Shown here: one piece after another, positions 1 to 54,199 of the stretch | How positions within the stretch are numbered: the first letter of the stretch is position 1 | Layout of the letters: each line of letters starts with the position of its first letter | Virus record (IMG/VR): IMGVR_UViG_3300028569_000044 | Location: 1-54,199 of that record | Length of the DNA stretch: 54,199 nucleotides | Source of the DNA: an uncultured virus (IMG/VR IMGVR_UViG_3300028569_000044) | Taxonomy: Duplodnaviria; Heunggongvirae; Uroviricota; Caudoviricetes | Strand: one strand, 5' to 3' | The notes under the pieces: model-generated | What the model saw: the letters and a program-made list of their open reading frames with translations, nothing else | What the model was told of the DNA's origin: nothing | Databases searched by the model: none | Position numbers and translations under genes: made by a program

Positions 1-1
1 A

Positions 2-1744
2 ATTGGATCATTAGGTAGTAATAATTATCTTAATGTCTGTAGTTATCAAGGTATTGTTTTTAATGTTCAAAATGCGGGATTCGGTTCTCAAGCTGTTAGA
101 ATGCTTATTGATGTTAATGGTAATGTTGGTATTGGCACAAGTAGTCCTGCTTATAAGTTGGAAGTAAATGGTAGTTTATATGCTACCCGATTGAGTGGTA
201 GTGCAATGTTTACAACCAATGGTAAAGGTAGATTTTATGGTACCGCTAGTTATGCTTTAGCAAGTGCTGGTGGTGGAGGTGGTAGTAGTTTAACTGGTCA
301 GACTGATAGTGCAAGTCCATATGAAACATCATTGGGTTATCAAGCGGGAAATGTTAATACTGGATTAGCAATTACCGCTATTGGTTATCAAGCATTAGCT
401 CTTAATACAACTGGATATCAAAACAGTGCATTTGGATATAAAACTTTAACATCCGCCACATTTGGTAGATACAATACGGCTGTAGGATCATTTGCATTAC
501 AAAATACTACGGAGGCTTATAGAAACAACGCATTTGGTGATAATACTTTACGAAACAATACAACTGGAAATGATAATAGTGCGTTTGGTAGAAATGCTTT
601 AAAATATAATACCTATGGATTTGCTAATACGGCTGTAGGTAATCAAGCTTTAGAAGCTAACACAACTGGTTACAAAAATACTTCAGTGGGTAATAGAACA
701 ATGGAAGGATGTACATCAGGTTTCAATAACTCTGCGTTTGGTTATCAAGCGCTTACTTTTGCTTCGGGCAATGAAAATTCAGCATTTGGCTATCAGGCTT
801 TACTATTAAATACTACCAGTTACAATAGTGCATTTGGTAGTCGTGCTTTACGATCCAATACAACCGGTATTAATAGTGCATTTGGTTATAAATCATTATT
901 TTCTAATACAACTGGTAATTTTAATAGTTCGTTTGGTTACAAATCATTACAGTATAACACTATTGGTGTTAGCAACAACGCATTTGGATTTAAATCGTTG
1001 AATGCAAATACCACGGGTGCTAGAAGCATAGCGTTTGGTACTGAAGCTTTATCGATCAATACTACTGGAATAGATAATAGTGGTGTAGGATACAGAGCTC
1101 TATATCTTAATGTAAGTGGAAATTACAATTCAGGATTTGGATCATATGCATTGTATAATAATAAAGGATCAAACAATACATCGGTAGGATTTAATGCTTT
1201 GGCCTTTAATACCACAGGCACACAAAATACAGTAGTTGGAACTCAAGCAGGCACTTCAATTACAACTGGTACAAATCTAACGGTAATAGGTTATAATGCA
1301 CAAGCAAGTGCAGCTACAGCAACAAATCAAATAACTTTAGGTAACAGTAGTGTAGCAACATTACGTTGTCAAGTAACTACTATAACCGCTTTATCAGACT
1401 TTAGAGATAAAACCGATATTACTGACATTCAACTCGGTCTAAGTTTTGTAGAGAAATTAAGACCTGTAACCTTCAAATGGGATAGAAGAGAATGGTACAC
1501 TGACGGTAATAGAGATGGTAGCAAAAAAGATAGTGTCATACAAGCTGGATTTATTGCACAAGAATTAAAAGCACTTCAAGAAGAAGAAGGTGTAGAATTT
1601 TTAAAATTAGTATATGAGGATAACCCAGATAAGTTAGAAGCTACCCCAGGCAATTTGTTGATACCGCTTATCAAAGCGGTACAAGAATTGAGTACAAAAG
1701 TCAAAACACTAGAAGCTAAGGTTCAAATTTTGGAATCTAAATAA
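2..1744 (+). CDS. Tail fibre/tailspike-like protein with C-terminal intramolecular chaperone (peptidase S74-like); 5'-partial
   Basis: Frame is open from position 2. GNVGIGTSSP..KLEVNG motif, many ~14-aa N-x-A-F-G-x-x-A-L-x-x-N-T-T-G repeats, C-terminal SDxRxK...LRPVTFKW...GFIAQE...LIKAVQEL coiled coil. Confidence 0.85.
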   Translation: MGSLGSNNYLNVCSYQGIVFNVQNAGFGSQAVRMLIDVNGNVGIGTSSPAYKLEVNGSLYATRLSGSAMFTTNGKGRFYGTASYALASAGGGGGSSLTGQTDSASPYETSLGYQAGNVNTGLAITAIGYQALALNTTGYQNSAFGYKTLTSATFGRYNTAVGSFALQNTTEAYRNNAFGDNTLRNNTTGNDNSAFGRNALKYNTYGFANTAVGNQALEANTTGYKNTSVGNRTMEGCTSGFNNSAFGYQALTFASGNENSAFGYQALLLNTTSYNSAFGSRALRSNTTGINSAFGYKSLFSNTTGNFNSSFGYKSLQYNTIGVSNNAFGFKSLNANTTGARSIAFGTEALSINTTGIDNSGVGYRALYLNVSGNYNSGFGSYALYNNKGSNNTSVGFNALAFNTTGTQNTVVGTQAGTSITTGTNLTVIGYNAQASAATATNQITLGNSSVATLRCQVTTITALSDFRDKTDITDIQLGLSFVEKLRPVTFKWDRREWYTDGNRDGSKKDSVIQAGFIAQELKALQEEEGVEFLKLVYEDNPDKLEATPGNLLIPLIKAVQELSTKVKTLEAKVQILESK

Positions 1745-1778
1745 AACAAATAGATACTTATTATTAAAGATATAATAT

Positions 1779-2420
1779 ATGAGCGAAAACGTACCTACAA
1801 TTACATGGAAAGTCACAAATCTTGACTGTTATCCAAAATATGATCAAGAAACCGATGTGGTATTTACTGTACATTGGGACTGTCTAGGCAACATGACTGT
1901 TGCTACAGGCAGTTTAAGTAGTAGTGTATACAATAGTCGTGTATACGGTACAACAGGCGTTACCTATCACAGTGGTAGCGCATTTGTACCATATAGCCAA
2001 TTAACACAACCACAAGTGTTAAGTTGGGTATTTGATGCAATGGGAGTTGCGCAGAAAACAAGCATTGAAACTAGCGCTGCTAATTCAATTTATACACAAA
2101 TTGATCCTCCAGTAATTCAACCTCCTCTACCATGGTTACCAATATCTCCAACCATCACTCTACAACCCACTAGCCTAACTATTGGTACCGGTCAAGATGC
2201 AACATTTACATCTGAAGCTACTGGTAGCATACCATTAAATTATCAATGGTTCAAGAATAGTAGCGCAATCTCAGGTTCCACATCCAACACACTAACAATT
2301 GTAAGTGCTTCATTTAGTGATGCGGCAAGTTACTTTGCTAGTATAAATAATGCTGGTGGTAGTGTTACCACAAACACTGTCACATTAACTGTGACTGGTA
2401 GTTTACCTCCTGGTCCATAA
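1779..2420 (+). CDS. Tail-associated protein with C-terminal Ig-like (I-set) domain
   Basis: PTITLQP...ATFTSEATGSIPLNYQWFKN...LTI....SDAASY..SINN..GSVT pattern; follows the tail fibre gene. Confidence 0.7.
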   Translation: MSENVPTITWKVTNLDCYPKYDQETDVVFTVHWDCLGNMTVATGSLSSSVYNSRVYGTTGVTYHSGSAFVPYSQLTQPQVLSWVFDAMGVAQKTSIETSAANSIYTQIDPPVIQPPLPWLPISPTITLQPTSLTIGTGQDATFTSEATGSIPLNYQWFKNSSAISGSTSNTLTIVSASFSDAASYFASINNAGGSVTTNTVTLTVTGSLPPGP

Positions 2421-2469
2421 GTTTGAAATAAAATAAATCCAAATAGATACATTCTACCTAGTTAAATAT

Positions 2470-3294
2470 ATGGTAGAAAAAATATTTTTTCAATGTTCGC
2501 TGCCTCGGGCTGGTTCAACACTTTTACAAAATGTGTTGGCACAAAATCCTGATTTTTATGCTACTCCAACCAGTGGATTGATTGAAATATTTCTCAATGC
2601 TAGAAACATCTATTCCACTAATATTGAGTTTAAAGCTCAAGATATTAATGTAGTTGAACCGGCGTTTAAAGCATTATGTAAAGAAGGCATGTTTGCTTAT
2701 TTTAATGCTATTACTGACAAAAAGTATGTAATTGACAAGAGTAGAGGTTGGAGCGTAACCTATGACTTTTTGAATTGGTATTATCCAGATCCTAAAGTTA
2801 TTGTGATGGTAAGAGATTTGAGAGCGGTTGTTGCTAGTATGGAGAAGAAGTGGAGACAACATCAAAACATTGATGCGGGTTTACAAAATTGGAATGAATT
2901 GAGAAACACAACTGTAGACAAACGTATAGATTACTTTTTACTACAAGCCCCCCCACTTGCTGTGAGCATGGATGTGTTGTATGATACAATCATGAGAAAG
3001 CTGAGCAAGAAATGTTTGTTTATCAAGTTCGAAAACTTTACTAGCAATCCTCAACGTGAAATGGAACGTGTATATGAATACTTGGGGTTACCATTTTATC
3101 AACACGATTTTAATAATGTAGAACAAAAGACGGTTGAAGATGATAGAATGCACATTCCATTTGGAGATCATAGTATTCAAAGAGTTGTTAAACCAGTGCC
3201 AAATGATTATTTGGAAGTGCTTGGCAAACACAATTGTGATAACATATATAATAGATTTGCTTGGTTCTATAAAGCATTCAATTATGAGTATTAA
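2470..3294 (+). CDS. Sulfotransferase family protein
   Basis: 5'-PSB loop LPRAGSTLL and 3'-PB motif VRDLRAVVAS. Confidence 0.85.
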   Translation: MVEKIFFQCSLPRAGSTLLQNVLAQNPDFYATPTSGLIEIFLNARNIYSTNIEFKAQDINVVEPAFKALCKEGMFAYFNAITDKKYVIDKSRGWSVTYDFLNWYYPDPKVIVMVRDLRAVVASMEKKWRQHQNIDAGLQNWNELRNTTVDKRIDYFLLQAPPLAVSMDVLYDTIMRKLSKKCLFIKFENFTSNPQREMERVYEYLGLPFYQHDFNNVEQKTVEDDRMHIPFGDHSIQRVVKPVPNDYLEVLGKHNCDNIYNRFAWFYKAFNYEY

Positions 3295-3350
3295 AATTAG
3301 ATTTTTCGATCAATTAGTAATATTTATTAGTAACATTTAAAACATTTTTT

Positions 3351-3536
3351 ATGGAAGAACAAAAACAGATTACATTAGCAGATTTAAACATCGTTCAATT
3401 AAAAGCAATTGCTTATGATGAAATTGTCAAGTTGAACGTGTCACAAAACAATTTACGAGTTCTAAATCAAGAACTAAGTAATCGCCAACAACAAGGTGTT
3501 GAAGGCGCATCTCCAGTTACACAATCACAACAATAA
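3351..3536 (+). CDS. Small coiled-coil protein, paralog of next ORF
   Basis: Shares LxDL..VxLK..AYDE......QxNLR.LNQE..NR with 3546..3752. Confidence 0.7.
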   Translation: MEEQKQITLADLNIVQLKAIAYDEIVKLNVSQNNLRVLNQELSNRQQQGVEGASPVTQSQQ

Positions 3537-3545
3537 AATAAAGTT

Positions 3546-3752
3546 ATGGAAAAGAAATTATCTGATCTAACAGTCGTCGAACTCAAGAGTCTTGCTTATG
3601 ATGAACTTGCTCGTGTTGAACAAGCTCAATCAAATCTACGAATTCTAAATCAAGAAATTGGTAATCGTGTTCAACAAGCACAACAAACTCAACAAGGATC
3701 TTTTACCGCACCAGTGAGTGCTGATGACAGCGGTACAGAAGTAACAGTATAA
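3546..3752 (+). CDS. Small coiled-coil protein, paralog of previous ORF
   Basis: Same conserved motif as 3351..3536. Confidence 0.7.
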   Translation: MEKKLSDLTVVELKSLAYDELARVEQAQSNLRILNQEIGNRVQQAQQTQQGSFTAPVSADDSGTEVTV

Positions 3753-3776
3753 CAACAAAACATTATAACATAACAT

Positions 3777-4055
3777 ATGACAACAACATCAGGCTACCCA
3801 GTCATCAACTTAACAGGTAGTTTATTAATTCAACCAGCAGCAACAACCAACCAAATTGAAATTCTTCAAGCGGTTGATGATCCTGTTGGTCAAACTGTAA
3901 AATCATTGGTCAAAATCAGTACCAATCCATATGCTCATAACTGGTATACCGTATGGTCAGGTGCTAGTTACGTAGCAATTGGTAACTGGACAGATCAAGA
4001 CTTACAAGATGCAGTAGTAGCACTTGTGACAGCTGAATATCCTCCGGTCCCATAA
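3777..4055 (+). CDS. Hypothetical protein (possibly tail-associated)
   Basis: 92 aa ORF in the + strand operon, followed by a terminator. Confidence 0.6.
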   Translation: MTTTSGYPVINLTGSLLIQPAATTNQIEILQAVDDPVGQTVKSLVKISTNPYAHNWYTVWSGASYVAIGNWTDQDLQDAVVALVTAEYPPVP

Positions 4056-4101
4056 TTGTAAATATACATTTGACAAAATGTTGGTTATGTTATAAACTTA
4101 A

Positions 4102-4136
4102 TCCCAAGAGTGTGATGCTCTTGGGACTTTTGTTTT
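4102..4136 (+). terminator. Rho-independent terminator
   Basis: TCCCAAGAG/CTCTTGGGA stem followed by CTTTTGTTTT. Confidence 0.75.
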
Positions 4137-4163
4137 ATACTAAAGTAGAAACGTTATATTATT

Positions 4164-4940
4164 ATGAAAAAGAAATTAAAGGTTTTGATTGGAACTCCAT
4201 CCTATGATGGTAAACTAGACATCTACTACATTGATAGTCTATTAAATACACTAGCACAAAGTGAACAAAATGGAGTAGAAGTATATCAATTGTTTATGTG
4301 TTATGATAGTTTGGTACAACGAGCTCGTAACGATCTATTCAAAGCAGCTTATGATGCTCAAATGGATATGTTAATTTTCATCGATGGAGATGTTGGATGG
4401 GATCCTAAAAACTTCTTCAAACTTGTTAAGAGTGATAAAGATATAATTGGGGGTAGTTATCGTAAAAAGAATGATAACGAAGAACTCTACGTTGTCAAAG
4501 CACTTGATCAAAGTGATAAAAGTCTCAATCTAAATATTGATAAAGATGGTTTGCTTGAAGTTGCTGGATTGGGTTGTGGTTTTGTGAAGATTTCAAGAAA
4601 GGCTATTGACTATCTATGGAACAACAGTAAGAAGTATACCAGCGAAAAAGGCGATAGCAGAATGGTATTTGAAGTGGTTTGTGAAGATGGTGATCTAATC
4701 AGTGAAGACATCTATATGTGTAAGAAGTGGAGAGATGCTGGTAATAAGGTTTATTTGGATAGTCATATTACTTGTACTCATACCGGCGCTAAAACATATG
4801 TTGGAGATGTACATGCTTGGTTACAAAAATTTATATCACAACAATCAGGTACCAAGCCCCCCTCCGTACAAGGGGATCTCAGCAGTTATTTCAAGAATAG
4901 CCCCCCTAGTGGCGACGATGACTTTAAAGTGCTTGTATGA
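4164..4940 (+). CDS. GT-A fold glycosyltransferase-like protein
   Basis: GTPSY..., RARN, FIDGD (DxD), GCGF, SEDIYMC motifs. Confidence 0.7.
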   Translation: MKKKLKVLIGTPSYDGKLDIYYIDSLLNTLAQSEQNGVEVYQLFMCYDSLVQRARNDLFKAAYDAQMDMLIFIDGDVGWDPKNFFKLVKSDKDIIGGSYRKKNDNEELYVVKALDQSDKSLNLNIDKDGLLEVAGLGCGFVKISRKAIDYLWNNSKKYTSEKGDSRMVFEVVCEDGDLISEDIYMCKKWRDAGNKVYLDSHITCTHTGAKTYVGDVHAWLQKFISQQSGTKPPSVQGDLSSYFKNSPPSGDDDFKVLV

Positions 4941-5902
4941 ACACCATTTATGCTGATGTGATACTGTTTGACAGTATCGGTATGAGTTATGACGGTAACA
5001 CACTACATACTCAAGGTATGGGTGGTAGTGAGTTTCAAGCTATTCTACTTTTAGAAGAATTGGCTAAATTGGGTAAGAGTGTAATTTGTTTAAATAATGT
5101 TACTGAACAAAAGAAAATTAATGGGGTAATGTATCTACCAAATACATCTGTTAATCAATATCAGTTTCAATGTAAGAACTTAATTATACATCGTTATAGT
5201 GATATACCCAAGATAGCACATAAAAAAGCATTTGTGTGGGCTACTGATCTAAATGGACCACACAATTTGAAGTTCTATACTTTATTTGAACAAAACAAAT
5301 TGGAGTTGATTTGTTTGAGTGAATTTCAAGCCAATCAATTTCCAGGCAATTGGACAAAACATGTAATTTACTTTATGATTCCAGATTGGGTATATGATTA
5401 TAAATTACCACAAGAAAAATCTGGGTATGTATATGCTAGTAGTTTAATGAAAGGTTATAGTGGTACGTTAGAATATTGGAAGTTTCTAAAGACTAACGGC
5501 GTGTTTAATGGTAAACAGTTAAATGTTTGTTTGCCAGGCTATGACAATCCTTCATCCGACATTAGTATGCCTATATATGATATAAATTATTTGAATACGC
5601 TACCTTTTAAGGATGTAGTTGATGTGATAGCTAAATGTGAGGGTATGTTTTATGTCAATATTATGCCTGAGACGTTTGGAATAAGTGTAGTTTTAGCTGA
5701 AATTCTCCAGTCTACCCCATACGTATTGGGTTTGAACGGATTGGGAGCATTGCCAGAACTGCTTCATAGTAAGACATTAACTACAGATATGAGAACCTTC
5801 ATCAATTATTTCAAAAATGAAAAGTCCCAGCCAGTTAAGGCTAGGACATTCAAGAGTGAAATGGTTATGAAACGATGGAAAAAAGTATTGGACCTTGTTT
5901 AA
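4937..5902 (+). CDS. GT-B fold glycosyltransferase (family 4-like)
   Basis: N-terminal GMGGSE and C-terminal PETFGISVVLAE...GALPE. Confidence 0.7.
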   Translation: MNTIYADVILFDSIGMSYDGNTLHTQGMGGSEFQAILLLEELAKLGKSVICLNNVTEQKKINGVMYLPNTSVNQYQFQCKNLIIHRYSDIPKIAHKKAFVWATDLNGPHNLKFYTLFEQNKLELICLSEFQANQFPGNWTKHVIYFMIPDWVYDYKLPQEKSGYVYASSLMKGYSGTLEYWKFLKTNGVFNGKQLNVCLPGYDNPSSDISMPIYDINYLNTLPFKDVVDVIAKCEGMFYVNIMPETFGISVVLAEILQSTPYVLGLNGLGALPELLHSKTLTTDMRTFINYFKNEKSQPVKARTFKSEMVMKRWKKVLDLV

Positions 5903-6546
5903 GGTTTAATAAACAACAAATTCTCGTAAGTGATTTGTTGACCACTAGTTACACTTTCAATACAACGGATGTAATCGAATTTAAGTTCTTTAGTTAGAAC
6001 ATTCATTACATCCTCTTTTTTGCATCCGCCAATATTAATATCAATTAAAGCAACTTCACAAATGATCACTTTAGCTTTACTAAAAGTATTTATACCGCCA
6101 CGGATAATGTCTAGTTCACTGCCTTGAGTATCTATTTTGATAAGATCGTATGTACCCGTTACAACATCATCCAGTTTATAGACAGGCAAAGTTTCTGTGA
6201 TTAAATGTTCTCCTTCATAAAGAGGATTTACTTCTTTATAGATACTATTACCAGTACAAATGGGACTCCATTTGGTTTTGTAATAGGGAGTGGTACTATT
6301 ATCTTTACCCAACAGTTTTATTTGATAATTGTAATTTTTTAACTTGTAGACTGTTTCACATTCACTATTACCTTCAATTAACATGATATCGGATGCAGGC
6401 CAAAACTGCCGAAATACATCGGCAGTTTGACAAACACTTGCTCCAATATCTAATATTCTTTGTGGGGTAAATCCACTGTTCTTTAATAATTTACAAGTAT
6501 CTTCAAAGAAATCGTAGGTATAGTTACTAAGTTCATTTACTTTCAT
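5899..6546 (-). CDS. FkbM-family methyltransferase
   Basis: ILDIGA, LDD, LIKIDTQGSELDIIRG motifs; probable start MKVNEL at 6546. Confidence 0.85.
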   Translation of the reverse strand: MKVNELSNYTYDFFEDTCKLLKNSGFTPQRILDIGASVCQTADVFRQFWPASDIMLIEGNSECETVYKLKNYNYQIKLLGKDNSTTPYYKTKWSPICTGNSIYKEVNPLYEGEHLITETLPVYKLDDVVTGTYDLIKIDTQGSELDIIRGGINTFSKAKVIICEVALIDINIGGCKKEDVMNVLTKELKFDYIRCIESVTSGQQITYENLLFIKP

Positions 6547-6547
6547 A

Positions 6548-7390
6548 TTATAATAATATCCAACCTTTAACAACATTTCGTTTTCGATTGCATAATCCTG
6601 AAATGTTACTTTTTATATTAAATTCAGTTTTTAACTGATATTTTGTACAATATTTATGTAAATTTAAATTTTTATTGTAAAAGTGATAAATTGTAGGATC
6701 GTATGCTGGATTGTTAATACCTTTAGTTCTAATAGATAACTTTCTTGAAAATTCATCGCTCATTTTTCTACCTTTTAATTTTTTAGATATCAATTCTTTT
6801 GTCTCATTATTTCTAGTTTTTCCATATCCCCAATGTTTTTCACCTTTTCTTGAAAAACTCATTTTTGATTTAGCAATATTTGTATGTTTTCTTCCTCTAT
6901 TAGCGTTGCTTATTTTTTCTTTCATTTCTTCTGTTATTTTTAACTTAAAAGCATCGTATCTTTGATTATAATGACTATCAATTTTGTTTTCAAAATCGGA
7001 TTTTATCTTATCTAAATATATTTGTTCAAGTCTCAATAAATCATTTTTATTATCTACACATTCTACGGCGAGAAATTCAAACTCATGTTTTCCATATTTA
7101 TTCCAAGCATTTTGCAAATGATCGTTTTCATGTAAATTATTATTTAATTTATAACGATGTGTTATCCATCTTTTTCTAAAACAAACTGTACTTCCTATAT
7201 AATACTTACCACTTTGTTTATGTATTATTTTATATATCCCCCCTTTTTTTATAATATCTTTCAAGTGATTTTTCTCTACATCGTTTTTTATTTCGGTTGT
7301 AGTAACGCATTTGTCTGTCTTTCCGTGCTTGTAATTTTTCTGATTCGGTAATATACTTTCTCTTTCTTCCCATATAATAGTATCTTTCAT
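6548..7390 (-). CDS. GIY-YIG homing endonuclease with NUMOD3-like repeats
   Basis: GIYKI...YYIGS...RW..H...L....H.N..LQNAWNKYG; HT...K.KMS repeats; true start uncertain. Confidence 0.85.
   Translation of the reverse strand: MKDTIIWEERESILPNQKNYKHGKTDKCVTTTEIKNDVEKNHLKDIIKKGGIYKIIHKQSGKYYIGSTVCFRKRWITHRYKLNNNLHENDHLQNAWNKYGKHEFEFLAVECVDNKNDLLRLEQIYLDKIKSDFENKIDSHYNQRYDAFKLKITEEMKEKISNANRGRKHTNIAKSKMSFSRKGEKHWGYGKTRNNETKELISKKLKGRKMSDEFSRKLSIRTKGINNPAYDPTIYHFYNKNLNLHKYCTKYQLKTEFNIKSNISGLCNRKRNVVKGWILL
7230..7373 (-). CDS. 47 aa basic 'MGRK' leader ORF overlapping the GIY-YIG gene (not in ORF track)
   Basis: Hand translation MGRKRKYITESEKLQARKDRQMRYYNRNKKRCREKSLERYYKKRGDI*, similar to ORFs at 9808 and 13265. 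Confidence 0.65.
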   Translation of the reverse strand: MGRKRKYITESEKLQARKDRQMRYYNRNKKRCREKSLERYYKKRGDI

Positions 7391-7431
7391 GTTAATATAT
7401 ATTATATAAGTAGAGAAAAAGTAGAGAGAAA

Positions 7432-7698
7432 TTAATAAGTAGGATCTCCGTATATGTTATATTCACGGATTGGTTCTGGTACAATATCTTCTTCTACAGT
7501 CTTGATAACATATAGTTTGCTATCCATAGGAGCCAATCTATATTCACACTTTTGTTTGGTTTCCATGAAATAGGCTTCTAATGTTTCGGTTAGACTATTA
7601 TGTATAATTTTACGACTGTCGGTACGTAGTGTCCATCTATCGCCAGGTGGTACTCTAGTAGCAATCAATTCATTGTGTTCTGTAATTTTTGTAGCCAT
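7432..7698 (-). CDS. Hypothetical phage protein
   Basis: 88 aa ORF in tightly packed - strand run. Confidence 0.6.
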   Translation of the reverse strand: MATKITEHNELIATRVPPGDRWTLRTDSRKIIHNSLTETLEAYFMETKQKCEYRLAPMDSKLYVIKTVEEDIVPEPIREYNIYGDPTY

Positions 7699-7704
7699 AA
7701 TATA

Positions 7705-7986
7705 TTATCGGGGTTTGACAAAGAATATTTTGTGCATTCCTGTCATATAAAAAGTATTCAAATCCATATTCAACGCTTTGCCTTCTAACTCACCAGGCCA
7801 AAAGCCAGTCCATCTCGCAAATTGTTTATCGTGGTTTTCACAATCACAACCATATTTCTGACCACCACATTCACTGCATCTTTCAATGTCACACTTTTTC
7901 TTATGTGGTTTGCCAGCAACAACTTTGCAACTAAAACAATTGTCTAGTTCCACTTTCTGACACACTGGAGTTTGTTTCTTTTTCAT
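7705..7986 (-). CDS. Cys-rich hypothetical protein (putative Zn-binding)
   Basis: CxxC...H...C...CxxC.....CxC..H pattern. Confidence 0.6.
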   Translation of the reverse strand: MKKKQTPVCQKVELDNCFSCKVVAGKPHKKKCDIERCSECGGQKYGCDCENHDKQFARWTGFWPGELEGKALNMDLNTFYMTGMHKIFFVKPR

Positions 7987-7988
7987 AA

Positions 7989-9729
7989 TTAACAACAATG
8001 ACCCTTTTTATCATCTGCGGTAAAACTATTAAGATGATAATTACTGGCACGTATATCACGTAATCCATATAGTTCTCGGTACATATCGTATACAATATGA
8101 TCCAAATCTTTTACTGTCATAGGAATGCTTTTGGTCTTATCTACTTCTTGCATTTTTAAACAATATTTTTTGATAATAGAATCAATTTGTAAATCAACAA
8201 TTTGTTCTTTCATCAATTTTTAGTAGTGTTAATTATTTTACCGTCACAATTATAATAGGCTCTATAATAATTGGTGTAAATCTTATACACAGTATTAGTT
8301 GACGGTTCAATCATACTATAAGTAATATATTGATTATTAATAGCGTGTACCTTGCTACAATCTGGTAGATTTTCTAACGCTCTATTATAACTATATCTTA
8401 GATACATTCCACTGGCACAACCAGTACACAACAATACGATAATCAATAAATTCTTCATTCTGTTAACTCACGTTCTTCCACTGAATAATTATGACTGTCT
8501 TTGTACATATCACGATATTTTTCAGCATTTTCTTTCTTGAGATACACCTTCTCAATCGCCAGATCGTTTCCTCTATATGACATAATTAGATATACCTTAA
8601 GCTTTGGTGGCTCTACTGTCATAGCAGTCAAAAGAATTGCTGCTAGCCCCCCCACTATAATTTTATTAAAATGATTCATATTTGCTTAGTTTGTTCTTAT
8701 AACGTTGAATGATAATGTGATCTTCATCCATATGATTGTTAGCTTTAACTATTTCTTTACTGAAACGTTCCACTTCATCACATAGATAACGAATATCTTC
8801 ACATAGTTTTGCATCAATTGAAACATTACAATTATTGCTTGTGAATTCTCGTAGTCTACTAATTACTTCTTTGTTAGTCTTCATTTGCTGAATAAATTAT
8901 TTTGTCAACTGTAATACCCTTCTTAGAAGATTTGGGACCATATAATGCTCCATATTGATTTCTGCTATTGATGTAAGTGATTAAATCTTTCTTAATAACT
9001 TCAGCATCAAGATCATCAAAATTTGCGGGTAGGTTAACTTTTAAATAATATTTTGGTTTACTCATAGAATTTTACCAGTGATGTATAATGTTTACGATAA
9101 CAAAAGCGCATGTAATAAAGTTTACCAGAACAATGGTGAACCTCAAGATAAAACTAGCAAGAGCATAATTTACAGGTAGTACAGGCACATCTGGCTTACA
9201 TTCATCTGTAACACCTACACGATGGTCAATTGTTCTTGCTAACGTTAAGAAAAATTTATTGGTCGTCATTTTCGTTGGTAAGAATAAAAAATCCACTAAT
9301 CATTAGTATCAATCCAACAATACACAATACATAATATACTGTATCAACATTCATATAATGAGAAACCTCACAATTTGCAGATCACCATACTCATTCTTTG
9401 TTTCAAGAATTACATCAGGATGAGGCCGGTCACAGCTAAGATATACCTTAGCATTAGGAATATTCAATTCCTTAATCATCTTCTTTTCCACTGCGTTTTT
9501 AACCCAATCAATAATATCTTTTGTGTTTACATTAGCCATAATTTTAATTTCCCATCCAATTGCTTACATTCTCAGGTCCATTTTGCGTATGAATACCCAA
9601 ATACTTTACTTTGGTTAAATTCATAGGCATCTTGATTCGTTTCCAATCCCATAATGATGGCAAATCACTGTCATCATCTGATTCCCATTCAATGTCCAAT
9701 ATAATTCTAGCAGTTTTTGTTTCATTCAT
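7989..9729 (-). other. Run of eight small hypothetical ORFs (7989-8216, 8213-8458 lipoprotein-like, 8455-8679, 8666-8884, 8874-9065, 9072-9296, 9351-9539, 9544-9729)
   Basis: Abutting or overlapping start/stop codons on one strand; 8213-8458 has a signal peptide with LCTGC lipobox-like motif. Confidence 0.55.
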
Positions 9730-9807
9730 AATTCCATAATACAACGAAAATGATTTAAGTCAAGATTTTTTGACGTTTTATTCTATGACAAACTATTTAT
9801 TATTGTT

Positions 9808-9963
9808 ATGGGGAGAAAAAAATTAAACAAAACTAAAGATGAATTACTTGAACAACAACGAAATCGTGCAAAAAGATATTATCAACGACACAAGCAAAGA
9901 CTTAACAAAAAATCAATGCAGAAATATTGGGAAAATAAGCGGAATTTACAAAATAGTAAATAA
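9808..9963 (+). CDS. 51 aa basic 'MGRK' leader ORF overlapping the GIY-YIG gene (not in ORF track)
   Basis: MGRKKLNKTKDELLEQQRNRAKRYYQRHKQRLNKKSMQKYWENKRNLQNSK*; ATG follows TATTTAT motif; differences from the 13265 copy are mostly synonymous in this frame. Confidence 0.75.
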   Translation: MGRKKLNKTKDELLEQQRNRAKRYYQRHKQRLNKKSMQKYWENKRNLQNSK

Positions 9964-10633
9964 AATTGATGGGAAATATTACGTTGGTAGTAGTAAACAT
10001 ATCTATAAAAGATGGAACGCACATGTGCGTTTATTGAATAACAATTGTCATCATAATGATTATTTACAAAATGTTTGGAAAAAGTATGGTAGTAATGCAT
10101 TTGGATTTACAATAGTTGAAGTAACAACTTATGATGAAACATTTTTGATTGAACAAAAGTATTTAGATATAGCAAAGTTGGAACAAGATAAATGTTATAA
10201 TTTAAACTTTGAATCTAAAGGTGGATGTGTAAGTAACTATACAAAAGAAAAAATGAGATTAATCAAAATTAATCATTATAAAAATCCAGAAAATAGAAAA
10301 AAGATAAGTTTAAAATTAAAAGGAATCCCTCTTTCTGAGGAAACAAAGAGAAAAATGAGTATATCAAGAACCGGAGAAAAACATTTTCGTTATGGTAAAA
10401 AACTTACACTTGAACATAAAAATAAATTGAGTGAATCTCATAAAGGCACTAAAAATCCGTGGAGTGATAGAAATATTTATATTTGTTATAATGAATTAAC
10501 AAAAATAAAAGTTACAGGCACACGATATGAACTAAGTAAATTAATGAATTTAAAGCAAGATACCACTAATTATTTAATAAGAAAACAAACTAAAAAAACC
10601 CGTTGTGGATGGGTATTAATTGATCATTCATAA
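9839..10633 (+). CDS. GIY-YIG homing endonuclease with NUMOD3-like repeats
   Basis: SGIYKI...YYVGSS...RW..H; LSEETKRKMS and EHKNKLSES repeats. Confidence 0.88.
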   Translation: MNYLNNNEIVQKDIINDTSKDLTKNQCRNIGKISGIYKIVNKIDGKYYVGSSKHIYKRWNAHVRLLNNNCHHNDYLQNVWKKYGSNAFGFTIVEVTTYDETFLIEQKYLDIAKLEQDKCYNLNFESKGGCVSNYTKEKMRLIKINHYKNPENRKKISLKLKGIPLSEETKRKMSISRTGEKHFRYGKKLTLEHKNKLSESHKGTKNPWSDRNIYICYNELTKIKVTGTRYELSKLMNLKQDTTNYLIRKQTKKTRCGWVLIDHS

Positions 10634-11469
10634 TCACGGATAGTGACCACATATGGGAATCTGGGCACTTCATCTACTGGTGTTAAATTAAAATATTTAA
10701 CTGTAGCTTGTTTACCGATATATTCATTTTTGTTAGAAAGTAATTCTTTTAAGTACGATCTTTGACCCTTAATATTACTATGGAACTCAATATCCTTATG
10801 ATTCTTGAATACCATATGTCCAGCCATACCACTCTTGTTACCTACCCCCTCAACAATGTCAAGAATCTTGAATTCACTATCTTGAAATTCTTTGCGCTTG
10901 AGTAGGTATTTGCTGCGTTTGTTTTCATATGGTCCGTCTGTACGAACCATCTGACCTTCGTAACCTTCGTCAATGTACTTTTCATACAACTCATTTAAAT
11001 GTGTAATCGTGTCCACAAGGTGAGTCGGAACACGACGAACCACATTGTTATTAACAAGATAAGTAGTAATGTCATCATTACGATCACTAAAAGTCTTCTG
11101 TACAATCCAGTCATATACCCAATATTGAATATTCTTTGCACTCTCTGTCAGATCTTCTGGTGTAGGTTTGGTCTTTTTTACCAAACTACAAATAGCATTA
11201 AAGTCATTGGCAAACTTATCAGCATACAACTCACCATCAAGAATTGCATTGGGGAACTTATCAAAGAAAGGTTCTAACGCTTTAAGAACGTGTGGAACTG
11301 AATGAAATTCTTTACCATTTCGGCTAAAAATTCCTTTCTTTGATACAATTGCTCTACAGTTGTGTACCAATACTCCATTTGCAAAAAAGTTGTGGTTGTC
11401 TTGAATTTCTAAATCATATTTGTCAAGACTCTCGATTTTTTTGATTGATTTAATCTTTACAGTTTTCAT
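10624..11469 (-). CDS. ATP-dependent DNA ligase C-terminal part preceded by a 37 aa C-intein
   Basis: YDLEIQDNHNFFANGVLVHN|C (intein blocks F/G) then CRA...SRNGK...LDGELY...YDW...EGQM...KRS..LLKRK...PRFP. Confidence 0.92.
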   Translation of the reverse strand: MKTVKIKSIKKIESLDKYDLEIQDNHNFFANGVLVHNCRAIVSKKGIFSRNGKEFHSVPHVLKALEPFFDKFPNAILDGELYADKFANDFNAICSLVKKTKPTPEDLTESAKNIQYWVYDWIVQKTFSDRNDDITTYLVNNNVVRRVPTHLVDTITHLNELYEKYIDEGYEGQMVRTDGPYENKRSKYLLKRKEFQDSEFKILDIVEGVGNKSGMAGHMVFKNHKDIEFHSNIKGQRSYLKELLSNKNEYIGKQATVKYFNLTPVDEVPRFPYVVTIRDYE

Positions 11470-12343
11470 CTATTATTCTTTTTATTTTATCAAACTTTTT
11501 TAAAATGTCAAGCTGCCATAAAACTATTACTTTATAGCCAAAATCTTCAATCTGTTTAGTTCTAGCGTTGTCAAATTCCCAAATTTCTTTAACAGTTTTA
11601 GTACCACCCCATTTATAAATTAAATCTGCTGACTTATATATTTTTGGATTTGCGTGCCATTTATCTCCATTTATCTCCAATACTATTTTTTTTGATTCGA
11701 TCAAAATGTCAACTTGTGGCGCATATATTCTATCTAAATAACCATTGTATTTTGTAAATTTATTTTTAACTTCACTTACATAATGTATATTATGTTCTTC
11801 TAAATATTTTTCAATTTTTTTATGAATTTTACTTCTACGCCCATAATTTCTCTCATACCAAGGTAAATTTACAGGAGTATATACTCCATATTTTTCATGC
11901 AATGTTTCTCTACTTTTATTTTTAACATTTTCACATTGAAAAACATTTGACACTCCATATTTTCTTTTTACAGTCCTATTTCTCTTTTTATAACATTTTG
12001 TATTTTTTGATAAAGCATTTTCAGTACCGTACTTTTTAATACAAGTATTTTTATATAAATTTCTTACATTAGGGTTATTTGCTTGTTCTGTTATTGAATT
12101 TGTTTTAATACCATATTCACGACAGAATGAAATAATAGAATCTGCACCTGTTATATATCCCTTTGGTTTTAAAATATTTAAACAGATATAATTAGAACTA
12201 TATTTTTTTTCAAGGACCAATTCAATTAGTAATTCTTTCGTTAAAAACGAACGAATATATAATCGTCTCTTAGGATTTTGAGAAGGCAAATTTAAAATTT
12301 TAATGTCTAATGTTTGATTATTAAATTTTTCTAATTCAGTCAT
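11450..12343 (-). CDS. Free-standing Vsr/DUF559-like endonuclease between the split-intein halves
   Basis: Three KYG repeats, then VDILI..KKIVLEINGDKWH...D..R......GYKVIVLWQ. Confidence 0.75.
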   Translation of the reverse strand: MTELEKFNNQTLDIKILNLPSQNPKRRLYIRSFLTKELLIELVLEKKYSSNYICLNILKPKGYITGADSIISFCREYGIKTNSITEQANNPNVRNLYKNTCIKKYGTENALSKNTKCYKKRNRTVKRKYGVSNVFQCENVKNKSRETLHEKYGVYTPVNLPWYERNYGRRSKIHKKIEKYLEEHNIHYVSEVKNKFTKYNGYLDRIYAPQVDILIESKKIVLEINGDKWHANPKIYKSADLIYKWGGTKTVKEIWEFDNARTKQIEDFGYKVIVLWQLDILKKFDKIKRIIDENCKD

Positions 12344-12392
12344 ATACTAATAAATAGTATATTCAAGATAAATTAGATGGATAATATTAAAT

Positions 12393-13061
12393 TTATTCTA
12401 ACATTAGAACATCGTTTTCTGTTAGTTCATCTACTCTTCGCCAACATTTAAGTCTCGGTAAATAAATTCTATGATTTCCGGTTACTTTAAGAGATTTACC
12501 ATTATTTAAATCAATTTGATGCCATTGGGTTGAAGATTCATTTATATCTACGCCGTTTTTAAATCTTCCAACAATATTTTTATATTCAAAATTATTGTTT
12601 ATTTCATTGAAAGTTTTAACTTTGCACTCAATGTTATTATTCACGATATCACTGATGTATAGTTCTCCAACATCTGTAGAAACAAGTGTATCTTGACTTA
12701 AACACCCATCCAACTTGGGTTGACTATAAATTGGATACTTAAGATCATCCTTATAATCGTCGTAGTTCTTAGCAAGCATTGGCTTGGTAAAGCTGATACC
12801 ATCAATGTCATTAATCTTTTCAAAGTAACCACTTTCTTTCTTTTTCTTCCAAGTGGCTTTGGCTTCTTTTACAGCTTGATCTTCATTGGAAGTAGCATTC
12901 TTTTTGCCGGTATTTTTACCTTCACAAAGTGTCCACTCAGTGATTTGAATAGCTCCATCAAGCTGACCATAATGGGTACGATACTTGTTGCCATCAACTT
13001 CGATGGTCCAAGTTTGAATAGCACCCGTATTTGTACGGGCGAATAACATAGGTAGTTTCAT
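12393..13061 (-). CDS. ATP-dependent DNA ligase N-terminal part followed by a 103 aa N-intein
   Basis: PMLA...SQPKLDG|CLSQDTLV (block A) ... LKVTGNHRI (block B TxxH). Confidence 0.92.
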   Translation of the reverse strand: MKLPMLFARTNTGAIQTWTIEVDGNKYRTHYGQLDGAIQITEWTLCEGKNTGKKNATSNEDQAVKEAKATWKKKKESGYFEKINDIDGISFTKPMLAKNYDDYKDDLKYPIYSQPKLDGCLSQDTLVSTDVGELYISDIVNNNIECKVKTFNEINNNFEYKNIVGRFKNGVDINESSTQWHQIDLNNGKSLKVTGNHRIYLPRLKCWRRVDELTENDVLMLE

Positions 13062-13071
13062 ATCTTATATA

Positions 13072-13100
13072 AGATTACCACGGTGCAATAAAAAAGTCAA
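13072..13100 (-). promoter_or_regulatory. Sigma70-like promoter of the ligase gene
   Basis: TTGACT-17nt-TAATCT with extended TG, about 10 nt upstream of ATG. Confidence 0.7.
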
Positions 13101-13101
13101 C

Positions 13102-13203
13102 TCAATTTTTCACAATTTCACCCTTAGCATCACTATACCACACTTCACCCACATTAAATTGCTTGACCACACTTTGACAACCACAACACGGCTTGCTGTT
13201 GGC
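13102..13203 (-). pseudogene. Orphan 3' end (33 codons) of the deaminase gene at 14186..14572
   Basis: Translates ANSKPCCGCQSVVKQFNVGEVWYSDAKGEIVKN* versus ANSKPCCGCQSVIKQFNVGEVWYSTDVGQVIKL*. Confidence 0.9.
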
Positions 13204-13264
13204 AAATGTTTTTATTTAAATATTTTTTGACGATTTATTCTATGACAAACTATTTATTAATGTT

Positions 13265-13426
13265 ATGGGAAGAAAAAAATTAAACAGAACAAAAGATGAA
13301 CTACTTGAACAACAAAGAAACCGAGCAAAAAAATATTATCAACGACATAAACAAAGACTCAATGAAAAGTCAATGCAAAAATATTGGGAAAATAAGCGGA
13401 ATATACAAAATAATAAACAAGATTGA
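13265..13426 (+). CDS. 53 aa basic 'MGRK' leader ORF overlapping the GIY-YIG gene (not in ORF track)
   Basis: MGRKKLNRTKDELLEQQRNRAKKYYQRHKQRLNEKSMQKYWENKRNIQNNKQD*. Confidence 0.75.
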   Translation: MGRKKLNRTKDELLEQQRNRAKKYYQRHKQRLNEKSMQKYWENKRNIQNNKQD

Positions 13427-14180
13427 CGGTAAATATTATGTCGGAAGTAGTAAAGATATTGTCACGCCTAATATAGGCAGATGGTACATGCACAAATACG
13501 AATTAAATAAAAAAACGCATACAAATGATTATCTCCAAAATGCTTGGAATAAATATGGAGAGGATAGTTTTGAATTTATAATTGTAGAAAAATGTAACCC
13601 CGATCAATTACTAATCGTAGAACAAAAGTATTTGGATGATACTAAAAAAGAACGAAATTTATCTTATAATTTAAGTTTTATTGCTGGTAACATTGAGATG
13701 ACGAATGATGTCAGACAAAAAATCAGTGCAAAATCTCGTGCACGATTAAAAGATAAAACAAAACATCCAAATTACGATGCAAAAATATATAAATTATATA
13801 ATAGAATTACAAACGATACATTTTTAGGTACCAGACAAGATTTTATTTTAAAATACAACGATAAGCATTTTAGTATTAACCATTTAATTTCTGGAAAATT
13901 TCATTCAACCAACGGATGGACATTTGATCCGAATTATGATCTTAAAGGTAATAGGGGTAAAAATTGGACGCAAGAAAGAATAAAATCTGTTAGTGAAAAA
14001 TTTACCGGTAAAAATAATCCATCGTATGATATAACCGTACATAATTTTATCCACGAAGACGGAAGAAAAGAAACCTGTACTAAATACGAATTGTATCACA
14101 AATATAATTTAGATAAAAGTGCTCTTGCCAGAGTTATAAACAGAAAACAAAAACATACAATGTGGTGGAAATTAGAATAA
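13296..14180 (+). CDS. GIY-YIG homing endonuclease
   Basis: SGIYKI...YYVGSS...RW..H...LQNAWNKYG; N-terminal half paralogous to 9839..10633. Confidence 0.88.
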   Translation: MNYLNNKETEQKNIINDINKDSMKSQCKNIGKISGIYKIINKIDGKYYVGSSKDIVTPNIGRWYMHKYELNKKTHTNDYLQNAWNKYGEDSFEFIIVEKCNPDQLLIVEQKYLDDTKKERNLSYNLSFIAGNIEMTNDVRQKISAKSRARLKDKTKHPNYDAKIYKLYNRITNDTFLGTRQDFILKYNDKHFSINHLISGKFHSTNGWTFDPNYDLKGNRGKNWTQERIKSVSEKFTGKNNPSYDITVHNFIHEDGRKETCTKYELYHKYNLDKSALARVINRKQKHTMWWKLE

Positions 14181-14185
14181 TATTA

Positions 14186-14572
14186 TTAAAGTTTAATTAC
14201 TTGGCCAACATCTGTGCTATACCAAACTTCTCCAACATTAAATTGTTTGATTACACTTTGACATCCACAACATGGCTTGCTATTTGCCATCTTATTATTT
14301 CTATTGAATCTAATCACCACCATTTTAAAATCTTTGAGATCCTCCTTGCCGCTCTTCATACACGCATTCAACTCAGCGTGCAAACCAACAAGCTGATGGT
14401 TTTTATAATCATATTCCAAAGTCTTGGGATGACTCTTACAGCTATTTGTACCAATATGAACAATCTTACCGCAACGAATAAGAAAAGCTATGTGACTGCA
14501 CCTATGTTCTAGGTTAAGCGGACACATAGCCTTTGCAATGTCAATAGTACGGTTTAAAATCTTGATGTTCAT
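14186..14572 (-). CDS. Cytidine/deoxycytidylate deaminase-fold protein
   Basis: HAE and PCCGC zinc motifs; probable start MNIKIL at 14572. Confidence 0.75.
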   Translation of the reverse strand: MNIKILNRTIDIAKAMCPLNLEHRCSHIAFLIRCGKIVHIGTNSCKSHPKTLEYDYKNHQLVGLHAELNACMKSGKEDLKDFKMVVIRFNRNNKMANSKPCCGCQSVIKQFNVGEVWYSTDVGQVIKL

Positions 14573-14582
14573 TACAAGATTC

Positions 14583-14611
14583 ATACTACCAAATACTTTA
14601 TAAAAAGTCAA
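14583..14611 (-). promoter_or_regulatory. Sigma70-like promoter
   Basis: TTGACT-17nt-TAGTAT with extended TG. Confidence 0.65.
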
Positions 14612-14615
14612 CAGC

Positions 14616-15347
14616 TTATTTTAAAGCCTCATAATTGTTGATGGGTATATGCTTTTTCGTAAGTAAATCCTGATCAAGTACATCAATAGCCTTCTTTTTA
14701 GACTTATAAAAAGCTCGGGTCAATACACGAAGTTCATAGTCTTCAATATTATAACCCATCTTGATATACTTAACCAATCGTTTCAACGTAACACTTGGAT
14801 AATTAATGCTCTTTGGATTGAACTTCAAATTGTTATTTTGAATCTGGTTCAATACATTTTCTTCAATAACTACATTGTTACCATCATAAGCAATACAACA
14901 TAAATTGATATCAAATGACCTAAATAAATCTTCAATGGTATCAAAATACTTGAAACTCACACACTGAATCTTCCACTCTGTATCCATATAAGACACTACC
15001 ATTGTATGATGCCACTCAGATACAATATAAGTCGTGACACTATACTTAGTAGTTGATAAAGCATTGCTATTTAATTCAAGCAAATACTTATCCAATTGTT
15101 CTTTGTTCTTAAAAAACACATCCACATCACTATCACTCAGTGGTAGTTTACGATAGGTTCTATGTAAAGCACCCCCAGCAATCCAAGGTCCATCTTCATT
15201 ACACTTGGGTAGAATCTCAATCAAATGTTCAAGTACACTACCAGTTGTCAAATGCTTTAGAAAAACATTTAACGGCAGTTTATTTGTTTTAATTGGCACC
15301 ACATATTCAGCTTGTGGCAGTTCTACGAATTTAACATCAGTTGACAT
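14616..15347 (-). CDS. Nucleotidyltransferase-like protein (poly(A) polymerase/CCA head-like)
   Basis: WIAGGAL...DVDVFF...FDINLCCIA...R..KY...GY. Confidence 0.7.
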   Translation of the reverse strand: MSTDVKFVELPQAEYVVPIKTNKLPLNVFLKHLTTGSVLEHLIEILPKCNEDGPWIAGGALHRTYRKLPLSDSDVDVFFKNKEQLDKYLLELNSNALSTTKYSVTTYIVSEWHHTMVVSYMDTEWKIQCVSFKYFDTIEDLFRSFDINLCCIAYDGNNVVIEENVLNQIQNNNLKFNPKSINYPSVTLKRLVKYIKMGYNIEDYELRVLTRAFYKSKKKAIDVLDQDLLTKKHIPINNYEALK

Positions 15348-15567
15348 AAATTTTCTTCAATATGTTTGGATAACAATTATCCGGATAATCTTTTGTGTTC
15401 TTTCCACTATCATAACTTAAACATACGCTTTCGTCAAGCACGGGTTCAAATTTACGTTGGGTTTTATAAAACATATTTACACTATTATTCGTACACGTTT
15501 GATAAAAATCACAACGTACACTCATACACATACCCAGATCATTGGTCTTAATACTATACTTTTTCAT
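15337..15567 (-). CDS. Hypothetical Cys-containing protein
   Basis: 76 aa ORF overlapping next gene start. Confidence 0.5.
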   Translation of the reverse strand: MKKYSIKTNDLGMCMSVRCDFYQTCTNNSVNMFYKTQRKFEPVLDESVCLSYDSGKNTKDYPDNCYPNILKKIYVN

Positions 15568-15568
15568 A

Positions 15569-15606
15569 AAAATAAGGGAGGTACTTTTACATACCTCCCT
15601 TTTTAT
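15569..15606. terminator. Rho-independent (possibly bidirectional) terminator
   Basis: AGGGAGGTA/TACCTCCCT stem flanked by A and T tracts. Confidence 0.75.
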
Positions 15607-15824
15607 TATTCCTTGCTTCCAAGAAGGTAAGTATTGCTAATAGCCTTGAAACTAAATTCCCTTTCAAGGCCACGAACAACCACACCTTCACGATCAACAC
15701 CCATATTTAATACACTCTTACCTTCAGCATACTTCAACATATTGTCCACCAAGTTTTCATTGGGTAATACATATCCATACTTTTCAAGTACAGGTACCAT
15801 AGGTACTTCAAACCTAAATAACAA
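15606..15824 (-). pseudogene. C-terminal fragment of an Rnl2/DRB0094-type RNA ligase
   Basis: VPVL...GKSVLN...REGVV......SFKAISNTYLL (motifs IV and V); no N-terminal part present. Confidence 0.65.
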
Positions 15825-15964
15825 GCCGCCGCACCTTCGTAACTGCCAATCTCTAAAATCTTTTTAGGATTTATGATTGGAACTATGCGATCCCAATTTT
15901 GTCTACTATTCTGATCAAACAAATCTTTACTAAAGAAATATTGTATATTATTTATTTCTTTCAT
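15734..15964 (-). pseudogene. N-terminal fragment of a class I SAM methyltransferase
   Basis: KILEIGSYEG motif I, then runs out of frame into the RNA ligase fragment. Confidence 0.6.
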
Positions 15965-16139
15965 GATAAGTGTATGTACAAAATTGTACTAAAGCTCGTA
16001 GTATCCAAGCTTGCAATATAGTGATGTTTTTTGCCATTATTAATTCTGGCATCAACCAATTCCATAAATAATAAATACATATAATAATTATGGCATTAAT
16101 TAATATCTCCCAAAATAACTTGCTCAAAAAGATTTTCAT
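15948..16139 (-). CDS. Small membrane protein
   Basis: Hydrophobic; LWNWLMPE...ITILQAW. Confidence 0.55.
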   Translation of the reverse strand: MKIFLSKLFWEILINAIIIICIYYLWNWLMPELIMAKNITILQAWILRALVQFCTYTYHERNK

Positions 16140-16349
16140 ATAATTTTAATATGTCTGTAACCTACCCGTCACTTCCAATGGTTAAGATAAGGTATCATGA
16201 CCTGTCCACACTGCCAAGCACCTTTCGCTGTAAAAGCAAGATTCCTCGCCAAAACCTGCGGTTGCGACGAAGATGAGCGATTCTTAAATTTCGAAGACTG
16301 GTATTTACTTATTTTCGGGATAAGTATTTATGATCTTATCTAGTTAATA

Positions 16350-16685
16350 TTATTCACTAACATCTTTAACTACCACATTACAATTCAAGAAATCTCTCTT
16401 ATTTAAGATACATACCTGTTCTTTAATATAAATGTATTCGCTGCTCTTATCGTTTAATTGTTTGTAAATATCATCTACTATCAATCGCAAATCTTCTCTG
16501 ATCTTTTTTGAATTTTTATCCATCTCTTCGGCATTATTAGTCGCAACTTCGTAATGATAATCACTAGTATAGACTTTACCATCTTGAAGATATGTAATGT
16601 ATAAACTAATTTTTTTCTTTTTTGTAAGTGCGTAAACTGGAGCAGCCATAGCTGCAATTTTTGGGCTTTTTTTATTGAAGAACAT
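16350..16685 (-). CDS. Hypothetical protein, paralog of 47700..48050
   Basis: Shared ISL.ITY...QL.DKSSEYI.......L.K.DF.N. Confidence 0.6.
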   Translation of the reverse strand: MFFNKKSPKIAAMAAPVYALTKKKKISLYITYLQDGKVYTSDYHYEVATNNAEEMDKNSKKIREDLRLIVDDIYKQLNDKSSEYIYIKEQVCILNKRDFLNCNVVVKDVSE

Positions 16686-16687
16686 AA

Positions 16688-19600
16688 TTAATATAAAAAG
16701 TTTTCTATTCTTTCGTACAGGTGGTGAGCTTCCTCTTTGCTTAGGCTGACACGAATTTCTTTATCATTTTCGAGGTCTTGAAGCTGAAGTATTAAATATT
16801 CATCATCATGGCTAGAAGAAACGCCATAAGTTAATTTATTGTCGGAGCTTTCTATTGGATAGTTTATCATATTTTTTCTTGGCAATTTCGGACAGAGGAA
16901 GCACCTTCTGCAACTGCTCTAGGGCAGTATGATCGTCTTTGAGCGCATTGTCAAGGCGATCTTTAAGAGTTGCTAGTTTTGGCTTTTTCATTCATCGCGT
17001 CAACCATGAATTGCAGGTATTTTCTGGTTTGTAAATTTACTGCATTGGGATCTTCATTTACTATGCCTGAATGTAATTTGTATGGATGGACTTCTTGAGG
17101 TATAAAAGAATCGTCAGGAATGTCAGCAAAGAAATTCCTCTTATACAATGCCCAACCCCAACCAGAATAAACAGCGGGAATACAAGTAGAAGTTCCGCCG
17201 AATTTAAAATGTTGAGGGTCATATTTGTGAGGGTCATATTTGACAAACTCTATATAATACAGAACATCTTTATTAGATCTGTCTTGAGGATAGTATTCGT
17301 AATCTATCATCTTAGGTGGCAGATTATTATCAATAAATGTGGTCATATCAATCTTTTATTAAATTTTTTATTATTTTAATAGTAACATTAATCCCCAAGT
17401 AATCCAACTAGAAATACTAGCTGCAAGTCCAGCAAAAATTGCAACCCAAGATATCACACCCCAATAATCGTCTAAGAAAAAAGTTGTTGCCCATGCAAGT
17501 ATAAATGCAATTGCGGTAATACCAAATGGTATCATCCAAGCTCCAAAAGTTAATGTAATAGTCATTTCTTTTTAATTATTACTTGTGGAATACCAAGAAA
17601 TAATCTCGCTTCGTTGCGGACTTCTTCAGTTACTGCCCATCCTAAATCATCAGGATCAAGAAGCCTATTAAAAAACAAAAGGTGATCTCTAATGATTTTC
17701 TTTTGATCTAATACTTGTAATTTTTTTAAATGCAATAGATTTTCTTCTTCATTACTAGAGAAAAAAGAATCATATAATTCTTGCTGAGTATAACGTTTAA
17801 TAGGCGAATATTCAGGGACAGAATTAGCGTCTGCAATCGCGGCATCAATATATTCTATTAATTTATTAAATTGATCTTTTGTCATATTGCTTTTTCTAAT
17901 TTGTAATCAGGAATTTGGCCGGCGATCCAAAAAAAATCCTCTTCAAAAGAATAAAAGAAAGTAACTTCAGTAGTAGGATTATATGCTTCGATTACTATTC
18001 TATTATTCATTTCACGTTGTTTGCCGCGAAATTCATATTGAGGGTATTTGATTCTTATTTCTTCAGGAACGTGGATATTCATTTTGATGGTTTTCTAAAA
18101 TTACTACCTTCATCCTTCCAATAAACATTTGGAATACCTCGCTTGTCTGCTACAAATTGAGATACACCATCGTATTTCTTTTCTTTATACATCTCATACA
18201 ACTTTGGCAATTCATCATAAGTTACCGCCTCTGAATCTGAAGCGGGAATAAAGTAATCATTAACATTTATAAATAAACCCACACACTCTTTATCGCCATC
18301 ATACTTAGCACAAGCTGGGACAGCAAATAATATTCCTTCATCCAATAGATAAGCCATCATACGGCAAAGTCCTTCCATGCCGGGATCATAACTAGGGGTT
18401 TCTTCATGGCCTTCAAACCATCCGAATACTTTTTTATTCATATTATTCTTTCCATTTACCAATAGTTATCACAAAAGCTTTTGCTCTTAGTTTTGCGCTT
18501 GCAGAATTCATTCTCTCTTCTCCTTCATTCATGCATACAAAAATTAATTGATTCCAATATTCTTCATAAATTTCATTAGATAAAGTCATTTCGACTTCGC
18601 GCATTACATTCAAATCATTACAATAATCTGGAACATATTGATCTACTGTATAAGATATAATCTTTCCATTAGAAAAAGTAGGACGATCACCAAGTATATG
18701 CTTGCCATCCAAATGGAAATCAAGCTCTTTCCATCCGAGAAACTCAGCGATTGCTTTATTTATCGCTCTTTTATTCATATCTTTTTTTTCTTCTAGGCTT
18801 GTGAATACGCATGGTCACGCCATTGAATCCTGAGACCAACTCTACACCTTCTCCCCTTGGCAAGTCAAGCTTTAAACTGTCGATATAATCCCAAGCTTCT
18901 TTGTATTTCTTTTTATTATGGAGTTGATTTATTTTTTTGCTTTGAGCGGGATTAAAAAGATGATCAATATACTTGACAAAATTGACAACCTCTGGCAATG
19001 GTTCGTCGCTGGCCTTCAATGGATCTTGAAAATCTACAGTAGTATAATCAAAAAACCCATCATTATTTTTTACTGCCAAGTATTGGCGAAAGACAGATCG
19101 AATTTCATAAGCAATTTTACCATCGCCAATCTCTTTACTATTAAATCCATAACTTGCGCCGGGGCTAGATAGTTCTTTATCATCAATAATTAATTTGCGA
19201 ACCATCTTTTCAATAAGATCGCGACTGTCCCAATCAATACATTTATCAAAAGCAGTATCAAGGGCAATCCCAACTTGCCCACTTCGCATACGGTAATAGA
19301 CCTCAAGTGCGCGATTAATAACGCGAAGGTGAGTGTCTGAGAGTTTAATGTCGTTCATATTTGGTTCTTCTGTAGGTTTCACGGTTTGATCTCCTTTGTT
19401 TGGATATACAGTCCCCATGCATGATTGATTTCATCGTCTGTCGCCCATTCTAAATGTCCCGGTGGTCCAATTATCATTGCAGTAGCTTCCAAAGCTTTTT
19501 CCAATTGTTTAATGCGGTTGTTAGCTAAGTTGAGTTCGCGTATGAGTAATCCTTTCAGATTGGAACCAAGGAACTCTGGACGCTCACCAATTTCACCTTC

Positions 19601-19970
19601 GTACAATTCCTCTAACTGTTTGATGCGTTCATTTGCTTGTTTTAATTGCTTTTCAATCATATATACTTTATTTTCTGCAAACGCTTCGTTTGCTACTGCG
19701 ATATTTAATTCCTCAGAATCCATGTTGGTTCACTAATCTGAATCCAAAGCCCAGAAAAGTCAAGGCAAAATGCCAAAAACCTTCTCGGTCATTTAAATAA
19801 TAAATTTCTGTCGGAAAACTCATTTTAAATCCAGAAAAGTATTGATCAGTCCATTCATTGAATCTATCAATTTTACCTATGCTTGGAAAATATAATTCAA
19901 TATATAAAAATCTGAAATTCTTTTCGTCGTTTATGATGTTTATTTTCATGTTACAAGAAATAAATCGCAA
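16688..19970 (-). other. Run of small hypothetical ORFs (16688-16885, 16963-17346, 17371-17565, 17562-17885, 17882-18082, 18079-18462, 18443-18778, 18771-19418, 19379-19723, 19713-19970)
   Basis: Contiguous same-strand ORFs; several are paralogs of ORFs elsewhere in the window. Confidence 0.55.
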
Positions 19971-20072
19971 TCAAAATCCAAAACAAAATAGGAATTCCTG
20001 CGAAAACAAAAGTAATTAACCCCAGCATTACTTTTTGAGGTATTGTGTATTTTTTAATTTTAAATTCCATAT

Positions 20073-20510
20073 TTATTTAGATAGTTTAAAGAAAGGACAA
20101 TCTGTGGCCCAACAATCGCAAATCAAACACTCGCCATTGTGATCGAACTTGCAAGGCGGTTTTTCATTAATATTACCAATCACTTCATCTACTACAATCA
20201 TTAATCCTTGAGGTTTATCATCTACGAAACGATATGTTACAATAGGTAATAGATTTTTATAAGTTTTTATTCTAAATGAAGCGGTTTCATTATGATAAAT
20301 AACTTTGCCAGCACATTGATACGGATCATGGAGGTAAATAGTATTAACTATATCTCCTTCATAAATGGGATTACCGTTCTTATCCTTCAAGCCTGTGTAT
20401 TGTTGCGGCTCACTTACACCGCCAGCAATTCCTTGAGGATAATCATATATATCAAAGTAAATAAAAGACTTAGAAATAAAAGAATAGATTCTGAATTTAA
20501 ATTCTCTCAT
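20073..20510 (-). CDS. YopX-family protein
   Basis: MREFKFR...QYTGLKDKNG..IYEGDIV...EVIGNI. Confidence 0.8.
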   Translation of the reverse strand: MREFKFRIYSFISKSFIYFDIYDYPQGIAGGVSEPQQYTGLKDKNGNPIYEGDIVNTIYLHDPYQCAGKVIYHNETASFRIKTYKNLLPIVTYRFVDDKPQGLMIVVDEVIGNINEKPPCKFDHNGECLICDCWATDCPFFKLSK

Positions 20511-20645
20511 ACATTATATAATAATTTGCCGCACTTTTTGCACCACCATCCCTTGCTTCTGCCTATATCATAGAGGCGAGAATGGCATTCGTCAAATGAA
20601 GAATGTTGGCATCTGCGAGTTTCCCAGAACCACCACTTGAACCAT

Positions 20646-21014
20646 TTAAATAGCGAGATCATTGTCGTGTATGCTTCCTACGATTTTCGGGTAGTATTGC
20701 TGAACAATATGACTCAAATTCCAAAACTCTTTAAAATCACTATCATCAGTGATAATGCACCCAAAAGATCCGCCGTAATAAATAACAGGCACTTCGCCCT
20801 TTAGTTTATACCTAGCGGTGAAATCAAGAATATCGCCTTCAAAAATTCTGTTTAAATTGATGTCTTTGAGGCCGGTGTATTCTTGGATGATGTAATTTTC
20901 GCGCTTGAAGTATTCGTTTAATGGCATTAATTCTGCATCCTCGTAGAGAGATGCAGTCATAACGTATTTCTTTTCTTTAATACCCCAGATTCGGTAAATG
21001 AATTCGCGGCTCAT
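20646..21014 (-). CDS. YopX-family protein
   Basis: EYTGLKD....IFEGDIL...IVGSIH. Confidence 0.75.
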   Translation of the reverse strand: MSREFIYRIWGIKEKKYVMTASLYEDAELMPLNEYFKRENYIIQEYTGLKDINLNRIFEGDILDFTARYKLKGEVPVIYYGGSFGCIITDDSDFKEFWNLSHIVQQYYPKIVGSIHDNDLAI

Positions 21015-21501
21015 TTTTTATAATGTATGACGTTTGTACAGTTACCTTTATGGACAAGATCCCAACCGTGTCCATTGTAATGTTCAATATATTGGCAGTT
21101 ATCTATTAGCTTAACTTTATTGTTATTACCTCTGATCCAGAATGCATAACCAATAACAGCTGAAATAATAAAAACAAAAAACCCGCCCCAAAATATATCT
21201 TCAGTGTGTATTCTCATAGTTTTTGAATATTATCTGGATGAACTATTTGCCATTTATCAAAAAATTTAGCATTGTATTCTTCGATGGTAATATCTAATAC
21301 ATTGCCCCAACGTTGTTCTTTGTCGGCCCAAATTACTCTAGCATTTTCAGAGCCTTGATATAATTTACCATCTGAATATTTAAATCCGCTGAATCTAAAT
21401 CCATAATGATCAAATACCAGATAACCTTTTTTATGTAAACGATTAGCTTTCGCAGCTTTGCGAAGAATATTACGCCAACGAGATTTCTGCAATTTGTTCA
21501 T
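21011..21501 (-). other. Two small hypothetical ORFs (21011-21217 membrane-anchored, 21214-21501)
   Basis: ATGA-type overlaps. Confidence 0.5.
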
Positions 21502-21504
21502 ATA

Positions 21505-22038
21505 TCAGATATATTTATAAAACTCTTCTGGTAAAATGACATTATCAAAATCGCCGTTTTTAATTTTCTTAAATAATGGAGCTATATCTTTTGGCTGATA
21601 CAACGCCAATCCGCAACCAATTTTTGTCAGTAAAAACTCATATTCTGGATGAGAGAACGCCACAGCAAGGAAAGTATCAACGTGAACTTGAATCTTGTCA
21701 AGAGGCAAGGTTTGAATTTTCTTGTCTTTTGTGGGGATGCCGTAGGTTTGGCCTACGAGACCAGCAATACCATGCCTTGCGCCCCATTTCAAGGCTAATT
21801 TTGCGGCTCCAGCACCGTGGTAAAATTTTTCATTCGCTCCATAAGTAAAGATCTGATTTGGCTCAAGGTGGCGAATATTTTCTGGCGTGAATTTCATTGC
21901 TTTTATTTTATTTGGTCTGTTGTCAATTCTATGATTGCATTTATCGCAAGTGAGCTTTCCGTCCCAATCATCGTGAATGCTGCGTTCAGCGTAAGTGCCT
22001 TCTTTGCATACTTCACAAGTTTTGCCGGTCATATTCAT
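21505..22038 (-). CDS. Macro-domain-like phage protein (A1S_2505-like) with N-terminal Zn ribbon
   Basis: FTPENI..L.PNQIF..GAN...HGAGAA..A...GA....GL.GQTYGIPT...FLLTKIGCGLA; CxxC...CxxC at N-terminus. Confidence 0.65.
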   Translation of the reverse strand: MNMTGKTCEVCKEGTYAERSIHDDWDGKLTCDKCNHRIDNRPNKIKAMKFTPENIRHLEPNQIFTYGANEKFYHGAGAAKLALKWGARHGIAGLVGQTYGIPTKDKKIQTLPLDKIQVHVDTFLAVAFSHPEYEFLLTKIGCGLALYQPKDIAPLFKKIKNGDFDNVILPEEFYKYI

Positions 22039-22502
22039 ATTTTATATTTCCCCTCTCCTAATCCACAAATGAGAGTTGTGCTTGCTTCGCATTCTTCTGC
22101 AAGAGAAATCGCAGACGCAAGCGCACAATTATATCCCCTTTTATAAGCATCTAAAGAAGCGTTCCGAGAAGATACGTCATACAAGGCCCAGTTGTCAATA
22201 CCTTGTTTTTTGAAATAATTTCCAAGAAGCAGGGCTGCATCCTTGACTTCTTGAGGGATTTCATGGTACAAATTTATGTCGGGGGTCATATTATTTTTTA
22301 TTCTTCTTTGTTCATTTCTTTCAATGTCCCAATCGGCAAAATGATTATCATGTTTTATCTCGTCAATATAATAATATTCGCAAAACCTAGTAGATTTTTT
22401 CTCGTCTTTGATTATGTTTAATCCTTTCTTTTTACCATATAACAGAACAGCTTCTTCGCTAAGGCCAAAGCCGCCGTATTTTGTATTAATTACTATTTTC
22501 AT
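22035..22502 (-). CDS. Hypothetical, apparently chimeric protein (N-terminus paralogous to 43757..44104)
   Basis: MKIVINTKYGGFGLS..A...Y...KG matches MKVVINSSYGGFYLS; similarity stops after WDIER. Confidence 0.55.
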   Translation of the reverse strand: MKIVINTKYGGFGLSEEAVLLYGKKKGLNIIKDEKKSTRFCEYYYIDEIKHDNHFADWDIERNEQRRIKNNMTPDINLYHEIPQEVKDAALLLGNYFKKQGIDNWALYDVSSRNASLDAYKRGYNCALASAISLAEECEASTTLICGLGEGKYKI

Positions 22503-22576
22503 ATTCTTGGAGGAAGGAAACCCCTTCGGCTTTAGCCAAGGGGAGGAATTCCGACCTTGCATTTACTTTACATCAA

Positions 22577-22984
22577 TCAACCTTGATTGTCAATGTATTT
22601 TTTGATTGTGTCAGGCGATGCTTCTCCGATAGAGCAAACGAAATAACCATCTGACCAGAGCACATTTTCCTTCCAAAAATGAGATTTAAGAAATGTTTTG
22701 TGTTTCTTATATATTCTATTTGTTGATATTGATTTGAAATTATTAACCATTTCTAAAACCGATTTAGTTGGAGGATAATCTATCATTAGATGTATATGAT
22801 CTTCGTCTGTTTGCATTGCTTTAATAATAATATTTCTATCATTGGCAATGTCAAACATAATTTGTTTTAAGTCATCGGCCAAAAAACCATTTAGTATCTT
22901 TTTCCTATATTTTACGCTAAACACAAGATGACATTGAAGCAAATGTTTAGAGTGCGAAGTTGTATGGAAATTATTCTTTTTCAA
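22577..22984 (-). CDS. tnpA: IS200-type Y1 HUH transposase
   Basis: HLVF.VKYR, DHIHL (HUH), LWSDGYF, IKKYIDNQ catalytic Tyr. Confidence 0.95.
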   Translation of the reverse strand: MKKNNFHTTSHSKHLLQCHLVFSVKYRKKILNGFLADDLKQIMFDIANDRNIIIKAMQTDEDHIHLMIDYPPTKSVLEMVNNFKSISTNRIYKKHKTFLKSHFWKENVLWSDGYFVCSIGEASPDTIKKYIDNQG

Positions 22985-23048
22985 AATATCTAAAAATTTA
23001 TAAAGTTTTTTTCACTTTTTGAAAATCTAGTGTATATATATTATAGAA

Positions 23049-24212
23049 GTGATAACATATAATACCAAACTTTTGAGCGATTGTCAATCTGATTTAGACG
23101 ATTTGAAGTCTATGATGATTGATCATCAAAAGATTTTTAATATTGCATCCCCTCTTCAATTTGTTGAAAAAAAGAATTCTATCGTTGTTTTACATTCAAA
23201 AGTTTACCACAATGTTCGTAAACAATTCCCCTATGTAAACTCTCAAGTCGTTATAAAAGCTGAACAAGAATGTTTAGCCTCCTATAGAAGCGTTAAATCA
23301 AATAAACACAAATTAAAAAAACCAATTGAGAAAAAGAACTTGTCTATTCGCTTGGATAAGAGATTGTATTCGTTTCCTACGGATAGATCAATAAAAATTA
23401 CAACATCAAATGGAAAAAAGAATTTCAAATTTCAATTGTATCCAAAACTTGTAGAATTATTAAATAAATACAAATATGTTGATCCATTGATTTATGTTGA
23501 AAATGGAGAAATATACATTTCGCTACCGTTTGATAATAAATCTAAAGAATCATTAAAACAAAAATTAGCTTTGGGAGTTGATATCGGAATTCGTCGTAGT
23601 GTCGCCCTTAGTGATGGACGAATCATAGTTGATAGAAAATTTAATGGAGACAAACGCAAACTTCGTCACTTAAAAGATACTTTGAAATCTAAAGGCACTA
23701 AAAGTGCTAGAAGACATCTTCACAAACTTCGTCATAAAGAAGCAAACAAAAATAGAAATCAATCTCATTTAATTGCCAATGAGGTTTTAAGAACCGAAGC
23801 AGACACTATTGTTCTAGAAAATCTCAAAGGAATTAAAGTAAAAAAACATAAATATCAAAATAAGCGTTCCATTAGCCAAGTGCCAATGTTTGAACTTCGT
23901 AGAATAATATCTTACAAGGCAGAGAATCAAGGTAAAACCGTGACTCTTGTTAGCCCTTCTTATACTTCTCAAAGAGATTCCGTAACTGGAAGAATTGAAG
24001 GAGAAAGAAGAGGTTGTAGATTTTACTCTAAAAACGATCTTATTTATGATGCGGATGTTAACGCTGCAATCAATATAGCCAAAACATCCAAACTTCCCGT
24101 ATCACAAACTAACCGTTTGACTTATGGGCAGGTTGTCGTCAACCAACCAATCGTATGTAAGCCCTCTGTTGCACAAACAGCGGCATTACAAGCCCCTATG
24201 GCTTTAGCCTAG
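23049..24212 (+). CDS. tnpB: RNA-guided nuclease TnpB
   Basis: RuvC-I LGVDIG, RuvC-II IVLENL, YTSQ, RuvC-III DADVNAAINI. Confidence 0.92.
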   Translation: MITYNTKLLSDCQSDLDDLKSMMIDHQKIFNIASPLQFVEKKNSIVVLHSKVYHNVRKQFPYVNSQVVIKAEQECLASYRSVKSNKHKLKKPIEKKNLSIRLDKRLYSFPTDRSIKITTSNGKKNFKFQLYPKLVELLNKYKYVDPLIYVENGEIYISLPFDNKSKESLKQKLALGVDIGIRRSVALSDGRIIVDRKFNGDKRKLRHLKDTLKSKGTKSARRHLHKLRHKEANKNRNQSHLIANEVLRTEADTIVLENLKGIKVKKHKYQNKRSISQVPMFELRRIISYKAENQGKTVTLVSPSYTSQRDSVTGRIEGERRGCRFYSKNDLIYDADVNAAINIAKTSKLPVSQTNRLTYGQVVVNQPIVCKPSVAQTAALQAPMALA

Positions 24213-24229
24213 GGGTTGTTGACATTTTA

Positions 24230-26170
24230 TTACATTCCAAAAAATCTAACGTAGTTCCAATTCTTTCTATATTGACGAACAGATTTAGGCAAATGTCTCA
24301 ACGCCCAATTAGTTATTTTGAAAAAATAAGGATTGAACTTGACGACCGTATACTGACCAAATTCCCATTTTTCAATACGTTGAGGCAAGACTGGATTACG
24401 ACCATTTTGCATTTTGTAAATTCGGTTCCAATAAACCACTTGTTTTAGAGGATTGCCAGAAGTTTCAAAATAATCGTAACGAGTGGGTTCATCGTAGTCA
24501 GATTGAAGGTGGTTATGCCGACTGGTGTTGTCGTAATGACCATCTGGATGAAACACTTTCAGTGTGTATTTATTGTTCATAGAAACAATTTTCTAAGTTT
24601 TTCAATTTCTGATGCAGGAACTTCACTGCGATGATGTCGCAAATAATGAACTGCGAGAGAATTGGTAGTATATTTGCCAATATACAAATCATAATTGGTG
24701 CTGCGTTCTCCACATGCACATATATGAAATCCCTTGTAAAATGGACCTTCGGTTGCTTTTTTCAGCAACATTTCCATTTTGGCTGTATATGCATCATTTA
24801 CCGCAGGTTCTTTAAGTCTATCTGTTGGCTCAATCATGAGCAAACTGGTATCTGATAAATCAATCATAGTTTTTATCTTCTCAAAGTAGAGTTATATCTT
24901 CGTATCTGATTACCCAACCACCCTTTTTATTAATATCATCACTGATAGTTACTTCATAAGTTTCTGGTTTAATGCCGGTAATATAGTGATTTTCATACTT
25001 CTTATAACCTTGTTTGGCATTTACCTTTTTGCCAATTACATCACTAGGAATCTCTAGAAAATTCTCCTTGGTCCATTTTCCAATAATTTCTTTGGACAAA
25101 CTATCCTTGATAGTACTAACACCATCCAGAATATCTACCAATTCACTATCTGGTTCAATATAAGACTTTTCCTTCAAAAAGGTAGCAAGTGCATAACCAT
25201 CAGTATCAGATTCAAACAAACAATCAATAATGTCTTGTTCATAGGTTTCACGGGTTTCGTAACCTCCACCATCAGTACACCACTTTTGATATTGGTCAAC
25301 AACACGCTTAAAGTGTTTGTTTTCACGGTTAATATTTTCCCTTGAAAATTTAGGACGCTTAACCTTGTCTTGTAGCTTCATATAGGTTTGTTCACTCATA
25401 ACTTTATAAGATTACCACACAGTTTATAACAAGTCAAGACACTTTTGGCAGTTTGTAGTCTGGAATTTGATTTGGAAACCAAAAGAAGTCTTCTTCAAAA
25501 CTATAAAAAAAGTTTTGATTAGTAGCATGATTATATGCTTCCATTACAGTTCTGTCATTTAATGTGCGTTGTTTACCCCTAAATTCCATGTGAGGATACT
25601 TATTCTTAATTTCTTCTGGAACGTGAATATTCATTTGGCAATCCAATCGTGAAATCGTTGTGGTAAAAACATATAAATTGTTATTGTTGCAAGTGAAATT
25701 ATAACGGGAGATACATCTACCTTAAATAACTTATAAAGCAATATGCTTGTACCCAATGACAATATCAAATTAACAACAAAAGCTAATAATAATTTCATAA
25801 AAACAATGCTTGTATACTCTTTAACTTACGGTTTAGTTCTTTATTTTCTTCTTTCAGTTGTTCAACTTCTTGCATTAATCTAGCATTTTCTTCGTGTAGA
25901 TTTCTGATACAATCCATTGTATTAGCTAAAACCTCTTCATTACTTTCAAAGTCCATATTAGTCTACCTTTCCATATACAGTTTCAACATCAATATAATAA
26001 TTAGGCAATCCAAATGGACGAATAGTGAACTTCCAAGTTTTTTCCCTATCCTTGAAGTTATAACCACTGATAAATCCAATACCACGGTTAGTATTTACCT
26101 TGTCACCAAAATGATAAGGAAGAGGATTTTCAGCCAAAACCTTAGCAAACAGTTCGTTATTATTAATCAT
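24230..26170 (-). other. Run of hypothetical ORFs (24230-24580, 24577-24867, 24881-25399, 25434-25634, 25958-26170)
   Basis: Same-strand ORFs; 24577-24867 has GFHICACG...HYL..H; 25434 is a paralog of 17882. Confidence 0.55.
25409..25437 (-). promoter_or_regulatory. Sigma70-like promoter
   Basis: TTGACT-17nt-TAATCT with extended TG. Confidence 0.65.
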
Positions 26171-26194
26171 ATAACAACTTTACTCCAGCTTTTT

Positions 26195-26710
26195 TTAAAT
26201 GTCAAACACTTTTCCGTCAAAATATGCTTTACATCCCAAAACTCGGTCAATCGCAAAGATTTTCACATCAGCTTCACTAAACATAGTAAATGTAGCATTA
26301 TCGTGTCCCTTCCATTGTTCACGTTGTGCCTCATTACACAAATCATTAAATTGCCGGTGTATATAAACATCTTTGATGCCACTTTGGATGATTCCCCTAG
26401 CACAGTCTGCACAAGGCAAAGCATTGGTATAAAGAATTGCGCCATCGGTGTTTATACCGTACCTAGCAGCTGCGTAAATCGCATTGCGTTCACCGTGTTC
26501 GTACCATTTGTACTTTTCTGGTCGTTCGTTACGAATTTCATTTTTGTCTGCTACTCCAATAGGAATGCCATTGAAGCCGGTAGATATGATTCGTTTGTCT
26601 TTTACAATGAGAGCACCAATCTTTGTCTTGGGATCTTTGGATTTACTTGCAACCCAATAGACTCCTTGTAAAAACCATTCGTTCCAATCTGGTGGTGTAT
26701 AATCTTTCAT
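26195..26710 (-). CDS. dCMP deaminase
   Basis: SKDP.TKIGA, STGFNG, HGERNAI, PCADCA. Confidence 0.9.
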   Translation of the reverse strand: MKDYTPPDWNEWFLQGVYWVASKSKDPKTKIGALIVKDKRIISTGFNGIPIGVADKNEIRNERPEKYKWYEHGERNAIYAAARYGINTDGAILYTNALPCADCARGIIQSGIKDVYIHRQFNDLCNEAQREQWKGHDNATFTMFSEADVKIFAIDRVLGCKAYFDGKVFDI

Positions 26711-26774
26711 ACATTCATATTACATCTATAAAATATTTTTGTCAATCCCATAAATCTTAAACTATTTATTAAAT

Positions 26775-27614
26775 ATGACATACAAAATAAAAAATTATCA
26801 TTATTATAATAGATATATTAAATTAATTATATATTATAGAATACGTCCAATTGATACTTCAAAATATTTCGAAGAACATCACATTCTCCCACGTTCTATG
26901 GGAGGATTAAATACTTCCGATAATTTAATTAATTTAACAGCTAGAGCTCATTTTTTATCCCATTACTTATTATGGAAATCTTATAGAAACAAGAAAACTG
27001 CATATGCATTTAAGTGTATGTCTAATTTTGTTAAAACAAAAAATGGAAAAAAAGTCAGATATTTAAATAGTCGATTATTTGAAAAATTTGTTATTTCTTC
27101 AAAAAAATATTTTATAGGCAAAAATCATCCTTTATATGGCAAACTCAAATCTGTAGAATCAATTCAAAAACAAAAATTAAAAATGTTAGGTAAAAAACAA
27201 TCGTTGGAACATATAAATAAAAGAAAAAAAAGTTTAAATTCGTATTATGAAAATAATCCGAATATTCCACACGGATTTTCAGGCAGAAGACATTCAGTTG
27301 AAACTAAAATTAGAATGAGTCAAATTCATTCCGGTAAGAAAAAAACTAAACAACATGTAGAAAAAATGAAATTAAGGCCACAAAATAATTTAAAGATCGA
27401 ATGTGTACACTGTCATAAAATAGGAGAATATAAAAATATGAAAAGATGGCATTTTGATTTTTGTAAGGAAAATCCAAACAAAAAACAAAAAAACTCGGAG
27501 TTAATTTCTTGCGATAAGTGTGGTATTGTTAGTAAAAAAACTCCTAATTTTTATAGATATCATCTGAATAATTGTAATTCAATCCCAAAGATGGCAATAA
27601 TATCTAGCGAATAA
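26775..27614 (+). CDS. HNH homing endonuclease with NUMOD3-like repeats
   Basis: EEHHILPRSMGG.N...NLINLTARAHFLSHYLL; HSVETKIRMS; C-terminal CxxC. Confidence 0.85.
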   Translation: MTYKIKNYHYYNRYIKLIIYYRIRPIDTSKYFEEHHILPRSMGGLNTSDNLINLTARAHFLSHYLLWKSYRNKKTAYAFKCMSNFVKTKNGKKVRYLNSRLFEKFVISSKKYFIGKNHPLYGKLKSVESIQKQKLKMLGKKQSLEHINKRKKSLNSYYENNPNIPHGFSGRRHSVETKIRMSQIHSGKKKTKQHVEKMKLRPQNNLKIECVHCHKIGEYKNMKRWHFDFCKENPNKKQKNSELISCDKCGIVSKKTPNFYRYHLNNCNSIPKMAIISSE

Positions 27615-28124
27615 TTGCAAACCTTTTTGTTTACGTTCTTGCAATTCATTGTGTTTTTTCATCCATTCATCAAAAGATTGTTTTTGTTCTGGAGTTTTTC
27701 CTTTATTTAAAAACCATTCTGTATCTCCAAGATAATGTGGAAATGGATTGAATCGTTCGTCATCATTTAGATATTCAAATGTCCAAATAAGTTCATCAAG
27801 TACATTTTCCCATTCTTCTGGTGTGAAATCTGGATGATAACCATACCGTTTCATTTTCTTGAAGTGTTTTAGTCTGGGTAGAATAAACTTACTGAATGTA
27901 CCATCCAAACTCCAACATTCTTCATTACTTACACCATAACGCATACGTTGATATGTACTAATAAACCATCGTTTAATGTCATGACATTTGTAATATACAC
28001 GCCAACCATATGGTACTGTATCAAACAACCAGTCACCAAATTTATTGGTTCTATACCATTTTTCTTCTGAAAGAGGTGTGTTTTCAGAATCTTCTAATCG
28101 TTCGTTGATTTTTTTGAGATCCAT
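27579..28124 (-). CDS. Conserved hypothetical phage protein
   Basis: WSLD......ILPRLKHFK...W..VLDELIW.F...GLQLFARYY..LWD. Confidence 0.65.
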   Translation of the reverse strand: MDLKKINERLEDSENTPLSEEKWYRTNKFGDWLFDTVPYGWRVYYKCHDIKRWFISTYQRMRYGVSNEECWSLDGTFSKFILPRLKHFKKMKRYGYHPDFTPEEWENVLDELIWTFEYLNDDERFNPFPHYLGDTEWFLNKGKTPEQKQSFDEWMKKHNELQERKQKGLQLFARYYCHLWD

Positions 28125-28159
28125 ATTACAACTATATCACAGAGTGTATATGTGTCAAA

Positions 28160-28187
28160 CAAAAAACCCCACATTTTACTGTGGGGG
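28160..28187 (-). terminator. Rho-independent terminator
   Basis: CCCCACA/TGTGGGG stem with T tract on - strand. Confidence 0.65.
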
Positions 28188-28213
28188 TATGATGAATAAA
28201 CAAACAAAAAAAA

Positions 28214-28435
28214 TTATTTAACGTTTTTCAAACCAGGATGTGCTTTGTGCCAAGGCATTTCGTGTACAACTGTTGGTGCTTGGTTAGACCATCTAGCTTG
28301 TTGTGGTTGTTGGCCTTGTTGTTGAGCTTGATCCATTTGTTGAGCAGCTAACATAGCATTTGCGGTACCTGGATTGTTGCTAGTAAGACCTACAACTGGA
28401 TTTTGTGTTTTGATTCCTAAATAAAGACCTGACAT
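28214..28435 (-). CDS. Gln-rich small protein
   Basis: 73 aa ORF with GAAAGGT upstream and its own terminator. Confidence 0.6.
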   Translation of the reverse strand: MSGLYLGIKTQNPVVGLTSNNPGTANAMLAAQQMDQAQQQGQQPQQARWSNQAPTVVHEMPWHKAHPGLKNVK

Positions 28436-28464
28436 AGTGTTATACCTTTCGTTAAATATAACTA

Positions 28465-28662
28465 TTAAGCTTTGGCTTCATTATACACAAAATTATCATT
28501 GAACATAGAATATAAATAATCGTGATGTTTATCTTCTAAAAGATACTCACGAAGATCAATGATACGACGATCATCACAACAATGACATTGCATATAAATC
28601 TTATCCCGCTTTAATTTAGCTGGCATATCACAATAATTGCAAGTAATTTGAAGGTTGTCCAT
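28465..28662 (-). CDS. Small Cys-containing hypothetical protein
   Basis: CxxC...CxCC. Confidence 0.5.
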   Translation of the reverse strand: MDNLQITCNYCDMPAKLKRDKIYMQCHCCDDRRIIDLREYLLEDKHHDYLYSMFNDNFVYNEAKA

Positions 28663-28745
28663 ATACTATAAAAATATCATACATTTTAAATAAAACAAGG
28701 GATGTCACTGTTACGTAACATCCCCCATTATATTGTAACATTAGG

Positions 28746-29525
28746 TTACAGATCGCTATAGTTCTTCAGTTCAATCTTACCATTTGTAATAGTAATATAC
28801 TGACTAAGATTACAATCAATACAAATATTGTTTGCATCAACGATATTAGCAAATCCTTCTCTATGATATTGTGCGGATTTACCAGTTCGCCATTGATTTG
28901 TATGACCCACAATTTGTCTCAACTCTTCAATGGGTTGAAACTCTTCGTTAAAATCACACCAAACAATACCACCAACTTTGTTTCTACCACCCCTTGCATA
29001 TCCAGCACCATAAAACCAATGTGGTTCATTGATCTTTAGTTTGGTTCTAGCATCATTATCACTTTGATCCAGATACTTGAAGATAACTTCATTTGTGGCA
29101 CAAATTGGAGGCAACAAACGTTTATCCAATCCAGCGTGGGTTAATAGAATATCATCTACAACAATCGACCAGTGAAAGTTATCTTGTATATCACCTCTGA
29201 CCTTGCCAATAACGTTATCAATTGCATCATACTTCCATTGTTCATAACCACTACACCAAGATGTAGAAGCATTAAACAGATAGTGTATATCGTGATTACC
29301 AAATAGAGTATAGTTCTTTGGGTTAGGAAGAAATACATCTCTTAGATATTTGGCTGTAGCAACATAGTCAGTAACATCATCCAAATTGAAACTATCAAAC
29401 CAATCACCCAAACAAATGTTGATATCGCCATCTTCTTTGGTAAAGATGGTATCCAACTTTGTGTAATGATTATGTGGATCAGCAGCAATTACAATCTTTT
29501 GTTTATTGGAACTAAACTTTAGCAT
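28746..29525 (-). CDS. Calcineurin-like metallophosphoesterase
   Basis: DxH, GDxxD, GNHD, THAG, GHT motifs. Confidence 0.88.
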   Translation of the reverse strand: MLKFSSNKQKIVIAADPHNHYTKLDTIFTKEDGDINICLGDWFDSFNLDDVTDYVATAKYLRDVFLPNPKNYTLFGNHDIHYLFNASTSWCSGYEQWKYDAIDNVIGKVRGDIQDNFHWSIVVDDILLTHAGLDKRLLPPICATNEVIFKYLDQSDNDARTKLKINEPHWFYGAGYARGGRNKVGGIVWCDFNEEFQPIEELRQIVGHTNQWRTGKSAQYHREGFANIVDANNICIDCNLSQYITITNGKIELKNYSDL

Positions 29526-29531
29526 ACTGAG

Positions 29532-29560
29532 AGTATAACACGATTATTTTTAAAAGTCAA
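29532..29560 (-). promoter_or_regulatory. Sigma70-like promoter (near-leaderless)
   Basis: TTGACT-17nt-TATACT with extended TG, 6 nt before ATG. Confidence 0.7.
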
Positions 29561-30492
29561 GTGATTTGGTCTTAACTTTTGTTAGTAGCCATTTGACCAT
29601 TTGATATTTGGTAGATGGATCACCATACTTTTTTATATTAAAGTGATCCATCTCCAATTCATAGAGTCTACGAGTTGTGTCCATTTTTTCAAACCATTTT
29701 GAATCTGCTGGTGAATCATCTGTGTGTTTCTCTAGCTTTTCTAAACATTCGATTAGAAATTCGTATTCAATTTTGGTAAGAATTACTTTTTTCACTTCTC
29801 GGTAGATTTGGATTTATTTTTATCTCCCCAATTAATAGAATCGAAGTTTTTGTCGTATTGTTTTTTATTGGTTGGTCGCTGTTTGCTCCCCTTGCCGTTC
29901 TGATTGCTCATAAAAATGTTGATATCCTTTCTCTATTGTATTAAAAAATGAATTGTTCGCATACATATCTGAAGCAATTGCTGTATCACTTTTGATATAT
30001 TGTGCATTTACGTTTTTCAAAGTAAATTTTCCGTTTGTATCGTTGGTTTTTTCGTATCCTACAAATAGAACACTGAAATATTTTTCATGAAGCACATCAT
30101 CAAATGCTCCATCGTAATCTTGGATGTAAACAATGTCTGCTTCGCTCCACTTATTATCAATACGTGGACACACACATAGTTTGTATTCGTTATCAATGAA
30201 TGCTTTGAATACAAAAGCATTGGGTTTGGTTAATTCACTCATATTTTTCAGCACATTTACTACAAAGTTGACCAGCTCCTTCTACGTAGTTGTAACGATA
30301 GTCGATATGTTTATCTTTGGGTTCATTTGTATCAACTCCACAAACAATACATTCTTCCATTTCAGATACTACTTTAAAGTCACCATTTGGTAATTTTTCA
30401 ATTTTATTATTCATAATTTTATGTTGCGAATGATTTTCCACATCCACAACTAGATTCTGCATTTGGATTGTTGATTTTGAATCCGCCACCAA
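29550..30492 (-). other. Three hypothetical ORFs (29550-29795, 29865-30254, 30235-30492 Zn-finger-like)
   Basis: CxxC...YVEGAGQLCxxC in the last. Confidence 0.5.
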
Positions 30493-30757
30493 TTAATTCA
30501 TCACTATAATCAATTACGCAACCAGATAAATAATTGGCACTAAATTTATCAGTCAATACTTTGACACCAAAATATTCAGATACTACATCATCATCTCTAG
30601 TTTCATCAAATACCATACCATATTGTAAACCAGAACATCCACCACCTTCTACATATACTCGTAATGATTTACCTGTGTTTGTTGTATCATCAACCAACAT
30701 CTCAGAAATATGAGATGCGGCTGATTCAGTTAAGATTATATTTGATGTTATTTCCAT
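30419..30757 (-). CDS. Fe-S cluster A-type carrier (HesB/IscA/ErpA family)
   Basis: LRVYVEGGGCSGLQY...FKINNPNA.SSCGCGKSF. Confidence 0.93.
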   Translation of the reverse strand: MEITSNIILTESAASHISEMLVDDTTNTGKSLRVYVEGGGCSGLQYGMVFDETRDDDVVSEYFGVKVLTDKFSANYLSGCVIDYSDELIGGGFKINNPNAESSCGCGKSFAT

Positions 30758-31089
30758 ATTAACTGTAATATTACTATTAAACCACTCAACGCAATTAGTG
30801 TCAATGTTTTATAACTTAATTTTTCATTAAAATAAATATGCGTTAATATTGTAAACATAACTATACCAATGCTAAATGTAAAAATTCTATTTGGCCACAT
30901 TTTTCCGTTAAAATATTCTGCCAATAGCTTAGTTGCATATATAGATAATAAAGTACTAGGTACACTCAACCATATTAAGTACAATTCATACTTCTTATAA
31001 AAACTACTAATAAATTGACCATAAATTTGATGCCAACCCACAATATATACTAATACTAATATTGTCAACCCCAACAATAATTTAGTCAT
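30748..31089 (-). CDS. Four-helix membrane protein
   Basis: Four hydrophobic segments. Confidence 0.55.
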   Translation of the reverse strand: MTKLLLGLTILVLVYIVGWHQIYGQFISSFYKKYELYLIWLSVPSTLLSIYATKLLAEYFNGKMWPNRIFTFSIGIVMFTILTHIYFNEKLSYKTLTLIALSGLIVILQLIWK

Positions 31090-31280
31090 TTTAACCTCAA
31101 AATTGTATTAAATTTATTCACAACTTCTTTACAAACACGACTGCCTTTGCTTAACTCAGCATAAGTATTGTCATATACATTAACTAAGTCACCCTCTTCA
31201 ATTTTAGAACCCTCTTTTAATTTGGTATACTTTTTAAGTTCAGATTCTTGTATTTCAACTATGTTATCAGCGCTCTTCAT
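31086..31280 (-). CDS. Hypothetical protein
   Basis: 64 aa, ATGA overlaps at both ends. Confidence 0.5.
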   Translation of the reverse strand: MKSADNIVEIQESELKKYTKLKEGSKIEEGDLVNVYDNTYAELSKGSRVCKEVVNKFNTILRLK

Positions 31281-31660
31281 ACAGTTTTGTTATATGACTC
31301 TATATAAGATTCTATATTGGATTTTCCTACGGGGTTCATAGAGTGTACTACATATGACGGATGTTTAATCCCTTTATTCATACAATAATCCACAAGCCAT
31401 TTAGCTGCGTCATATCCAGTCTTTTCCTTATATGAATCATATGGAATATCATCTCTGTTTAAACCGTGTCCATAATGGCAGTCTGACAAATCGTGATCAA
31501 AAGAAACGAATTTGGACAATCCCAATTTATTTATTGTTGTAACAAATTCATTATATGATCTAACGAGAATCCATTCATTATCCGGAATGTTTGGTAACGT
31601 ACAATATTTTCTAACATCGGAAATTTCCCGAATGTCATCTAGTAGTAAATAATAACTCAT
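31277..31660 (-). CDS. Cyclic-phosphate-processing receiver-like domain protein
   Basis: LLLDDIR...W..VRSY.EF...VSFDHDL...TGYD.AKWL...VHSMNPVG. Confidence 0.75.
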   Translation of the reverse strand: MSYYLLLDDIREISDVRKYCTLPNIPDNEWILVRSYNEFVTTINKLGLSKFVSFDHDLSDCHYGHGLNRDDIPYDSYKEKTGYDAAKWLVDYCMNKGIKHPSYVVHSMNPVGKSNIESYIESYNKTV

Positions 31661-31740
31661 AGTCTTATATTAGTTTATAAAAGTTAAAATGTCAATCGTT
31701 TTAGATTTTTTATTTGATATGTATATCTATATAAGATTAT

Positions 31741-32814
31741 ATGGATAACAATTTTTTAAATATAGATAATGCTGAAACCGCTTACACACTTGGTCTTTTA
31801 TGGTCAGATGGATATCTTTGTAAACATTCAAATGGAAAATATTATTCTGTTGGAATTAGAATTTGTGAAAAAGATATGAAAAATGTTAAATACATATTAT
31901 GTTCTTCAAATTTCAAAAATTGGAAATTTTACGCATATAAAAATTCCAATGAAAACTACAAAAAATTATTAGAATCACAAATACATAACATAAATCTGTG
32001 TAATTTTCTTTTAAAAATTGGATTTGACAAAAAATCTTATATTAGTCACGAGTGTGTATTGCAACATATTCCTGAAAATTTGCATAGATTTTATTTTAGG
32101 GGATTGATTGATGGAGATGGATGTTTTTATATAAGAAAAAATAACATCGGTCAGTCTTTTTCAATAGCATCATCATATAACCAAGATTGGTCATATTTTC
32201 AAAAATATATTTTTGAAAAATTAAAAATTAATACTAAAATTGTACAATCTAAAAATAAAAAAGGTAGCGGTTCTTGTTTAATTATTAATAATAAAATTGA
32301 TATTGTTAATTTTGGAAATTTTGTATATGAAAATATGGATACTGATAAAATCGGATTTTTAAGAAAATATAATAAGTTTTTATCTATCAAAAAATCATAC
32401 GAAAATGCTCCTAAATGTAGCAGATATAATAATTTTTACAAAGGTATATATTTAAAAAACATTAAAACAAATGAGATTGTTGAAATTGTTAAAATGAAAG
32501 ACTTTTGTATAAAGTATAGATTAAATCCTTCCGGTATAAAAAAAGTTTTGTCATCTGAATATATCCAATGGAAAGGATGGATTTTGCCTACCACGGATAT
32601 AGATCAAATAAAAAAAATAAAATATGAAAATTTTTCAAGTAAACTTTCAAAAACATATGAATTTATATATAAAGGCGAAAAATTAATTATTAATAATTTA
32701 AATCGTTATTGTAGAGAACATAATTTGTCTTATTCAAGTTTTAAACTTTTAATACGAGGCGTTTACAACCAATATAAAAATTATATATTTATTAAAAAAT
32801 ATAACAACATATAA
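31741..32814 (+). CDS. LAGLIDADG homing endonuclease (two-motif, free-standing)
   Basis: AYTLGLLWSDG and YFRGLIDGDG. Confidence 0.85.
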   Translation: MDNNFLNIDNAETAYTLGLLWSDGYLCKHSNGKYYSVGIRICEKDMKNVKYILCSSNFKNWKFYAYKNSNENYKKLLESQIHNINLCNFLLKIGFDKKSYISHECVLQHIPENLHRFYFRGLIDGDGCFYIRKNNIGQSFSIASSYNQDWSYFQKYIFEKLKINTKIVQSKNKKGSGSCLIINNKIDIVNFGNFVYENMDTDKIGFLRKYNKFLSIKKSYENAPKCSRYNNFYKGIYLKNIKTNEIVEIVKMKDFCIKYRLNPSGIKKVLSSEYIQWKGWILPTTDIDQIKKIKYENFSSKLSKTYEFIYKGEKLIINNLNRYCREHNLSYSSFKLLIRGVYNQYKNYIFIKKYNNI

Positions 32815-32825
32815 TAATATTTTAT

Positions 32826-32858
32826 TTATTCCAAGAATAAATTATAGTTGCTTATCAT
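32826..32858 (-). pseudogene. Probable orphan 5' end of the receiver-like gene at 31277..31660
   Basis: MISNYNLFLE* versus MSYYLLLDD; overlaps the stop of 32842..33048. Confidence 0.5.
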
Positions 32859-33048
32859 ATTTTTTAAGTGATTCTTTTAAATTTTTCAATGCACTTTGTG
32901 TGCAAGTCCAGATTACATCTGCTTTATGTTTCTTACGATACTTATTTGCTTCAGTTAATGAATCGTCTTCACTGAGACATTCGCCTAATGAATCAACACA
33001 CAGATTGTTGTTTTGATCTAAAATAATAACGTAGTAATTTGTTTTCAT
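32842..33048 (-). CDS. Hypothetical protein
   Basis: 68 aa ORF. Confidence 0.5.
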   Translation of the reverse strand: MKTNYYVIILDQNNNLCVDSLGECLSEDDSLTEANKYRKKHKADVIWTCTQSALKNLKESLKKYDKQL

Positions 33049-33366
33049 TTATTAATCTTCTTTTCCAAGTATACCACGAAATTTTTCATTGGTCTACCAT
33101 TTTCAAACACATCACCGATAAATTATGCTTTGACTACACGATATCCTTTTGTTCCATAATCATTCATTATCTTTTCAAGATCTGAATAATCAATGACTGT
33201 ATGTATTTTTATTGAATATTCGTATATCATCGTCTTGGAATTACCAAACTGCTTAAATCTGGTAATGTATAACCTTGTTTAATTAACTCACGGGTATCTT
33301 TTACAATTTTATCAAAATATTCCAATCTCATTTTGATATCTTCACGTTCTTTCTTTGTAAGCTTCT

Positions 33367-34230
33367 TCATACAGCTACTTTAAACTTTACACTAGGTAGT
33401 GGTTCATAGTCAAGTAAAATTGTATCACTATATTGCCAATCATATATTGATTTAAAGTTATCAGTTTTTATGGTTGGCAAGCTACTCGTTGCATCTCTAC
33501 TTAACAATTCTTTAATTCCATCTATATGATTTAGATAAATGTGTGCATCTGCAAAGAATCCAACTAACATACCTTCTTTTAAATTAGATTCCTTTGCTAA
33601 AAGATGTAAGAGCAATCCATAAGTATTTAAATCATTACCCAACACAAAATCTACACTTCGCATATAGTAAAACAAATTGAGTTTACCGTCTGTAACATTT
33701 ACTTGCCAAGCAAAATGGCAAGGCGGTAATGCCATATATTCTAATGCTAGAGGATTCCAAGCACTACACAACATTCTTCTACTATTAGGATTAGATTTAA
33801 GAGCATCTACTACATCTTTTAATTGATCTTTTATTGTAGATCCATAAAGATTTTGAGGATCTTGAAAATGTCTCCATTGCTTTCCATATATTTCACCTAA
33901 ATCATCACATTCTTCCATTTTCTTCTTGGTATCAACGTCAATACCATATGGAACTACTTGTGGGTTACACCATTGATTCCAATAATTACATCCTCTTTCT
34001 TTATACCATTGTTTGGATGTAATGCCTTTAATAAATCCTTCTAATTCAATTGCAGCAGATTTAAATGGAACAGTTCGTAATGTAAGCAATGGATATCCAT
34101 CCGACATATCGTGACGGATCATTACGCCTGGAAAAGAAATTGTTCCGGTTCCAGTTCTATCTTCTTTTTTATATCCCTTTGTTAGGATTAACTCTAAAGT
34201 TTCTTGAAATGTTTTATCTAAATTAGACAT
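33367..34230 (-). CDS. thyA: Thymidylate synthase
   Basis: DRTGTGT, DLGEIYGKQWR, SAWN, MALPPCH, RSVD, DAHIY; probable start MSNLDK at 34230. Confidence 0.95.
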   Translation of the reverse strand: MSNLDKTFQETLELILTKGYKKEDRTGTGTISFPGVMIRHDMSDGYPLLTLRTVPFKSAAIELEGFIKGITSKQWYKERGCNYWNQWCNPQVVPYGIDVDTKKKMEECDDLGEIYGKQWRHFQDPQNLYGSTIKDQLKDVVDALKSNPNSRRMLCSAWNPLALEYMALPPCHFAWQVNVTDGKLNLFYYMRSVDFVLGNDLNTYGLLLHLLAKESNLKEGMLVGFFADAHIYLNHIDGIKELLSRDATSSLPTIKTDNFKSIYDWQYSDTILLDYEPLPSVKFKVAV

Positions 34231-34231
34231 A

Positions 34232-34720
34232 TTACTTACTATACTTGATAACTTTGTGCCCGTCAAATTCTTTTACTGTTTCTTGATTATTAAATGTATC
34301 TTCAAAACTAGACATAAATACATCACCATCATAATTGCCATTTACATGCGTAACATAAAATTCCTTAATATAAGGCAGTAACTTAAGATAAGTTTTAGCA
34401 CCACCAGCAACAATTAAATAGTCTTTTCTAAATTGACTATATGATTCAAGATCTGTCATTGTAATCAGTTGTCCAGTCATAGAATTATTGTTTACTAGAT
34501 ATTGATTTGGATTTGCAGCCATTATTTTGTCTTCTTTGACTAGTACAAGACATTCTCTATTTTTTAGAAATGGTAGTGTATCAAATGTATTTTTACCCAC
34601 AATAAGTGTTCCACCCATTGTAAATTCTTTGAACCACTTGAAGTCGTTTGGAACATACCACGGAATTTTATTTTCTTTTCCGATACATCGGTTTTCAGAC
34701 ATTGCCATTATTGATTTCAT
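34232..34720 (-). CDS. folA: Dihydrofolate reductase
   Basis: AMSENRCIG....IPW..P.DFKWFK..T....IVGKNTF...P.LKNR...VAGGA..Y...GDVF; adjacent to thyA. Confidence 0.92.
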   Translation of the reverse strand: MKSIMAMSENRCIGKENKIPWYVPNDFKWFKEFTMGGTLIVGKNTFDTLPFLKNRECLVLVKEDKIMAANPNQYLVNNNSMTGQLITMTDLESYSQFRKDYLIVAGGAKTYLKLLPYIKEFYVTHVNGNYDGDVFMSSFEDTFNNQETVKEFDGHKVIKYSK

Positions 34721-34791
34721 ATAACTATATTATCAGATAAAATTAAATTGTAAAGATGATTTTGAATTGTTTAATTACTATTTATACATAT

Positions 34792-35499
34792 ATGAATGAT
34801 AAATTAAAACAAAAAGAATACTTTCAATCTTACTATCAAAAAAATAAAGATAAATTAAAAAAAAGAAGAAACGAATTGTATTATGAAAAAGCAGAACATA
34901 AGAAAAGAAATTTTAGAAAAAATATGACTTCTGAAGAGTTAGAATTGTTAAAAACCAGAAAGTGCCCAGATTGTAACAATATACTCAAATACAACAATAT
35001 AAGTAATAAACAACGAGCGGATAAAATAAATGCTAAATGTTATACGTGTCAAGGTGAAATGTTATCATTAAAAAGAAGAGGAGTTCGTCTTACAAAAGAA
35101 GAACGAGATAAACTAAAAATACAAGAACAAATTAAAAATGTTATTATGTGGAAGGAGAAATTAAGACTGATAAGAATAAAACAGATAAAAAATAATGGAT
35201 CGGTTCATTTTCCAAATTTTAATAAAAACGCATGTTTGTATTTTGATAAACTAAATGAAGAAAAAGGTTGGAAATTACAACATGCATTAAACGGTGGGGA
35301 AATTCAAATTGGAGGATATTTTTTAGATGCATATGATGTACATAATAATATAGTCATAGAATATGACGAATTAAAACATAAAATTGATAAACGAAGAAAT
35401 AAAAAAGATAGGGAAAAAGAAAAATACCTTATAGATAAATTAAAATGTAAATTTTACAGATATTTAGAATATGAAAATAAGTTAGTTGAAATATTATAA
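34792..35499 (+). CDS. Free-standing endonuclease with C-terminal PD-(D/E)xK/Vsr-like domain
   Basis: CPDC...CYTC; HALNGGE..IGGYFLDAYD...NIVIEYDE..H.........D.E; probable start MNDKLK after TATTTAT. Confidence 0.7.
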   Translation: MNDKLKQKEYFQSYYQKNKDKLKKRRNELYYEKAEHKKRNFRKNMTSEELELLKTRKCPDCNNILKYNNISNKQRADKINAKCYTCQGEMLSLKRRGVRLTKEERDKLKIQEQIKNVIMWKEKLRLIRIKQIKNNGSVHFPNFNKNACLYFDKLNEEKGWKLQHALNGGEIQIGGYFLDAYDVHNNIVIEYDELKHKIDKRRNKKDREKEKYLIDKLKCKFYRYLEYENKLVEIL

Positions 35500-35553
35500 T
35501 CCACCATTTTTGCCTATAACCCTATTTTGTGCCATTGCGAGTATTGCTTTCAT
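35494..35553 (-). pseudogene. Orphan 5' end (19 codons) of DHFR
   Basis: MKAILAMAQNRVIGKNGGL* is a DHFR N-terminus; ATGA overlap with the APS kinase stop. Confidence 0.85.
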
Positions 35554-35987
35554 TGTATATAATCTAAAATTAGTTTGATTGATTGTTCAATAGAATTTTT
35601 ATCAGTGTCAATATCAAGATAGTTATTTAATGGCGGTTCATAATAATCTACCATCTTACCCTCCCTTAATCTGTTACTATGTAGATATACTTCTTTTACA
35701 ATATGTGTAGACTCATTTTTTAATGAGTCTCTTAAATTTCTGAACGGAGATACTAACGACATTATTGTGTAATTATATAATTTGTTGCTAGTTTTTGCCA
35801 TTTCTATAGCTAATCTTACATTACTTTTTCTGCCACTAATACTATAGTCTTTATTGTTACTAATACTACGTAACATATCGCCGTCAATAGTTGCAACTGT
35901 ACGATTTGCTTTAATTAAATATGTTTCTAATGTTAACGCCAATGTGGTTTTACCACTATTTGGTTGACCTGTTAATATAATAATCAT
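35550..35987 (-). CDS. cysC: Adenylyl-sulfate (APS) kinase
   Basis: LTGQPNSGKTT P-loop, IDGDMLR, DYS..GR..NV, SLVSP....R, YEPP. Confidence 0.85.
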   Translation of the reverse strand: MIIILTGQPNSGKTTLALTLETYLIKANRTVATIDGDMLRSISNNKDYSISGRKSNVRLAIEMAKTSNKLYNYTIMSLVSPFRNLRDSLKNESTHIVKEVYLHSNRLREGKMVDYYEPPLNNYLDIDTDKNSIEQSIKLILDYIQ

Positions 35988-36631
35988 AACAATATTTTCT
36001 TTTCGTGTTTTACCACAACTTCAGGATGTACCCAAACATCAATACCACATTCTTTTACCAAATGACAAAAGCTTACGTCTTCCATTGTAAACTCAGTAAC
36101 ATTGCCAAATTGTTTCCAAATTGGTCTAAACCATGGATATTTCAGTTTTTCAAATACACCCCGTTTTATAAGTATAAAGCCAAATCCAGTGTAGTCTACT
36201 GTAAATGGATCTTTGTATTGTTTTAATTTATCGAAAGTTAAAAATTCAAAACTACCATGCTTCTTAAAATGATCTTCGTTCCAATCCTTTACAGTAGCAT
36301 AGTGTTTACCATCATGCATTAGATATAAACCAGATGCTATATCTTTCTGCATGTTGTATAACTTAATAAAGTCATCCACTTTGAACATATTGTCACTATC
36401 AATCCAAAGTATATAATCATATTCGATTCTACCTTGCCATGGCTTTTGATTTTCTCCAGCATTAGAATCACCGCCCAAACACATATTACGTACATAATAG
36501 ATGTTACATGATTCTCTACGAGAAAGTATAGGAGTGATTTTGTTACTAATACACCAATTATAAAATGGTATAAAACTATCTAACCACTGACCAGAGAAAT
36601 TATTGCCGGGTAAACAAATTATCAATCTCAT
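35984..36631 (-). CDS. GT-A fold glycosyltransferase-like protein
   Basis: WIDSD, SGLY, TGFGF..IK.GVFE, MEDVSFC. Confidence 0.7.
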   Translation of the reverse strand: MRLIICLPGNNFSGQWLDSFIPFYNWCISNKITPILSRRESCNIYYVRNMCLGGDSNAGENQKPWQGRIEYDYILWIDSDNMFKVDDFIKLYNMQKDIASGLYLMHDGKHYATVKDWNEDHFKKHGSFEFLTFDKLKQYKDPFTVDYTGFGFILIKRGVFEKLKYPWFRPIWKQFGNVTEFTMEDVSFCHLVKECGIDVWVHPEVVVKHEKKILL

Positions 36632-37377
36632 GATTTAAAAAACAGATTGTTTTGTACAAACAAGTTACCTTTATAACCTTTCCAACCATAGTGAGTCAAG
36701 TTACAAGTGGTATCTACATGTATTTTACCACCGATACTTCTATAAAGATTACAAAAGCCATAATCTTCACTTTCATATTTCTTTGTCTTTTCATTTATTT
36801 TACATGGAAAGAAATCATAGAACTTATCGCCATATCCCATATACCCGTCAATATCATTCTTATATGCTATATTAGGCATTTCTCTAGCAATCTGACTGAA
36901 CACACGTTTCTTGAATAACATGAATCCAGTAGCAGCATAATTTACTTCTTCTATGTTTTTCATTTCGGGATTGAGTTTAATTTCTGTAGCAAAGTCAGTA
37001 CATAGTTCTTCGTAATTATCCCCGATCATTTCTGGTCCTTGTTGTGCTAACAACTTTACTTTAGACGAATTAATATACTTCTTGGGATATAAACCTGAAA
37101 TAACATCTTTATCAGCCTTTAACAAAGAAAAGAAACTCTCGGGTTCAAATGATATATCACTATCAATGAACATCATATAATCACAATCCGGTTGATTTAA
37201 AAAATTAGCAGCTGCAGCATTTCTAGCTCTAGCAATCAAACTTTCAAAGTATATACAGTCTAAACTAAATGATATACCCCTACGTTGTCCCTCAAATATC
37301 AACTTCATCACACTAAACATAAAGTGTGATAGTACAGTGTGATTATAACAAATAACAGGCAAATAAACTTTGGTCAC
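36628..37377 (-). CDS. GT-A fold glycosyltransferase-like protein
   Basis: ESLIARARN, FIDSD, YPKK, ATGFML, SEDYGFC. Confidence 0.7.
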   Translation of the reverse strand: MTKVYLPVICYNHTVLSHFMFSVMKLIFEGQRRGISFSLDCIYFESLIARARNAAAANFLNQPDCDYMMFIDSDISFEPESFFSLLKADKDVISGLYPKKYINSSKVKLLAQQGPEMIGDNYEELCTDFATEIKLNPEMKNIEEVNYAATGFMLFKKRVFSQIAREMPNIAYKNDIDGYMGYGDKFYDFFPCKINEKTKKYESEDYGFCNLYRSIGGKIHVDTTCNLTHYGWKGYKGNLFVQNNLFFKS

Positions 37378-37610
37378 AGTATGATCTTTTCCTTCTCAAA
37401 ATATTCAGTAACTTCATCATTCCAAGGCTTGTTAATTTCATCCAACTTATTAGCAATAGAACGCATTATGTGAGATGTCCAGCAACCATCATTACTGGGC
37501 CAAAAGTAAAAATAACCATCAACATCCATAATAAGTTCACCAACTAAATGATTATTCGGAGTCAGTACGTGGAACTTCTGGTTGTTGATCTGCTTGTAAA
37601 TTAGATTCAT
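37374..37610 (-). CDS. Hypothetical phage protein
   Basis: DVDGYFYFWP...W....R.IA.KLDE.N..W. Confidence 0.55.
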   Translation of the reverse strand: MNLIYKQINNQKFHVLTPNNHLVGELIMDVDGYFYFWPSNDGCWTSHIMRSIANKLDEINKPWNDEVTEYFEKEKIIL

Positions 37611-38052
37611 TTTTTTCTAAAACAATATTTGTAGTACCCTCGTAATTTACCCCACCAATAACATTAATAATAAATTTGTTGGTGATGGTTCCCTCCAAGT
37701 TACTAGTAACAATATAACTCTCTTGTACGCTTCCGTCAAGGAAAAATACTATCTTTGTAGCACTTGATTGTAGTATCTTCAAGTCATTTGTAACAGCATC
37801 CATCAAATAAACATCATCAAATGAACTGTACATATTATAGTTTTCATCAAACGTAAGTTCAAACTCACGTTGTTGAAATGCTGCTTGATGTTTGAGATTA
37901 ATCAATAGTGTCTTTAAGTTTTCTCTAGCTTCATAGTATCTGGTATTACCAACCAAACTATCATAGTTAATAACAATTGCACCAATAATACCAAGCAATA
38001 TGGTTATGGCTAATACTAACTCTATTAGTGTAAATGCTTTATTGTTTTTCAC
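37552..38052 (-). CDS. Prepilin-type N-terminal cleavage/methylation domain protein
   Basis: KA|FTLIEL followed by a hydrophobic helix. Confidence 0.8.
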   Translation of the reverse strand: MKNNKAFTLIELVLAITILLGIIGAIVINYDSLVGNTRYYEARENLKTLLINLKHQAAFQQREFELTFDENYNMYSSFDDVYLMDAVTNDLKILQSSATKIVFFLDGSVQESYIVTSNLEGTITNKFIINVIGGVNYEGTTNIVLEKNESNLQADQQPEVPRTDSE

Positions 38053-38296
38053 TTATTAGTTTTAACTTTTGTTGACGGGTCAATTGTTTGATTTGATACT
38101 CTCTCTTCATTGCTTCACTCTTACTATCAAAACATTCAGTGTATACTAATCTAACAGGTAATCGTGTCTTAGTATATTTAGCACCACACCCTCTAGAATG
38201 ATCACTAACTCGTTTTTCAACATTATTAGAGTAACCACAATAGAGGGTGTTGTCCCCACAAATAACTATATAGCAACAATGATTCTTAACTATCAC
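38039..38296 (-). CDS. Small GIY-YIG nuclease (UPF0213/YazA-like)
   Basis: YIV.C.DNTLYCGYSNN.EKRV..H..G.GAKYTK.RLPV.LVY.E.F..KSEAMKRE..IK. Confidence 0.88.
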   Translation of the reverse strand: MIVKNHCCYIVICGDNTLYCGYSNNVEKRVSDHSRGCGAKYTKTRLPVRLVYTECFDSKSEAMKREYQIKQLTRQQKLKLISEKQ

Positions 38297-38579
38297 ATCG
38301 TATATCTAATTTCGCTGTAGGAGTATGAGTGCCCAATCCGATGACTGAAATATTCTCGCTATTATTTACACGTATTTCAAAGTTATCATTGTCTCTAAAC
38401 TGCATTACACAACTAGCACCATCACTAGTTGTGAATACTAATTTATCACAAGTAACAACATTTTCAACTGGTGGTGTTGGTACAATAGGTTCTGATGCTT
38501 TTACACTTGAACCAGCAACAACACCTGCGATTCCTCCAAATAGGGTGGAGAAAAACCCTTTACGATTTAGTTTTTCCAT
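38286..38579 (-). CDS. Hypothetical protein with Tat-like signal
   Basis: LNRKGFF + hydrophobic stretch + VKA. Confidence 0.5.
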   Translation of the reverse strand: MEKLNRKGFFSTLFGGIAGVVAGSSVKASEPIVPTPPVENVVTCDKLVFTTSDGASCVMQFRDNDNFEIRVNNSENISVIGLGTHTPTAKLDIRCDS

Positions 38580-38631
38580 ATACTAATACTATATCAATAT
38601 ATGATAACTAAATCAATATTATATTTCTTGG

Positions 38632-39660
38632 TCAACGTATATAATAAAGAACGCGTTGCAAAACATATTGATAGGTATCAAACCATTTTTTATTACCCAA
38701 CTGATATTTTGGTATCTTACTCAAGTCAATTGATTCACTATAAATTGCATACGAACTTAAATAAGCATCATTACAATTAGCGTGTTGTTCATAATGATTA
38801 GGCATTGGTATCATCAACAATGGCTTTTTATGATATATTGCTTCAGCACTTGTTTCAAATCCTCCACTACATACTACTGCCTTACATACCTTCATCTTTT
38901 CTTGAAATAGTTTACCATCAAGATTAAATAACTTTAAATTTGGTAGTTCATCATATTGTTTGGTTAATTTGGTAAAACAATGAATATTGATATCTGGATA
39001 TTTTTTTGCTTGATTAATCAATTGCGGTAACATATCTTCATTCATTAGATATACCAACACAAAGTCTTCTTGTTTGTGTGATACACTATAACTTTCACTT
39101 CTTAATATTGGAGGACTTACAATCATAACATCATCATTAAATTCATAATAACTTAATGCTACGATTTTGGATCTGATACTAGTGATTTTGTTTATGATAT
39201 TTAAAAATAACTTTTGTACAGGATATCCATTTATTTTTGGATATATAGCAGAATCCATTGCGTATTGATGTCCAAAGCTTACATACTTTATGTTTTTAAA
39301 GAATAATGCGGTTAAACCTACCAGTGGTTCATAATAGTTGAATATAGCATCTGGCTTTTCTTTTTGGATGATGTTACAGATTTTAATGAATGATACAATT
39401 AAGCGTGGTAATTCAAATGTGTTCTTTACTATGGTTTTCCAGATAACAACTCTGCCTACATTGTCAAATACAAAATCAAATCCGTTGTGTTGTATTATAT
39501 TGAATTCGTCTGTGAAATATTTTGGCAATTTATTTTTAAATGGCTTTCCTACTAAATTACAAATAACATTTATACCTTGTTTTTCCAAATATTGTTTAGT
39601 AGCAATAGCTTGTGTTTGATGTCCGTTGCCACTTATACAAGTTCCAAATATGATTTTCAT
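38632..39660 (-). CDS. GT-B glycosyltransferase (MJ1255/VC2487-like)
   Basis: G.GNGH.TQA, KPD..FN.YEP, HQY, PPILR, GGFET.AEA....KP....P...H.EQ..N. Confidence 0.8.
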   Translation of the reverse strand: MKIIFGTCISGNGHQTQAIATKQYLEKQGINVICNLVGKPFKNKLPKYFTDEFNIIQHNGFDFVFDNVGRVVIWKTIVKNTFELPRLIVSFIKICNIIQKEKPDAIFNYYEPLVGLTALFFKNIKYVSFGHQYAMDSAIYPKINGYPVQKLFLNIINKITSIRSKIVALSYYEFNDDVMIVSPPILRSESYSVSHKQEDFVLVYLMNEDMLPQLINQAKKYPDINIHCFTKLTKQYDELPNLKLFNLDGKLFQEKMKVCKAVVCSGGFETSAEAIYHKKPLLMIPMPNHYEQHANCNDAYLSSYAIYSESIDLSKIPKYQLGNKKWFDTYQYVLQRVLYYIR

Positions 39661-40367
39661 AGTTTAATTAATTTAATTTCCCCATCCAAAGTTTCAATTA
39701 TATACGATGTATTTTCTCCAACAATAAAACTACCACAATTATAATAGTTTATACCATCAATAATGGTACATTCTGGTTTGTGTATATGACCGCATAAAAT
39801 ACTATCGTGTCCACTATTTTTACAATAATGTACAACGGTAGCTTCATAATTGCCTATATATTTTACAGCTTCTTTTGCTTTTTGTTTGAGAAAGTTACTG
39901 AAGCTAAATTTGAATATTCTAAATAGTTTATTTACCGACAAACTATAATCATATATTACGGAACCAATATGTTGTATCCACTTATTTTTGGTTACTAATC
40001 CATCAAATTGATCACCGTGAATAATCAATATTCTTTCGTTTTTTAATGTGGTATGAGTAATTTCTCTTACAACTTGTATATTATCGCCAACGTATATGTC
40101 ATTGAATGGTTCGATAAAGTCATCGTGGTTACCCCACACATAATATACTTGCGTACCTTTACGACTCATACGCAATATCTTTTGTAGAATTGTGTTATAA
40201 TTGCTATGCCACTTAAACTTTCTACTCAATATCCAACCATCAATAAAATCACCTACCAAAAAGAGATACTCGCATTCAACTTCACTCAATAATTTCAATA
40301 ATTTTTCGTGGTTACAATAATCACTACCTATATGACAATCACTTATAAATAATGTGCGTACTTTCAT
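39657..40367 (-). CDS. UDP-2,3-diacylglucosamine diphosphatase-like (LpxH-type) metallophosphoesterase
   Basis: FISDCHIG, LVGDFIDGW, GNHD, HGDQFD, CGHIH. Confidence 0.82.
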   Translation of the reverse strand: MKVRTLFISDCHIGSDYCNHEKLLKLLSEVECEYLFLVGDFIDGWILSRKFKWHSNYNTILQKILRMSRKGTQVYYVWGNHDDFIEPFNDIYVGDNIQVVREITHTTLKNERILIIHGDQFDGLVTKNKWIQHIGSVIYDYSLSVNKLFRIFKFSFSNFLKQKAKEAVKYIGNYEATVVHYCKNSGHDSILCGHIHKPECTIIDGINYYNCGSFIVGENTSYIIETLDGEIKLIKL

Positions 40368-40406
40368 CGTTTATAAATATCCCCGAATGTGTTACAGATA
40401 TGAAAC

Positions 40407-40438
40407 AAAAAACCCTCATTAAATGAATAATGAGGGGT
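40407..40438 (-). terminator. Rho-independent terminator
   Basis: CCCTCATTA/TAATGAGGG stem with T tract on - strand. Confidence 0.65.
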
Positions 40439-40463
40439 TAAATATTATACACTTAATTTAATA

Positions 40464-40781
40464 TCAAGCAACAGTATTTGGATCGTTATCACTAGCAGCT
40501 TCTAAACGAGCAGCTTGAGCATTTACCAAATCAGCAGCTGCTTGTAGAGCTTCTTCGGTTGGATGTGGCGTATTTAATACTGTTACTGCTGCGTCTGTTG
40601 CGGTTGATAGACGAGCGATTGCATCTTGTAGATTATTTATAGCACTCATAATTTCATTTAACCTTTCGTTCTGAACTTTTATTTCATTTAAAACAGATTT
40701 TAATAACTCTTTGTCACAACACTCATTGTGTAAATTACTACTAACTTCCATTTTAAAAAACTTTTTAAGTAAACATATCAT
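40464..40781 (-). CDS. Ala-rich helical hypothetical protein
   Basis: ORF followed by terminator; start uncertain. Confidence 0.5.
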   Translation of the reverse strand: MICLLKKFFKMEVSSNLHNECCDKELLKSVLNEIKVQNERLNEIMSAINNLQDAIARLSTATDAAVTVLNTPHPTEEALQAAADLVNAQAARLEAASDNDPNTVA

Positions 40782-40817
40782 ATTCTTATATATAGTTTTT
40801 ATATAGTTACAGATTAG

Positions 40818-41249
40818 TTACAATTCTTTCTTTTTTCGGAATTGGCAATCGGACATCCAGCAATCGCAATGGATACATTCTCCATTGTGGTCTGGTTTAC
40901 ATGGCAATTGAAACACATTTCCAACCACTTCATCTGCTACTTGTAATAGTCCTTGGGGTTTATCATCTACAAACCTAAGTGTAACAATAGGCAATAGATG
41001 TTTATAAGTTTTGATTCTGAAACTACAAGTTTCTGTATGGTAAATTACTTCACCGATGTTTTGATGTGGATCGTGTGGATAAATGGTATTGACGATATCG
41101 CCTTGGTAGATTTCTTTACCATTCTTATCTTTTAAGCCGGTTGACCATTGAATAGTTCTACCTTGTTTTTTAAAGTCTTCATTTGGATAACAAGTAATTG
41201 GAGATTCATCCCAACAATTGTATTTTTCGTCCCACAATCTAAATTTCAT
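40818..41249 (-). CDS. YopX-family protein (paralog of 20073..20510)
   Basis: TGLKDKNGKEIYQGDIV; C-terminal half closely matches 20073. Confidence 0.8.
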   Translation of the reverse strand: MKFRLWDEKYNCWDESPITCYPNEDFKKQGRTIQWSTGLKDKNGKEIYQGDIVNTIYPHDPHQNIGEVIYHTETCSFRIKTYKHLLPIVTLRFVDDKPQGLLQVADEVVGNVFQLPCKPDHNGECIHCDCWMSDCQFRKKKEL

Positions 41250-41251
41250 AT

Positions 41252-41587
41252 TTATTTCTTTAAAAGTTTACTATGATGATGAATGTTACCCGCTACAATC
41301 ATACCATCATCAAACATAACTAGCGGAAATTCATTTATATACCAACCACAACTTTCCCATACAACTGCGTTATATTCATATTTACGGCCAATCTTTTGTT
41401 TAACAATATCTCCTTCAAATACTCTAGTGCCTTTGATATCATCTAGTCCAGTATATTCTTCAATAATATATTCCTCACGTTTGAAGTATTCGTTTAAAGG
41501 CATTAATTCTGGATCTTCGTAAAGAGATGCAGTCATAACGTATTTCTTTTCTTTAATGCCCCAGATTCTGTAAATAAATTGTCTCAT
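41252..41587 (-). CDS. YopX-family protein (paralog of 20646..21014)
   Basis: FIYRIWGIKEKKYVMTASLYED shared; EYTGL...FEGDIV. Confidence 0.78.
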   Translation of the reverse strand: MRQFIYRIWGIKEKKYVMTASLYEDPELMPLNEYFKREEYIIEEYTGLDDIKGTRVFEGDIVKQKIGRKYEYNAVVWESCGWYINEFPLVMFDDGMIVAGNIHHHSKLLKK

Positions 41588-41964
41588 AGTAGTTTTAGAT
41601 GTTTAGTGACTGGATCAATTTTAGAACTATAATCTGGTCCAATGGCTAGACAAGTGAAAGTAGGTTTATCAAATCCAGTGGTTTCTTCAATATATTTGAC
41701 TGATAGACCCAGTATAACAGCTTGATATCCAATGTCAAGTAGTTCTTCTTCACTATTTACAGCCAAACAAACCTTAAAGAAAGTTCCTTTAATCCATTGT
41801 TCTTCACGATGATTGAATGGAATAACATCGTCGGGATATGCTCTGACTAGATTGGTTAAGAAAGCAATACTTGCATGAGCACCTTGAGCAACCATTTGTC
41901 CTTTGCTCAATTGCAAATCCTTACGCATTATTATGGTTTGCTTTATTCTGTCGTTTTCTTTCAT
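41584..41964 (-). other. pth2: Peptidyl-tRNA hydrolase Pth2 family
   Basis: KQ.II.RKDL..SKG...AQ.AHAS...KVCL.V.SEEEL...T.LAIGP....ID..T.HLKLL. Confidence 0.88.
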
Positions 41965-42802
41965 ATATTCCTTTTTGTTTTAAAACTCTAATAATCAAAT
42001 ATTTAGATATTCCGTGTTTTTTGGCCATTTCATTTGTAACTTTTTTAGTAGATTGATAATCAAATATTAATGATGTTATCATATTTTCATCAATGTGTTT
42101 ATAACATGGATTTTTACTTCCGATCATATGATTTTTCATTTTTTCACGACCTTGATCTGTAATGCCAATCTTTTTTCCATTTATATCTAAATTTTTTTTG
42201 TGTGATTCAGACATTTTTGTTCTAACCACTTCCAATCCAGATTTACTATTTTTAGATATTTTTTCTCTAATTTCAGATGCTTTTTTCAGACCATATTTTT
42301 CATTATATGATCGTTGTTTATCTTTTATTATTTGTTTGGCTTTTTCATCACCAAATCTCATTTCATAAGTTTTTCCTTTTAATTCATCAGATAGTCTTTT
42401 TTTATTTTCTTCGTTTTGATTATAATCAATTAAATTTTTACATACATTACTAGAAATTGCAAATTTTCTAATTTTTTCTTTTGTAACATCTGAATGTTTC
42501 CATCCAAGAATACCACGACCACCCTCCGTTAAATTATAACCAAACTTTGAAAAAGTATTATACTTTTTAATACACTCGATTTCTTTTACATTCAATTCTT
42601 CAAATGAAGAAGCTTTATATATAACTTCCCATGAAAAATTTTGTTTTCCATACTTTTTGATTGATCTATGAAAATAATATGTGCTTCCTCTATATGCTGC
42701 ATTCAAATGTGCAGCTTTACGCTTTTTAAGTGTTTGAATTGTTTGACCAACATATTTCATTTGGTTCACCAAATTAGTTACAAGATAAATGATCATATAC
42801 AA
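41921..42802 (-). CDS. GIY-YIG homing endonuclease
   Basis: IIYLVTN..N.MKYVGQT...R...H...F..SIKKYG...GYNLTEGG; HSDVTKEKI. Confidence 0.85.
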   Translation of the reverse strand: MYMIIYLVTNLVNQMKYVGQTIQTLKKRKAAHLNAAYRGSTYYFHRSIKKYGKQNFSWEVIYKASSFEELNVKEIECIKKYNTFSKFGYNLTEGGRGILGWKHSDVTKEKIRKFAISSNVCKNLIDYNQNEENKKRLSDELKGKTYEMRFGDEKAKQIIKDKQRSYNEKYGLKKASEIREKISKNSKSGLEVVRTKMSESHKKNLDINGKKIGITDQGREKMKNHMIGSKNPCYKHIDENMITSLIFDYQSTKKVTNEMAKKHGISKYLIIRVLKQKGIYERKRQNKANHNNA

Positions 42803-42839
42803 TATATATGATCATCATAACCAAAAACAATTTATCTCT

Positions 42840-42872
42840 TTAGATTACAATAACTTGTTTTACTTTATCCAT
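42840..42872 (-). pseudogene. Orphan 5' end (10 codons) of Pth2
   Basis: MDKVKQVIVI* versus ...DRIKQTIIM; starts 1 nt after the stop of 42874..43314. Confidence 0.65.
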
Positions 42873-42873
42873 A

Positions 42874-43314
42874 TTAGTGTCCTCCAACATTATCAATTTT
42901 GACGGAAACTTTTAGAATTTCTGGATTTTTGTTATAATTACCCAAGTAAGTATAGGGTTTTTGTACAAACTGCAATACTCCACCGGTACGCTCATATATC
43001 ATAAAACCAAAGTGTTCCCAGGTTATTCTACCAATAGTGGTTTTGATACCTAGAGGTAGTTCTACTATGTCACCTTCGTATAAATATTCACCGTTTGTGG
43101 CTTTAAAGCCGGTACATAGTTCAATTTTATAAGCTTCTTGGTCTACATCACATTTTGATGCATCATCTTGATTACTTTCAAGGGATGTTACAAAGTCAAC
43201 AAGATTACCATTGTGGTCTAGGTAATAGTTTGAAGTGCAATGTAGTGATGAACCTGGATATTCAGGTTCGTTAGTATAACATTCGGCATTTTTGCTCCAA
43301 ATTCTGTATTTCAT
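42874..43314 (-). CDS. YopX-family protein
   Basis: MKYRIW...TGFK..NG..LYEGDIV...GN...NPE. Confidence 0.7.
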   Translation of the reverse strand: MKYRIWSKNAECYTNEPEYPGSSLHCTSNYYLDHNGNLVDFVTSLESNQDDASKCDVDQEAYKIELCTGFKATNGEYLYEGDIVELPLGIKTTIGRITWEHFGFMIYERTGGVLQFVQKPYTYLGNYNKNPEILKVSVKIDNVGGH

Positions 43315-43322
43315 ATTATTTT

Positions 43323-43755
43323 TTACTTTACCGTTGAATTTTCTAAATTGATTTTATCTGTTTGTAAAAGTGTATAATTATATGCTTGTTCTACGGCGGA
43401 TATTTTGTGTTTTGATTTCAACAACTTGATTGATTTCCAATCAACTTTAGTTTGAATCTGAGTTCCGTTGTGGAAATTGATTGTGATATCTACATCGTGT
43501 GGTTGCATATAATTAATAACTGGTTTGTCTATGAATAGTAAACCCAAATCCTATCAAAGTCAATTCAAAATACCAAAAAGTTTTATCTTTGCGGTAAACA
43601 AGTTTGGTATCAAAATTAATATCTATGACTTTTGTTGGATAATCATTACCCCATGCGTTTCCTGGTTGAGTTCCCCATTTGATTTTGGGAACACTGATAT
43701 CAACATCAAAGATATCAAATAGGTCTTCTTTATTCTTTTTAGAGTATAAGCGCAT
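43323..43755 (-). other. Two hypothetical ORFs (43323-43547; 43513-43755, paralog of 19713-19970)
   Basis: FW.F.LT..GFGF shared with 19713. Confidence 0.5.
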
Positions 43756-43756
43756 A

Positions 43757-44104
43757 TTATTTCCACGTTTTATGTTCTTCAGCAATATATTCACCCCCGT
43801 TAGTTTCTGACCTCCTAATGAGCCATTTAACATCATCTGGAATTTCTACTACTTTAAGTTTGATATATTTTCCTTGACCTGCTTTTTCACCCAAAGTTTC
43901 TACAACTTGTACAAGAGTAGAGTCCGTTCTATCAATATTCCAATCATCAATTATGTTTTCATCATTTTCTTCATTTTTATAGAAAATTTTAAAAGTATCA
44001 TCACCCCGTGTGATTAGATTATAACCTTTGAGTTTAGCATATAGAATATGCGCTTCTGAACTTAGGTAGAAACCGCCATAACTTGAGTTGATAACCACTT
44101 TCAT
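43757..44104 (-). CDS. Conserved hypothetical phage protein
   Basis: VINxxYGGFxLS...R.D..LVQVVE.LG.KA......LKVVEIPD...W......G.EYIAE.H.TW. Confidence 0.7.
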   Translation of the reverse strand: MKVVINSSYGGFYLSSEAHILYAKLKGYNLITRGDDTFKIFYKNEENDENIIDDWNIDRTDSTLVQVVETLGEKAGQGKYIKLKVVEIPDDVKWLIRRSETNGGEYIAEEHKTWK

Positions 44105-44111
44105 TTTTAAG

Positions 44112-44140
44112 AGTATACCAGATAGATTTCTGAAAGTCAA
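44112..44140 (-). promoter_or_regulatory. Sigma70-like promoter
   Basis: TTGACT-17nt-TATACT with extended TG. Confidence 0.7.
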
Positions 44141-44277
44141 ATATTTTTCTTGTCAAATTCATTGTATAATTGATCGTCTAATTGATTGTATAATTGACGG
44201 TTTAATTGACTGTGTAATTGATCGTATAATTGATTCTGTAATTGAATTTTATGTTTTATTGGTTTTGTGAAATTCAT
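44137..44277 (-). CDS. QLxx-repeat micro-ORF 8 (46 aa, not in ORF track)
   Basis: MNFTKPIKHKIQLQNQLYDQLHSQLNRQLYNQLDDQLYNEFDKKNI*. Confidence 0.65.
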   Translation of the reverse strand: MNFTKPIKHKIQLQNQLYDQLHSQLNRQLYNQLDDQLYNEFDKKNI

Positions 44278-44482
44278 TGTGTAATTGACTGTTTAATTGA
44301 TTGAATAATTGACGGTCTAATTGAGTGTATAATTGATCGGATAATTGATTGTATAATTGAGTGTTTGATTGACTGTTTAATTGATTGTTTAATTGAGTCC
44401 ATAATTGTTTGTCTAATTGAGTCTGTAATTGATGTGATAATTGAGTGAATAATTTAGTTTTTATTGGTTTTGTGAAGTTCAT
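44249..44482 (-). CDS. QLxx-repeat micro-ORF 7
   Basis: MNFTKPIK + QLxx repeats. Confidence 0.7.
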   Translation of the reverse strand: MNFTKPIKTKLFTQLSHQLQTQLDKQLWTQLNNQLNSQSNTQLYNQLSDQLYTQLDRQLFNQLNSQLHNEFHKTNKT

Positions 44483-44675
44483 TTTCTAATTGAGTGTTTA
44501 ATTGCCAGCCTAATTGATCGGATAATTGATGGGATAATTGATGGGATAATTGATTGAATAATTTAGTGGATAATTTAGTGCCTAATTGATCCCATAATTG
44601 ACGGTGTAATTGCCAGTCTAATTGAGTGTCTAATTGAGTGTGTAATTTATTTCGTATTGAATTGTTGAATTTCAT
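44454..44675 (-). CDS. QLxx-repeat micro-ORF 6
   Basis: MKFNNSIR + QLxx repeats. Confidence 0.7.
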   Translation of the reverse strand: MKFNNSIRNKLHTQLDTQLDWQLHRQLWDQLGTKLSTKLFNQLSHQLSHQLSDQLGWQLNTQLENELHKTNKN

Positions 44676-44856
44676 TGTATAATTGATGGGATAATTGACG
44701 GGTTGTTTGAGTGTGTAATCGATTGTATAATTGCCAGTCTAATTGAGTGTCTAATTGAGTGTGTAATTTATTTCGTATTGAATTGTTGAATTCATCCCAT
44801 AATTGACGGTTTAATTGATCTCTTAATTTATTTGTTATTGGTTTTGTGAAGTTCAT
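44647..44856 (-). CDS. QLxx-repeat micro-ORF 5 (contains an in-frame copy of the ORF 6 N-terminus)
   Basis: Internal FNNSIRNKLHTQLDTQLDWQL. Confidence 0.7.
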   Translation of the reverse strand: MNFTKPITNKLRDQLNRQLWDEFNNSIRNKLHTQLDTQLDWQLYNRLHTQTTRQLSHQLYNEIQQFNTK

Positions 44857-45007
44857 TGTATAATTGAATATATAATTGATCGGTTAATTGATCGGTTAAT
44901 TGATCGGTTAATTGATCGGCTAATTGATCTTCTAATTGAGGGTGCTCGAATAATGTACGGCATAATTGAGTGTGTAATTTATTTGATAGTGGATTGTTCA
45001 AGTTCAT
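44828..45007 (-). CDS. QLxx-repeat micro-ORF 4 (59 aa, not in ORF track)
   Basis: MNLNNPLSNKLHTQLCRTLFEHPQLEDQLADQLTDQLTDQLTDQLYIQLYNELHKTNNK*. Confidence 0.65.
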   Translation of the reverse strand: MNLNNPLSNKLHTQLCRTLFEHPQLEDQLADQLTDQLTDQLTDQLYIQLYNELHKTNNK

Positions 45008-45188
45008 GGCGTAATTGCCAGTGTAATTGATTGTGTAATTGACTGGATAATTGATTGTATAATTGATCGTATAATTGAGTGTCTAATTGAGTGTATAATT
45101 CATCGTGTAATTGTTCTTCTAATTGACGGAATAATTGAGTGTGTAATTGATTGTATAATTTAGTTTTTAGTGGAGTGTTGAATTTCAT
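44979..45188 (-). CDS. QLxx-repeat micro-ORF 3
   Basis: MKFNTPLK + QLxx repeats. Confidence 0.7.
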   Translation of the reverse strand: MKFNTPLKTKLYNQLHTQLFRQLEEQLHDELYTQLDTQLYDQLYNQLSSQLHNQLHWQLRHELEQSTIK

Positions 45189-45381
45189 GGCGTAATTGAC
45201 TGACTAATTGATCGGATAATTGCCAATATAATTTCTCGATTAATTGATCGTATAATTGATTGTGCAATTTATTGGATAATTGAGTGTGCAATTGCCAGTG
45301 TAATTGTTCTTCTAATTGACGGAATAATTGAGTGTGTAATTGAGTGTGTAATTTATTTAATAGTGGATTGTTGAAGTTCAT
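45160..45381 (-). CDS. QLxx-repeat micro-ORF 2
   Basis: MNFNNPLL + QLxx repeats. Confidence 0.7.
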   Translation of the reverse strand: MNFNNPLLNKLHTQLHTQLFRQLEEQLHWQLHTQLSNKLHNQLYDQLIEKLYWQLSDQLVSQLRHEIQHSTKN

Positions 45382-45568
45382 TGCGTAATTGATTGTTTAA
45401 TTGACTGGATAATTGATCGTATAATTGAGTGATTAATTGATTGCGTAATTGAAGGTTTAATCGATCTTCTAATTGATCTTCTAATTGACGGTTTAATTGA
45501 CTGTGTAATTGATCGTATAATTGATTCTGTAATTGAATTTTATGTTTTATTGGTTTTGTGAAATTCAT
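45353..45568 (-). CDS. QLxx-repeat micro-ORF 1
   Basis: Probable start MNFTKPIK at 45568. Confidence 0.7.
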   Translation of the reverse strand: MNFTKPIKHKIQLQNQLYDQLHSQLNRQLEDQLEDRLNLQLRNQLITQLYDQLSSQLNNQLRNELQQSTIK

Positions 45569-45580
45569 TGTGTAATAAAT

Positions 45581-45643
45581 AAAAGCCTCCAATAATGTGT
45601 GATATTGGAGGCCTCCAATAATGTGTGATATTGGAGGCTTTTT
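45581..45643. terminator. Tandemly duplicated terminator-like hairpin
   Basis: 26-bp unit GCCTCCAATAATGTGTGATATTGGAG twice (45585-45610, 45611-45636), flanked by A and T tracts. Confidence 0.75.
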
Positions 45644-45662
45644 AATTAGGATTAAATATCTA

Positions 45663-46544
45663 TCAGGCGATGTTAATAATCTTCATTTCACGGCCACCAA
45701 ATCGTTCTTTAATTGCCGACTTTAAATCTTGACAGCTTGGGCTTACAGCCTCCATATGCCAAATTCCAGTTGTCTGATTCAACATCTTAACAAATGGTTG
45801 ATAATCCAAACCTGGAAACAACACCTTCAAATCCCACAATTCATACTGACTCTTATGCCACCAACTATGGGTTTTCTTTGAATATTTCTTATAACTATCA
45901 ACCTTAGTGCCAAGATGTGCCATACGCTCAACGCCGTATTTACGGACAAATTCTGCCTTAATATCAGCATTGGTTTCCTTAAGAAAGACATTGATATCAA
46001 GATACTCACTAGGAGTCATAACAAGATATTCATTCACTTTCACGCCGTTCAAATAATACATTCCCCAACCATCGGCATATTCAATCGCTTTATCGCTTTC
46101 GCAATGTAGAAAACCACCGTCATTGACTGACAATTTAATTGGTCGTTCAATGATAATACAATCATTTTCATACGGAAACCACCAATGCAAATGTTCTGCT
46201 TCTTGCATCCACAATGCGAGCAACTCGGAATTTTCCTTTTCATACTTTATACCGATTGTTTCACAAAAAGTGTAAAACGCCTTCCAATATACCCACTGTT
46301 GTCCCCCGAAATAATTATCCAATTTAACTTCGGGATGTTTGGTAATCAGTTCAAACGCACTACGAAAATAGTGAAAATTAGGTTTATTAAAACCAATGTG
46401 TTTATATAACTTGGTAATGACATCTTCCGCCTTTTCGTGATCAATAGGCACAATTGAACGCCCAACATTGAGATTTTTCTGATAAAATTCTTTGAGGAAA
46501 ATCTCTTGTTCCGGAGTCAGTGATGTGATTTTTTCTGAGGACAT
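45663..46544 (-). CDS. DUF6745-like protein lacking the usual internal low-complexity repeat
   Basis: LTPEQE...S..PID...AE.....Y...G...P; GQ....W.AFY.F; WWFPYE...I.ERP......D..G.LH.....AI.YADGW..Y..NGV.V; E.NA.......YG.ER. Confidence 0.72.
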   Translation of the reverse strand: MSSEKITSLTPEQEIFLKEFYQKNLNVGRSIVPIDHEKAEDVITKLYKHIGFNKPNFHYFRSAFELITKHPEVKLDNYFGGQQWVYWKAFYTFCETIGIKYEKENSELLALWMQEAEHLHWWFPYENDCIIIERPIKLSVNDGGFLHCESDKAIEYADGWGMYYLNGVKVNEYLVMTPSEYLDINVFLKETNADIKAEFVRKYGVERMAHLGTKVDSYKKYSKKTHSWWHKSQYELWDLKVLFPGLDYQPFVKMLNQTTGIWHMEAVSPSCQDLKSAIKERFGGREMKIINIA

Positions 46545-46573
46545 ATTATGTATGTTTAATGGTTAAACTAATG

Positions 46574-46918
46574 TTAGTCTCGGACTTTTTGAAGTCTTGC
46601 AGCAAACGGATCATATTCGAATTGACTACCGAATTCATATGTATTACCAGCTGGTAATACAATTTCACTGTGGCGTGAATCTATCACACATCGAATTGCG
46701 GTATCAACACTATTTTGCATATATAGTGTTCCAGTTTCACTTTGGAAAAATTCCACGCCTGGCATAACATCCACAATGTGATGATTACCAGTTGTTTCAC
46801 TCGGAGCAACAATAACATAATTATCGTTGATGTTCATTTTCTTGGCATTTGTTGGCAAATTGCTCAAAAATACCATACACTCACCGTGTAGGATTACTTC
46901 GTTTTCATTAATTTTCAT
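46574..46918 (-). CDS. Small His-containing beta protein typically found next to DUF6745-like genes
   Basis: HGE...A.SETTGNHH...H..I.LP.G.Y....Q.EYDP.......V.D. Confidence 0.65.
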   Translation of the reverse strand: MKINENEVILHGECMVFLSNLPTNAKKMNINDNYVIVAPSETTGNHHIVDVMPGVEFFQSETGTLYMQNSVDTAIRCVIDSRHSEIVLPAGNTYEFGSQFEYDPFAARLQKVRD

Positions 46919-46939
46919 AGTTTTTCTTATTGTTCTTTT

Positions 46940-46968
46940 AATTTACCACGGGTTTTTCTGAAAGTCAA
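46940..46968 (-). promoter_or_regulatory. Sigma70-like promoter for the partner/DUF6745-like operon
   Basis: TTGACT-17nt-TAAATT with extended TG. Confidence 0.6.
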
Positions 46969-47177
46969 GCGTTAGTTTTTTTACCACCGCCTTGATTTAT
47001 CCATTTGTGTAGGTCATCTAGTTTAGCTTTTAGTTCTACATTTTCTGCTTCTAGGGCAGTTATTTTACCCATTAGGGCTTGGTAGTCTAATTGTAGTTTG
47101 TAATGGACATCTCTGATTAGTTTGGTTAGGTCAATTACATCTAGTTGTTTAAGTGGGAGATTCATATTTTTTTTCAA
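46965..47177 (-). CDS. Small coiled-coil protein
   Basis: Heptad Leu pattern. Confidence 0.5.
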   Translation of the reverse strand: MKKNMNLPLKQLDVIDLTKLIRDVHYKLQLDYQALMGKITALEAENVELKAKLDDLHKWINQGGGKKTNA

Positions 47178-47697
47178 TTATGAGTTCATTTTTTGTTCCG
47201 TCAAGTAGATTATATTTTGATTTATCTAAAAATTTACCCAGAGCAATTTTATACAATCTGTATCTTGGATAATCTGTAGCTGGTAGATACAATCTATTAA
47301 CATTAGCTAATGTAAAAAAATCTAATTTTTCAATAAAAATATCTAGTAAAATATACAAATGAGTATTGAAAATTCTTTCATCTGGATTTACATTATAATG
47401 AATGTTGGGTCTATCATAGGATGGAGTTTTGTTTTTTCCTATAAACCCAAACTTAACTTCATATTTGTCTACATCATTATCATATAACCTTTTATTAATT
47501 TTTATAAAATGTTCTACATTATTATTATCAGCAAATGTTGCTGTAAATCTAGGAGTATAATCAAACGGATATCTAATATTAATGTTTAATATTTCTGTAA
47601 GATAATAATATGTTTGTAAATCAATGCTTTCATCCAATGACAATAAGCTTAGTTGTTCGTCATTGTTTATTTGTATAAGAATATCTTTAAGCTTCAT
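47149..47697 (-). CDS. Hypothetical protein (MKLKDIL N-terminus)
   Basis: 182 aa ORF. Confidence 0.55.
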   Translation of the reverse strand: MKLKDILIQINNDEQLSLLSLDESIDLQTYYYLTEILNINIRYPFDYTPRFTATFADNNNVEHFIKINKRLYDNDVDKYEVKFGFIGKNKTPSYDRPNIHYNVNPDERIFNTHLYILLDIFIEKLDFFTLANVNRLYLPATDYPRYRLYKIALGKFLDKSKYNLLDGTKNELIIEKKYESPT

Positions 47698-47699
47698 AA

Positions 47700-48050
47700 T
47701 TATTCATTATCCTCTATTGTAACCTTTACATTAACAAAGTCAATCTTTTTGAGAAGAAATGAATCATTAAACACAATATATTCACTAGACTTATCATCTA
47801 GTTGAGTATGAATAGTTTTAATAGTTTGTTCGTATTCTTTCAGTATTTTTTCTCTTTGTTCAGCATAAACATTAGTATCATCTGTTTCAATAGTTTGCCA
47901 TTGTTTATACTGATATCCTTGTTCGTCTGGTTGATTGTAGGTTATAACCAATGATATTCCACGATTGTATTTAGGACTATATTTATTCTTTGGTTGTTTT
48001 ACCGGCGTTGTTTCTGGTTTCTTGAATAGATTCTTTATGTAATTTATCAT
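47700..48050 (-). CDS. Hypothetical protein, paralog of 16350..16685
   Basis: QL.DKSSEYI shared. Confidence 0.6.
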   Translation of the reverse strand: MINYIKNLFKKPETTPVKQPKNKYSPKYNRGISLVITYNQPDEQGYQYKQWQTIETDDTNVYAEQREKILKEYEQTIKTIHTQLDDKSSEYIVFNDSFLLKKIDFVNVKVTIEDNE

Positions 48051-48136
48051 ATAACTCTTGTGCTTGTTTTGACAATGGTAACACTTGTTTTAGTTGTTGT
48101 AAAGCGGTTAATTCATCTTTTAATGGATGATTTAGT

Positions 48137-48460
48137 CTATCTTGTAGTGTTGGCCATTGAGGTTTCATCGTGATTTAATTTGAATATAAAATAGTTTGAT
48201 TTTCCTTTACGCAATAGAATGTATTTGTTGTATAATAAATCATCTGTAGATATTTCTCTATTAACATCGGTTATTTTTTGATTATTCAGGTATAATCCCC
48301 CACTTTTTATTAAACTTTTTGCTTCAGAATATGATTTTACTAAACCAGATAATTTGGCAAGATGTGTAATTGTTGAAACAGAAACATCATCATTTTCAAT
48401 AACCATCCAACTTGATTTAATCTCGGCATTATTCATCATATGGAGGAGTATCAAATTCAT
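48137..48460 (-). CDS. Stand-alone S4-like domain resembling the TyrRS C-terminus
   Basis: GLVKS.SEA..LI.SGG.YLN..KI.D.......DLL..KYILLRKGK.NY. Confidence 0.7.
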   Translation of the reverse strand: MNLILLHMMNNAEIKSSWMVIENDDVSVSTITHLAKLSGLVKSYSEAKSLIKSGGLYLNNQKITDVNREISTDDLLYNKYILLRKGKSNYFIFKLNHDETSMANTTR

Positions 48461-48644
48461 TTGATGATAGTCTACTTGTATTATACTCCAACTCTTGAAT
48501 TTTTTCCAACAATTTATATTGATTTCGTTCTAGTGTTTCAACCACAACAATTAATTCCCATAAAATTGAACCAGTATCTTTTGGGACACCACTATTATAG
48601 CTGCGTAATTTTTCTTTAATTTTATTTGTATCAATATTATTCAT
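48429..48644 (-). CDS. Hypothetical protein
   Basis: Probable start MNNIDT at 48644. Confidence 0.5.
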   Translation of the reverse strand: MNNIDTNKIKEKLRSYNSGVPKDTGSILWELIVVVETLERNQYKLLEKIQELEYNTSRLSSNEFDTPPYDE

Positions 48645-48649
48645 ATTTT

Positions 48650-49943
48650 TTGGAGGAATTCTCACTATGATCTCAATATATAACCTCCACATTACTTTGT
48701 CAAACATAAAATTATTTTCATTATTTTTCACTTTTTGTATTTAAAATATATACTTATATGAAGTGATAACATATAATACACAACTTTTAATGAAAAATCA
48801 AGAAGACTTTGATAGTTTAAAGTCAATTCTTGAAATGCATAGAGTTGTATTTAACTTTGCTTCACAACTCCAATTCAAAGAAACAAAAAATAGTTTAGTA
48901 GTTTTACATTCTAAAGTATATAATAACATTCGTAAACAATATTCAAATATACCATCTCAAGTTATCATTAAAGCAGAACAAGAATGTTTATCAAGTTATA
49001 AATCTACAAAGTCAAATAAACATAAATTAAAAAAATCAATTGAAAAGAAAAATCTTTCAATGCGGTTGGATAAAAGACTTTATTCAAAAAACAAAAGTGA
49101 TAAATATTCAATTCGTATAACCACCACTTCTGGAAGACAATCTTTTAAATTTGTAGTATATCCAAAACTAAAAGAATTATTGGACAAGTATGAATATACA
49201 GATCCTCTAATTTATGAAAATGATGGTAAATTATTTATATCATTTACATTTGATAATAAACCCAACGAACAATTAAAACAAAAACTAGCATTAGGAGTTG
49301 ATATTGGCATTCGTAGAAATGTCGCTTGTAGTGATGGTAGAATAGTCATTGATAGAAAATTCAACGGGGATAAACGCAAACTTCGTCATCTAAAAGATAA
49401 TCTCAAGTCTAAAGGCACCAAAAGTGCTAGAAGACATCTTGGTAAATTAAGACATAAAGAAGCTAACAAAAATAGAAATCAAACTCATTTAATAGCTAAT
49501 TTAGTATTAAAAACAGAAGCAGATACTATTGTATTAGAAAATTTAAATGGTATAAAGAAAAAGAAACATAAATATCAAAATAAGCGTTCAATTGGACAAG
49601 TGCCAATGTTTGAACTTCGTAGAGTAATATCCTATAAGGCGGAGAACCTTGGTAAATCGGTTCTACTAGTTCGCCCTTATTATACATCACAGATTGATAG
49701 TGTTACTGGCAATCGTGATGGAGAAAGAAGAGGTTGTAGATTTTATTCTAAGAACGGACTTATTTATGATGCGGACATTAATGCAGCAATTAATATTGCT
49801 AAATTGTCCAAACTTCCCGTATCACAGACTAATTACCTGACTTATGGGCAGGCTGTTGTCAATCAGCCAATCGTATGTAAGCCCTCTGTTGCACAAACAG
49901 CGGCATTACAAGCCCCTATGGCTTTAGCCTAGGGGTTGTTGAC
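48650..49943 (+). mobile_element. tnpB-only (IS1341-like) derivative of the same IS200/IS605 family
   Basis: Right-end hairpin identical to 24193-24215; no tnpA; left boundary inferred. Confidence 0.75.
48763..49932 (+). CDS. tnpB: RNA-guided nuclease TnpB (paralog of 23049..24212)
   Basis: LGVDIG, IVLENL, YTSQ, DADINAAINI. Confidence 0.92.
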   Translation: MITYNTQLLMKNQEDFDSLKSILEMHRVVFNFASQLQFKETKNSLVVLHSKVYNNIRKQYSNIPSQVIIKAEQECLSSYKSTKSNKHKLKKSIEKKNLSMRLDKRLYSKNKSDKYSIRITTTSGRQSFKFVVYPKLKELLDKYEYTDPLIYENDGKLFISFTFDNKPNEQLKQKLALGVDIGIRRNVACSDGRIVIDRKFNGDKRKLRHLKDNLKSKGTKSARRHLGKLRHKEANKNRNQTHLIANLVLKTEADTIVLENLNGIKKKKHKYQNKRSIGQVPMFELRRVISYKAENLGKSVLLVRPYYTSQIDSVTGNRDGERRGCRFYSKNGLIYDADINAAINIAKLSKLPVSQTNYLTYGQAVVNQPIVCKPSVAQTAALQAPMALA

Positions 49944-50043
49944 AACTTTCTATTTGTCACTTCTAGTTGTAAGAAGTGTCTATATGTAATACGGAGAATT
50001 TTCCAAATTCTTTCAATTTTATTTCACTTTTTTTCTGGAATGT

Positions 50044-50748
50044 TTAAAACTTTCTTTCTTGTTCCATTCTGCGTAAACATTGTTCTGGTGTTTCATTGGG
50101 TAGAATATCATAACTACAAGCAATACAACCGCCTTTCCAACTACCAGCCTTTTCACCAACTTCTCCATTAAATGAAATATCAATATCGGTTCTAATATAT
50201 TTTTTCCACGGAAACCACTTCCATCCCCAAGTTCTTCTTTCAATACATTTGATTGTAGCAATTCTATTCTGAATAGAACCATTTTTCAACTTGTATGTAT
50301 AATTAAATGATTGATGTTTAATAGTTTTTTTGACTTCATATTCATCATCATATTTACCGCCTAACTTATAGCGGTTTTTATCTTCATTGGTAGTAGTATG
50401 TAATACATTGCGGTCAAAGTCAAGTATTTCCGTTGATTGCCATTTAAGCATCCACGGAAATTCAAATCTAATTCTGTGTTTACCCCAACCAAATACTACA
50501 TCATCATTCCAATTATATACATAAAAACCATACATCCATTCTTGATTAATATTCCAATTGTAATTGTTCTTTTCTTTTCCAATATGGATATAGGATTTAA
50601 ATAAGAATGGCAACTTAACAATTAATAAATTGTGGTCTTCACCATCTGTATATTGAAATGCTAAATCTTTACCGCCCCAATAAAATTCACCCCAACTGAA
50701 TCTATTTTCGTGTCTATGTCCTATCAGTTTTTTTATAAATGTCTTCAT
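50044..50748 (-). CDS. Conserved hypothetical phage protein
   Basis: F..EVGE.AGSWKGG......L..ETP.QCLRRME.ERKF. Confidence 0.6.
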   Translation of the reverse strand: MKTFIKKLIGHRHENRFSWGEFYWGGKDLAFQYTDGEDHNLLIVKLPFLFKSYIHIGKEKNNYNWNINQEWMYGFYVYNWNDDVVFGWGKHRIRFEFPWMLKWQSTEILDFDRNVLHTTTNEDKNRYKLGGKYDDEYEVKKTIKHQSFNYTYKLKNGSIQNRIATIKCIERRTWGWKWFPWKKYIRTDIDISFNGEVGEKAGSWKGGCIACSYDILPNETPEQCLRRMEQERKF

Positions 50749-50751
50749 ATA

Positions 50752-51457
50752 TTATTTTAATTTAGCGTCATCCCAACCTTGTAGAGCGTTATCATATTCG
50801 GTTGTTCTCATAGATATTGATGGAGGGTCAAGTAGTTTATACATAACATCACCAGCGTCAATTAGTTTTTGTATCTTTTTATTCAACCTTTCAATTTCTT
50901 TTTGAGTTTGTAACAAGTCACCATACATCTGCATTTTAACTGGGTCAGATGAATAGAAATTAGTATCTTTAGGTTCAATATTCACGGCTTGGCCTCCTTG
51001 GCTTCTCGCCATTGAATAGCGCATATAATAAATCTAGTGTTGGTTTGATCTAGGATATACTCATCCATCGCATCCCCCGCTTTCTCTAACCGCTTAATTT
51101 TTTCTAACGCATTGTTAAGTTCGTCTTCTAGCTCACGGGCTAGTGTAGAAAACTCCACATCAGGCTCAAGCTCTCCTGTTGTATCAGTTCTAAATCGTTC
51201 CCATACCGCATCAGTTCTTGGACTTTTTCTCATATATTTTTCTTGATTTTGTTCGTCTGTTTCTTCACTTTTCGGACATCACCATAATTATCAGAGTCTC
51301 GTAGAGATAACCACACATTAATGCTACCATCAATGTATTTACCATTATCAGGCGGAGAAACCTTTTTCACTTTTTTAATAGCTTTAGTCAAATTATCAGC
51401 CTCCACCTCCACATAACCATACATCTGCCACACAACACCAATCTTGTAAGTTCTCAT
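50752..51457 (-). other. Three small hypothetical ORFs (50752-51024, 50982-51233, 51230-51457)
   Basis: First two share KI..L..AGD.M....W..AK. Confidence 0.5.
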
Positions 51458-51491
51458 CCTGCATATATCCTACAGGATATCCGTGGGGAAG

Positions 51492-52283
51492 TCAAGACTT
51501 TTTTATTTTAATAATATATTCCTTTAATTCTTTTGCAATTAATTTATCAAGCGGAACATCTTTAAATATTTGTTTAATTTGCGCAATTGGCATATTTAAT
51601 TGTTTTTCTAGTCTAGCATACAATGTTTCCACATCTTTTGGTTCACTTCTTATAACATCTGATACAGATTTATCTAAAATGCCTTTGTTCATATGTAACT
51701 TTTTAGCTAATTCTAATCTAGCTTTTTCATAAGATGACAATTCTTTATCTGAAATGTTAAAGTAATCATTAAATGGTATTAATTTACTATAATATTCACG
51801 GGTAATATGGTCTTCTATAAGAACATTGTTAATATTAACACCCGCATCATTCAAAAAATCAATTAATTTGTTTTTATAATTAATTAATGTATTTTTACCC
51901 GCCCAAAATGTAAAATATTTATTAAAAAATAATCTACCACTACATTTCATATCAAAATATTGGTTAGAAGTATTTATTCTTTTGTTTTTAAACAATAATA
52001 AACCTAAATTTATATGAGATGGTTTTGAGTCAATCTTTTTAATAACTTTAATATTTCTTGTATCATTCAATATCTTTTCAACCTCTTTGTTTTCACACAA
52101 TATAGCTTTACCATTTTTTCTATATTTAGGATAAACATAAGCTACCCAATATTCTTTATTATCTATTTCATCATAATATACTAAAAATGTATGAGAAGCA
52201 GCATCACTTTTAAAGTCATAATTTTTGTCATCTATCTTAATAGTATCAGGATTCTCTAATAATATATCTATCAACTTAATCAT
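51492..52283 (-). CDS. Hypothetical protein (MIKLIDILLE N-terminus), possibly late-expressed
   Basis: 263 aa ORF preceded by TATTTATA. Confidence 0.6.
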   Translation of the reverse strand: MIKLIDILLENPDTIKIDDKNYDFKSDAASHTFLVYYDEIDNKEYWVAYVYPKYRKNGKAILCENKEVEKILNDTRNIKVIKKIDSKPSHINLGLLLFKNKRINTSNQYFDMKCSGRLFFNKYFTFWAGKNTLINYKNKLIDFLNDAGVNINNVLIEDHITREYYSKLIPFNDYFNISDKELSSYEKARLELAKKLHMNKGILDKSVSDVIRSEPKDVETLYARLEKQLNMPIAQIKQIFKDVPLDKLIAKELKEYIIKIKKS

Positions 52284-52307
52284 ATATGTTATAAATATAG
52301 AATATAA

Positions 52308-52562
52308 TTAAAGTTCTTTATTTTTGTTATAAGCAATCCAACCTCGTTCGTGGGCAAACAGAACATTCATTGATGCAGCTACACTTTTTAATTTATGGGG
52401 ATAATTTTTGACGGAGGGAATATTACAAAATTGATATTTAGTTTTACCATCAACAACTACTTGTTCTAACATTGCATTAGGTCCGTATTTTTGTTGTATA
52501 TAATTGTTTGCGTCAATTAAAGTGGTAATACTATTGGTATATGTTTTAAATTGCTGCGTCAT
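52308..52562 (-). CDS. Hypothetical protein
   Basis: 84 aa ORF. Confidence 0.5.
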   Translation of the reverse strand: MTQQFKTYTNSITTLIDANNYIQQKYGPNAMLEQVVVDGKTKYQFCNIPSVKNYPHKLKSVAASMNVLFAHERGWIAYNKNKEL

Positions 52563-52589
52563 AATATGCTATAAGTATTTTATTAAACT

Positions 52590-53128
52590 ACAGCGGTTTA
52601 TTTATATTTGAGCCGCCAGGCATACTTTGCAAGTATCATCTGCCGGATTTGAAACTAACTGAATACAATTCACCTATTGCTAGGTATGAATATGTATCAT
52701 AGTAGTTTCAATAATGTATATCTGCCGTCTGTAGGATATGGTCCCTGTCCTACACAGGTTCTATGCGCAACATAACAGAGTCTATTAACCATAGCTAATG
52801 CTATGCAACTCAATATTATCTATTACATCTATATGCGGAGGGAAGCGGCTACCTCTTTAACCTCACGGTGCGTCAATTCATAATTTATGAAAAGCATTTT
52901 TCACCAATGATAATATATTCTGATTATCTCTAATCAAGCCCGGTAATGTTTGTGTCAGGGAAAGCTTTTTAACTTTCTTGCTTTTTTGTGCTCTGTTGCG
53001 TGAGCTTTGGACTGGTCGGTCTGATTCAAGTATCTCCGGTTAACAAGATACAGGTCATTTTTTATTCTACCGCTCCAATTGTTTTTTACCCAATATGATG
53101 CCCTTCATCACAAAGTAAAAAAGTTACT
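52590..53128 (-). ncRNA. Candidate large structured ncRNA (~540 nt), family unassigned
   Basis: No ORF >=60 aa, raised GC, nested helices, GNRA-capped hairpins on - strand, TATTTATA motif immediately upstream. Confidence 0.65.
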
Positions 53129-53183
53129 GCATATAAATATCTAGCCGTCAACAAAAACAAAAATATATTTGAAAATAAAAAAG

Positions 53184-53212
53184 AAAAACCTCTTGTAGAA
53201 GGGCTACAAGAG
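53184..53212 (-). terminator. Rho-independent terminator upstream of the candidate ncRNA
   Basis: CCTCTTGTAG/CTACAAGAGG stem followed by long T tract on - strand. Confidence 0.7.
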
Positions 53213-53346
53213 GAAAGCTTTGGGGCTTTTTTAACCCTATCAGAGGGACTGATAGAGTAAAGATTAATAGTGGGCCTATCAATCTTTTAGAACAGGAAAT
53301 GAAGCCTGTAATATTAACTATATACAACTTAACAAAAGATACAATT

Positions 53347-53820
53347 TTATTTGTTGTATTCTTCACCAAAGACACAACTAATCACAACACTATTTTGAGG
53401 CCAATAATAAATTTCTTTATCATCTGTTGTAAAAATGTCTATTACTACACGCTTATAACCTTTATGCCAGAATTGGGGTTGACTTCCATTTATATAACAC
53501 TTTATATAACTAAGTGACTTATCTCTATCAAACAAATGTTTATCCATAAAAACTAAGTCGTCATTTATTTGATGTTTAAAAATTTGTTTATTTAGTTCAT
53601 CATTTTTAGCATAATACAAACCATTCTTATTACACCACTCCGTCATATCCTCATTGGAATAAAGACTGGTAGCACTTCTATAAGTCGTGGTTTCACTATT
53701 AAAAATGAAATCACGCTTTCTATAAAGCATATTCGTTTCTGGTTGCGTTGATATTGCACCAAACACTGCTACGGATGGCAATGCGAGTGCGGTTGATGTA
53801 ATAAATTTTCTGCGGTTCAT
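53347..53820 (-). CDS. Hypothetical protein with twin-arginine signal
   Basis: MNRRKFI + hydrophobic segment. Confidence 0.6.
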   Translation of the reverse strand: MNRRKFITSTALALPSVAVFGAISTQPETNMLYRKRDFIFNSETTTYRSATSLYSNEDMTEWCNKNGLYYAKNDELNKQIFKHQINDDLVFMDKHLFDRDKSLSYIKCYINGSQPQFWHKGYKRVVIDIFTTDDKEIYYWPQNSVVISCVFGEEYNK

Positions 53821-53993
53821 ATTATTTTACATATCAAAACTTCTGGAATAACCATCTAATGCTTCACTATATCCACTAAGCCAATAGTTCTCTTCATCTG
53901 AATCTTCTGGATATGGACATTTTGTTCCGTCATCATTATATCCAGCTTTATATCCCTCATTAAATGCTTGTTGTTGTTTTGTGGTCATATCAA

Positions 53994-54191
53994 TTAATGA
54001 ATCCAAGCGTTATCAAACATTGTCTTTAAATTATTATATTGTTGTTTTTGAAAATCAAATGCATTTTTATTATTAGTCTTATTTTCAAGCTTGCGTCGGT
54101 CAGCTTTTTCTCTAAAAACCATAATATCTAGCAAATCCAAATCTTTTTCAGATAAGTTACTTAACTTTTCTTTTGTCTTTTTAATGTCCAT
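53994..54191 (-). CDS. Hypothetical protein
   Basis: 65 aa ORF. Confidence 0.45.
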   Translation of the reverse strand: MDIKKTKEKLSNLSEKDLDLLDIMVFREKADRRKLENKTNNKNAFDFQKQQYNNLKTMFDNAWIH

Positions 54192-54199
54192 ATCAATTC

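Follow-up and report, generated by a model that had tools for sequence, protein, structure and literature searches.

When a nuclease gene overlaps a second, smaller reading frame, are the two frames joined during translation or read as separate genes, and what might the smaller product do? We addressed these questions at three loci (c1, c2 and c3) in a 54,199-nucleotide stretch of DNA from an uncultured virus, referred to here as the window; the source of the window is a lake phage. The initial annotation had described three 'MGRK' leader ORFs overlapping GIY-YIG nuclease genes, and had proposed that the nuclease is made as a frameshift fusion or that the leader is a co-inherited regulator or inhibitor.

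Leader and nuclease ORFs in the window

All three leader ORFs were found, at 47-53 codons and each overlapping a long GIY-YIG ORF, and their products are related as claimed, aligning without gaps over 43 codons. The features are listed below, with leader-profile E values from a six-frame scan of the window.

6548..7390 (-): GIY-YIG + NUMOD3 nuclease ORF of c1; it starts at an ATG (7390) 17 nt ahead of the leader ATG and engulfs the entire leader in the +1 frame
7230..7373 (-): leader ORF of c1, 47 codons, MGRKRKY..., E 1.8e-17
7391..7428 (-): promoter-like element of c1 (putative promoter), with two copies of the direct repeat TCTCTACTT at a period of 11 (7427-7419 and 7416-7408), followed by a TATATAAT/TATATATT box
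9772..9800 (+): promoter-like element of c2, with TGAC(G) repeats at a 15-nt period, a T-rich spacer and a TATTTAT box
9808..9963 (+): leader ORF of c2, 51 codons, E 1.9e-26
9839..10633 (+): GIY-YIG + NUMOD3 nuclease ORF of c2, +1 frame; ATG at leader codon 10, preceded by a +1-frame stop at codon 5
13123..14208 (strand not assigned): stretch occupied by the c3 cassette, comprising promoter-like element, leader and nuclease; missing from one contig of another lake metagenome run (X4)
13229..13257 (+): promoter-like element of c3, architecture as in c2
13265..13426 (+): leader ORF of c3, 53 codons, E 1.5e-26
13296..14180 (+): GIY-YIG nuclease ORF of c3, +1 frame; ATG at leader codon 10
34792..35499 (+): in-frame relative, with a truncated leader-like N-terminus, a CxxC zinc ribbon and a nuclease-like C-terminus

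As had been noted, the nuclease is in the +1 frame relative to the leader in all three copies (9839-9808 = 31; 13296-13265 = 31; 7390 is 17 nt upstream of 7373), and each leader stops within or shortly past the GIY codons. In c1 the +1 frame has no stop across the leader and the nuclease-frame ATG is at -6 codons. The GIY-YIG domain (Pfam PF01541) scores 33.6, 33.3 and 32.2 bits in the nuclease ORFs of c1-c3 (cut-off 22.6) and is also detected by a genome scan. NUMOD3, a modular DNA-binding region, scores 65.4 bits in c1 and 47.3 bits in c2; the Pfam search did not detect it in the c3 nuclease ORF.

The ORF at 34792 had been described as starting with a leader-like helix, and its N-terminus does match the leader profile in frame (15.5 bits and E 8.8e-4 in the scan of 1054 six-frame window segments). 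The protein matches no Pfam family, is homologous over its full length to P0001, which carries a full MGRKK leader in frame (38% identity, E 6e-47), and has a TATTTAT box 6 nt ahead of its ATG. A search for in-frame leader-nuclease fusions, which the initial annotation had suggested, found them to be rare: P0001, P0170, P0190, P0223, L084 and this relative inside the window.

One X4 contig joins 13122 to 14209, skipping 1086 nt with 2 letters between (side 30), and a second X4 joint runs from 13201 to 14321 with 35 other letters between (side 52); one X23 contig joins 9718 to 10765 across c2. Being metagenome contigs with a likeness of at least 90%, they provide moderate evidence for a presence/absence polymorphism of the c2 and c3 cassettes, which would be consistent with mobility.

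Selection acts on the leader frame only

Over their first 43 codons c2 and c3 differ at 15 nucleotides, falling 3/2/10 at leader codon positions 1/2/3. The initial annotation held these changes to be mostly synonymous in the leader frame, and they amount to 12 synonymous and 3 non-synonymous codons there, and to 1 and 13, respectively, in the nuclease frame. The comparison was extended to 36 homologous loci, a set that leaves out three duplicates (L007, L017, L037), one locus with a 1-residue gap (L027) and one partial match (L036). Among codons with a single difference, the ratio of synonymous to non-synonymous changes is 1716:1075 for the leader frame but 636:2715 and 550:2712 for the +1 and +2 frames, respectively. 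Pairwise amino-acid identity over 42 codons follows the same order at the 22 loci with the nuclease ATG upstream (leader 0.553, +1 0.360, +2 control 0.370) and at the 14 others (0.493, 0.306 and 0.336). M1, G2, R3, Y25 and Y40 of the leader are invariant across the surveyed loci, at all of which its ORF spans 44-61 open codons. The claim that the leader is the frame under purifying selection is borne out by both comparisons, and we conclude that the leader region is dual coding and that selection acts on the leader frame only.

Nuclease start codons and openness of the +1 frame

The locus survey comprised 120 loci, 99 of them non-identical (3 from the window and 96 from viral or metagenome contigs, with L036 left out). 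A long downstream ORF lies in the +1 frame at 91 of the 93 loci that have one, so that the frame relation among homologs is, as anticipated, not random; at one further locus it is in the +2 frame, at another it is in frame with the leader, and it is absent from six of the 99. The +1 frame is stop-free throughout the leader at 73 loci: at 68 of the 99 there is also an ATG upstream of the leader ATG, and at 5 of the 73 the first ATG is inside the leader. A further 17 loci have one or more +1-frame stops in the leader, followed by an ATG, and at one the only nuclease-frame start is GTG. Nowhere among the 93 loci does a long downstream ORF lack a start codon. The nuclease ORFs have their own start codons at every such locus, which argues for two overlapping genes and not for ribosomal frameshifting.

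Selection also keeps the +1 frame open across the leader. Of 37 loci, 24 have a +1 frame without stops over the leader and all 37 have one or more stops in the +2 frame; when the leaders were resampled synonymously with window codon usage the probability of an open +1 frame was at most 0.16 for 22 of the 24 open loci (median about 0.03). The frame is kept open because leader codon choice is biased, with CTT or CTC making up 66 of 101 leucine codons in leaders vs 101 of 529 in 21 window ORFs, and CGA 97 of 285 arginine codons vs 17 of 212. Loci at which the nuclease starts near the leader 3' end carry 1-5 +1-frame stops (first 37 viral-contig loci and the three window copies). A ribosome-binding motif, AGGAG or GAGAGG, stands 7-10 nt ahead of the leader ATG at L031-33, L061 and L113, and L028 has an ATGA stop/start overlap. 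No Shine-Dalgarno-like motif precedes the internal leader ATG in 58 of 73 loci; such motifs are sparse window-wide (7 of 49 ORFs).

It had been suggested that +1 ribosomal frameshifting, or transcriptional slippage, fuses leader and nuclease just before the GIY motif to give a low-level product like InsAB' of IS1. Several features could be read in this way. The +1 relation is nearly constant; the slip-prone run AAA AAA AGG GGG GAT ATA TAA described for c1 is indeed present, placing A7G6 (AAA AAA AGG GGG) precisely at the junction; AAG or CAG followed by CGG occupies the junction of many GIY loci, and the window seldom uses CGG or AGG (4 and 7, respectively, of 212 arginine codons). In addition, in-frame leader-nuclease proteins exist, and at L009 the YY..NK repeat pattern of the leader runs on into the +1 ORF. 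We nevertheless consider a frameshift very unlikely. None of the 93 loci lacks a nuclease-frame start codon, and a shift at the junction has no need of a +1 frame that stays open from an upstream ATG through the entire leader, as it does at 68 loci. The junction codons vary (AAG CGG, CAG CGG, AAA AGG, AAT GTC) and the non-GIY loci share no junction motif. At L047, L048 and L056 the arginine is replaced by tryptophan (leader tails ENKWNIQ and ENKWNL), from which a TGG codon and a nuclease serine codon AGT are deduced, and at L026 the junction reads AAT GTC GGG, with an ATG two codons ahead of GIY. Rare arginine codons do occur at the junction of most GIY loci but are explained by dual coding: AAG CGG is accounted for by a nuclease Ser-Gly (AGC GGN) beside the basic leader tail. 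The A7 run in c2 and c3 directly precedes a +1-frame stop, RNA structure past the junction is inconsistent among the three copies (z = -2.82, -0.04 and -0.78), and no tRNA genes were found in the window. A programmed +1 frameshift gene is accordingly unsupported on two grounds, since no downstream ORF among the 93 loci is without an independent start and no shift-prone site is conserved at the junction.

The promoter-like element and possible roles of the leader

An 18-nt motif in the promoter-like element has two matches in the window, at c2 and c3 only, where 0.10 would be expected, and a TAYWTAT box is present at 94 of the 99 loci. The nuclease-frame ATG of c1 is 3 nt downstream of its TATATAAT/TATATATT box and the leader ATG of c2 is 7 nt downstream of TATTTAT; at 79 loci of the survey the first ATG falls 3-8 nt past the -10-like hexamer, which suggests that the mRNA is leaderless or nearly so. 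This first ATG is that of the nuclease frame in 66 loci and that of the leader in 25.

Across 74 loci the two repeats, compared at a 15-nt offset, share 6.28 of 10 bases within a locus vs 4.72 of 10 between loci, with no excess identity at offsets of 11-14 or 16-18, and agreement in the most variable repeat column is 0.70 vs 0.30 expected. Leader residue 17 is the most informative on the repeat base (0.82 of 1.87 bits), followed by residues 32, 21, 18 and 22, values that are uncorrected for shared descent; the adjacency of promoter and leader also confounds the link through co-inheritance. Differing repeat types with matching leader types occur within one genome, both in the window (c1 vs c2 and c3) and on a single 354-kb contig (L013, L019 and L022).

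The leader profile matches 528 cluster representatives at E <= 0.001 among 1.84 billion proteins, which places the observation beyond chance. The leader is typically a free-standing short ORF (385 matching clusters of 25-105 aa vs 2 of 7999 scored longer candidates), and 141 of the best 150 representatives matching the profile are no longer than 100 aa. It is predicted to be a basic protein of about 45 residues, with an unstructured MGRKKLNRT arm and one long helix (residues 10-48 in the AlphaFold2 model, mean pLDDT 88.2). It precedes unrelated mobile genes, encoding GIY-YIG, LEM-3-like GIY-YIG and HNH + NUMOD3 proteins, an N6/N4 DNA methylase, a DUF7487 nuclease, treble-clef zinc-finger proteins and zinc-ribbon nucleases, with a Vsr-like match below the cut-off.

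We think it probable that leader and nuclease are two overlapping genes and that the nuclease is made without a frameshift. In this arrangement c1-c3 would be copies of a widespread mobile cassette, consisting of a promoter-like element, a small basic-protein gene and, in the +1 frame, a free-standing gene of homing-endonuclease type, with the two proteins made as separate products by ordinary initiation. There would be two kinds of nuclease start: one inside the leader, at codon 10 in c2 and c3 and at codons 39-59 in certain relatives, and one that precedes the leader ATG by a few codons, as in c1 and the majority of relatives, where the whole leader region is then read in the other frame. 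The order of the two ATGs would set the product ratio. For the upstream-start nucleases the first ~55 residues would be an unconstrained overprinted extension whose sole requirement is the absence of stops. Such an N-terminal extension is unusual on a GIY-YIG enzyme, and this counts against the explanation.

The role of the leader protein is a separate matter. That the repeats change together and in step with leader residue 17 suggests a cassette-specific DNA-binding regulator, which would agree with the second proposal of the initial annotation, a co-inherited regulator, and the leader may, tentatively, bind the two direct repeats overlapping the -35 region and spacer of its own promoter, thereby limiting nuclease expression. 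To our knowledge no recognised fold reads direct repeats by means of one long helix, which counts against this proposal. An alternative, which we regard as unlikely, is that the separate leader protein works with the downstream enzyme and not at the promoter, either as a trans-acting DNA-binding or targeting subunit or as an inhibitor that tempers the nuclease. Rosetta-stone fusions do place the leader domain N-terminal to HNH, GIY-YIG-like/NUMOD3 and Vsr-like nucleases, leader and enzyme gene are strictly co-inherited, and the basic, helical character of the leader is what a nucleic-acid binder would show; the in-frame fusions are equally compatible with action alongside the nuclease and with promoter binding. 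However, the partner folds are unrelated and include a DNA methylase, making a common protein-protein interface unlikely, and the concerted change of the promoter repeats in step with leader type is left unexplained. That the region is instead conserved as DNA or RNA, whether for a signal close to the promoter or for an mRNA structure, with the leader ORF untranslated, is extremely improbable. The region is directly 3' of the conserved promoter-like element, and the 5' region has less predicted structure than its shuffled counterparts (z +0.8 to +1.4), which could be selected for nuclease initiation, but changes concentrate at leader third positions (1716:1075 vs about 1:4-5 in both other frames), five leader residues are invariant in an ORF that is always open, a canonical ribosome-binding motif precedes the leader ATG at some loci, and the in-frame fusion proteins keep the same residues.

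Returning to the regulator, a fuller version is more doubtful still: the leaders might constitute a new protein family, miniature regulators of ~45 aa and a single helix that bind DNA sequence-specifically and co-evolve with a pair of direct-repeat operators in their own promoters, the nuclease ORF being overprinted across the regulator gene and ATG order setting the ratio on one leaderless or near-leaderless mRNA. If so, overprinting would mean that both genes are read from one mRNA, and each homing-endonuclease cassette would have a private control circuit, allowing several cassettes to coexist in one jumbo-phage genome.

Comparison with known systems

Control of homing endonucleases has precedents, I-TevI being autorepressed. 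Free-standing phage homing-endonuclease genes with their own conserved 5' control region, including a late-promoter-like box near the start codon, resemble the cassettes described here, and are believed to be expressed at a low level or late (Dassa et al., 2009; PMC2677866). In the part of that work considered here, the control region is described in terms of 5' hairpins and a late-promoter TATAAATA box, unlike the conserved upstream or nested protein-coding ORF of the present loci.

The leader gene shares with those of restriction-modification controller (C) proteins a position immediately 5' of a nuclease gene, frequently with an overlap, and, as proposed, both repeated operators in its own promoter and control, specific to the element, of a nuclease that could do harm. 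C proteins, however, bind inverted C-boxes as helix-turn-helix dimers of the Xre type, whereas the leader is predicted to be a single long helix and its repeats are direct at a 15-nt period. Sequence searches of Pfam, PHROG and PDB gave no match to the leader, to a DNA-binding or helix-turn-helix family or any other, and with the single-helix model this led us to reject an Xre-type C protein.

In IS1 (InsA/InsAB') and IS3 (OrfA/OrfAB) a small DNA-binding regulator is accompanied by a frameshift fusion, produced by a -1 shift at a conserved slippery heptamer into a downstream ORF without an independent start. The cassettes are similar in that a small basic-protein gene at the 5' end, with a presumed regulatory role, overlaps a mobile element's larger enzyme ORF in another frame. 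They differ in their +1 frame, in lacking a conserved shift site and in an enzyme ORF that invariably carries a start of its own. Closer to the arrangement proposed here are the nested phage genes Rz/Rz1 of lambda, one lying wholly within the other in a different frame. There too both are presumed to be translated from one mRNA and one frame is constrained. Unlike Rz/Rz1, however, it is the small gene of the cassette that is constrained, while the N-terminal ~55 codons of the large gene would be an unconstrained overprint; the nuclease may start before or after the leader ATG, and the arrangement travels as a 5' cassette common to unrelated mobile nuclease genes.

Reading frames of the leader and the nuclease

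The initial annotation described three short 'MGRK' leader ORFs overlapping mobile nuclease genes. All three are present, and each is overlapped by a GIY-YIG ORF that always lies in the +1 frame (frames are counted relative to the leader):

7230-7373, minus strand: leader of cassette c1
9808-9963, plus strand: leader of cassette c2
13265-13426, plus strand: leader of cassette c3

The encoded peptides are related, aligning without gaps across 43 codons, and the leader stop is placed within or right after the GIY codons in every copy. Over the 43 codons compared, 10 of the 15 differences between c2 and c3 fall at leader third positions, and the changes are 12 synonymous and three non-synonymous in the leader frame against one and 13 in the nuclease frame. 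All of this agrees with the earlier description.

The leader/nuclease overlap is real and widespread. Scanning viral contigs with the leader alignment yielded 38 loci; among metagenome contigs there were 235 matches, and the 80 best of them were used. With L036 left out (a partial match without an ATG) and the window's three copies included, the set comprised 120 loci, 99 of them non-identical. The two frames were compared over an ungapped 42-codon core in 36 loci, divided into two groups. Mean pairwise amino acid identity was 0.55 and 0.49 in the leader frame, compared with 0.36 and 0.31 in the nuclease frame and 0.37 and 0.34 in the non-coding +2 control. Among codons differing by a single base, the ratio of synonymous to non-synonymous changes was 1716:1075 for the leader, 636:2715 for +1 and 550:2712 for +2, which upholds the earlier proposal that the leader is the frame under selection. 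Since identity and synonymous excess are confined to the leader frame, these alignments indicate that the leader is protein-coding and under purifying selection. Amino acid constraint is not detectable in the nuclease-frame reading of the same DNA across these 36 loci, where identity matches that of the +2 control.

The comparisons indicate that the nuclease frame across the leader is constrained in one respect, that of staying open. No +1 stop occurs across the leader in 73 of the 93 loci having a long downstream ORF, and in 68 of these the +1 frame extends to an ATG 2-21 codons upstream of the leader ATG, as in c1 (nuclease ATG at 7390). Seventeen loci have a +1 stop early in the leader followed by an ATG; in c2 and c3 the stop is at codon 5 and the ATG at codon 10. 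The remaining three loci comprise one with a GTG only, one whose long ORF is in the +2 frame (ATGA overlap) and one with an in-frame ORF, so that no nuclease ORF among the 93 lacks a start codon. Loci with a start codon near the 3' end of the leader carry 1-5 +1-frame stops (first 37 viral-contig loci and the three window copies), and each of the 37 loci examined has at least one stop in the +2 frame. When leaders were resampled synonymously with window codon usage, the probability of an open +1 frame was at most 0.16 for 22 of 24 open loci. The frame is kept open by unusual leader codons: leucine is CTT or CTC at 66 of 101 positions in leaders against 101 of 529 in window genes, and arginine is CGA at 97 of 285 against 17 of 212.

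These features bear on the suggestion, also made in the initial annotation, that the nuclease is produced as a +1 frameshift fusion with the leader. An A7G6 run is indeed present at the c1 junction, and natural in-frame fusions of leader to nuclease-type sequence, for which a search had been proposed, were found (database proteins P0170, P0190 and P0223); both would favour a programmed shift at the junction. Such a shift, however, would leave the +1 frame 5' of the junction free of selection, whereas translation from an upstream ATG would not, and the open frame there decides against frameshifting and fits ordinary upstream-ATG translation. Moreover, no shift site is conserved at the junction among loci. 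The AAG CGG of many GIY loci is the nuclease Ser-Gly (AGC GGN) read one base earlier; at that leader position L047, L048 and L056 have Trp (tails ENKWNIQ, ENKWNL), from which a TGG codon and a nuclease Ser AGT are deduced, and L026 has an ATG two codons ahead of GIY. RNA folding 3' of the junction varies among c1, c2 and c3 (z = -2.82, -0.04 and -0.78), and a tRNA scan of the window returned 0 genes, hence no phage-encoded frameshift-suppressor tRNA there. We therefore consider a junction frameshift very improbable. Taken across loci, the evidence indicates a dual-coding cassette with conventional initiation and not a recoding site.

Two other routes to the nuclease were rejected. Initiation at ATA or ATT just 5' of GIY would use codons that are not conserved (ACT GGG where the leader has TAC TGG), and is unneeded given the upstream ATGs; slippage during transcription of the A7 run in c2 and c3 was discarded since the +1 frame stops right after it.

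Leader cassettes thus form a large natural dual-coding data set, with hundreds of loci in which the alternative frame is open via synonymous codons alone. Gene callers usually report the long ORF alone, whereby about 55 N-terminal residues are mis-assigned to the nuclease and the small gene is missed.

The leader family and its partner genes

Leaders are 44-61 codons long, the exceptions being L084 (114 codons, in-frame) and one locus without a downstream ORF. They share the core MGRKKLNRT.EEL.EQ...R.KRYY.RNK......M.RYWE, which ends at about codon 43 and beyond which the sequences diverge. The downstream partners are mutually unrelated and include GIY-YIG with NUMOD3, LEM-3-like GIY-YIG, HNH with NUMOD3 (HNH slightly below cut-off), an N6/N4 DNA methylase (131.8 bits), a DUF7487 nuclease, treble-clef zinc-finger proteins and a Vsr-like match that was below cut-off. 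The unannotated small protein family appears to be a portable 5' module in freshwater phages, where mobile nuclease and methylase genes of at least six unrelated types share it.

Matches to the leader are overwhelmingly short, with 385 clusters of 25-105 aa against two matches among 7999 longer candidates scored. An exhaustive profile search of protein databases gave 528 leader cluster representatives, the top 150 of which include 141 of 100 aa or less. The nine longer ones comprise the three in-frame fusions, two proteins resembling mis-called ORFs (P0193 and P0195), and P0144, P0201, P0208 and P0261, in which two leader-like repeats precede an unrelated region. These last four are 232-393 aa long, with N-terminal units of the form MGRKKLY.TEEER...YY.R, a helical region following and a composition that differs from phage proteins; a Pfam scan of P0144 and P0261 gave no match. 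The leader motif may be a domain of wider occurrence. The downstream ORFs of L006, L009, L024 and L087, as well as the database protein P0002, consist largely of further YY..NK-type repeats, which resemble the two half-repeats of the leader itself (period about 16 residues), and the leader may therefore be a single unit of a repeat family. In line with the initial annotation, the ORF starting at 34792 matches a leader profile in-frame, though weakly (E 8.8e-4), and is homologous over its full length to P0001 (237 aa), which carries a complete MGRKK leader in-frame.

No Pfam or PHROGs model matches the leaders, and the sole match in a PDB sequence search with the leader profile was at chance level (E 0.77). 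The best named ESM Atlas cluster was rejected at a score of 0.88, under the lead threshold of 0.9, with an AT-hook in just 14% of its members.

The 5' control region and the possible role of the leader

A TAYWTAT box lies upstream in 94 of the 99 loci. Ahead of it a word of 4-9 nt occurs twice, in most cases at a distance of 15 nt, and there is a T-rich spacer. In c2 and c3 the element reads TTGACG...TGAC, then TATTTAT; its 18-nt core occurs at these two window sites only. TATTTAT by itself shows no enrichment there (50 matches vs 51.4 expected). The distance from the hexamer to the first ATG is 3-8 nt in 79 loci, and the first ATG after the box is that of the nuclease frame in 66 loci and of the leader in 25. 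By analogy with sigma-70-type promoters, we infer that this spacing places the start of transcription at or adjoining the first ATG, and the mRNA would then be leaderless or nearly so. The 5' 120 nt show less structure than shuffled sequence. In several loci whose 5' region is longer, AGGAG or GAGAGG precedes the leader ATG, a direct indication of independent leader translation.

One subfamily (L005, L006, L014, L018, L026, L051, L055 and others) shares a conserved sequence between the nuclease-frame and leader ATGs, TGTCAACA...AAACGAAA, in many cases with AAGGA after it. This sequence may be the leader ribosome-binding region or an additional control site. Across the window, a loose Shine-Dalgarno-like motif precedes just seven of 49 ORFs of at least 90 codons. 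An ATG lies 4-8 nt past a TATTTAT-type box at genes 12343-, 26775+, 34792+, 40367- and 52283-, which suggests that window mRNAs may frequently be leaderless or near-leaderless. Another repeat-plus-box, promoter-like element, at 45568-45630 on the minus strand, consists of a 16-nt word present twice, at a distance of about 23 nt, and then a TATTTATT box ahead of a 71-codon ORF (ATG 45568); it has no leader-type gene.

The repeat word varies by locus (TGAC, TCAC, TAAC, GTCG, CTCTAC, TTATCAT, CTATTAG and others), and the copies agree within a locus. Repeat identity at offset 15 is 6.28/10 within loci vs 4.72/10 between loci, with no within-locus excess at the other offsets checked, and the most variable repeat column agrees at 0.70 vs 0.30 expected (74 loci). 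The words differ inside one genome, between c1 and c2/c3 and as three types on one 354-kb contig, which makes a genome-wide factor reading the repeats unlikely. The leader is the cassette's only conserved product. Its residue 17 best predicts the variable repeat base (0.82 of 1.87 bits, an association inflated by the shared descent of adjoining promoter and gene), followed by residues 32, 21, 18 and 22. In the AlphaFold2 model the N-terminal arm of the leader is free and residues 10-48 form one helix (mean pLDDT 88.2), on which residues 14, 17/18 and 21/22 would share one face. Because the repeats co-vary, their words differ within one genome, the leader is the sole conserved product and residue 17 is predictive, the evidence points to the leader as a putative cassette-specific DNA-binding regulator, whose sites would overlap the -35 region and spacer; no binding fold was recognised in it. 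The main alternative, that the leader acts beside the nuclease, seems unlikely to us; the in-frame fusions fit that role as well as a regulatory one, and a predicted complex of leader and GIY-YIG nuclease, run without controls, scored 0.00 and is evidence neither way. The function of the leader is probably regulatory. Homing endonucleases need low or late expression, as they otherwise harm their host genome; control is known to be exerted by RNA hairpins, by late promoters and by nuclease autorepression. If the repeat-leader co-variation reflects binding, the cassettes would hold a compact set of non-cross-reacting operator-regulator pairs.

Mobile genes of the window and related systems

Contigs from another lake run join across c3, at 13122->14209 (2 letters between) and 13201->14321 (35 other letters), and one contig joins 9718->10765 across c2. 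These joints come from metagenome contigs of at least 90% likeness and provide moderate evidence that promoter-like element, leader and nuclease are one presence/absence unit. The joints alone were used; cassette-versus-flank depths in run X4 were excluded, as contig depths cannot rank genes. Joints 6941->12833 and 9917->11468 in runs X3 and X10 have short sides (20-21) and were rejected as likely paralog artefacts.

The window sequence (GC about 31%, CheckV completeness 15%) occurs in lake-water metagenomes, and region 6500-14500 found no match by megablast among 50,697 phage records. None of the metagenome runs is listed as RNA; two marked 'RNA?' are probably DNA, and run X23 yielded contigs only. 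Its mobile genes include four GIY-YIG endonuclease-type ORFs, one small GIY-YIG-domain ORF, further homing-endonuclease-like ORFs and one transposase-like ORF, and its DNA ligase gene is split in two with an endonuclease gene in the gap:

10624-11469, minus strand: intein C-terminal segment, then ligase adenylation and OB domains
11450-12343: DUF7487-type endonuclease ORF, between the ligase pieces
12393-13061, minus strand: N-terminal ligase part, intein-like segment at its end
23049-24212, plus strand: ORF of 387 codons
37552-38052: ORF adjoining the small GIY-YIG ORF
38039-38296, minus strand: stand-alone 85-aa GIY-YIG ORF
48763-49932, plus strand: ORF of 389 codons

Both Intein_splicing matches in the ligase pieces (10624-13061, minus strand) are under the Pfam cut-off (23.8 and 30.9 vs 35.8 bits), and the c2 and c3 cassettes flank the split ligase on either side. 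The ORFs at 23049 and 48763 start with GTG, share 22 of their first 24 bases and have similar upstream sequence; the former, the one of the pair covered by the scan, matches PHROG transposase families (E 1.3e-37), and the pair probably represents one insertion element present twice in the phage. The 85-aa ORF is the contig's best GIY-YIG match (73.7 bits), and has neither a DNA-binding extension nor a leader; its neighbour has an N-terminus that we take to resemble a type IV pilin signal.

The ligase arrangement matches the 'fractured gene' layout of Dassa et al. 2009 (PMC2677866), a ligase case being listed in the part of that paper considered here; ahead of endonuclease genes of a similar kind, the same part describes hairpins together with a TATAAATA box, and no upstream ORF. 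In Atkins et al. 2016, the homing-endonuclease passages within the part covered concern T4 gene 60 bypassing only. Searches on homing endonucleases with overprinting found nothing, and those on homing endonucleases, programmed frameshifting and GIY-YIG gave no such leader by title or abstract; within this literature we found no description of one. Own start codons and the lack of a conserved site set the cassette apart from programmed frameshifting, even though its layout resembles that of IS1 and IS3. The layout is also like that of restriction-modification controller (C) proteins, but the leader has no HTH. The arrangement of leader and nuclease works like a nested gene pair such as Rz/Rz1.

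What the first reader, a model, noticed from the sequence alone, without database searches (positions are those of the whole stretch)
13102..14287. Deaminase 3' end present twice around a GIY-YIG gene, differing almost only at synonymous sites
Over the first 24 codons the orphan (from 13203) and functional end (from 14287) differ by 10 synonymous changes and one V/I change by my count; the duplication starts just before the PCxxC zinc motif. The orphan's TGA abuts the -35 box of the ligase promoter, as native gene ends do here. This is the clearest case of terminus replacement and locates the likely target site near the conserved motif.
Basis: seen in the sequence. Interest (0 to 1): 0.7.

Follow-up and report, generated by a model that had tools for sequence, protein, structure and literature searches.

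The report
Homing nuclease replaced a deaminase gene end
A selfish DNA-cutting-enzyme gene in an uncultured lake phage brought its own copy of the last third of a small deaminase gene and left the phage's original gene end stranded behind it, a scar type long known from fungal mitochondria.

Summary
On the minus strand, 14287-14186 (the end of a 128-aa HAE/PCxxC deaminase) and 13203-13102 (no start codon, in-frame stop upstream) are two copies of one gene end. They flank a plus-strand GIY-YIG gene (13296-14180). Over 24 codons they differ by 10 synonymous changes and one V/I change.

Relatives show what happened. The orphan is the resident phage's own gene end: 97 of 98 bases match L013, a relative without the nuclease gene, whereas the working deaminase gene is only 83% identical to L013's. 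Three nuclease-bearing genomes (window, L019, L108) share one nuclease-linked end, 0-6 differences in 99 bases. Each has a different orphan, 2-5 differences from a different nuclease-free allele. Independent lake metagenome contigs carry the nuclease-bearing form, nuclease-free forms and a chimera, so this is not an assembly chimera.

Best reading: a free-standing homing endonuclease cassette spread by break repair, with about 50 bases of extra co-conversion upstream. The mostly synonymous pattern is not special: 41% of background allele pairs are at least as diverged. The cleavage site is inferred, not shown.

The closest known design is the mobile endonuclease ORF gene hybrids of fungal mitochondria. 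This scan has noted similar cases on other DNA.

The parts
14186..14572 (-). Working deaminase gene. 128 aa from the ATG at 14572; an upstream TTG at 14611 would give 141 aa. It carries the HAE and PCCGC zinc motifs and is a hybrid of resident 5' part and nuclease-linked 3' part.
   Evidence: ORF list. Pfam PF00383 E 5.5e-5, 23.4 bits, below the 25-bit cut-off. PHROG dCMP deaminase E 1e-7. Mosaic alignment.
14186..14332 (-). Nuclease-linked tract of the deaminase gene (gene nt ~241-387). It is shared with the other nuclease-bearing genomes and, in part, with the nuclease-free chimeras L056 and L003. The left limit is approximate.
   Evidence: WIN against L019: 139/147 identical from nt 241, but 88/108 before it. 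L056 is identical to WIN for nt 246-368. L108 switches from L063-like to this type between nt ~226 and 234.
14186..14287 (-). Functional copy of the duplicated gene end (ANSKPCCGCQSVIKQFNVGEVWYSTDVGQVIKL*).
13296..14180 (+). Free-standing GIY-YIG homing endonuclease gene, 294 aa. It is convergent with the deaminase gene; 5 bases separate the two stop codons.
   Evidence: Pfam PF01541 32.2 bits, cut-off 22.6. PHROG homing endonuclease E 6.7e-21. Matches the I-TevI catalytic domain, 1mk0_A, E 4e-8. Intact in WIN, L019 and L108; dN/dS 0.23 between WIN and L019.
13222..13430 (+). Conserved 5' module of the nuclease gene. It holds a promoter-like TTGACG (13227-13232), 18 bases, then TATTTA (13251-13256), and a small overlapping ORF (13265-13426). 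The module is shared with GIY-YIG genes at other loci.
   Evidence: 88-96% nucleotide identity to window 9774-9972 and to L005, L101, L105, L109, L019 and L108. The hexamers are my own reading of A5; the promoter scan did not list them.
13204..13221 (.). A+T-rich junction between the nuclease cassette and the orphan. The junction lies at the same place in L019 and L108; the window differs by a 1-base indel.
   Evidence: Alignment A2. Translations LKF|LNNSKP in L019 and L108.
13102..13203 (-). Orphan: the resident deaminase 3' end (ANSKPCCGCQSVVKQFNVGEVWYSDAKGEIVKN*). It has no start codon and ends in TGA.
   Evidence: 97/98 identical to L013-L015. 3/99 differences from L013, L014, L015, L053, L086 and L087. 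26/99 differences from the functional copy.
13062..13101 (-). Native intergenic stretch with the promoter-like TTGACT (13100-13095), 17 bases, then TAATCT, ahead of the ligase ATG at 13061.
   Evidence: Sequence. TGAGTTGACTTTT is unique in the window. The same stop+GTTGAC layout occurs in L003 and L016 and in 11 of 79 copies. The consensus scan did not list it.
12393..13061 (-). First part of the ATP-dependent DNA ligase gene, ending in an intein N-half. This is the downstream neighbour and anchors the native locus.

Best explanation
A free-standing GIY-YIG homing endonuclease gene (HEG) sits between the deaminase and ligase genes as a cassette of about 1.1 kb. The cassette consists of a foreign deaminase 3' portion (from gene nt ~230-246 to the stop), the HEG on the opposite strand with its own 5' module, and a short A+T-rich junction. 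Behind it the resident deaminase end, from gene nt ~283-286 onward, survives as an untranslated orphan. The deaminase stays intact because the cassette supplies the PCxxC zinc ligands and the C-terminus.

SHOWN. The duplication exists. The orphan is the resident type. One HEG-linked end occurs on three backgrounds that carry three different orphans. The junction is the same in all three. HEG-bearing, HEG-free and chimeric alleles coexist in lake metagenomes. The HEG is intact and under purifying selection.

INFERRED.
1. The junction arose once, by one-sided break repair: homologous on the deaminase side, illegitimate on the far side. This repair route is described for T4 intron homing.
2. The cassette then spread by homing. 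The enzyme cuts nuclease-free alleles around gene nt ~230-300, just upstream of or at the PCxxC codons. The left end is repaired from the donor's deaminase copy and the right end from the donor's orphan, with almost no conversion to the right. Each recipient therefore keeps its own orphan.
3. In a carrier, neither copy has the full site. The working copy differs in the variable codons upstream (IRFNRNNKMA against LRVDRTGKLN) and at synonymous sites. The orphan lacks the upstream half.
4. The two direct repeats allow precise loss of the HEG. They also allow conversion patches without the HEG. Either route gives chimeras such as L056 and L003.
For: Duplication.

HEG identity: Pfam GIY-YIG 32.2 bits; I-TevI catalytic domain E 4e-8.

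Backbone comparison with L013: upstream gene 95.0% (883 bp), deaminase 83.3% (407 bp), orphan 99.0% (98 bp), ligase start 93.2% (395 bp).

Rarity: only 3 genomes hold a GIY-YIG gene next to the deaminase, and all 3 have an orphan. Pattern scans gave 21 viral and 64 metagenome stretches; only L047 (the same contig as L019) and L108 have two copies. In tblastn of 66 loci, only L108 qualified.

Distances over 99 bases: HEG-linked ends differ by 0-6 from each other and by 22-29 from the orphans. Orphans differ by 15-21 from each other. Each orphan lies 2-5 from a different nuclease-free allele group.

L108 against L063: 230/235 identical for nt 1-235, 113/155 after that, and the orphan span is 106/117, of which the first 12 bases are junction.

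The junction is the same in WIN, L019 and L108.

Chimeras: L056 is identical to WIN for nt 246-368 and then has a native tail. L003 is identical for nt 268-344 and then has a native tail, TGA, GTTGAC and the ligase gene.

Independent runs: a 1273-base contig in X3 spans 13043-14312. Contigs in X7 and X8 span 13241-14408 and 13286-14405. Joints 13201->14309, 14321 and 14352 are nuclease-free resident alleles. Joint 13122->14209 is a chimera of functional core and orphan tail.

HEG selection: dN/dS 0.23 (WIN against L019); intact in all three.

One-sided illegitimate break repair and co-conversion in T4 homing: review PMC2988022, passages and section 17.
Against: No cleavage, binding or homing was tested. 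The host is unknown and the phage is uncultured.

The donor lineage of the HEG-linked tract was not found. The best nuclease-free match outside L056 and L003 is only 96/117, to L018.

The window's own deaminase 5' part is not cleanly L013-like: 205/235, against 223/235 to L003. This locus is therefore mosaic by more than one event.

L056- and L003-type alleles could be ancestors rather than products.

The HEG itself is only 85% identical in nucleotides between WIN and L019 (739/870), while the linked gene end is 94% identical. The cassette is therefore not young as a whole.

Many loci are the same contigs held in two collections, so locus counts overstate independence: there are 41 distinct alleles among 61 full-length copies.

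The HEG N-terminus as annotated may not be the true reading frame.
Confidence: 0.8

Rival explanations
1. Assembly chimera: two co-occurring strains were joined at the conserved PCxxC stretch, which created a false duplication.
For: The window is a metagenome-derived virus record, and several deaminase alleles coexist in the same lakes.
Against: The same layout (deaminase, GIY-YIG gene, orphan) is present in L019 and L108 from other assemblies. A 1273-base contig from an unrelated study also shows it, spanning 13043-14312 across both junctions (X3 record 1).
Confidence: 0.02
2. Internal tandem duplication of the gene end within one lineage, followed by divergence. Under this reading the nuclease gene is an unrelated later insertion.
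For: Direct repeats flanking an insert can arise by replication slippage or unequal crossing-over.
Against: The copies differ at 26 of 99 bases, with synonymous sites near saturation (pS 0.78). Yet the orphan is 3/99 from living nuclease-free alleles, and the other copy is 6/99 from the ends linked to the nuclease gene in other backgrounds. Three different orphans sit behind one linked end.
Confidence: 0.03
3. Ordinary homologous recombination among co-infecting mosaic phages moved the block. The GIY-YIG gene is a passenger, possibly inactive or aimed at another site, and the orphan is a chance illegitimate join.
For: The whole neighbourhood is mosaic. Blocks of about 2 kb are present or absent on both sides of the deaminase in relatives. 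Cleavage has not been shown. Free-standing T4 endonucleases often cut hundreds of bases from their gene (PMC2988022).
Against: The linked tract ends within about 50 bases of the junction on three backgrounds. Short patches of the linked type, centred on the same ~100 bases, occur in nuclease-free genomes (L056, L003). The nuclease gene is intact with dN/dS 0.23. This is the pattern expected of co-conversion around a break.
Confidence: 0.12

Closest known systems
Mobile endonuclease ORF (mORF) gene hybrids of fungal mitochondria: Allomyces macrogynus atp6; Glomus sp. atp6, atp9, cox2, nad3 (Beaudet et al. 2013, PMC3630166, passages read; the Allomyces paper is known to me only through that text)
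   Same: An endonuclease ORF is inserted in the 3' part of a gene and carries a foreign C-terminal coding piece that keeps the gene whole. The native C-terminus is left about 1 kb downstream. The native piece groups with close relatives and the inserted piece groups elsewhere. Differences are largely synonymous. One of the Glomus cases (atp9) is a GIY-YIG enzyme.
   Different: The present case is in a phage, not an organelle. The nuclease gene lies on the opposite strand with its own promoter-like module, whereas the mitochondrial ORFs are in phase with or downstream of the host gene on the same strand. The same linked end is seen here on three backgrounds, alongside nuclease-free and chimeric alleles in the same habitats.
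Intronless homing by free-standing GIY-YIG (Seg) endonucleases of T4-like phages, with co-conversion and marker exclusion (review PMC2988022)
   Same: A free-standing GIY-YIG gene lies between phage genes and is present or absent among relatives. Flanking sequence of the donor type travels with it. It sits in the nucleotide-metabolism gene neighbourhood.
   Different: That review contains no occurrence of words beginning 'duplicat'. It describes in-gene insertions (mobE in nrdA, mobA in gene 60) as splitting the gene rather than carrying a spare end. Seg enzymes are described as cutting hundreds of bases from their gene, whereas the conversion tracts here suggest a cut within about 60 bases of the junction, more like an intron-encoded enzyme.
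I-TevI (intron-encoded GIY-YIG endonuclease of T4)
   Same: The N-terminal GIY-YIG catalytic domain matches (E 4e-8 to 1mk0_A). The build is modular: a shared catalytic part with differing C-terminal parts among paralogues. I-TevI cuts 23-25 bases upstream of its insertion site (PMC2988022), a geometry that would fit the ~50-base replaced-but-not-duplicated stretch.
   Different: There is no intron here. No match to a C-terminal DNA-binding domain was found for this protein. The cut site is unknown.

Membership tests
GIY-YIG homing endonucleases (I-TevI/Seg type) | GIY-YIG catalytic domain | tested here: met
   Pfam PF01541 32.2 bits against a cut-off of 22.6, residues 35-118. I-TevI catalytic domain E 4e-8. 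GIY (35-37) and YYVG (47-50) are invariant in 4 paralogues.
GIY-YIG homing endonucleases (I-TevI/Seg type) | Separate sequence-reading DNA-binding domain in the C-terminal half | tested here: inconclusive
   Pfam gives no hit beyond residue 118 for this protein. Paralogues at 9839-10633 and 6548-7390 have NUMOD3. The C-terminal halves differ between paralogues at different loci.
GIY-YIG homing endonucleases (I-TevI/Seg type) | Presence/absence polymorphism at one locus among close relatives | tested here: met
   3 nuclease-bearing genomes against dozens without it. Both forms appear as contigs in the same runs.
GIY-YIG homing endonucleases (I-TevI/Seg type) | Donor-type flanking sequence travels with the gene (co-conversion) | tested here: met
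   One linked gene end occurs on three backgrounds. The tract limits lie at nt ~226-246 on the left and at the junction on the right.
GIY-YIG homing endonucleases (I-TevI/Seg type) | Site-specific cleavage of the nuclease-free allele and resistance of the carrier allele | not testable with these tools
   This needs purified enzyme and DNA substrates.
mORF gene hybrids (fungal mitochondria) | Inserted foreign C-terminal piece in frame with the gene core, with the native C-terminus left downstream of the endonuclease ORF | tested here: met
mORF gene hybrids (fungal mitochondria) | The native piece groups with close relatives and the inserted piece groups elsewhere | tested here: met
   Nearest-neighbour distances and backbone identities.
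mORF gene hybrids (fungal mitochondria) | Endonuclease ORF on the same strand as the host gene, often in phase with it, in an organelle genome | tested here: not met
   The nuclease gene is on the opposite strand, convergent with the deaminase gene. The record is a phage-like virus contig.
CDA-fold zinc deaminases (dCMP/cytidine deaminase family) | HAE and PCxxC zinc-binding motifs and a match to the family profile | tested here: inconclusive
   LHAEL and PCCGC are present in all full-length alleles. Pfam PF00383 gives 23.4 bits, just under the 25-bit cut-off. PHROG dCMP deaminase E 1e-7. A canonical dCMP deaminase lies elsewhere in the window (26195-26710, 70 bits), so the substrate of this small one is open.

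The most novel reading that the evidence does not exclude
The orphan is not just a decaying scar. It is a working part of the selfish element, kept because it serves the nuclease gene in three ways:
1. It is the right-hand homology arm that lets the cassette home into any resident allele.
2. It is a decoy or operator. It holds the conserved half of the enzyme's recognition sequence about 20 bases upstream of the nuclease gene's own promoter-like module. Binding without cutting could then throttle the enzyme's expression, as I-TevI does at its operator.
3. It is the repeat that permits clean exit.

This would make 'spare gene end plus retained orphan' a designed architecture of phage homing cassettes rather than an accident.
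Probability: 0.12. Interest if true: 0.65.

Novelty: new member of a known kind. Interest (0 to 1): 0.45.

Why it matters
This case shows, with population data, how a homing endonuclease can enter the coding part of a phage gene without harming it. It carries a replacement gene end, so neither an intron nor an intein is needed.

The orphan gives a dated, base-resolved footprint of the invasion. The footprint predicts where the enzyme cuts and predicts the sequence of sensitive and resistant alleles, so the specificity of an uncultured phage's nuclease becomes directly testable.

The case also shows gain, patch conversion and probable loss of one cassette among co-occurring lake phages. That is the life cycle proposed for homing genes, and it is one source of fine-scale mosaicism in phage genes.

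Annotators should expect such orphans next to nuclease genes and should not call them pseudogenes of unknown origin.

Tried and rejected
1. Special recoding. I tested whether the synonymous differences mark deliberate recoding of the target. Rejected: pS 0.78 is matched or exceeded by 41% of 780 background pairs.

2. Annotated phage relatives. blastn against 50,697 phage records gave only 7 records, with 3-6% coverage inside the nuclease gene.

3. More carriers through the nuclease protein.
- Single protein in viral contigs: none.
- Four-sequence alignment in viral contigs: only the L019 contig at 79%, plus distant paralogues.
- Two-sequence alignment in metagenome contigs: none.
- A degenerate DNA pattern worked instead.

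4. Donor of the linked tract. It was not found. The paralogous deaminase copies downstream of the ligase (L077, L090, L091) and L018 are only 75-82% identical over nt 241-357.

5. Promoter and terminator scan. 14 promoter-like sites were found against 10.5 expected, so it is not informative. It did not list the ligase or nuclease promoter-like boxes that I read by eye.

6. The small overlapping ORF. No Pfam or PHROG family and no longer protein carrying it.

7. Literature. Five full-text searches and passages of PMC10448857 and PMC2988022 gave no description of a spare gene end plus orphan next to a phage homing endonuclease. This is not an exhaustive search. Subscription journals and supplements were not seen.

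8. Earlier notes of this scan. There were none for this genome.

9. Depths were not used as allele frequencies, because they are per-contig figures.

Full report
WHAT IS THERE

The window is a 54,199-base virus record of about 31% G+C, estimated 15% complete. It holds tail-fibre-like, nucleotide-metabolism and many mobile-element genes.

On the minus strand the local gene row is as follows:
- A 243-aa nucleotidyltransferase-like gene (14616-15347).
- A small deaminase (14186-14572, 128 aa, LHAEL and PCCGC motifs). Pfam PF00383 gives 23.4 bits, just under the cut-off. PHROG dCMP deaminase gives E 1e-7.
- A plus-strand GIY-YIG gene (13296-14180, 294 aa). Pfam gives 32.2 bits and the I-TevI catalytic domain matches at E 4e-8.
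- A 102-base orphan (13203-13102).
- The ATP-dependent ligase gene, starting at 13061.

The orphan and the deaminase 3' end (14287-14186) align without gaps, at 84% over 85 bases and E 2.8e-20.

In the 24 codons ANSKPCCGCQSV(I/V)KQFNVGEVWYS there are 10 synonymous differences and one I/V difference. Of the last 9 sense codons, 7 are non-synonymous.

The orphan has no start codon and an in-frame stop lies 5 codons upstream. Its TGA is followed by G and TTGACT. The same stop+GTTGAC layout is found at 11 of 79 copies of this gene end in relatives. One of these is L003, where deaminase and ligase are direct neighbours.

IS THE SYNONYMOUS PATTERN SPECIAL? NO.

pS in the 24 codons is 0.78 and pN is 0.017. 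Among 780 pairs of 40 distinct nuclease-free alleles the median core pS is 0.72, and 41% reach 0.78 or more. The pattern reflects deep allelic divergence over a strongly conserved peptide. It does not show recoding.

RELATIVES

Three searches gave loci from the same phage group:
- A protein-seeded scan of viral contigs gave 20 loci.
- A degenerate DNA pattern gave 21 viral stretches.
- The same pattern gave 64 metagenome stretches.

Several of these are the same contigs held in two collections. There are 41 distinct alleles among 61 full-length copies.

Only three genomes have a GIY-YIG gene beside the deaminase: the window, L019 (the same contig as L023 and L047) and L108. All three have an orphan.

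The other loci fall into three layouts:
- Deaminase directly next to ligase (for example L003 and L017).
- About 2 kb of other genes in between (for example L004, L005 and L013).
- A deletion remnant only (L022, L094).

THE ORPHAN IS THE RESIDENT END AND THE WORKING END TRAVELS WITH THE NUCLEASE GENE

The window compares with L013 as follows:

| Segment | Identity | Length |
|---|---|---|
| Upstream gene | 95.0% | 883 bp |
| Working deaminase | 83.3% | 407 bp |
| Orphan | 99.0% | 98 bp |
| Ligase start | 93.2% | 395 bp |

Over 99 bases:
- The three nuclease-linked ends differ by 0-6 from each other and by 22-29 from the orphans.
- The three orphans differ by 15-21 from each other.
- The window's orphan lies 3 from L013, L014, L015, L053, L086 and L087.
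- L019's orphan lies 5 from L112.
- L108's orphan lies 2 from L063, L075 and L109.

The tail STD(V/I)GQVIKL* occurs only in the three carriers.

L108 is the cleanest case. Against L063 it is 230/235 identical for gene nt 1-235 and 113/155 after that, and its orphan is again L063-like (106/117, of which the first 12 bases are junction).

The junction between cassette and orphan lies at the same place in all three genomes, with a 1-base indel in the window.

EXTENT OF THE REPLACED TRACT

The linked type starts at gene nt ~226-246, about 50 bases upstream of where the orphan begins (nt 283-286). Those bases were replaced without a leftover. They encode the variable peptide IRFNRNNKMA, against LRVDRTGKLN in resident alleles.

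NUCLEASE-FREE CHIMERAS

L056 is identical to the window for nt 246-368 and unrelated upstream (pS 0.73). It then has a native-type tail.

L003 is identical for nt 268-344. It then has a native tail, TGA, GTTGAC and the ligase gene.

These alleles are what two processes would produce: break repair that copies a patch without the nuclease gene, or recombination between the two direct repeats that deletes the nuclease gene. I cannot tell these two apart, and I cannot exclude that such alleles are ancestral.

NOT AN ASSEMBLY ARTEFACT

Twenty runs from 11 studies hold half or more of the sampled words of 12950-14650. I laid four runs from four studies, with these results:
- A 1273-base contig in X3 covers 13043-14312 across both junctions, with 25 other letters and 5 gaps.
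- Contigs in X7 and X8 cover 13241-14408 and 13286-14405.
- The same runs contain joints 13201->14309, 14321 and 14352. The letters between the sides read as the resident VDRTGKLN codons, so these are nuclease-free alleles.
- A joint 13122->14209 is a chimera of functional core and orphan tail.

All of these are contigs, so I did not use their depths as frequencies.

THE NUCLEASE GENE

It is intact in all three carriers. Between the window and L019, dN/dS is 0.23 and nucleotide identity is 739/870. L019 and L108 are 851/870 identical.

Its first ~200 bases, including a promoter-like TTGACG-18-TATTTA read by eye, are 88-96% identical to GIY-YIG genes at other loci. The C-terminal halves differ. 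This fits modular enzymes with a shared catalytic part and different DNA-reading parts.

MECHANISM

Shown: the anatomy, the linkage, the polymorphism and the tract limits.

Inferred:
- The junction was made once, by one-sided break repair with an illegitimate join. The T4 review describes this for intron homing with homology on one side only (PMC2988022).
- The cassette then homed into other resident alleles. The cut falls around nt 230-300, and the right-hand crossover lies at the very start of the orphan.
- The I-TevI geometry (binding at the insertion site, cutting 23-25 bases upstream; PMC2988022) would fit the ~50-base gap between tract start and orphan start. This is an analogy only.

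COMPARISON WITH KNOWN SYSTEMS

The design is that of the mobile-ORF gene hybrids of fungal mitochondria: a foreign C-terminal piece, an endonuclease ORF and a native C-terminus downstream. It was described for Glomus atp6, atp9, cox2 and nad3, and before that for Allomyces atp6 (PMC3630166, passages). I have not read the Allomyces paper itself.

Differences here are the phage setting, the opposite-strand nuclease gene with its own 5' module, and the population evidence.

In the phage literature I could search, in-gene insertions are described as gene splits. I found no mention of spare ends or orphans. That search is limited.

Earlier notes of this scan report similar layouts in other phage and giant-virus DNA. 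They agree with this reading but are not independent evidence.

VERDICT

Terminus replacement by a homing-endonuclease cassette is well supported. The target site is inferred. This is a new member of a known kind, of moderate interest.

Noticed in passing
window 13265-13426 (+), overlapping the start of the GIY-YIG ORF: A 51-53-codon ORF (MGRKKLNRTK...) overlaps the annotated nuclease N-terminus in the other frame and is kept open in 7 copies at different loci. Over 117 bases, summed over 21 pairs, pN/pS is 0.10 in the small-ORF frame and 0.72 in the GIY-YIG frame. Selection therefore acts on the small ORF. It may be a frameshift fusion or an overprinted regulator. No family match and no longer protein carrying it were found.
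   Followed up: partly
window 10624-13061 (-): The ligase gene is interrupted after KLDG by intein halves (CLSQ... and ...VHNC). A separate 297-aa DUF7487/DUF559 endonuclease-like ORF (11450-12343) lies between them. Most relatives have an uninterrupted ligase, but L019 shares the interruption. It looks like a split intein with a free-standing nuclease gene inside.
   Followed up: partly
window 35509-35553 and 34676-34720 (-), flanking the + strand ORF 34756-35499: This is a second case, at a gene start. An orphan DHFR start (MKAILAMAQNRVIGK..., soon stopped) lies upstream of an opposite-strand ORF with no family match. The working DHFR start (MKSIMAMSENRCIGK...) lies downstream of it.
   Followed up: partly
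L022 3990-4075 and L094 1880-1960: The deaminase is reduced to a 29-codon remnant (MNSK joined to SVVKQF...). Codons ~5-107 are deleted at a 3-base microhomology, which removes the whole presumed target region.
   Followed up: partly
L064 330-345: A one-base deletion in the RTGKL codons just upstream of where the orphans begin frameshifts this deaminase. It could be an imprecise repair scar or a sequencing error.
   Followed up: no
window 9839-10633 (+), 6548-7390 (-), 41921-42802 (-), 26775-27614 (+), 31741-32814 (+): There are three further GIY-YIG genes (two of them with NUMOD3), one gene matching NUMOD3 only (26775-27614) and a LAGLIDADG gene. The copy at 9839-10633 sits convergent behind the ligase, as in L005, L101, L105 and L109. 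I found no orphan of the ligase end.
   Followed up: partly
window 22577-24212 and 48763-49932: An IS200-type TnpA with a TnpB (Cas12f-like TNB domain) lies in the first stretch. A second TnpB, 77% identical in protein, lies 25 kb away.
   Followed up: no
window 26195-26710 (-) and 50044-50748 (-): A canonical dCMP deaminase (Pfam 70 bits) exists besides the small one, so the small deaminase's substrate is open. An Acb3-like CBASS inhibitor gene is also present.
   Followed up: no
L090 2013-2393 and 6298-6681; L082, L091, L104: Some relatives carry a second deaminase paralogue about 2.8 kb downstream of the ligase, with an ...VVQL*/VVRL* tail. L090 has both copies.
   Followed up: partly
window 44140-45580: A stretch of many diverged tandem repeats at the protein level (units of roughly 60 aa) appeared in the six-frame self-comparison.
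   Followed up: no

What the first reader, a model, noticed from the sequence alone, without database searches (positions are those of the whole stretch)
44137..45568. Chain of eight QLxx-repeat micro-ORFs, each overlapping the next by exactly 29 nt
Seen: starts at 45568, 45381, 45188, 45007, 44856, 44675, 44482 and 44277 (two are missing from the ORF track). All seven overlaps are 29 nt. Each ATG arises inside the (N/H)-E codons of the previous ORF (aAT GAa), and the overlap is dual-coding: M(N/K)(F/L)xx(P/S)(I/L)xxK in one frame and E(L/I/F)xxxxxx* in the other. Between junctions the DNA is CAATTA-N6 with hypervariable N6, yet without in-frame stops. This looks like a self-propagating cassette array producing a library of variable amphipathic peptides by translational coupling, or a polyprotein by serial +1 shifts. 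I recognise no named system with this layout.
Basis: partly seen in the sequence, partly recalled or inferred. Interest (0 to 1): 0.9.

Follow-up and report, generated by a model that had tools for sequence, protein, structure and literature searches.

The report
Detached hypervariable repeat mini-genes beside phage DUF6745
A lake-water phage carries eight small overlapping genes made of variable four-residue repeats, which in related phages sit inside the neighbouring DUF6745 protein, and the nearest studied example of such repeats is a phage counter-defence protein.

Summary
Eight minus-strand ORFs of 46-77 aa (44137-45568) each overlap the next by exactly 29 nt, and each lies in the +1 frame of the one before.

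The layout is not chance and not unique to this window.
- In 25 metagenome contigs from close relatives I found 86 such units. Of 66 junctions, 60 are 29 nt/+1.
- More distant phages have chains with 11-, 14- or 17-nt overlaps, with ATGA overlaps, or with short gaps.
- Across 876 CAATTA-N6 repeats there are 0 in-frame stops against about 30 expected.

The repeat type belongs to the DUF6745 family. Of the top 150 profile hits, 132 are DUF6745 proteins that carry the repeat internally. Internal and detached repeats almost exclude each other.

A complex model docks ORF7 onto the DUF6745 protein around the site where relatives carry the insert (score 0.74, best control 0.02).

The closest described case is mycobacteriophage Tweety gp54. 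It has the same 12-bp variation pattern and acts as a tunable counter-defence, but its flanking domains are unrelated.

I found no evidence of expression, and no contig spans the whole array. My verdict is that the feature is real and is a new variant of a known kind.

The parts
45353..45568 (-). micro-ORF 1 (71 aa, QLxx repeats). Its first 87 nt are identical to those of micro-ORF 8.
45160..45381 (-). micro-ORF 2 (73 aa), +1 frame, 29-nt overlap with ORF1
44979..45188 (-). micro-ORF 3 (69 aa), +1 frame, 29-nt overlap
44828..45007 (-). micro-ORF 4 (59 aa). A natural variant lacking one TDQL repeat exists in the protein library (P0232).
44647..44856 (-). micro-ORF 5 (69 aa). It contains an in-frame fused junction (WDEFNNSIRNK) at 44767-44796.
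   Evidence: Contig pieces of three runs cover the junction with no differences.
44454..44675 (-). micro-ORF 6 (73 aa)
44249..44482 (-). micro-ORF 7 (77 aa), the unit used as partner in the complex model
44137..44277 (-). micro-ORF 8 (46 aa), the last full unit
44034..44162 (-). Degenerate ninth start (MNLTRKIF...) in the +1 frame. It runs into the next gene and is probably a relic of the last junction.
45580..45638 (-). Two tandem copies of a 26-nt hairpin followed by a U-tract (terminator-like). It lies between the DUF6745 stop and ORF1 and ends 14 nt before the ORF1 ATG.
   Evidence: fold z-score -6.1
45663..46544 (-). DUF6745 protein (293 aa) without an internal repeat insert. It is the predicted docking scaffold.
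46574..46918 (-). Conserved 114-aa neighbour of DUF6745. A homologue lies beside DUF6745 in Microcystis phage Ma-LMM01 (gp175), and similar ORFs follow DUF6745 in L123 and L125.
44112..44140 (-). Promoter-like site (TTGACT-17-TATACT, 10 of 12 matches) at the end of the array, in front of the next gene

Best explanation
The array is a tandemly amplified family of eight small genes, and each unit is probably translated from its own ATG.

**Unit structure.** Each unit encodes a 46-77 aa protein with three parts:
- a conserved N-cap, M(N/K)(F/L)x(K/N)(P/S)(I/L)K;
- a run of [Q]-[L]-x1-x2 tetrapeptide repeats;
- a C-cap, NE(F/L/I).

**Origin of the overlap.** The 29-nt overlap and +1 frame follow from the sequence aATGAa, which encodes both the C-cap (N-E) of one unit and the start (M-N/K) of the next. 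The upstream frame then happens to run 7 more codons to a stop. Because the array grew by duplicating this unit, every junction is the same.

**Relation to DUF6745.** The units are the detached form of a variable-length tetrapeptide-repeat insert. In most relatives that insert lies inside the DUF6745 protein, between its N-terminal helical domain and its core. Here the DUF6745 protein has no insert. The micro-proteins, modelled as helical hairpins, are predicted to dock onto it around the insertion site. One conserved scaffold could then carry any of several hypervariable hairpins.

**Source of diversity (inferred).** Diversity comes mainly from gain, loss and shuffling of 12-nt repeats and whole units within a limited vocabulary of hexamers, under selection that keeps the frame open.

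**Function (by analogy only).** The module is likely a fast-evolving recognition or tuning module in phage-host conflict, as for Tweety gp54.

**Shown versus inferred.**
- Shown: the layout, its conservation, the stop depletion, the link to DUF6745, and the cis/trans exclusivity.
- Modelled: the hairpin fold and the docking.
- Inferred: translation, translational coupling and biological role.
For: **Layout.**

**The same chain in close relatives.**
- 20 of 25 metagenome loci carry units. My motif filter found 86 units, one of them evidently spurious.
- Of 66 junctions, 60 are 29 nt/+1, 2 are 14 nt/+1, 2 are 4 nt/-1, 1 is 56 nt/+1 and 1 is a spurious distant pair.
- Unit number and content differ among strains whose DUF6745 protein matches the window's at about 90-92% identity.

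**Chains in distant phages with other repeat codons**:
- L157: 11 ORFs, all 17 nt/+1.
- L129: 5 ORFs, 14 nt.
- L134: 4 ORFs, 17 nt.
- L154: 11/17/17 nt.
- L167: 11 nt.

The repeat is QL, QV or SV in these arrays, and NL, AV or SL in cis forms. So it is the protein pattern [L/V/I]-x1-[N/D/S/T]-[Q/S] that is kept, not the DNA word.

**Stop depletion.** 0 stops against about 30 expected in 876 hexamers.

**Link to DUF6745.**
- A profile of the 8 micro-ORFs hits 913 library representatives at E<=1e-3. Of the best 150, 132 also match my DUF6745 profile at E<=1e-5, with the repeat internal.
- A pattern-first DNA scan returned DUF6745 genes with internal QLxx repeats as its two longest arrays outside the window's own record (L013, L117).

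**Cis/trans exclusivity.** Of 13 loci with an internal repeat, 1 has an external micro-ORF. Of 47 loci without one, 30 do (Fisher p=3.6e-4).

**Complex model.**
- ipSAE is 0.74 (runs 0.75, 0.73, 0.74) against a best control of 0.02.
- Partner pLDDT is at least 81, and the runs agree in at least 97% of contacts.
- In calibration, 58 of 80 solved complexes and 2 of 110 mismatched pairs reached the mark. These counts hold only roughly, because my own alignments were used.
- Contacts include DUF6745 residues 70-80, which flank the insertion point seen in alignment A1.
- No solved structure resembles DUF6745 (0 Foldseek PDB hits at E<=1e-3), so the pass is unlikely to be recalled from a known complex.

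**Cis homologue.** In P0068 the repeat is modelled as a helical hairpin, H74-103 and H109-148.

**Direct coupling in a relative.** In L122 the first micro-ORF starts with a GTG that overlaps the DUF6745 stop (GTGA).
Against: **No evidence of translation or transcription.** The one RNA run laid covers only 43700-43989, and that piece comes from a diverged relative.

**Terminator upstream.** A terminator-like double hairpin ends 14 nt before the ORF1 ATG, and no promoter-like site lies between them. Expression would need read-through.

**Start signals say little.** No Shine-Dalgarno sequence precedes any micro-ORF. The phage's other genes lack one too, so this is uninformative.

**Weak structural confidence.**
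- The hairpin part of the cis model has low confidence (pLDDT 45-75).
- The complex score is the model's own confidence and was run with an 8-row alignment of paralogues.

**Open alternative frames.** The +2 frame of the repeats (SIxx) is also nearly stop-free by composition (16 of 876 12-mers carry a stop). Antisense frames are open in some arrays. Openness alone therefore does not pick the frame.

**Non-independent counts.** The exclusivity test counts loci, and some are near-duplicates (L144/L145, L147/L149, L158/L159, L162/L163).

**Assembly.** No single contig spans the array, and units 1 and 8 share an exact 87-nt prefix. The exact order and number of units in this window could be an assembly choice.

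**Function.** The proposed role rests on analogy with a non-homologous protein.
Confidence: 0.6

Rival explanations
1. The micro-proteins are real and separately translated but do not work through DUF6745. They might self-assemble as coiled-coil-like oligomers or act alone as decoys or binders of host factors. The neighbourhood would then reflect common descent only.
For: - The function of DUF6745 is unknown: no PDB fold match and no named family.
- In several loci the arrays lie 1-4 kb from the DUF6745 gene rather than next to it, for example L144-L152 and L157.
- In the window a terminator-like hairpin separates the DUF6745 gene from the array.
Against: - The complex model passes with a large margin over its controls (0.74 against 0.02).
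- Contacts surround the insertion site of the cis repeat.
- Cis and trans forms almost exclude each other.
- In L122 the first unit overlaps the DUF6745 stop.
Confidence: 0.2
2. The array is one long polyprotein made by serial programmed +1 ribosomal frameshifts at each junction.
For: - All 7 junctions in the window, and 63 of 66 in close relatives, step to the +1 frame.
- Some junctions contain A-runs (CAC AAA ACC) or AAA-TAA, on which a Lys-tRNA could re-pair. That such sites can shift is my recollection, not a result of any call.
- ORF5 shows that two units can be read as one protein.
Against: - Homologous arrays use ATGA overlaps (-1 frame; L128, L135, L146, L152, and 2 junctions in L207) and 4-9 nt gaps in the same frame (L147, L152).
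- The A-run is absent from most window junctions.
- Every unit keeps an ATG.
- The N-cap read from that ATG (KPIK) is the part conserved between the window and L122. It also gives the lowest-error contacts in the complex model.
Confidence: 0.05
3. The array is a DNA-level repeat (12-bp iterons, for example a protein-binding or recombination array) and the ORFs are incidental.
For: - The third-codon positions and the CAATTA core are nearly invariant, which resembles a DNA-level constraint.
- Several frames are open by composition.
- There is no expression evidence.
Against: - Different phages keep the polar-hydrophobic tetrad with quite different DNA words (CAATTA, CAACTG, CAAGTN, AGTGTN).
- The same repeats are in frame inside DUF6745 proteins.
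- The caps with start and stop codons are kept in 86 units.
- Stops are strongly depleted.
Confidence: 0.05
4. The variability is written by a diversity-generating retroelement or another targeted mutator, not by recombination and selection.
For: The variable codons are NNC and NNT, with variation only at first and second positions. That is the stop-free pattern typical of DGR targets (the DGR pattern itself is recalled, not from a call).
Against: - No reverse transcriptase (PF00078) is found in the 54-kb record, although that is only about 15% of the estimated genome.
- The adenines of CAA and TTA are invariant (80 of 80 and 79 of 80), which adenine-directed mutagenesis would not spare.
- Only 120 distinct hexamers occur among 876.
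- Strain differences are mostly whole-tetrad or whole-unit gains and losses.
Confidence: 0.03

Closest known systems
Mycobacteriophage Tweety gp54 and its relatives Che8 gp57 and PMC gp51 (tetrapeptide-repeat protein; tunable counter-defence against Phrann gp29/gp30)
   Same: - The minimal unit is 12 bp. Positions 1-6, 9 and 12 are invariant and positions 7, 8, 10 and 11 vary, so variation sits at first and second codon positions (PMC2884959, section 16, passages read; compare).
- Repeat number differs among related phages (48, 26 and 15 there; here).
- In cis DUF6745 forms, as in gp54, the repeat lies between unique N- and C-terminal parts.
- In the window the gene sits among non-structural genes.
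   Different: - The flanking domains are not homologous: no Pfam DUF6745 hit, and hhalign probability 0.1.
- The gp54 repeat is AAxx, not [Q/S][L/V]xx.
- In the window the repeat is not inside one protein but split into eight overlapping mini-genes.
- The counter-defence role is experimental for gp54 (PMC9262239, section 13, passages read; the primary paper, Dedrick 2017, was not held). Here it is untested.
DUF6745 proteins with an internal tetrapeptide-repeat insert (cis form of the same family)
   Same: They share the protein family (Pfam PF20530), the repeat type, which includes QLxx (P0068, L013, L117), and the position of the repeat relative to the scaffold as modelled.
   Different: In the window, and in L122, L133, L134, L154, L157, L167 and others, the DUF6745 protein has no insert. 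The repeats are instead encoded as separate capped units in several copies.
Overlapping stop/start gene pairs with translational coupling (ATGA-type overlaps in phage and bacterial operons)
   Same: Each start codon lies upstream of the preceding stop. Some homologous arrays use the classical ATGA or GTGA overlap.
   Different: The 29-nt overlaps (11-17 nt in other arrays), repeated serially, are unusually long. That a terminating ribosome can reach a start about 30 nt upstream is my recollection of older work on reinitiation in bacteria, not a result here.
Period-4 helical repeats of variable copy number: the TAEL repeats in the central coiled coil of type I HsdS subunits, and the GxxxG repeats of FliH/YscL (both recalled from the literature)
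   Same: - The window's ORF7 and the repeat of P0068 give weak matches to a type I specificity-subunit model over its central region (E 0.0021 and 0.0087).
- Tweety gp54 repeats match FliH models (E 1e-12, below the curated cut-off).
- All are 4-residue periodic and helical, and copy number changes the length.
   Different: These are weak, composition-driven matches. There are no target-recognition domains and no flagellar context, so no membership is claimed.
Diversity-generating retroelement targets
   Same: Hypervariable codons are restricted to first and second positions, which avoids stops.
   Different: No RT is found in the record, the invariant adenines argue against adenine mutagenesis, the variability lies in a repeat array rather than a C-terminal variable region, and the hexamer vocabulary is limited.

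Membership tests
Pfam DUF6745 (PF20530), for the upstream gene 45663-46544 | Match to the family model above Pfam's gathering score | tested here: met
   44.9 bits against a cut-off of 27, E 1.1e-11. 185 homologues at E<=1e-3; of the 120 listed, nearly all carry PF20530.
Tweety gp54-type tetrapeptide-repeat proteins | 12-bp unit with invariant positions 1-6, 9 and 12 and variable positions 7, 8, 10 and 11 | tested here: met
   Window: CAA 80 of 80, TTA 79 of 80, position 9 C in 66 of 80, position 12 T in 71 of 80, and all four bases at positions 7, 8, 10 and 11. The pattern holds in 876 repeats from the window plus 22 related loci. The Tweety pattern is from PMC2884959, section 16.
Tweety gp54-type tetrapeptide-repeat proteins | Repeats embedded between unique N- and C-terminal regions of one polypeptide | tested here: not met
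   In the window the repeats are in eight separate ORFs with their own starts and stops. The feature is met by cis relatives such as P0068, P0089 and P0122.
Tweety gp54-type tetrapeptide-repeat proteins | Homology of the non-repeat regions to gp54 | tested here: not met
   hhalign of the DUF6745 alignment against gp54 gives probability 0.1, and gp54 has no Pfam hit.
Tweety gp54-type tetrapeptide-repeat proteins | Repeat-number differences among related phages | tested here: met
   Unit lengths and numbers differ among loci whose DUF6745 protein matches the window's at about 90-92% identity. P0232 equals ORF4 minus one TDQL repeat.
Tweety gp54-type tetrapeptide-repeat proteins | Counter-defence activity tuned by repeat number | not testable with these tools
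   The host is unknown and there is no culture. Only the analogy is available.
Programmed +1 ribosomal frameshift genes | A conserved shift site at every junction, and no independent start | tested here: not met
   A-runs occur in only some junctions, every unit keeps an ATG, and homologous arrays use -1 overlaps and in-frame gaps.
Diversity-generating retroelement | Reverse transcriptase and template repeat nearby | tested here: inconclusive
   PF00078 is absent from the 54-kb record, but the record is estimated to be about 15% of the genome. I did not search for a template repeat.
Diversity-generating retroelement | Variation confined to template adenines | tested here: not met
   The adenines of CAA and TTA are invariant.
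Pentapeptide repeat proteins (PF00805) | Match to the Pfam model; 5-residue period | tested here: not met
   No Pfam family at E<=0.01 for micro-ORFs 1 and 7. The period is 4 residues (12 nt).
Translationally coupled overlapping genes | Start codon at or upstream of the preceding stop | tested here: met
   7 of 7 junctions in the window.
Translationally coupled overlapping genes | Downstream translation depends on upstream translation | not testable with these tools
   This needs reporter or ribosome-profiling experiments.

The most novel reading that the evidence does not exclude
The locus is a phage-encoded combinatorial recognition system. One conserved DUF6745 scaffold or effector can be loaded, in trans, with any member of a genomic library of hypervariable helical-hairpin micro-proteins. 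The array acts as a rapidly reshuffled repertoire that lets the phage population track variable host targets such as defence proteins. Splitting the repeat off from the scaffold is what allows many variants to be made at once. The cyanobacterial fusion of DUF6745 to leucine-rich repeats would be the cellular counterpart: the same scaffold with a different variable binder.
Probability: 0.2. Interest if true: 0.85.

Novelty: new variant of a known kind. Interest (0 to 1): 0.72.

Why it matters
- DUF6745 is a widespread family of unknown function, found mostly in phages. There were 185 homologues in one search, and no paper mentions its name.
- This locus gives DUF6745 a testable partner. It also shows that its hypervariable repeat module exists in two interchangeable forms, inside the protein or as a bank of separate mini-genes.
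- The only tetrapeptide-repeat phage protein with a known role is a tunable counter-defence (Tweety gp54). If the analogy holds, these arrays mark a common fast-evolving arms-race locus in freshwater phages.
- They would also be a natural example of a protein-recognition repertoire built by cassette shuffling.
- For annotation, chains of 50-80 aa ORFs with 11-29 nt overlaps are easily missed or merged by gene callers, and they break short-read assemblies. Eleven of the 20 unit-bearing contigs end inside the array.

Tried and rejected
**Searches that found nothing useful**
- A megablast of 43700-46600 against the phage collection found nothing.
- A near-length word search for ORF7 found no homologue. 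The exhaustive profile search later found 913.
- Pfam, PHROGs, NCBIfam and PADLOC give no function for the micro-ORFs, the DUF6745 protein, the 114-aa neighbour or the downstream gene. Only families of unknown function and weak repeat-driven hits appeared.
- The genome-contig scan found only one bacterial locus, so it gave no host.
- There are no tRNA genes in the window.
- The notes of this scan held nothing on this locus.

**Structure searches**
- Foldseek of the DUF6745 model (pLDDT 92.8) against the PDB gave 0 hits at E<=1e-3. The small matches to Cren7, EF-P and eIF5A barrels (probability <=0.28) are too weak to use.
- BFVD returned only DUF6745 relatives.

**Sequencing runs**
- The RNA run X24 gave one contig, on 43700-43989 only, with 15 differences. 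It says nothing about the array.
- Parts of the array without cover in runs X3 and X4 are not evidence of absence.

**Literature**
- Searches for 'DUF6745' (0 papers) and for tetrapeptide or four-residue repeats with phage found no description of DUF6745 repeats or of overlapping repeat mini-gene chains. Subscription journals and supplements were not searchable.
- Dedrick et al. 2017 is not held. I cite it only through the review.

**Technical**
I used my own profile in a script instead.

**Considered and dropped**
- A centromere- or iteron-like DNA array.
- A beta-solenoid fold for the repeats. The models give helices, but with modest confidence.
Full report
**1. The observation**

Reading the minus strand of 43900-45800 and translating from the eight named ATGs confirms the finding.
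- There are eight ORFs of 71, 73, 69, 59, 69, 73, 77 and 46 aa.
- All seven overlaps are exactly 29 nt. All seven unit lengths are 1 mod 3, so each ORF is in the +1 frame of the one before.
- Each internal ATG lies in aAT GAa or cAT GAa.
- Tandem Repeats Finder reports one 12-nt array over 44156-45536, with 114.5 copies and 67% matches.
- Units 1 and 8 share an exact 87-nt prefix.
- ORF5 holds a junction that is one base shorter and is therefore read through in frame (WDEFNNSIRNK). A degenerate ninth start follows ORF8.

The window is an IMG/VR virus record of 54 kb, estimated at about 15% of a genome. It has about 31% G+C, and lake-water metagenomes hold it.

**2. Coding or DNA repeat?**

Within 80 in-frame QLxx tetrads, Q is CAA in 80 of 80 and L is TTA in 79 of 80. 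The third base of x1 is C in 66 of 80 and the third base of x2 is T in 71 of 80. The first two bases of x1 and x2 use all four letters. So the variation sits almost entirely at amino-acid-changing positions.

Over the window plus 22 related loci, 876 repeats contain no in-frame stop. About 30 are expected from position-wise composition, and about 163 if third positions had genome composition. Only 120 distinct hexamers occur.

Openness alone is not decisive. The +2 frame is nearly open by composition (16 of 876), and antisense frames are open in some arrays.

What decides it is comparison.
- Six other arrays built from different DNA words keep the same protein tetrad: [L/V/I], then hypervariable x1 (W, R, Y, H, S, E, G), then x2 (mostly N, D, S, T), then [Q/S].
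- The same repeats occur in frame inside larger proteins (see section 4).

**3. The chain is conserved**

Searching viral contigs with the neighbouring DUF6745 protein and then with an alignment of the family gave 60 loci, and many carry 12-nt periodic arrays. Chains of capped micro-ORFs recur.

| Locus | Micro-ORFs | Overlaps |
|---|---|---|
| L157 | 11 | all 17 nt, all +1 |
| L129 (=L122) | 5; two shorter units seen by reading the DNA | 14 nt, +1 |
| L134 | 4 | 17 nt, +1 |
| L154 | 4 | 11/17/17 nt, +1 |
| L167 | 4 | 11 nt, +1 |
| L144, L172 | - | 11 nt, +1 |

Other arrays use ATGA overlaps (L128, L135, L146, L152) or gaps of 4-9 nt (L147, L152).

The metagenome scan gave 45 loci, and I examined the 25 closest (L189-L213). 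Their DUF6745 proteins match the window's at 61-92% identity, and all unit-bearing loci are at 79-92%.
- 20 of the 25 carry units: 86 by my motif filter, one of them evidently spurious.
- Of 66 junctions, 60 are 29 nt/+1, 2 are 14 nt/+1, 2 are 4 nt/-1, 1 is 56 nt/+1 and 1 is a spurious distant pair.
- Contigs that reach the downstream gene show 6, 7, 7 and 9 units (L195, L198, L210, L207), against 8 in the window.
- Eleven of the 20 unit-bearing contigs end inside the array.
- Strains differ by whole tetrads and whole units. A library protein equals ORF4 minus one TDQL repeat.

**4. The repeats belong to DUF6745**

The upstream gene is a DUF6745 protein (44.9 bits against a cut-off of 27).
- Many longer homologues carry a tetrapeptide-repeat insert between the N-terminal ~70 residues and the core. 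The repeat is QLxx in P0068, QVxx in P0089 and P0111, NLxx in P0042, AVxx in P0087, and SLxx in a siphovirus record.
- The DNA pattern scan, made without any protein query, returned DUF6745 genes with internal QLxx as its two longest arrays outside the window's own record (L013, L117).
- A profile of the eight micro-ORFs, run against 1.84 billion representatives, found 913 hits at E<=1e-3. Of the 150 listed, 132 match my DUF6745 profile at E<=1e-5. Several of the other 18 have the family's N-terminal domain, and two are micro-ORFs.
- Among the 60 viral loci, the 13 with an internal repeat run of 8 or more tetrads include 1 with an external micro-ORF. The 47 without include 30 with one (Fisher p=3.6e-4). 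With a threshold of two external ORFs the counts are 0 of 13 against 26 of 47 (p=2.5e-4). Some loci are near-duplicates and flanks are limited to 4 kb, so these p-values are indicative only.

**5. Structure and docking**

- The window's DUF6745 protein gives a confident model (pLDDT 92.8, pTM 0.79). It has no solved structural relative.
- In the cis homologue P0068 the repeat is modelled as a helical hairpin (H74-103, H109-148) at low to moderate confidence.
- The complex job (DUF6745 alignment plus micro-ORF alignment, with ORF7 as partner) gave ipSAE 0.74 (runs 0.75, 0.73, 0.74) against a best control of 0.02. Partner pLDDT was at least 81 and contact agreement at least 97%.
- In calibration 58 of 80 solved complexes and 2 of 110 mismatched pairs reached the mark. 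These counts hold only roughly, because my own alignments were used.
- The micro-protein touches through residues 1-31 and 42-75, which is hairpin-like. The scaffold touches through 6-29, 46-58, 63-112 and 123-130. This includes residues 70-80, which flank the insertion point of the cis repeat.
- The lowest-error pairs join the N-cap (residues 6-8, P-I-K) to scaffold residues 124-126.

This supports binding but does not show it.

**6. How the overlap works**

The sequence aATGAa encodes both the C-cap (N/H-E) and the next start (M-N/K).
- In L154 the upstream frame stops right after EF, giving an 11-nt overlap. In the window it runs on to a stop 29 nt after the A of the ATG.
- The differing overlap lengths (11, 14, 17, 29 nt) are all 2 mod 3, hence the +1 frame.
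- Homologous arrays also work with -1 overlaps or gaps, every unit keeps its ATG, and the ATG-frame N-cap is the conserved and contacting part. I therefore read the units as separately initiated proteins, probably coupled to the upstream ORF.
- In L122 the first unit's GTG overlaps the DUF6745 stop as GTGA.
- The phage's genes in general lack Shine-Dalgarno sequences.
- Serial frameshifting is not excluded by experiment, but I give it about 5%.

**7. Source of the variability**

The pattern is not that of a DGR. No reverse transcriptase is found in the record and the adenines of CAA and TTA are invariant.

The limited hexamer vocabulary and the strain differences by whole tetrads and units point to slippage, unequal exchange and conversion among repeats, filtered by selection. 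This is inference.

**8. Comparison with what is known**

- The 2007 description of mycobacteriophage Tweety gp54 reports the same 12-bp logic: positions 1-6, 9 and 12 invariant, and positions 7, 8, 10 and 11 variable. Related phages have 48, 26 and 15 repeats. The authors suggested such repeats may be widespread (PMC2884959, section 16, passages read).
- A 2022 review states that Tweety mutants escaping the Phrann gp29/gp30 defence map to gene 54 and differ in repeat number, a 'tunable' counter-defence (PMC9262239, section 13, passages read). The primary paper was not held.
- gp54 is not a DUF6745 protein, so this is analogy, not homology.
- Weak model matches link the repeats to the central helical region of type I specificity subunits, and gp54's repeats to FliH. 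I treat these as signs of period-4 helical repeats, not as membership.
- The Atlas lists cyanobacterial clusters in which DUF6745 is fused to leucine-rich repeats. That fits the idea of a constant domain joined to a variable binder.
- No paper containing 'DUF6745' was found. My three other searches found no description of the split, overlapping mini-gene form.

**9. Caveats**

- Nothing shows expression. The RNA run covers only a neighbouring stretch, from a relative.
- A terminator-like double hairpin ends 14 nt before ORF1. Relatives have a gap shorter by about one hairpin copy (66 nt against 94 nt).
- Short-read contigs of three runs cover the array piecewise with no differences, including junctions and the fused junction in ORF5. 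None spans the array.
- The host is unknown, and the biological role is inferred by analogy.

**10. Verdict**

The finding is real and striking, and it is explained in outline.
- It is a bank of detached, hypervariable tetrapeptide-repeat mini-genes belonging to the DUF6745 system.
- It is conserved across many freshwater phages.
- It is a new variant of the Tweety gp54 kind, not a categorically new system.
- I score interest at 0.72.

Noticed in passing
window 46574-46918 (-): A 114-aa gene with a (S/G)ET(T/V)TG(N/H)HH-like motif lies next to DUF6745. A homologue (gp175, BLASTP E 1e-5) precedes the DUF6745 gene gp174 in Microcystis phage Ma-LMM01, among replication genes. Similar ORFs follow DUF6745 in L123 and L125. 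It may be a third conserved partner of the system.
   Followed up: partly
window 45585-45638: The 26-nt hairpin between DUF6745 and the array is present in two exact tandem copies here. Close relatives have a gap shorter by about one copy (66 nt against 94 nt).
   Followed up: partly
window 23049-24212 (+) and 48763-49932 (+): Two TnpB-like genes (Cas12f1-like TNB domain plus OrfB_IS605) lie in one 54-kb phage fragment.
   Followed up: no
window 6548-7390 (-), 13296-14180 (+), 41921-42802 (-), 31741-32814 (+): There are three GIY-YIG genes (one with NUMOD3) and one LAGLIDADG homing-endonuclease-like gene. The stretches just upstream of the ATGs of 9839-10633 and 13296-14180 are nearly identical (agaaaaaaattaaaca...).
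   Followed up: no
Atlas clusters: In Cyanobacteriota, DUF6745 occurs fused to leucine-rich repeats (clusters of 72 and 103 members, 576-682 aa). This is a cellular architecture in which the same domain is joined to a different variable repeat.
   Followed up: no
L192 1600-1974: In one close relative the first micro-ORF reads on in frame into an unrelated C-terminal sequence (124 aa), as if the rest of the array had been deleted.
   Followed up: no
L133 5139-6078 and window 44274-44402: Alternative frames of the repeat arrays give their own long periodic ORFs (MTKSGTKSG..., SIxx; antisense LVPDL...). These are easily mis-called as genes.
   Followed up: partly
L122 2660-2840: The array in this relative is followed by tRNA-like sequence, judged by eye only. 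The window itself has no tRNA genes.
   Followed up: no

Follow-up and report, generated by a model that had tools for sequence, protein, structure and literature searches.

A Probable New Large Structured RNA and Its Predicted Small RNA Partner in a Clade of Uncultivated T4-Like Jumbo Phages

Introduction

To our knowledge, bacterial and phage noncoding RNAs (ncRNAs) longer than ~400 nt with complex conserved folds are rare, and almost all of them are either central machines or puzzles (OLE, GOLLD, and ROOL). A record of an uncultured virus in IMG/VR raises the question whether a further RNA of this kind exists. The record is 54,199 nt long (completeness of 15% according to CheckV) and was analyzed over its whole length, referred to here as the window; it has about 30% G+C and is densely filled with small genes on the minus strand. 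One gap between these genes (52563–53346) was the subject of an initial annotation, which proposed that positions 52590–53128 encode a large ornate ncRNA on the minus strand with its own promoter motif and a resemblance to ROOL and GOLLD. Does the gap encode an RNA, how is it built, and what could it do? In the following, "cassette" denotes the large RNA together with a small RNA (sRNA) predicted upstream of it on the same strand; the coordinates of all features are collected in table 1.

Results

Coding Potential and Composition of the Gap

The initial annotation described the gap as ORF-free and GC-richer than its surroundings, and both properties were recovered: all minus-strand ORFs within the gap are at most 38 aa long and the G+C content is 0.34–0.37 compared with 0.22–0.31 in the immediate flanks. 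TAA, TAG, and TGA are each present in all six frames and no frame is therefore opened by the recoding of a stop codon; alternative genetic codes were excluded on the same grounds. Coding through a 50-aa ORF that is found in some variants was rejected because this ORF is not conserved. The single-sequence fold of the annotated stretch has a free energy of −133.4 kcal/mol and, in the comparison with shuffled controls that had been suggested as a check, is modestly better than the shuffles (z = −2.5 for the minus strand and −2.16 for the plus strand), so the case for an RNA stands on covariation and not on folding energy.

Homologs and Distribution

Twelve homologous loci were identified and bring the total, with the window included, to 13 sequences, of which 10 are distinct; they fall into about five variant types. 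Of the loci reached via neighboring proteins, L002, L003, and L004 (upstream 157-aa protein) and L016 (downstream 84-aa protein), only L002 is one of these homologs. An invariant 20-mer was used to scan metagenomes and matched 14 loci, consisting of 11 new homologs, a slice of the L002 contig (L025), and two chance matches in GC-rich coding DNA that were left out. The entire gap is kept in L002 (84% identity) and L004 is without the gap. In L003 and L016 the cassette is absent and replaced by other DNA, and their similarity to the window within the gap is limited to the 48 nt directly preceding the downstream gene; the flanking gene of these two loci nevertheless encodes a protein with 90–98% identity to that of the window. 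Among the loci the cassette is intact while the flanking genes vary (two upstream and three downstream families), and none of the immediate protein neighbors is constant.

Two side observations were made in the DNA around the cassette. The segment that stands in its place in L003 (4413–5135) contains an 86-aa ORF without a family match and ~460 nt of noncoding DNA, which includes a second copy of the leader motif of the downstream gene (AAGAGTAACGC..AAAT..AAATAAAC). A ~170-nt insertion between the 157-aa gene and the sRNA is found in L002 (4466–4642), L017, L021, and L030 and contains a pair of strong promoters of the sigma-70 type: TTGACT-N17-TAGGAT and, positioned to drive the sRNA, TTGACT-N18-TAAAAT.

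Searches in other collections and within the known records yielded no additional homologs. Scans of IMG/VR with four different invariant 18–19-mers returned only the contig of L002 plus two chance matches (L031 and L038). One exact 18-mer produced six matches in the GTDB species genomes, all six of them by chance (19–29 nt), in a search that diverged bacterial copies could escape. A blastn search of GenBank phages in distant mode matched nothing, and the 263-aa neighbor protein, used as a synteny probe, gave 39 pattern matches and zero relatives. Further copies of the cassette were not found by whole-record blastn of G001–G003, nor further copies of either RNA by nhmmer --max profiles on the window and all loci. 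The family is known only from one clade of closely related uncultivated T4-like jumbo phages.

Covariation and Strand of the Large RNA

The 13 sequences (10 distinct) were aligned (alignment A5). An unguided RNAalifold analysis of A5 predicted 113 pairs and found compensatory change on both sides in 19 of these, and an unguided scan for stacked, always-complementary, and covarying columns recovered the same helices and one overlapping helix. The proposed structure consists of 112 pairs in 19 helices and shows standard pairs in 99.3% of 1097 cells. Two-sided changes were identified in 21 of the 112 pairs compared with 0–3 when the partners are slid by 1–3 columns, and the 21 compensatory pairs come from one clade and represent few independent events in perhaps three lineages. 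The covariation score (0.204 compared with 0.018–0.053 for slid partners) was reached by 0 of 500 shuffles.

Read on the minus strand, 99.3% of the cells are paired compared with 90.2% on the other strand; the G.U wobbles (103 cells) fit the minus strand only, which assigns the large RNA to this strand. The central claim of the initial annotation, a large, ornate, and independently encoded ncRNA on the minus strand, is thus upheld by the two-sided pairs and the wobbles alike. The large RNA is 77–95% identical to the window whereas the third codon positions of the neighboring gene are 88–90% identical. Because the RNA diverges faster than these positions, the constraint acts on the structure and the junction blocks and not on the whole sequence. 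Invariant blocks of 20–50 nucleotides are located between the helices, and three invariant single-stranded motifs contain CCGG; the helices change fast yet stay paired, and the junctions are frozen. We conclude with high confidence that the gap encodes a genuine, previously uncatalogued, large structured RNA.

Architecture of the Large RNA

Table 1. Coordinates of the RNA features and of selected genes in the window.
Feature	Position	Strand	Details and basis
RMF-like gene, 59 aa	53827–54006	−	Ribosome modulation factor domain PF04957, E = 1.2e-09; directly upstream of the 157-aa gene
157-aa protein gene	53347–53820	−	Upstream neighbor of the sRNA
−10-like TAAAAT of the sRNA	~53350–53345	−	Sequence
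Partner sRNA, ~140–170 nt	53343–53184	−	In 12/12 loci with enough upstream flank
sRNA hairpin CAGG/CCUG, in the conserved 5' part	53308–53293	−	sRNA
sRNA C-rich-loop hairpins	53282–53264 (GCCCA), 53255–53237 (UCCCU), 53229–53214 (CCCAAA)	−	Folds of each variant
sRNA terminator hairpin	53213–53189	−	10-bp stem, loop CCCUU 53203–53199, U-tract 53188–53177; terminator scan; stem covaries
U/A-rich linker, almost invariant	53183–53123	−	TTGACG 53151–53146, TATTTA 53138–53133
Large RNA, ~520 nt	~53127–52605	−	Covariation and homology limits
5' hairpin	53122–53082	−	Outer stem 53122–53117/53087–53082; inner stem 53110–53106/53100–53096; loop AAGGG 53105–53101
Invariant junctions around hairpin P2	53007–53078	−	P2 = 53051–53045/53036–53030, UUAACCGG in the loop
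Central domain	53000–52766	−	Closed by CGCAACA (53000–52994)/UGUUGCG (52772–52766)
Central-domain hairpins	52977–52961, 52936–52921	−	Structure on A5
Central-domain helix	52916–52909 with 52820–52813	−	2 compensatory pairs
Further central-domain helices	within 52905–52867, 52866–52837, 52836–52825, 52811–52778, 52805–52790	−	Structure on A5
Pseudoknot or two-state switch	52758–52730	−	CCUG (52758–52755)/CAGG (52747–52744) overlaps UGUAGGA (52754–52748)/UCCUACA (52736–52730)
Long irregular hairpin	52711–52649	−	Cap = GCAA tetraloop 52680–52677
3' hairpin GGCAGAU/GUAUGCC, optional tip	52644–52619	−	Helix 19, 94% of cells paired
Tail GGCGGCUCAAA after the 3' hairpin	to ~52605	−	Homology among loci stops at ~52605
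Leader/promoter region of the downstream 84-aa gene, outside the RNA	52563–52604	−	L003 48/48 nt identical; L016 94%; both without the RNA
Acb3-family gene (CBASS inhibitor), 234 aa	50044–50748	−	PF25187, E = 4.7e-41; ~2 kb downstream of the large RNA
TnpB-like gene pair, 387 and 389 aa	23049–24212, 48763–49932	+	Cas12f1-like TNB domain E ~5e-13; OrfB_IS605 weak
Loop version CCCUU/AAGGG			Window
Loop version UCCCU/AGGGA			L017, L018, L024, L028, L029
Loop version GCCCA/UGGGC			L002, L019, L021, L022, L026, L030

The 5' hairpin (helices 1 and 2) displays two-sided change in 5 of 11 pairs with none broken, and its loop occurs in three versions (AAGGG, AGGGA, and UGGGC). Hairpin P2 (helix 4) carries one compensatory and three wobble-type pairs, and the candidate helix around it (helix 3, UUGGA/UCCAA and GGU/ACC) never varies. 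A 7-bp helix bridges 230 nt to close the central domain and shows compensatory change in three of its seven pairs and no broken pair; helices 7, 8, and 11 (the latter GAGG/CCUC) add one, two, and two compensatory pairs. Further downstream, two helices overlap (helices 15 and 16), one with a single compensatory pair (CCUG/CAGG, UA to AU) and the other with four out of seven (UGUAGGA/UCCUACA), and all cells of both are paired; this arrangement could be modeled either as a tight pseudoknot or as two alternative hairpins. The long irregular hairpin (helix 17) has the same fold in all seven distinct variants despite substitutions and indels, with two compensatory and two wobble pairs and an ACAA loop in 2 of the 13 sequences. 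Beyond ~52605 unrelated sequence follows in L019, L022, L024, and L026, and this position, as judged from the sequence comparison, is taken as the 3' limit of the large RNA.

The initial annotation had named individual helices and these fared differently. Compensatory changes were found in the 5' hairpin (53122–53082), the GTATCT/AGATAC stem (53051–53030), the TGTAGGA/TCCTACA stem (52754–52730), and the ~63-nt irregular hairpin (52711–52649). The ATACTT/AAGTAT stem is an optional hairpin tip, which is present in the window, has changed in L017, and is missing through deletion from the 11 remaining sequences. Three further pairings had to be abandoned. The 3' half of the proposed closing helix (AGCGGT/ACCGCT) belongs to the leader of the downstream gene, which is common to the RNA-less L003 and L016, and reads AGCGCT in seven homologs and is absent in four with a different downstream context; AGCCGC/GCGGCT lacks two of its six 5' bases in 11 of 13 sequences; and ACC-GTGA-GGT is displaced by the covarying GAGG/CCUC helix. 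The annotated extent (52590–53128) accordingly captured the large RNA but placed its 3' end at 52590 instead of ~52605.

The Upstream sRNA and a Predicted Loop–Loop Contact

The terminator that the initial annotation placed just upstream of the large RNA was recovered as a hairpin followed by a U-tract (53213–53189, minus strand) and forms the end of the predicted sRNA. The sRNA contains three or four hairpins with CCC loops, the terminator among them, and RNAalifold predicts 38 pairs, six of them compensatory. The sRNA of the window has one C-rich hairpin more than those of the other 11 loci.

In 12 out of 12 loci the terminator loop and the loop of the 5' hairpin of the large RNA are exact reverse complements, and the two occur in three matched versions (table 1). 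The complementarity comprises 5 nt, or 7 nt if the G-C closing pairs are counted. As a helix, the five kissing pairs include three with two-sided change and are 100% paired in the seven distinct rows, compared with zero in slid controls. The stems of the two hairpins are not copies of one another and the arrangement is therefore no inverted duplication. The two loops are linked, only ~100 nt apart, and are therefore inherited jointly; linkage leaves the complementarity within each version unexplained and that complementarity alone argues for pairing. The large RNA thus probably contacts the hairpin of the co-encoded sRNA through a predicted kissing loop, and the chances that the kissing would occur in trans or within one read-through RNA are roughly even. 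A second candidate contact, between a second C-rich loop and an xGGG sequence of the pseudoknot region, fits 10 out of 12 loci and was rejected because it fails in L018 and L024.

Transcript Ends and Expression

The start of the large RNA must be located between 53184 and 53122 because the covarying outer stem begins at 53122. The linker that separates the terminator from the 5' hairpin either acts as the large RNA's promoter or forms an internal part of a read-through transcript. A scan for sigma-70 promoters from the terminator to the 5' hairpin called none; if TATTTA serves as the −10 element, transcription would start near 53127. TTGACG, the best match to a −35 element, combines with a single −10 candidate (TAACTT, 19-nt spacer), and TTGACG-N19-TAACTT was rejected as a promoter because the resulting start would cut off the covarying outer stem. 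The motif that the initial annotation regarded as the RNA's own promoter (TATTTATA, 53139–53132) is present and kept in 12 out of 12 homologs, and a promoter role is plausible but unproven. Its plus-strand reading, TATAAATA, was dismissed as a T4-late-type promoter word, with 16 occurrences in the window compared with 15.2 expected. No terminator was found after the large RNA.

Parts of the large RNA are included in metatranscriptome contigs from four studies (1720, 413, 182, and 195 nt). The 1720-nt contig covers genes and both RNAs and the 413-nt contig lies wholly inside the large RNA (52643–53063). These RNA-library contigs were recruited with this very stretch, are possibly DNA-derived, and show neither ends nor strand, and they give a weak hint that the large RNA is expressed. 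Gaps in coverage in three RNA runs are uninformative because the runs consist of contigs found with this stretch.

On the plus strand, positions 53132–53240 contain TATAAATA and, after it, the complementary sequence of the terminator hairpin and another hairpin, which has a U-tract, and the region gives weak matches to Phe_leader and to a CrcZ terminator-like element. A short antisense transcript from this region is conceivable from its sequence, with the reservation that TATAAATA is not enriched in the window.

Comparison with Known RNA Families

Rfam includes GOLLD, ROOL, OLE, HEARO, raiA, group I and II introns, RNase P, 6S, and tmRNA. A cmscan search of the whole window against Rfam 15, one of the checks suggested at the outset, gave zero matches at the gathering score. 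When the threshold was relaxed to E ≤ 10 (for 1.2 kb and for the 553-nt core), chance-level matches to DdR4, LhrC, Phe_leader, HCV_SLVII, and CrcZ were obtained with 13–20 bits against cut-offs of 55–110. For the sRNA, LhrC ranks first in Rfam, but its 19.2 bits (E = 5.6) lie below the cut-off of 110 and are not significant. The earlier assessment that the large RNA has no assignable family and may be new agrees with these searches, and the large RNA looks like a new RNA family. No description of it was found in the literature. Those sections of a study on IMG/VR mining that were available (PMC10690425) present motifs of 29–151 nt only, and the supplementary alignments of that study could contain sub-hairpins of the large RNA. 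The available portion of PMC12619734 makes no mention of ncRNAs.

The Phage and the Genomic Surroundings

The complete relative that carries locus L002 (G001) is 295,831 nt long and encodes a T4-type major capsid gene (PF07068, E = 3.7e-58); no match to an RNA polymerase beta-subunit domain was found in this genome. Sigma-70-type promoters (TTGACT...TGGTAnnnT) precede many of the small same-strand (minus) genes in the window, and the phage appears to rely on host-type promoters. The window resembles an early or accessory region in the genome of a T4-like jumbo phage. Besides the Acb3-family, RMF-like, and TnpB-like genes (table 1) it encodes a LAGLIDADG and a GIY-YIG endonuclease, a thymidylate synthase, and a glycosyltransferase, and a search of seven flanking proteins against Pfam and PHROGs identified no informative family. 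A total of 17 DNA runs from 10 studies contain at least 36% of the stretch's sampled words, two of the runs being possibly its source; they are labeled as lake, fresh, drinking, or river water, and once as marine plankton.

Two further features of the window were recorded. The N-terminus of the 157-aa protein (MNRRKFITSTALALPSVAVFGAIS) is the same in four homologs and reads like a candidate twin-arginine export signal, judged by its residues. A near-identical promoter-like/leader pair of ~60 nt (TTGACG...TATTTA...GGGGAG) is located on the plus strand at 9770–9830 and 13227–13290, before a 264-aa gene and the GIY-YIG endonuclease gene, respectively.

Discussion

A Two-RNA Cassette and Its Possible Role

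We lean toward the interpretation that the gap harbors a two-RNA cassette (~53343–52605, minus strand) within an early accessory-gene region, in which the large RNA and the sRNA dock and act in trans as a scaffold or decoy. Host RNA polymerase would make both RNAs early in infection, and the sRNA would dock to the large RNA through the kissing loop, either in trans or inside a read-through precursor. The large RNA folds into at least 17 helices, from the fast-evolving 5' hairpin to the 3' hairpin, and the folded complex may act in trans on a host or phage factor, as a scaffold or a decoy, during host take-over or counter-defence, and would not regulate a neighboring gene. This assignment to host take-over or counter-defence is tentative, with a chance we put below even, and draws on the early-region setting, the independence from neighboring genes, and the presence or absence of the cassette among near-identical phages; homology does not indicate any function. 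A more specific version is rather unlikely: a new class of large phage RNA that operates as a two-RNA machine, possibly with higher-order RNA-only assemblies formed via the invariant CCGG and UUAA motifs, and with which T4-like jumbo phages capture or mislead a host factor, for instance the ribosome, a nuclease, or a defence protein that senses RNA. If true, it would be the first RNA of the large ornate kind for which an RNA partner is identified and a genetic handle exists.

Alternative Explanations

The two parts could instead belong to a single RNA of ~740 nt (53343–52605) that is transcribed from the TAAAAT promoter, reads through the terminator, and contains the linker and the kissing hairpins internally. 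The lack of a convincing promoter between the terminator and the 5' hairpin, a start that must be located upstream of 53122, the nearly invariant linker, the co-occurrence of both parts in 12 out of 12 loci, and the 1720-nt RNA-library contig that spans them all agree with such a transcript. A contig that covers two parts does not prove one transcript, however, and the hairpin with its U-tract is a canonical intrinsic terminator in a phage that appears reliant on host-type promoters; in addition, the invariant block contains TTGACG, the −35 hexamer of this phage's early promoters. On balance we doubt the single RNA but regard it as a serious candidate. An RNA-only homo-oligomer in the manner of GOLLD and ROOL, with protomers joined by the self-complementary UUAA and CCGG motifs and the kissing loop, is unlikely: size and phage setting are similar and three invariant single-stranded motifs contain CCGG, but neither sequence nor structure matches GOLLD or ROOL, and the CCGG motifs never vary.

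A role in cis, in which the large RNA would be a long structured 5' UTR (leader) with control over the downstream gene or genes, is considered very unlikely. The 84-aa gene does lie on the same strand with no terminator in between; yet the downstream gene comes from three different families among the loci, its own conserved leader persists in relatives without the RNA, and in four loci a sequence resembling a TTGACT promoter lies between the RNA and the gene that follows. The presence/absence pattern among close relatives, and the two TnpB-like, one LAGLIDADG, and one GIY-YIG genes in the window, would suit a ribozyme or a degenerate, mobile element similar to an intron (group I or group II, or a guide RNA for the TnpB-like genes), but models of introns and ribozymes give no match even when E ≤ 10 is allowed, and the RNA profile has no second match in the window, which includes the TnpB flanks. 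A group I or II intron was rejected because no gene is interrupted (the 157-aa protein ends in ...FGEEYNK both with the RNA, in the window, and without it, in L003) and the downstream gene starts with its own conserved leader. The omega RNA of TnpB or IscB is encoded on the strand of its nuclease gene, either at the 3' end of that gene or overlapping this end; the large RNA was rejected as such because it is on the minus strand and the TnpB-like genes are on the plus strand, the nearer one 2.7 kb away. A mobile element of any of these kinds is hence highly improbable. Least probable of all is an element that acts at the DNA level (a replication origin or packaging site) or nonfunctional intergenic DNA. 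It would agree with a single-sequence fold that is modestly above shuffles on either strand, whereas compensatory changes over long range and G.U wobbles that fit one strand only indicate a single-stranded RNA, the repeats typical of origins are missing, and the structure is kept through fast sequence change.

Significance and Relation to Known Systems

The large RNA has a well-supported secondary structure that includes a long-range helix and a pseudoknot or switch. The presence or absence of the cassette among near-identical phages constitutes a natural knockout, and the co-evolving RNA partner offers a direct experimental handle by loop swaps. It is encoded among early take-over and counter-defence genes in a T4-like jumbo phage that is abundant in freshwater, and for this reason its function may be relevant to phage–host conflict.

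Several C-rich-loop sRNAs pair with G-rich hairpin loops, such as LhrC, RsaE, and the 3' domain of Staphylococcus aureus RNAIII including its terminator hairpin. The upstream sRNA shares the CCC loops, at least one of which is predicted to meet a GGG loop of its target RNA. Its likeness to LhrC is limited to the C-rich loops and the terminator, and its score is below the cut-off of that family; furthermore, the predicted target is an adjacent large noncoding RNA and not the ribosome-binding site of an mRNA. RNA pairs of the ColE1 RNA I/RNA II type present a similar picture of a small multi-hairpin RNA that kisses, loop to loop, the 5' hairpin of a structured RNA of ~500 nt, a contact that is predicted here. 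The two members of such a pair are fully complementary and come from opposite strands of one stretch of DNA, whereas the sRNA and the large RNA are arranged in tandem on one strand with just 5–7 complementary nucleotides that are kept by compensatory change, and nothing indicates a role of the two RNAs in replication.

GOLLD and ROOL often lie beside tRNA genes in phages or prophages, although this location is not strictly defining; no tRNA or tmRNA was identified in the 54,199-nt window by ARAGORN. The resemblance to these two RNAs proposed by the initial annotation holds in kind, in size and phage setting, and does not extend to membership, as the large RNA matches no Rfam model. GOLLD and ROOL are described as forming RNA-only complexes in the available part of a recent preprint (bioRxiv 10.1101/2024.12.08.627333). 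Like them, the large RNA is several hundred nucleotides long, with many helices and highly conserved junctions in between, and is encoded by phage DNA without an adjacent protein partner; GOLLD is, by its name, partly lake-derived and the large RNA comes from a freshwater phage. What sets the large RNA apart from GOLLD and ROOL is its occurrence in only one clade of T4-like jumbo phages and its co-evolving partner sRNA.
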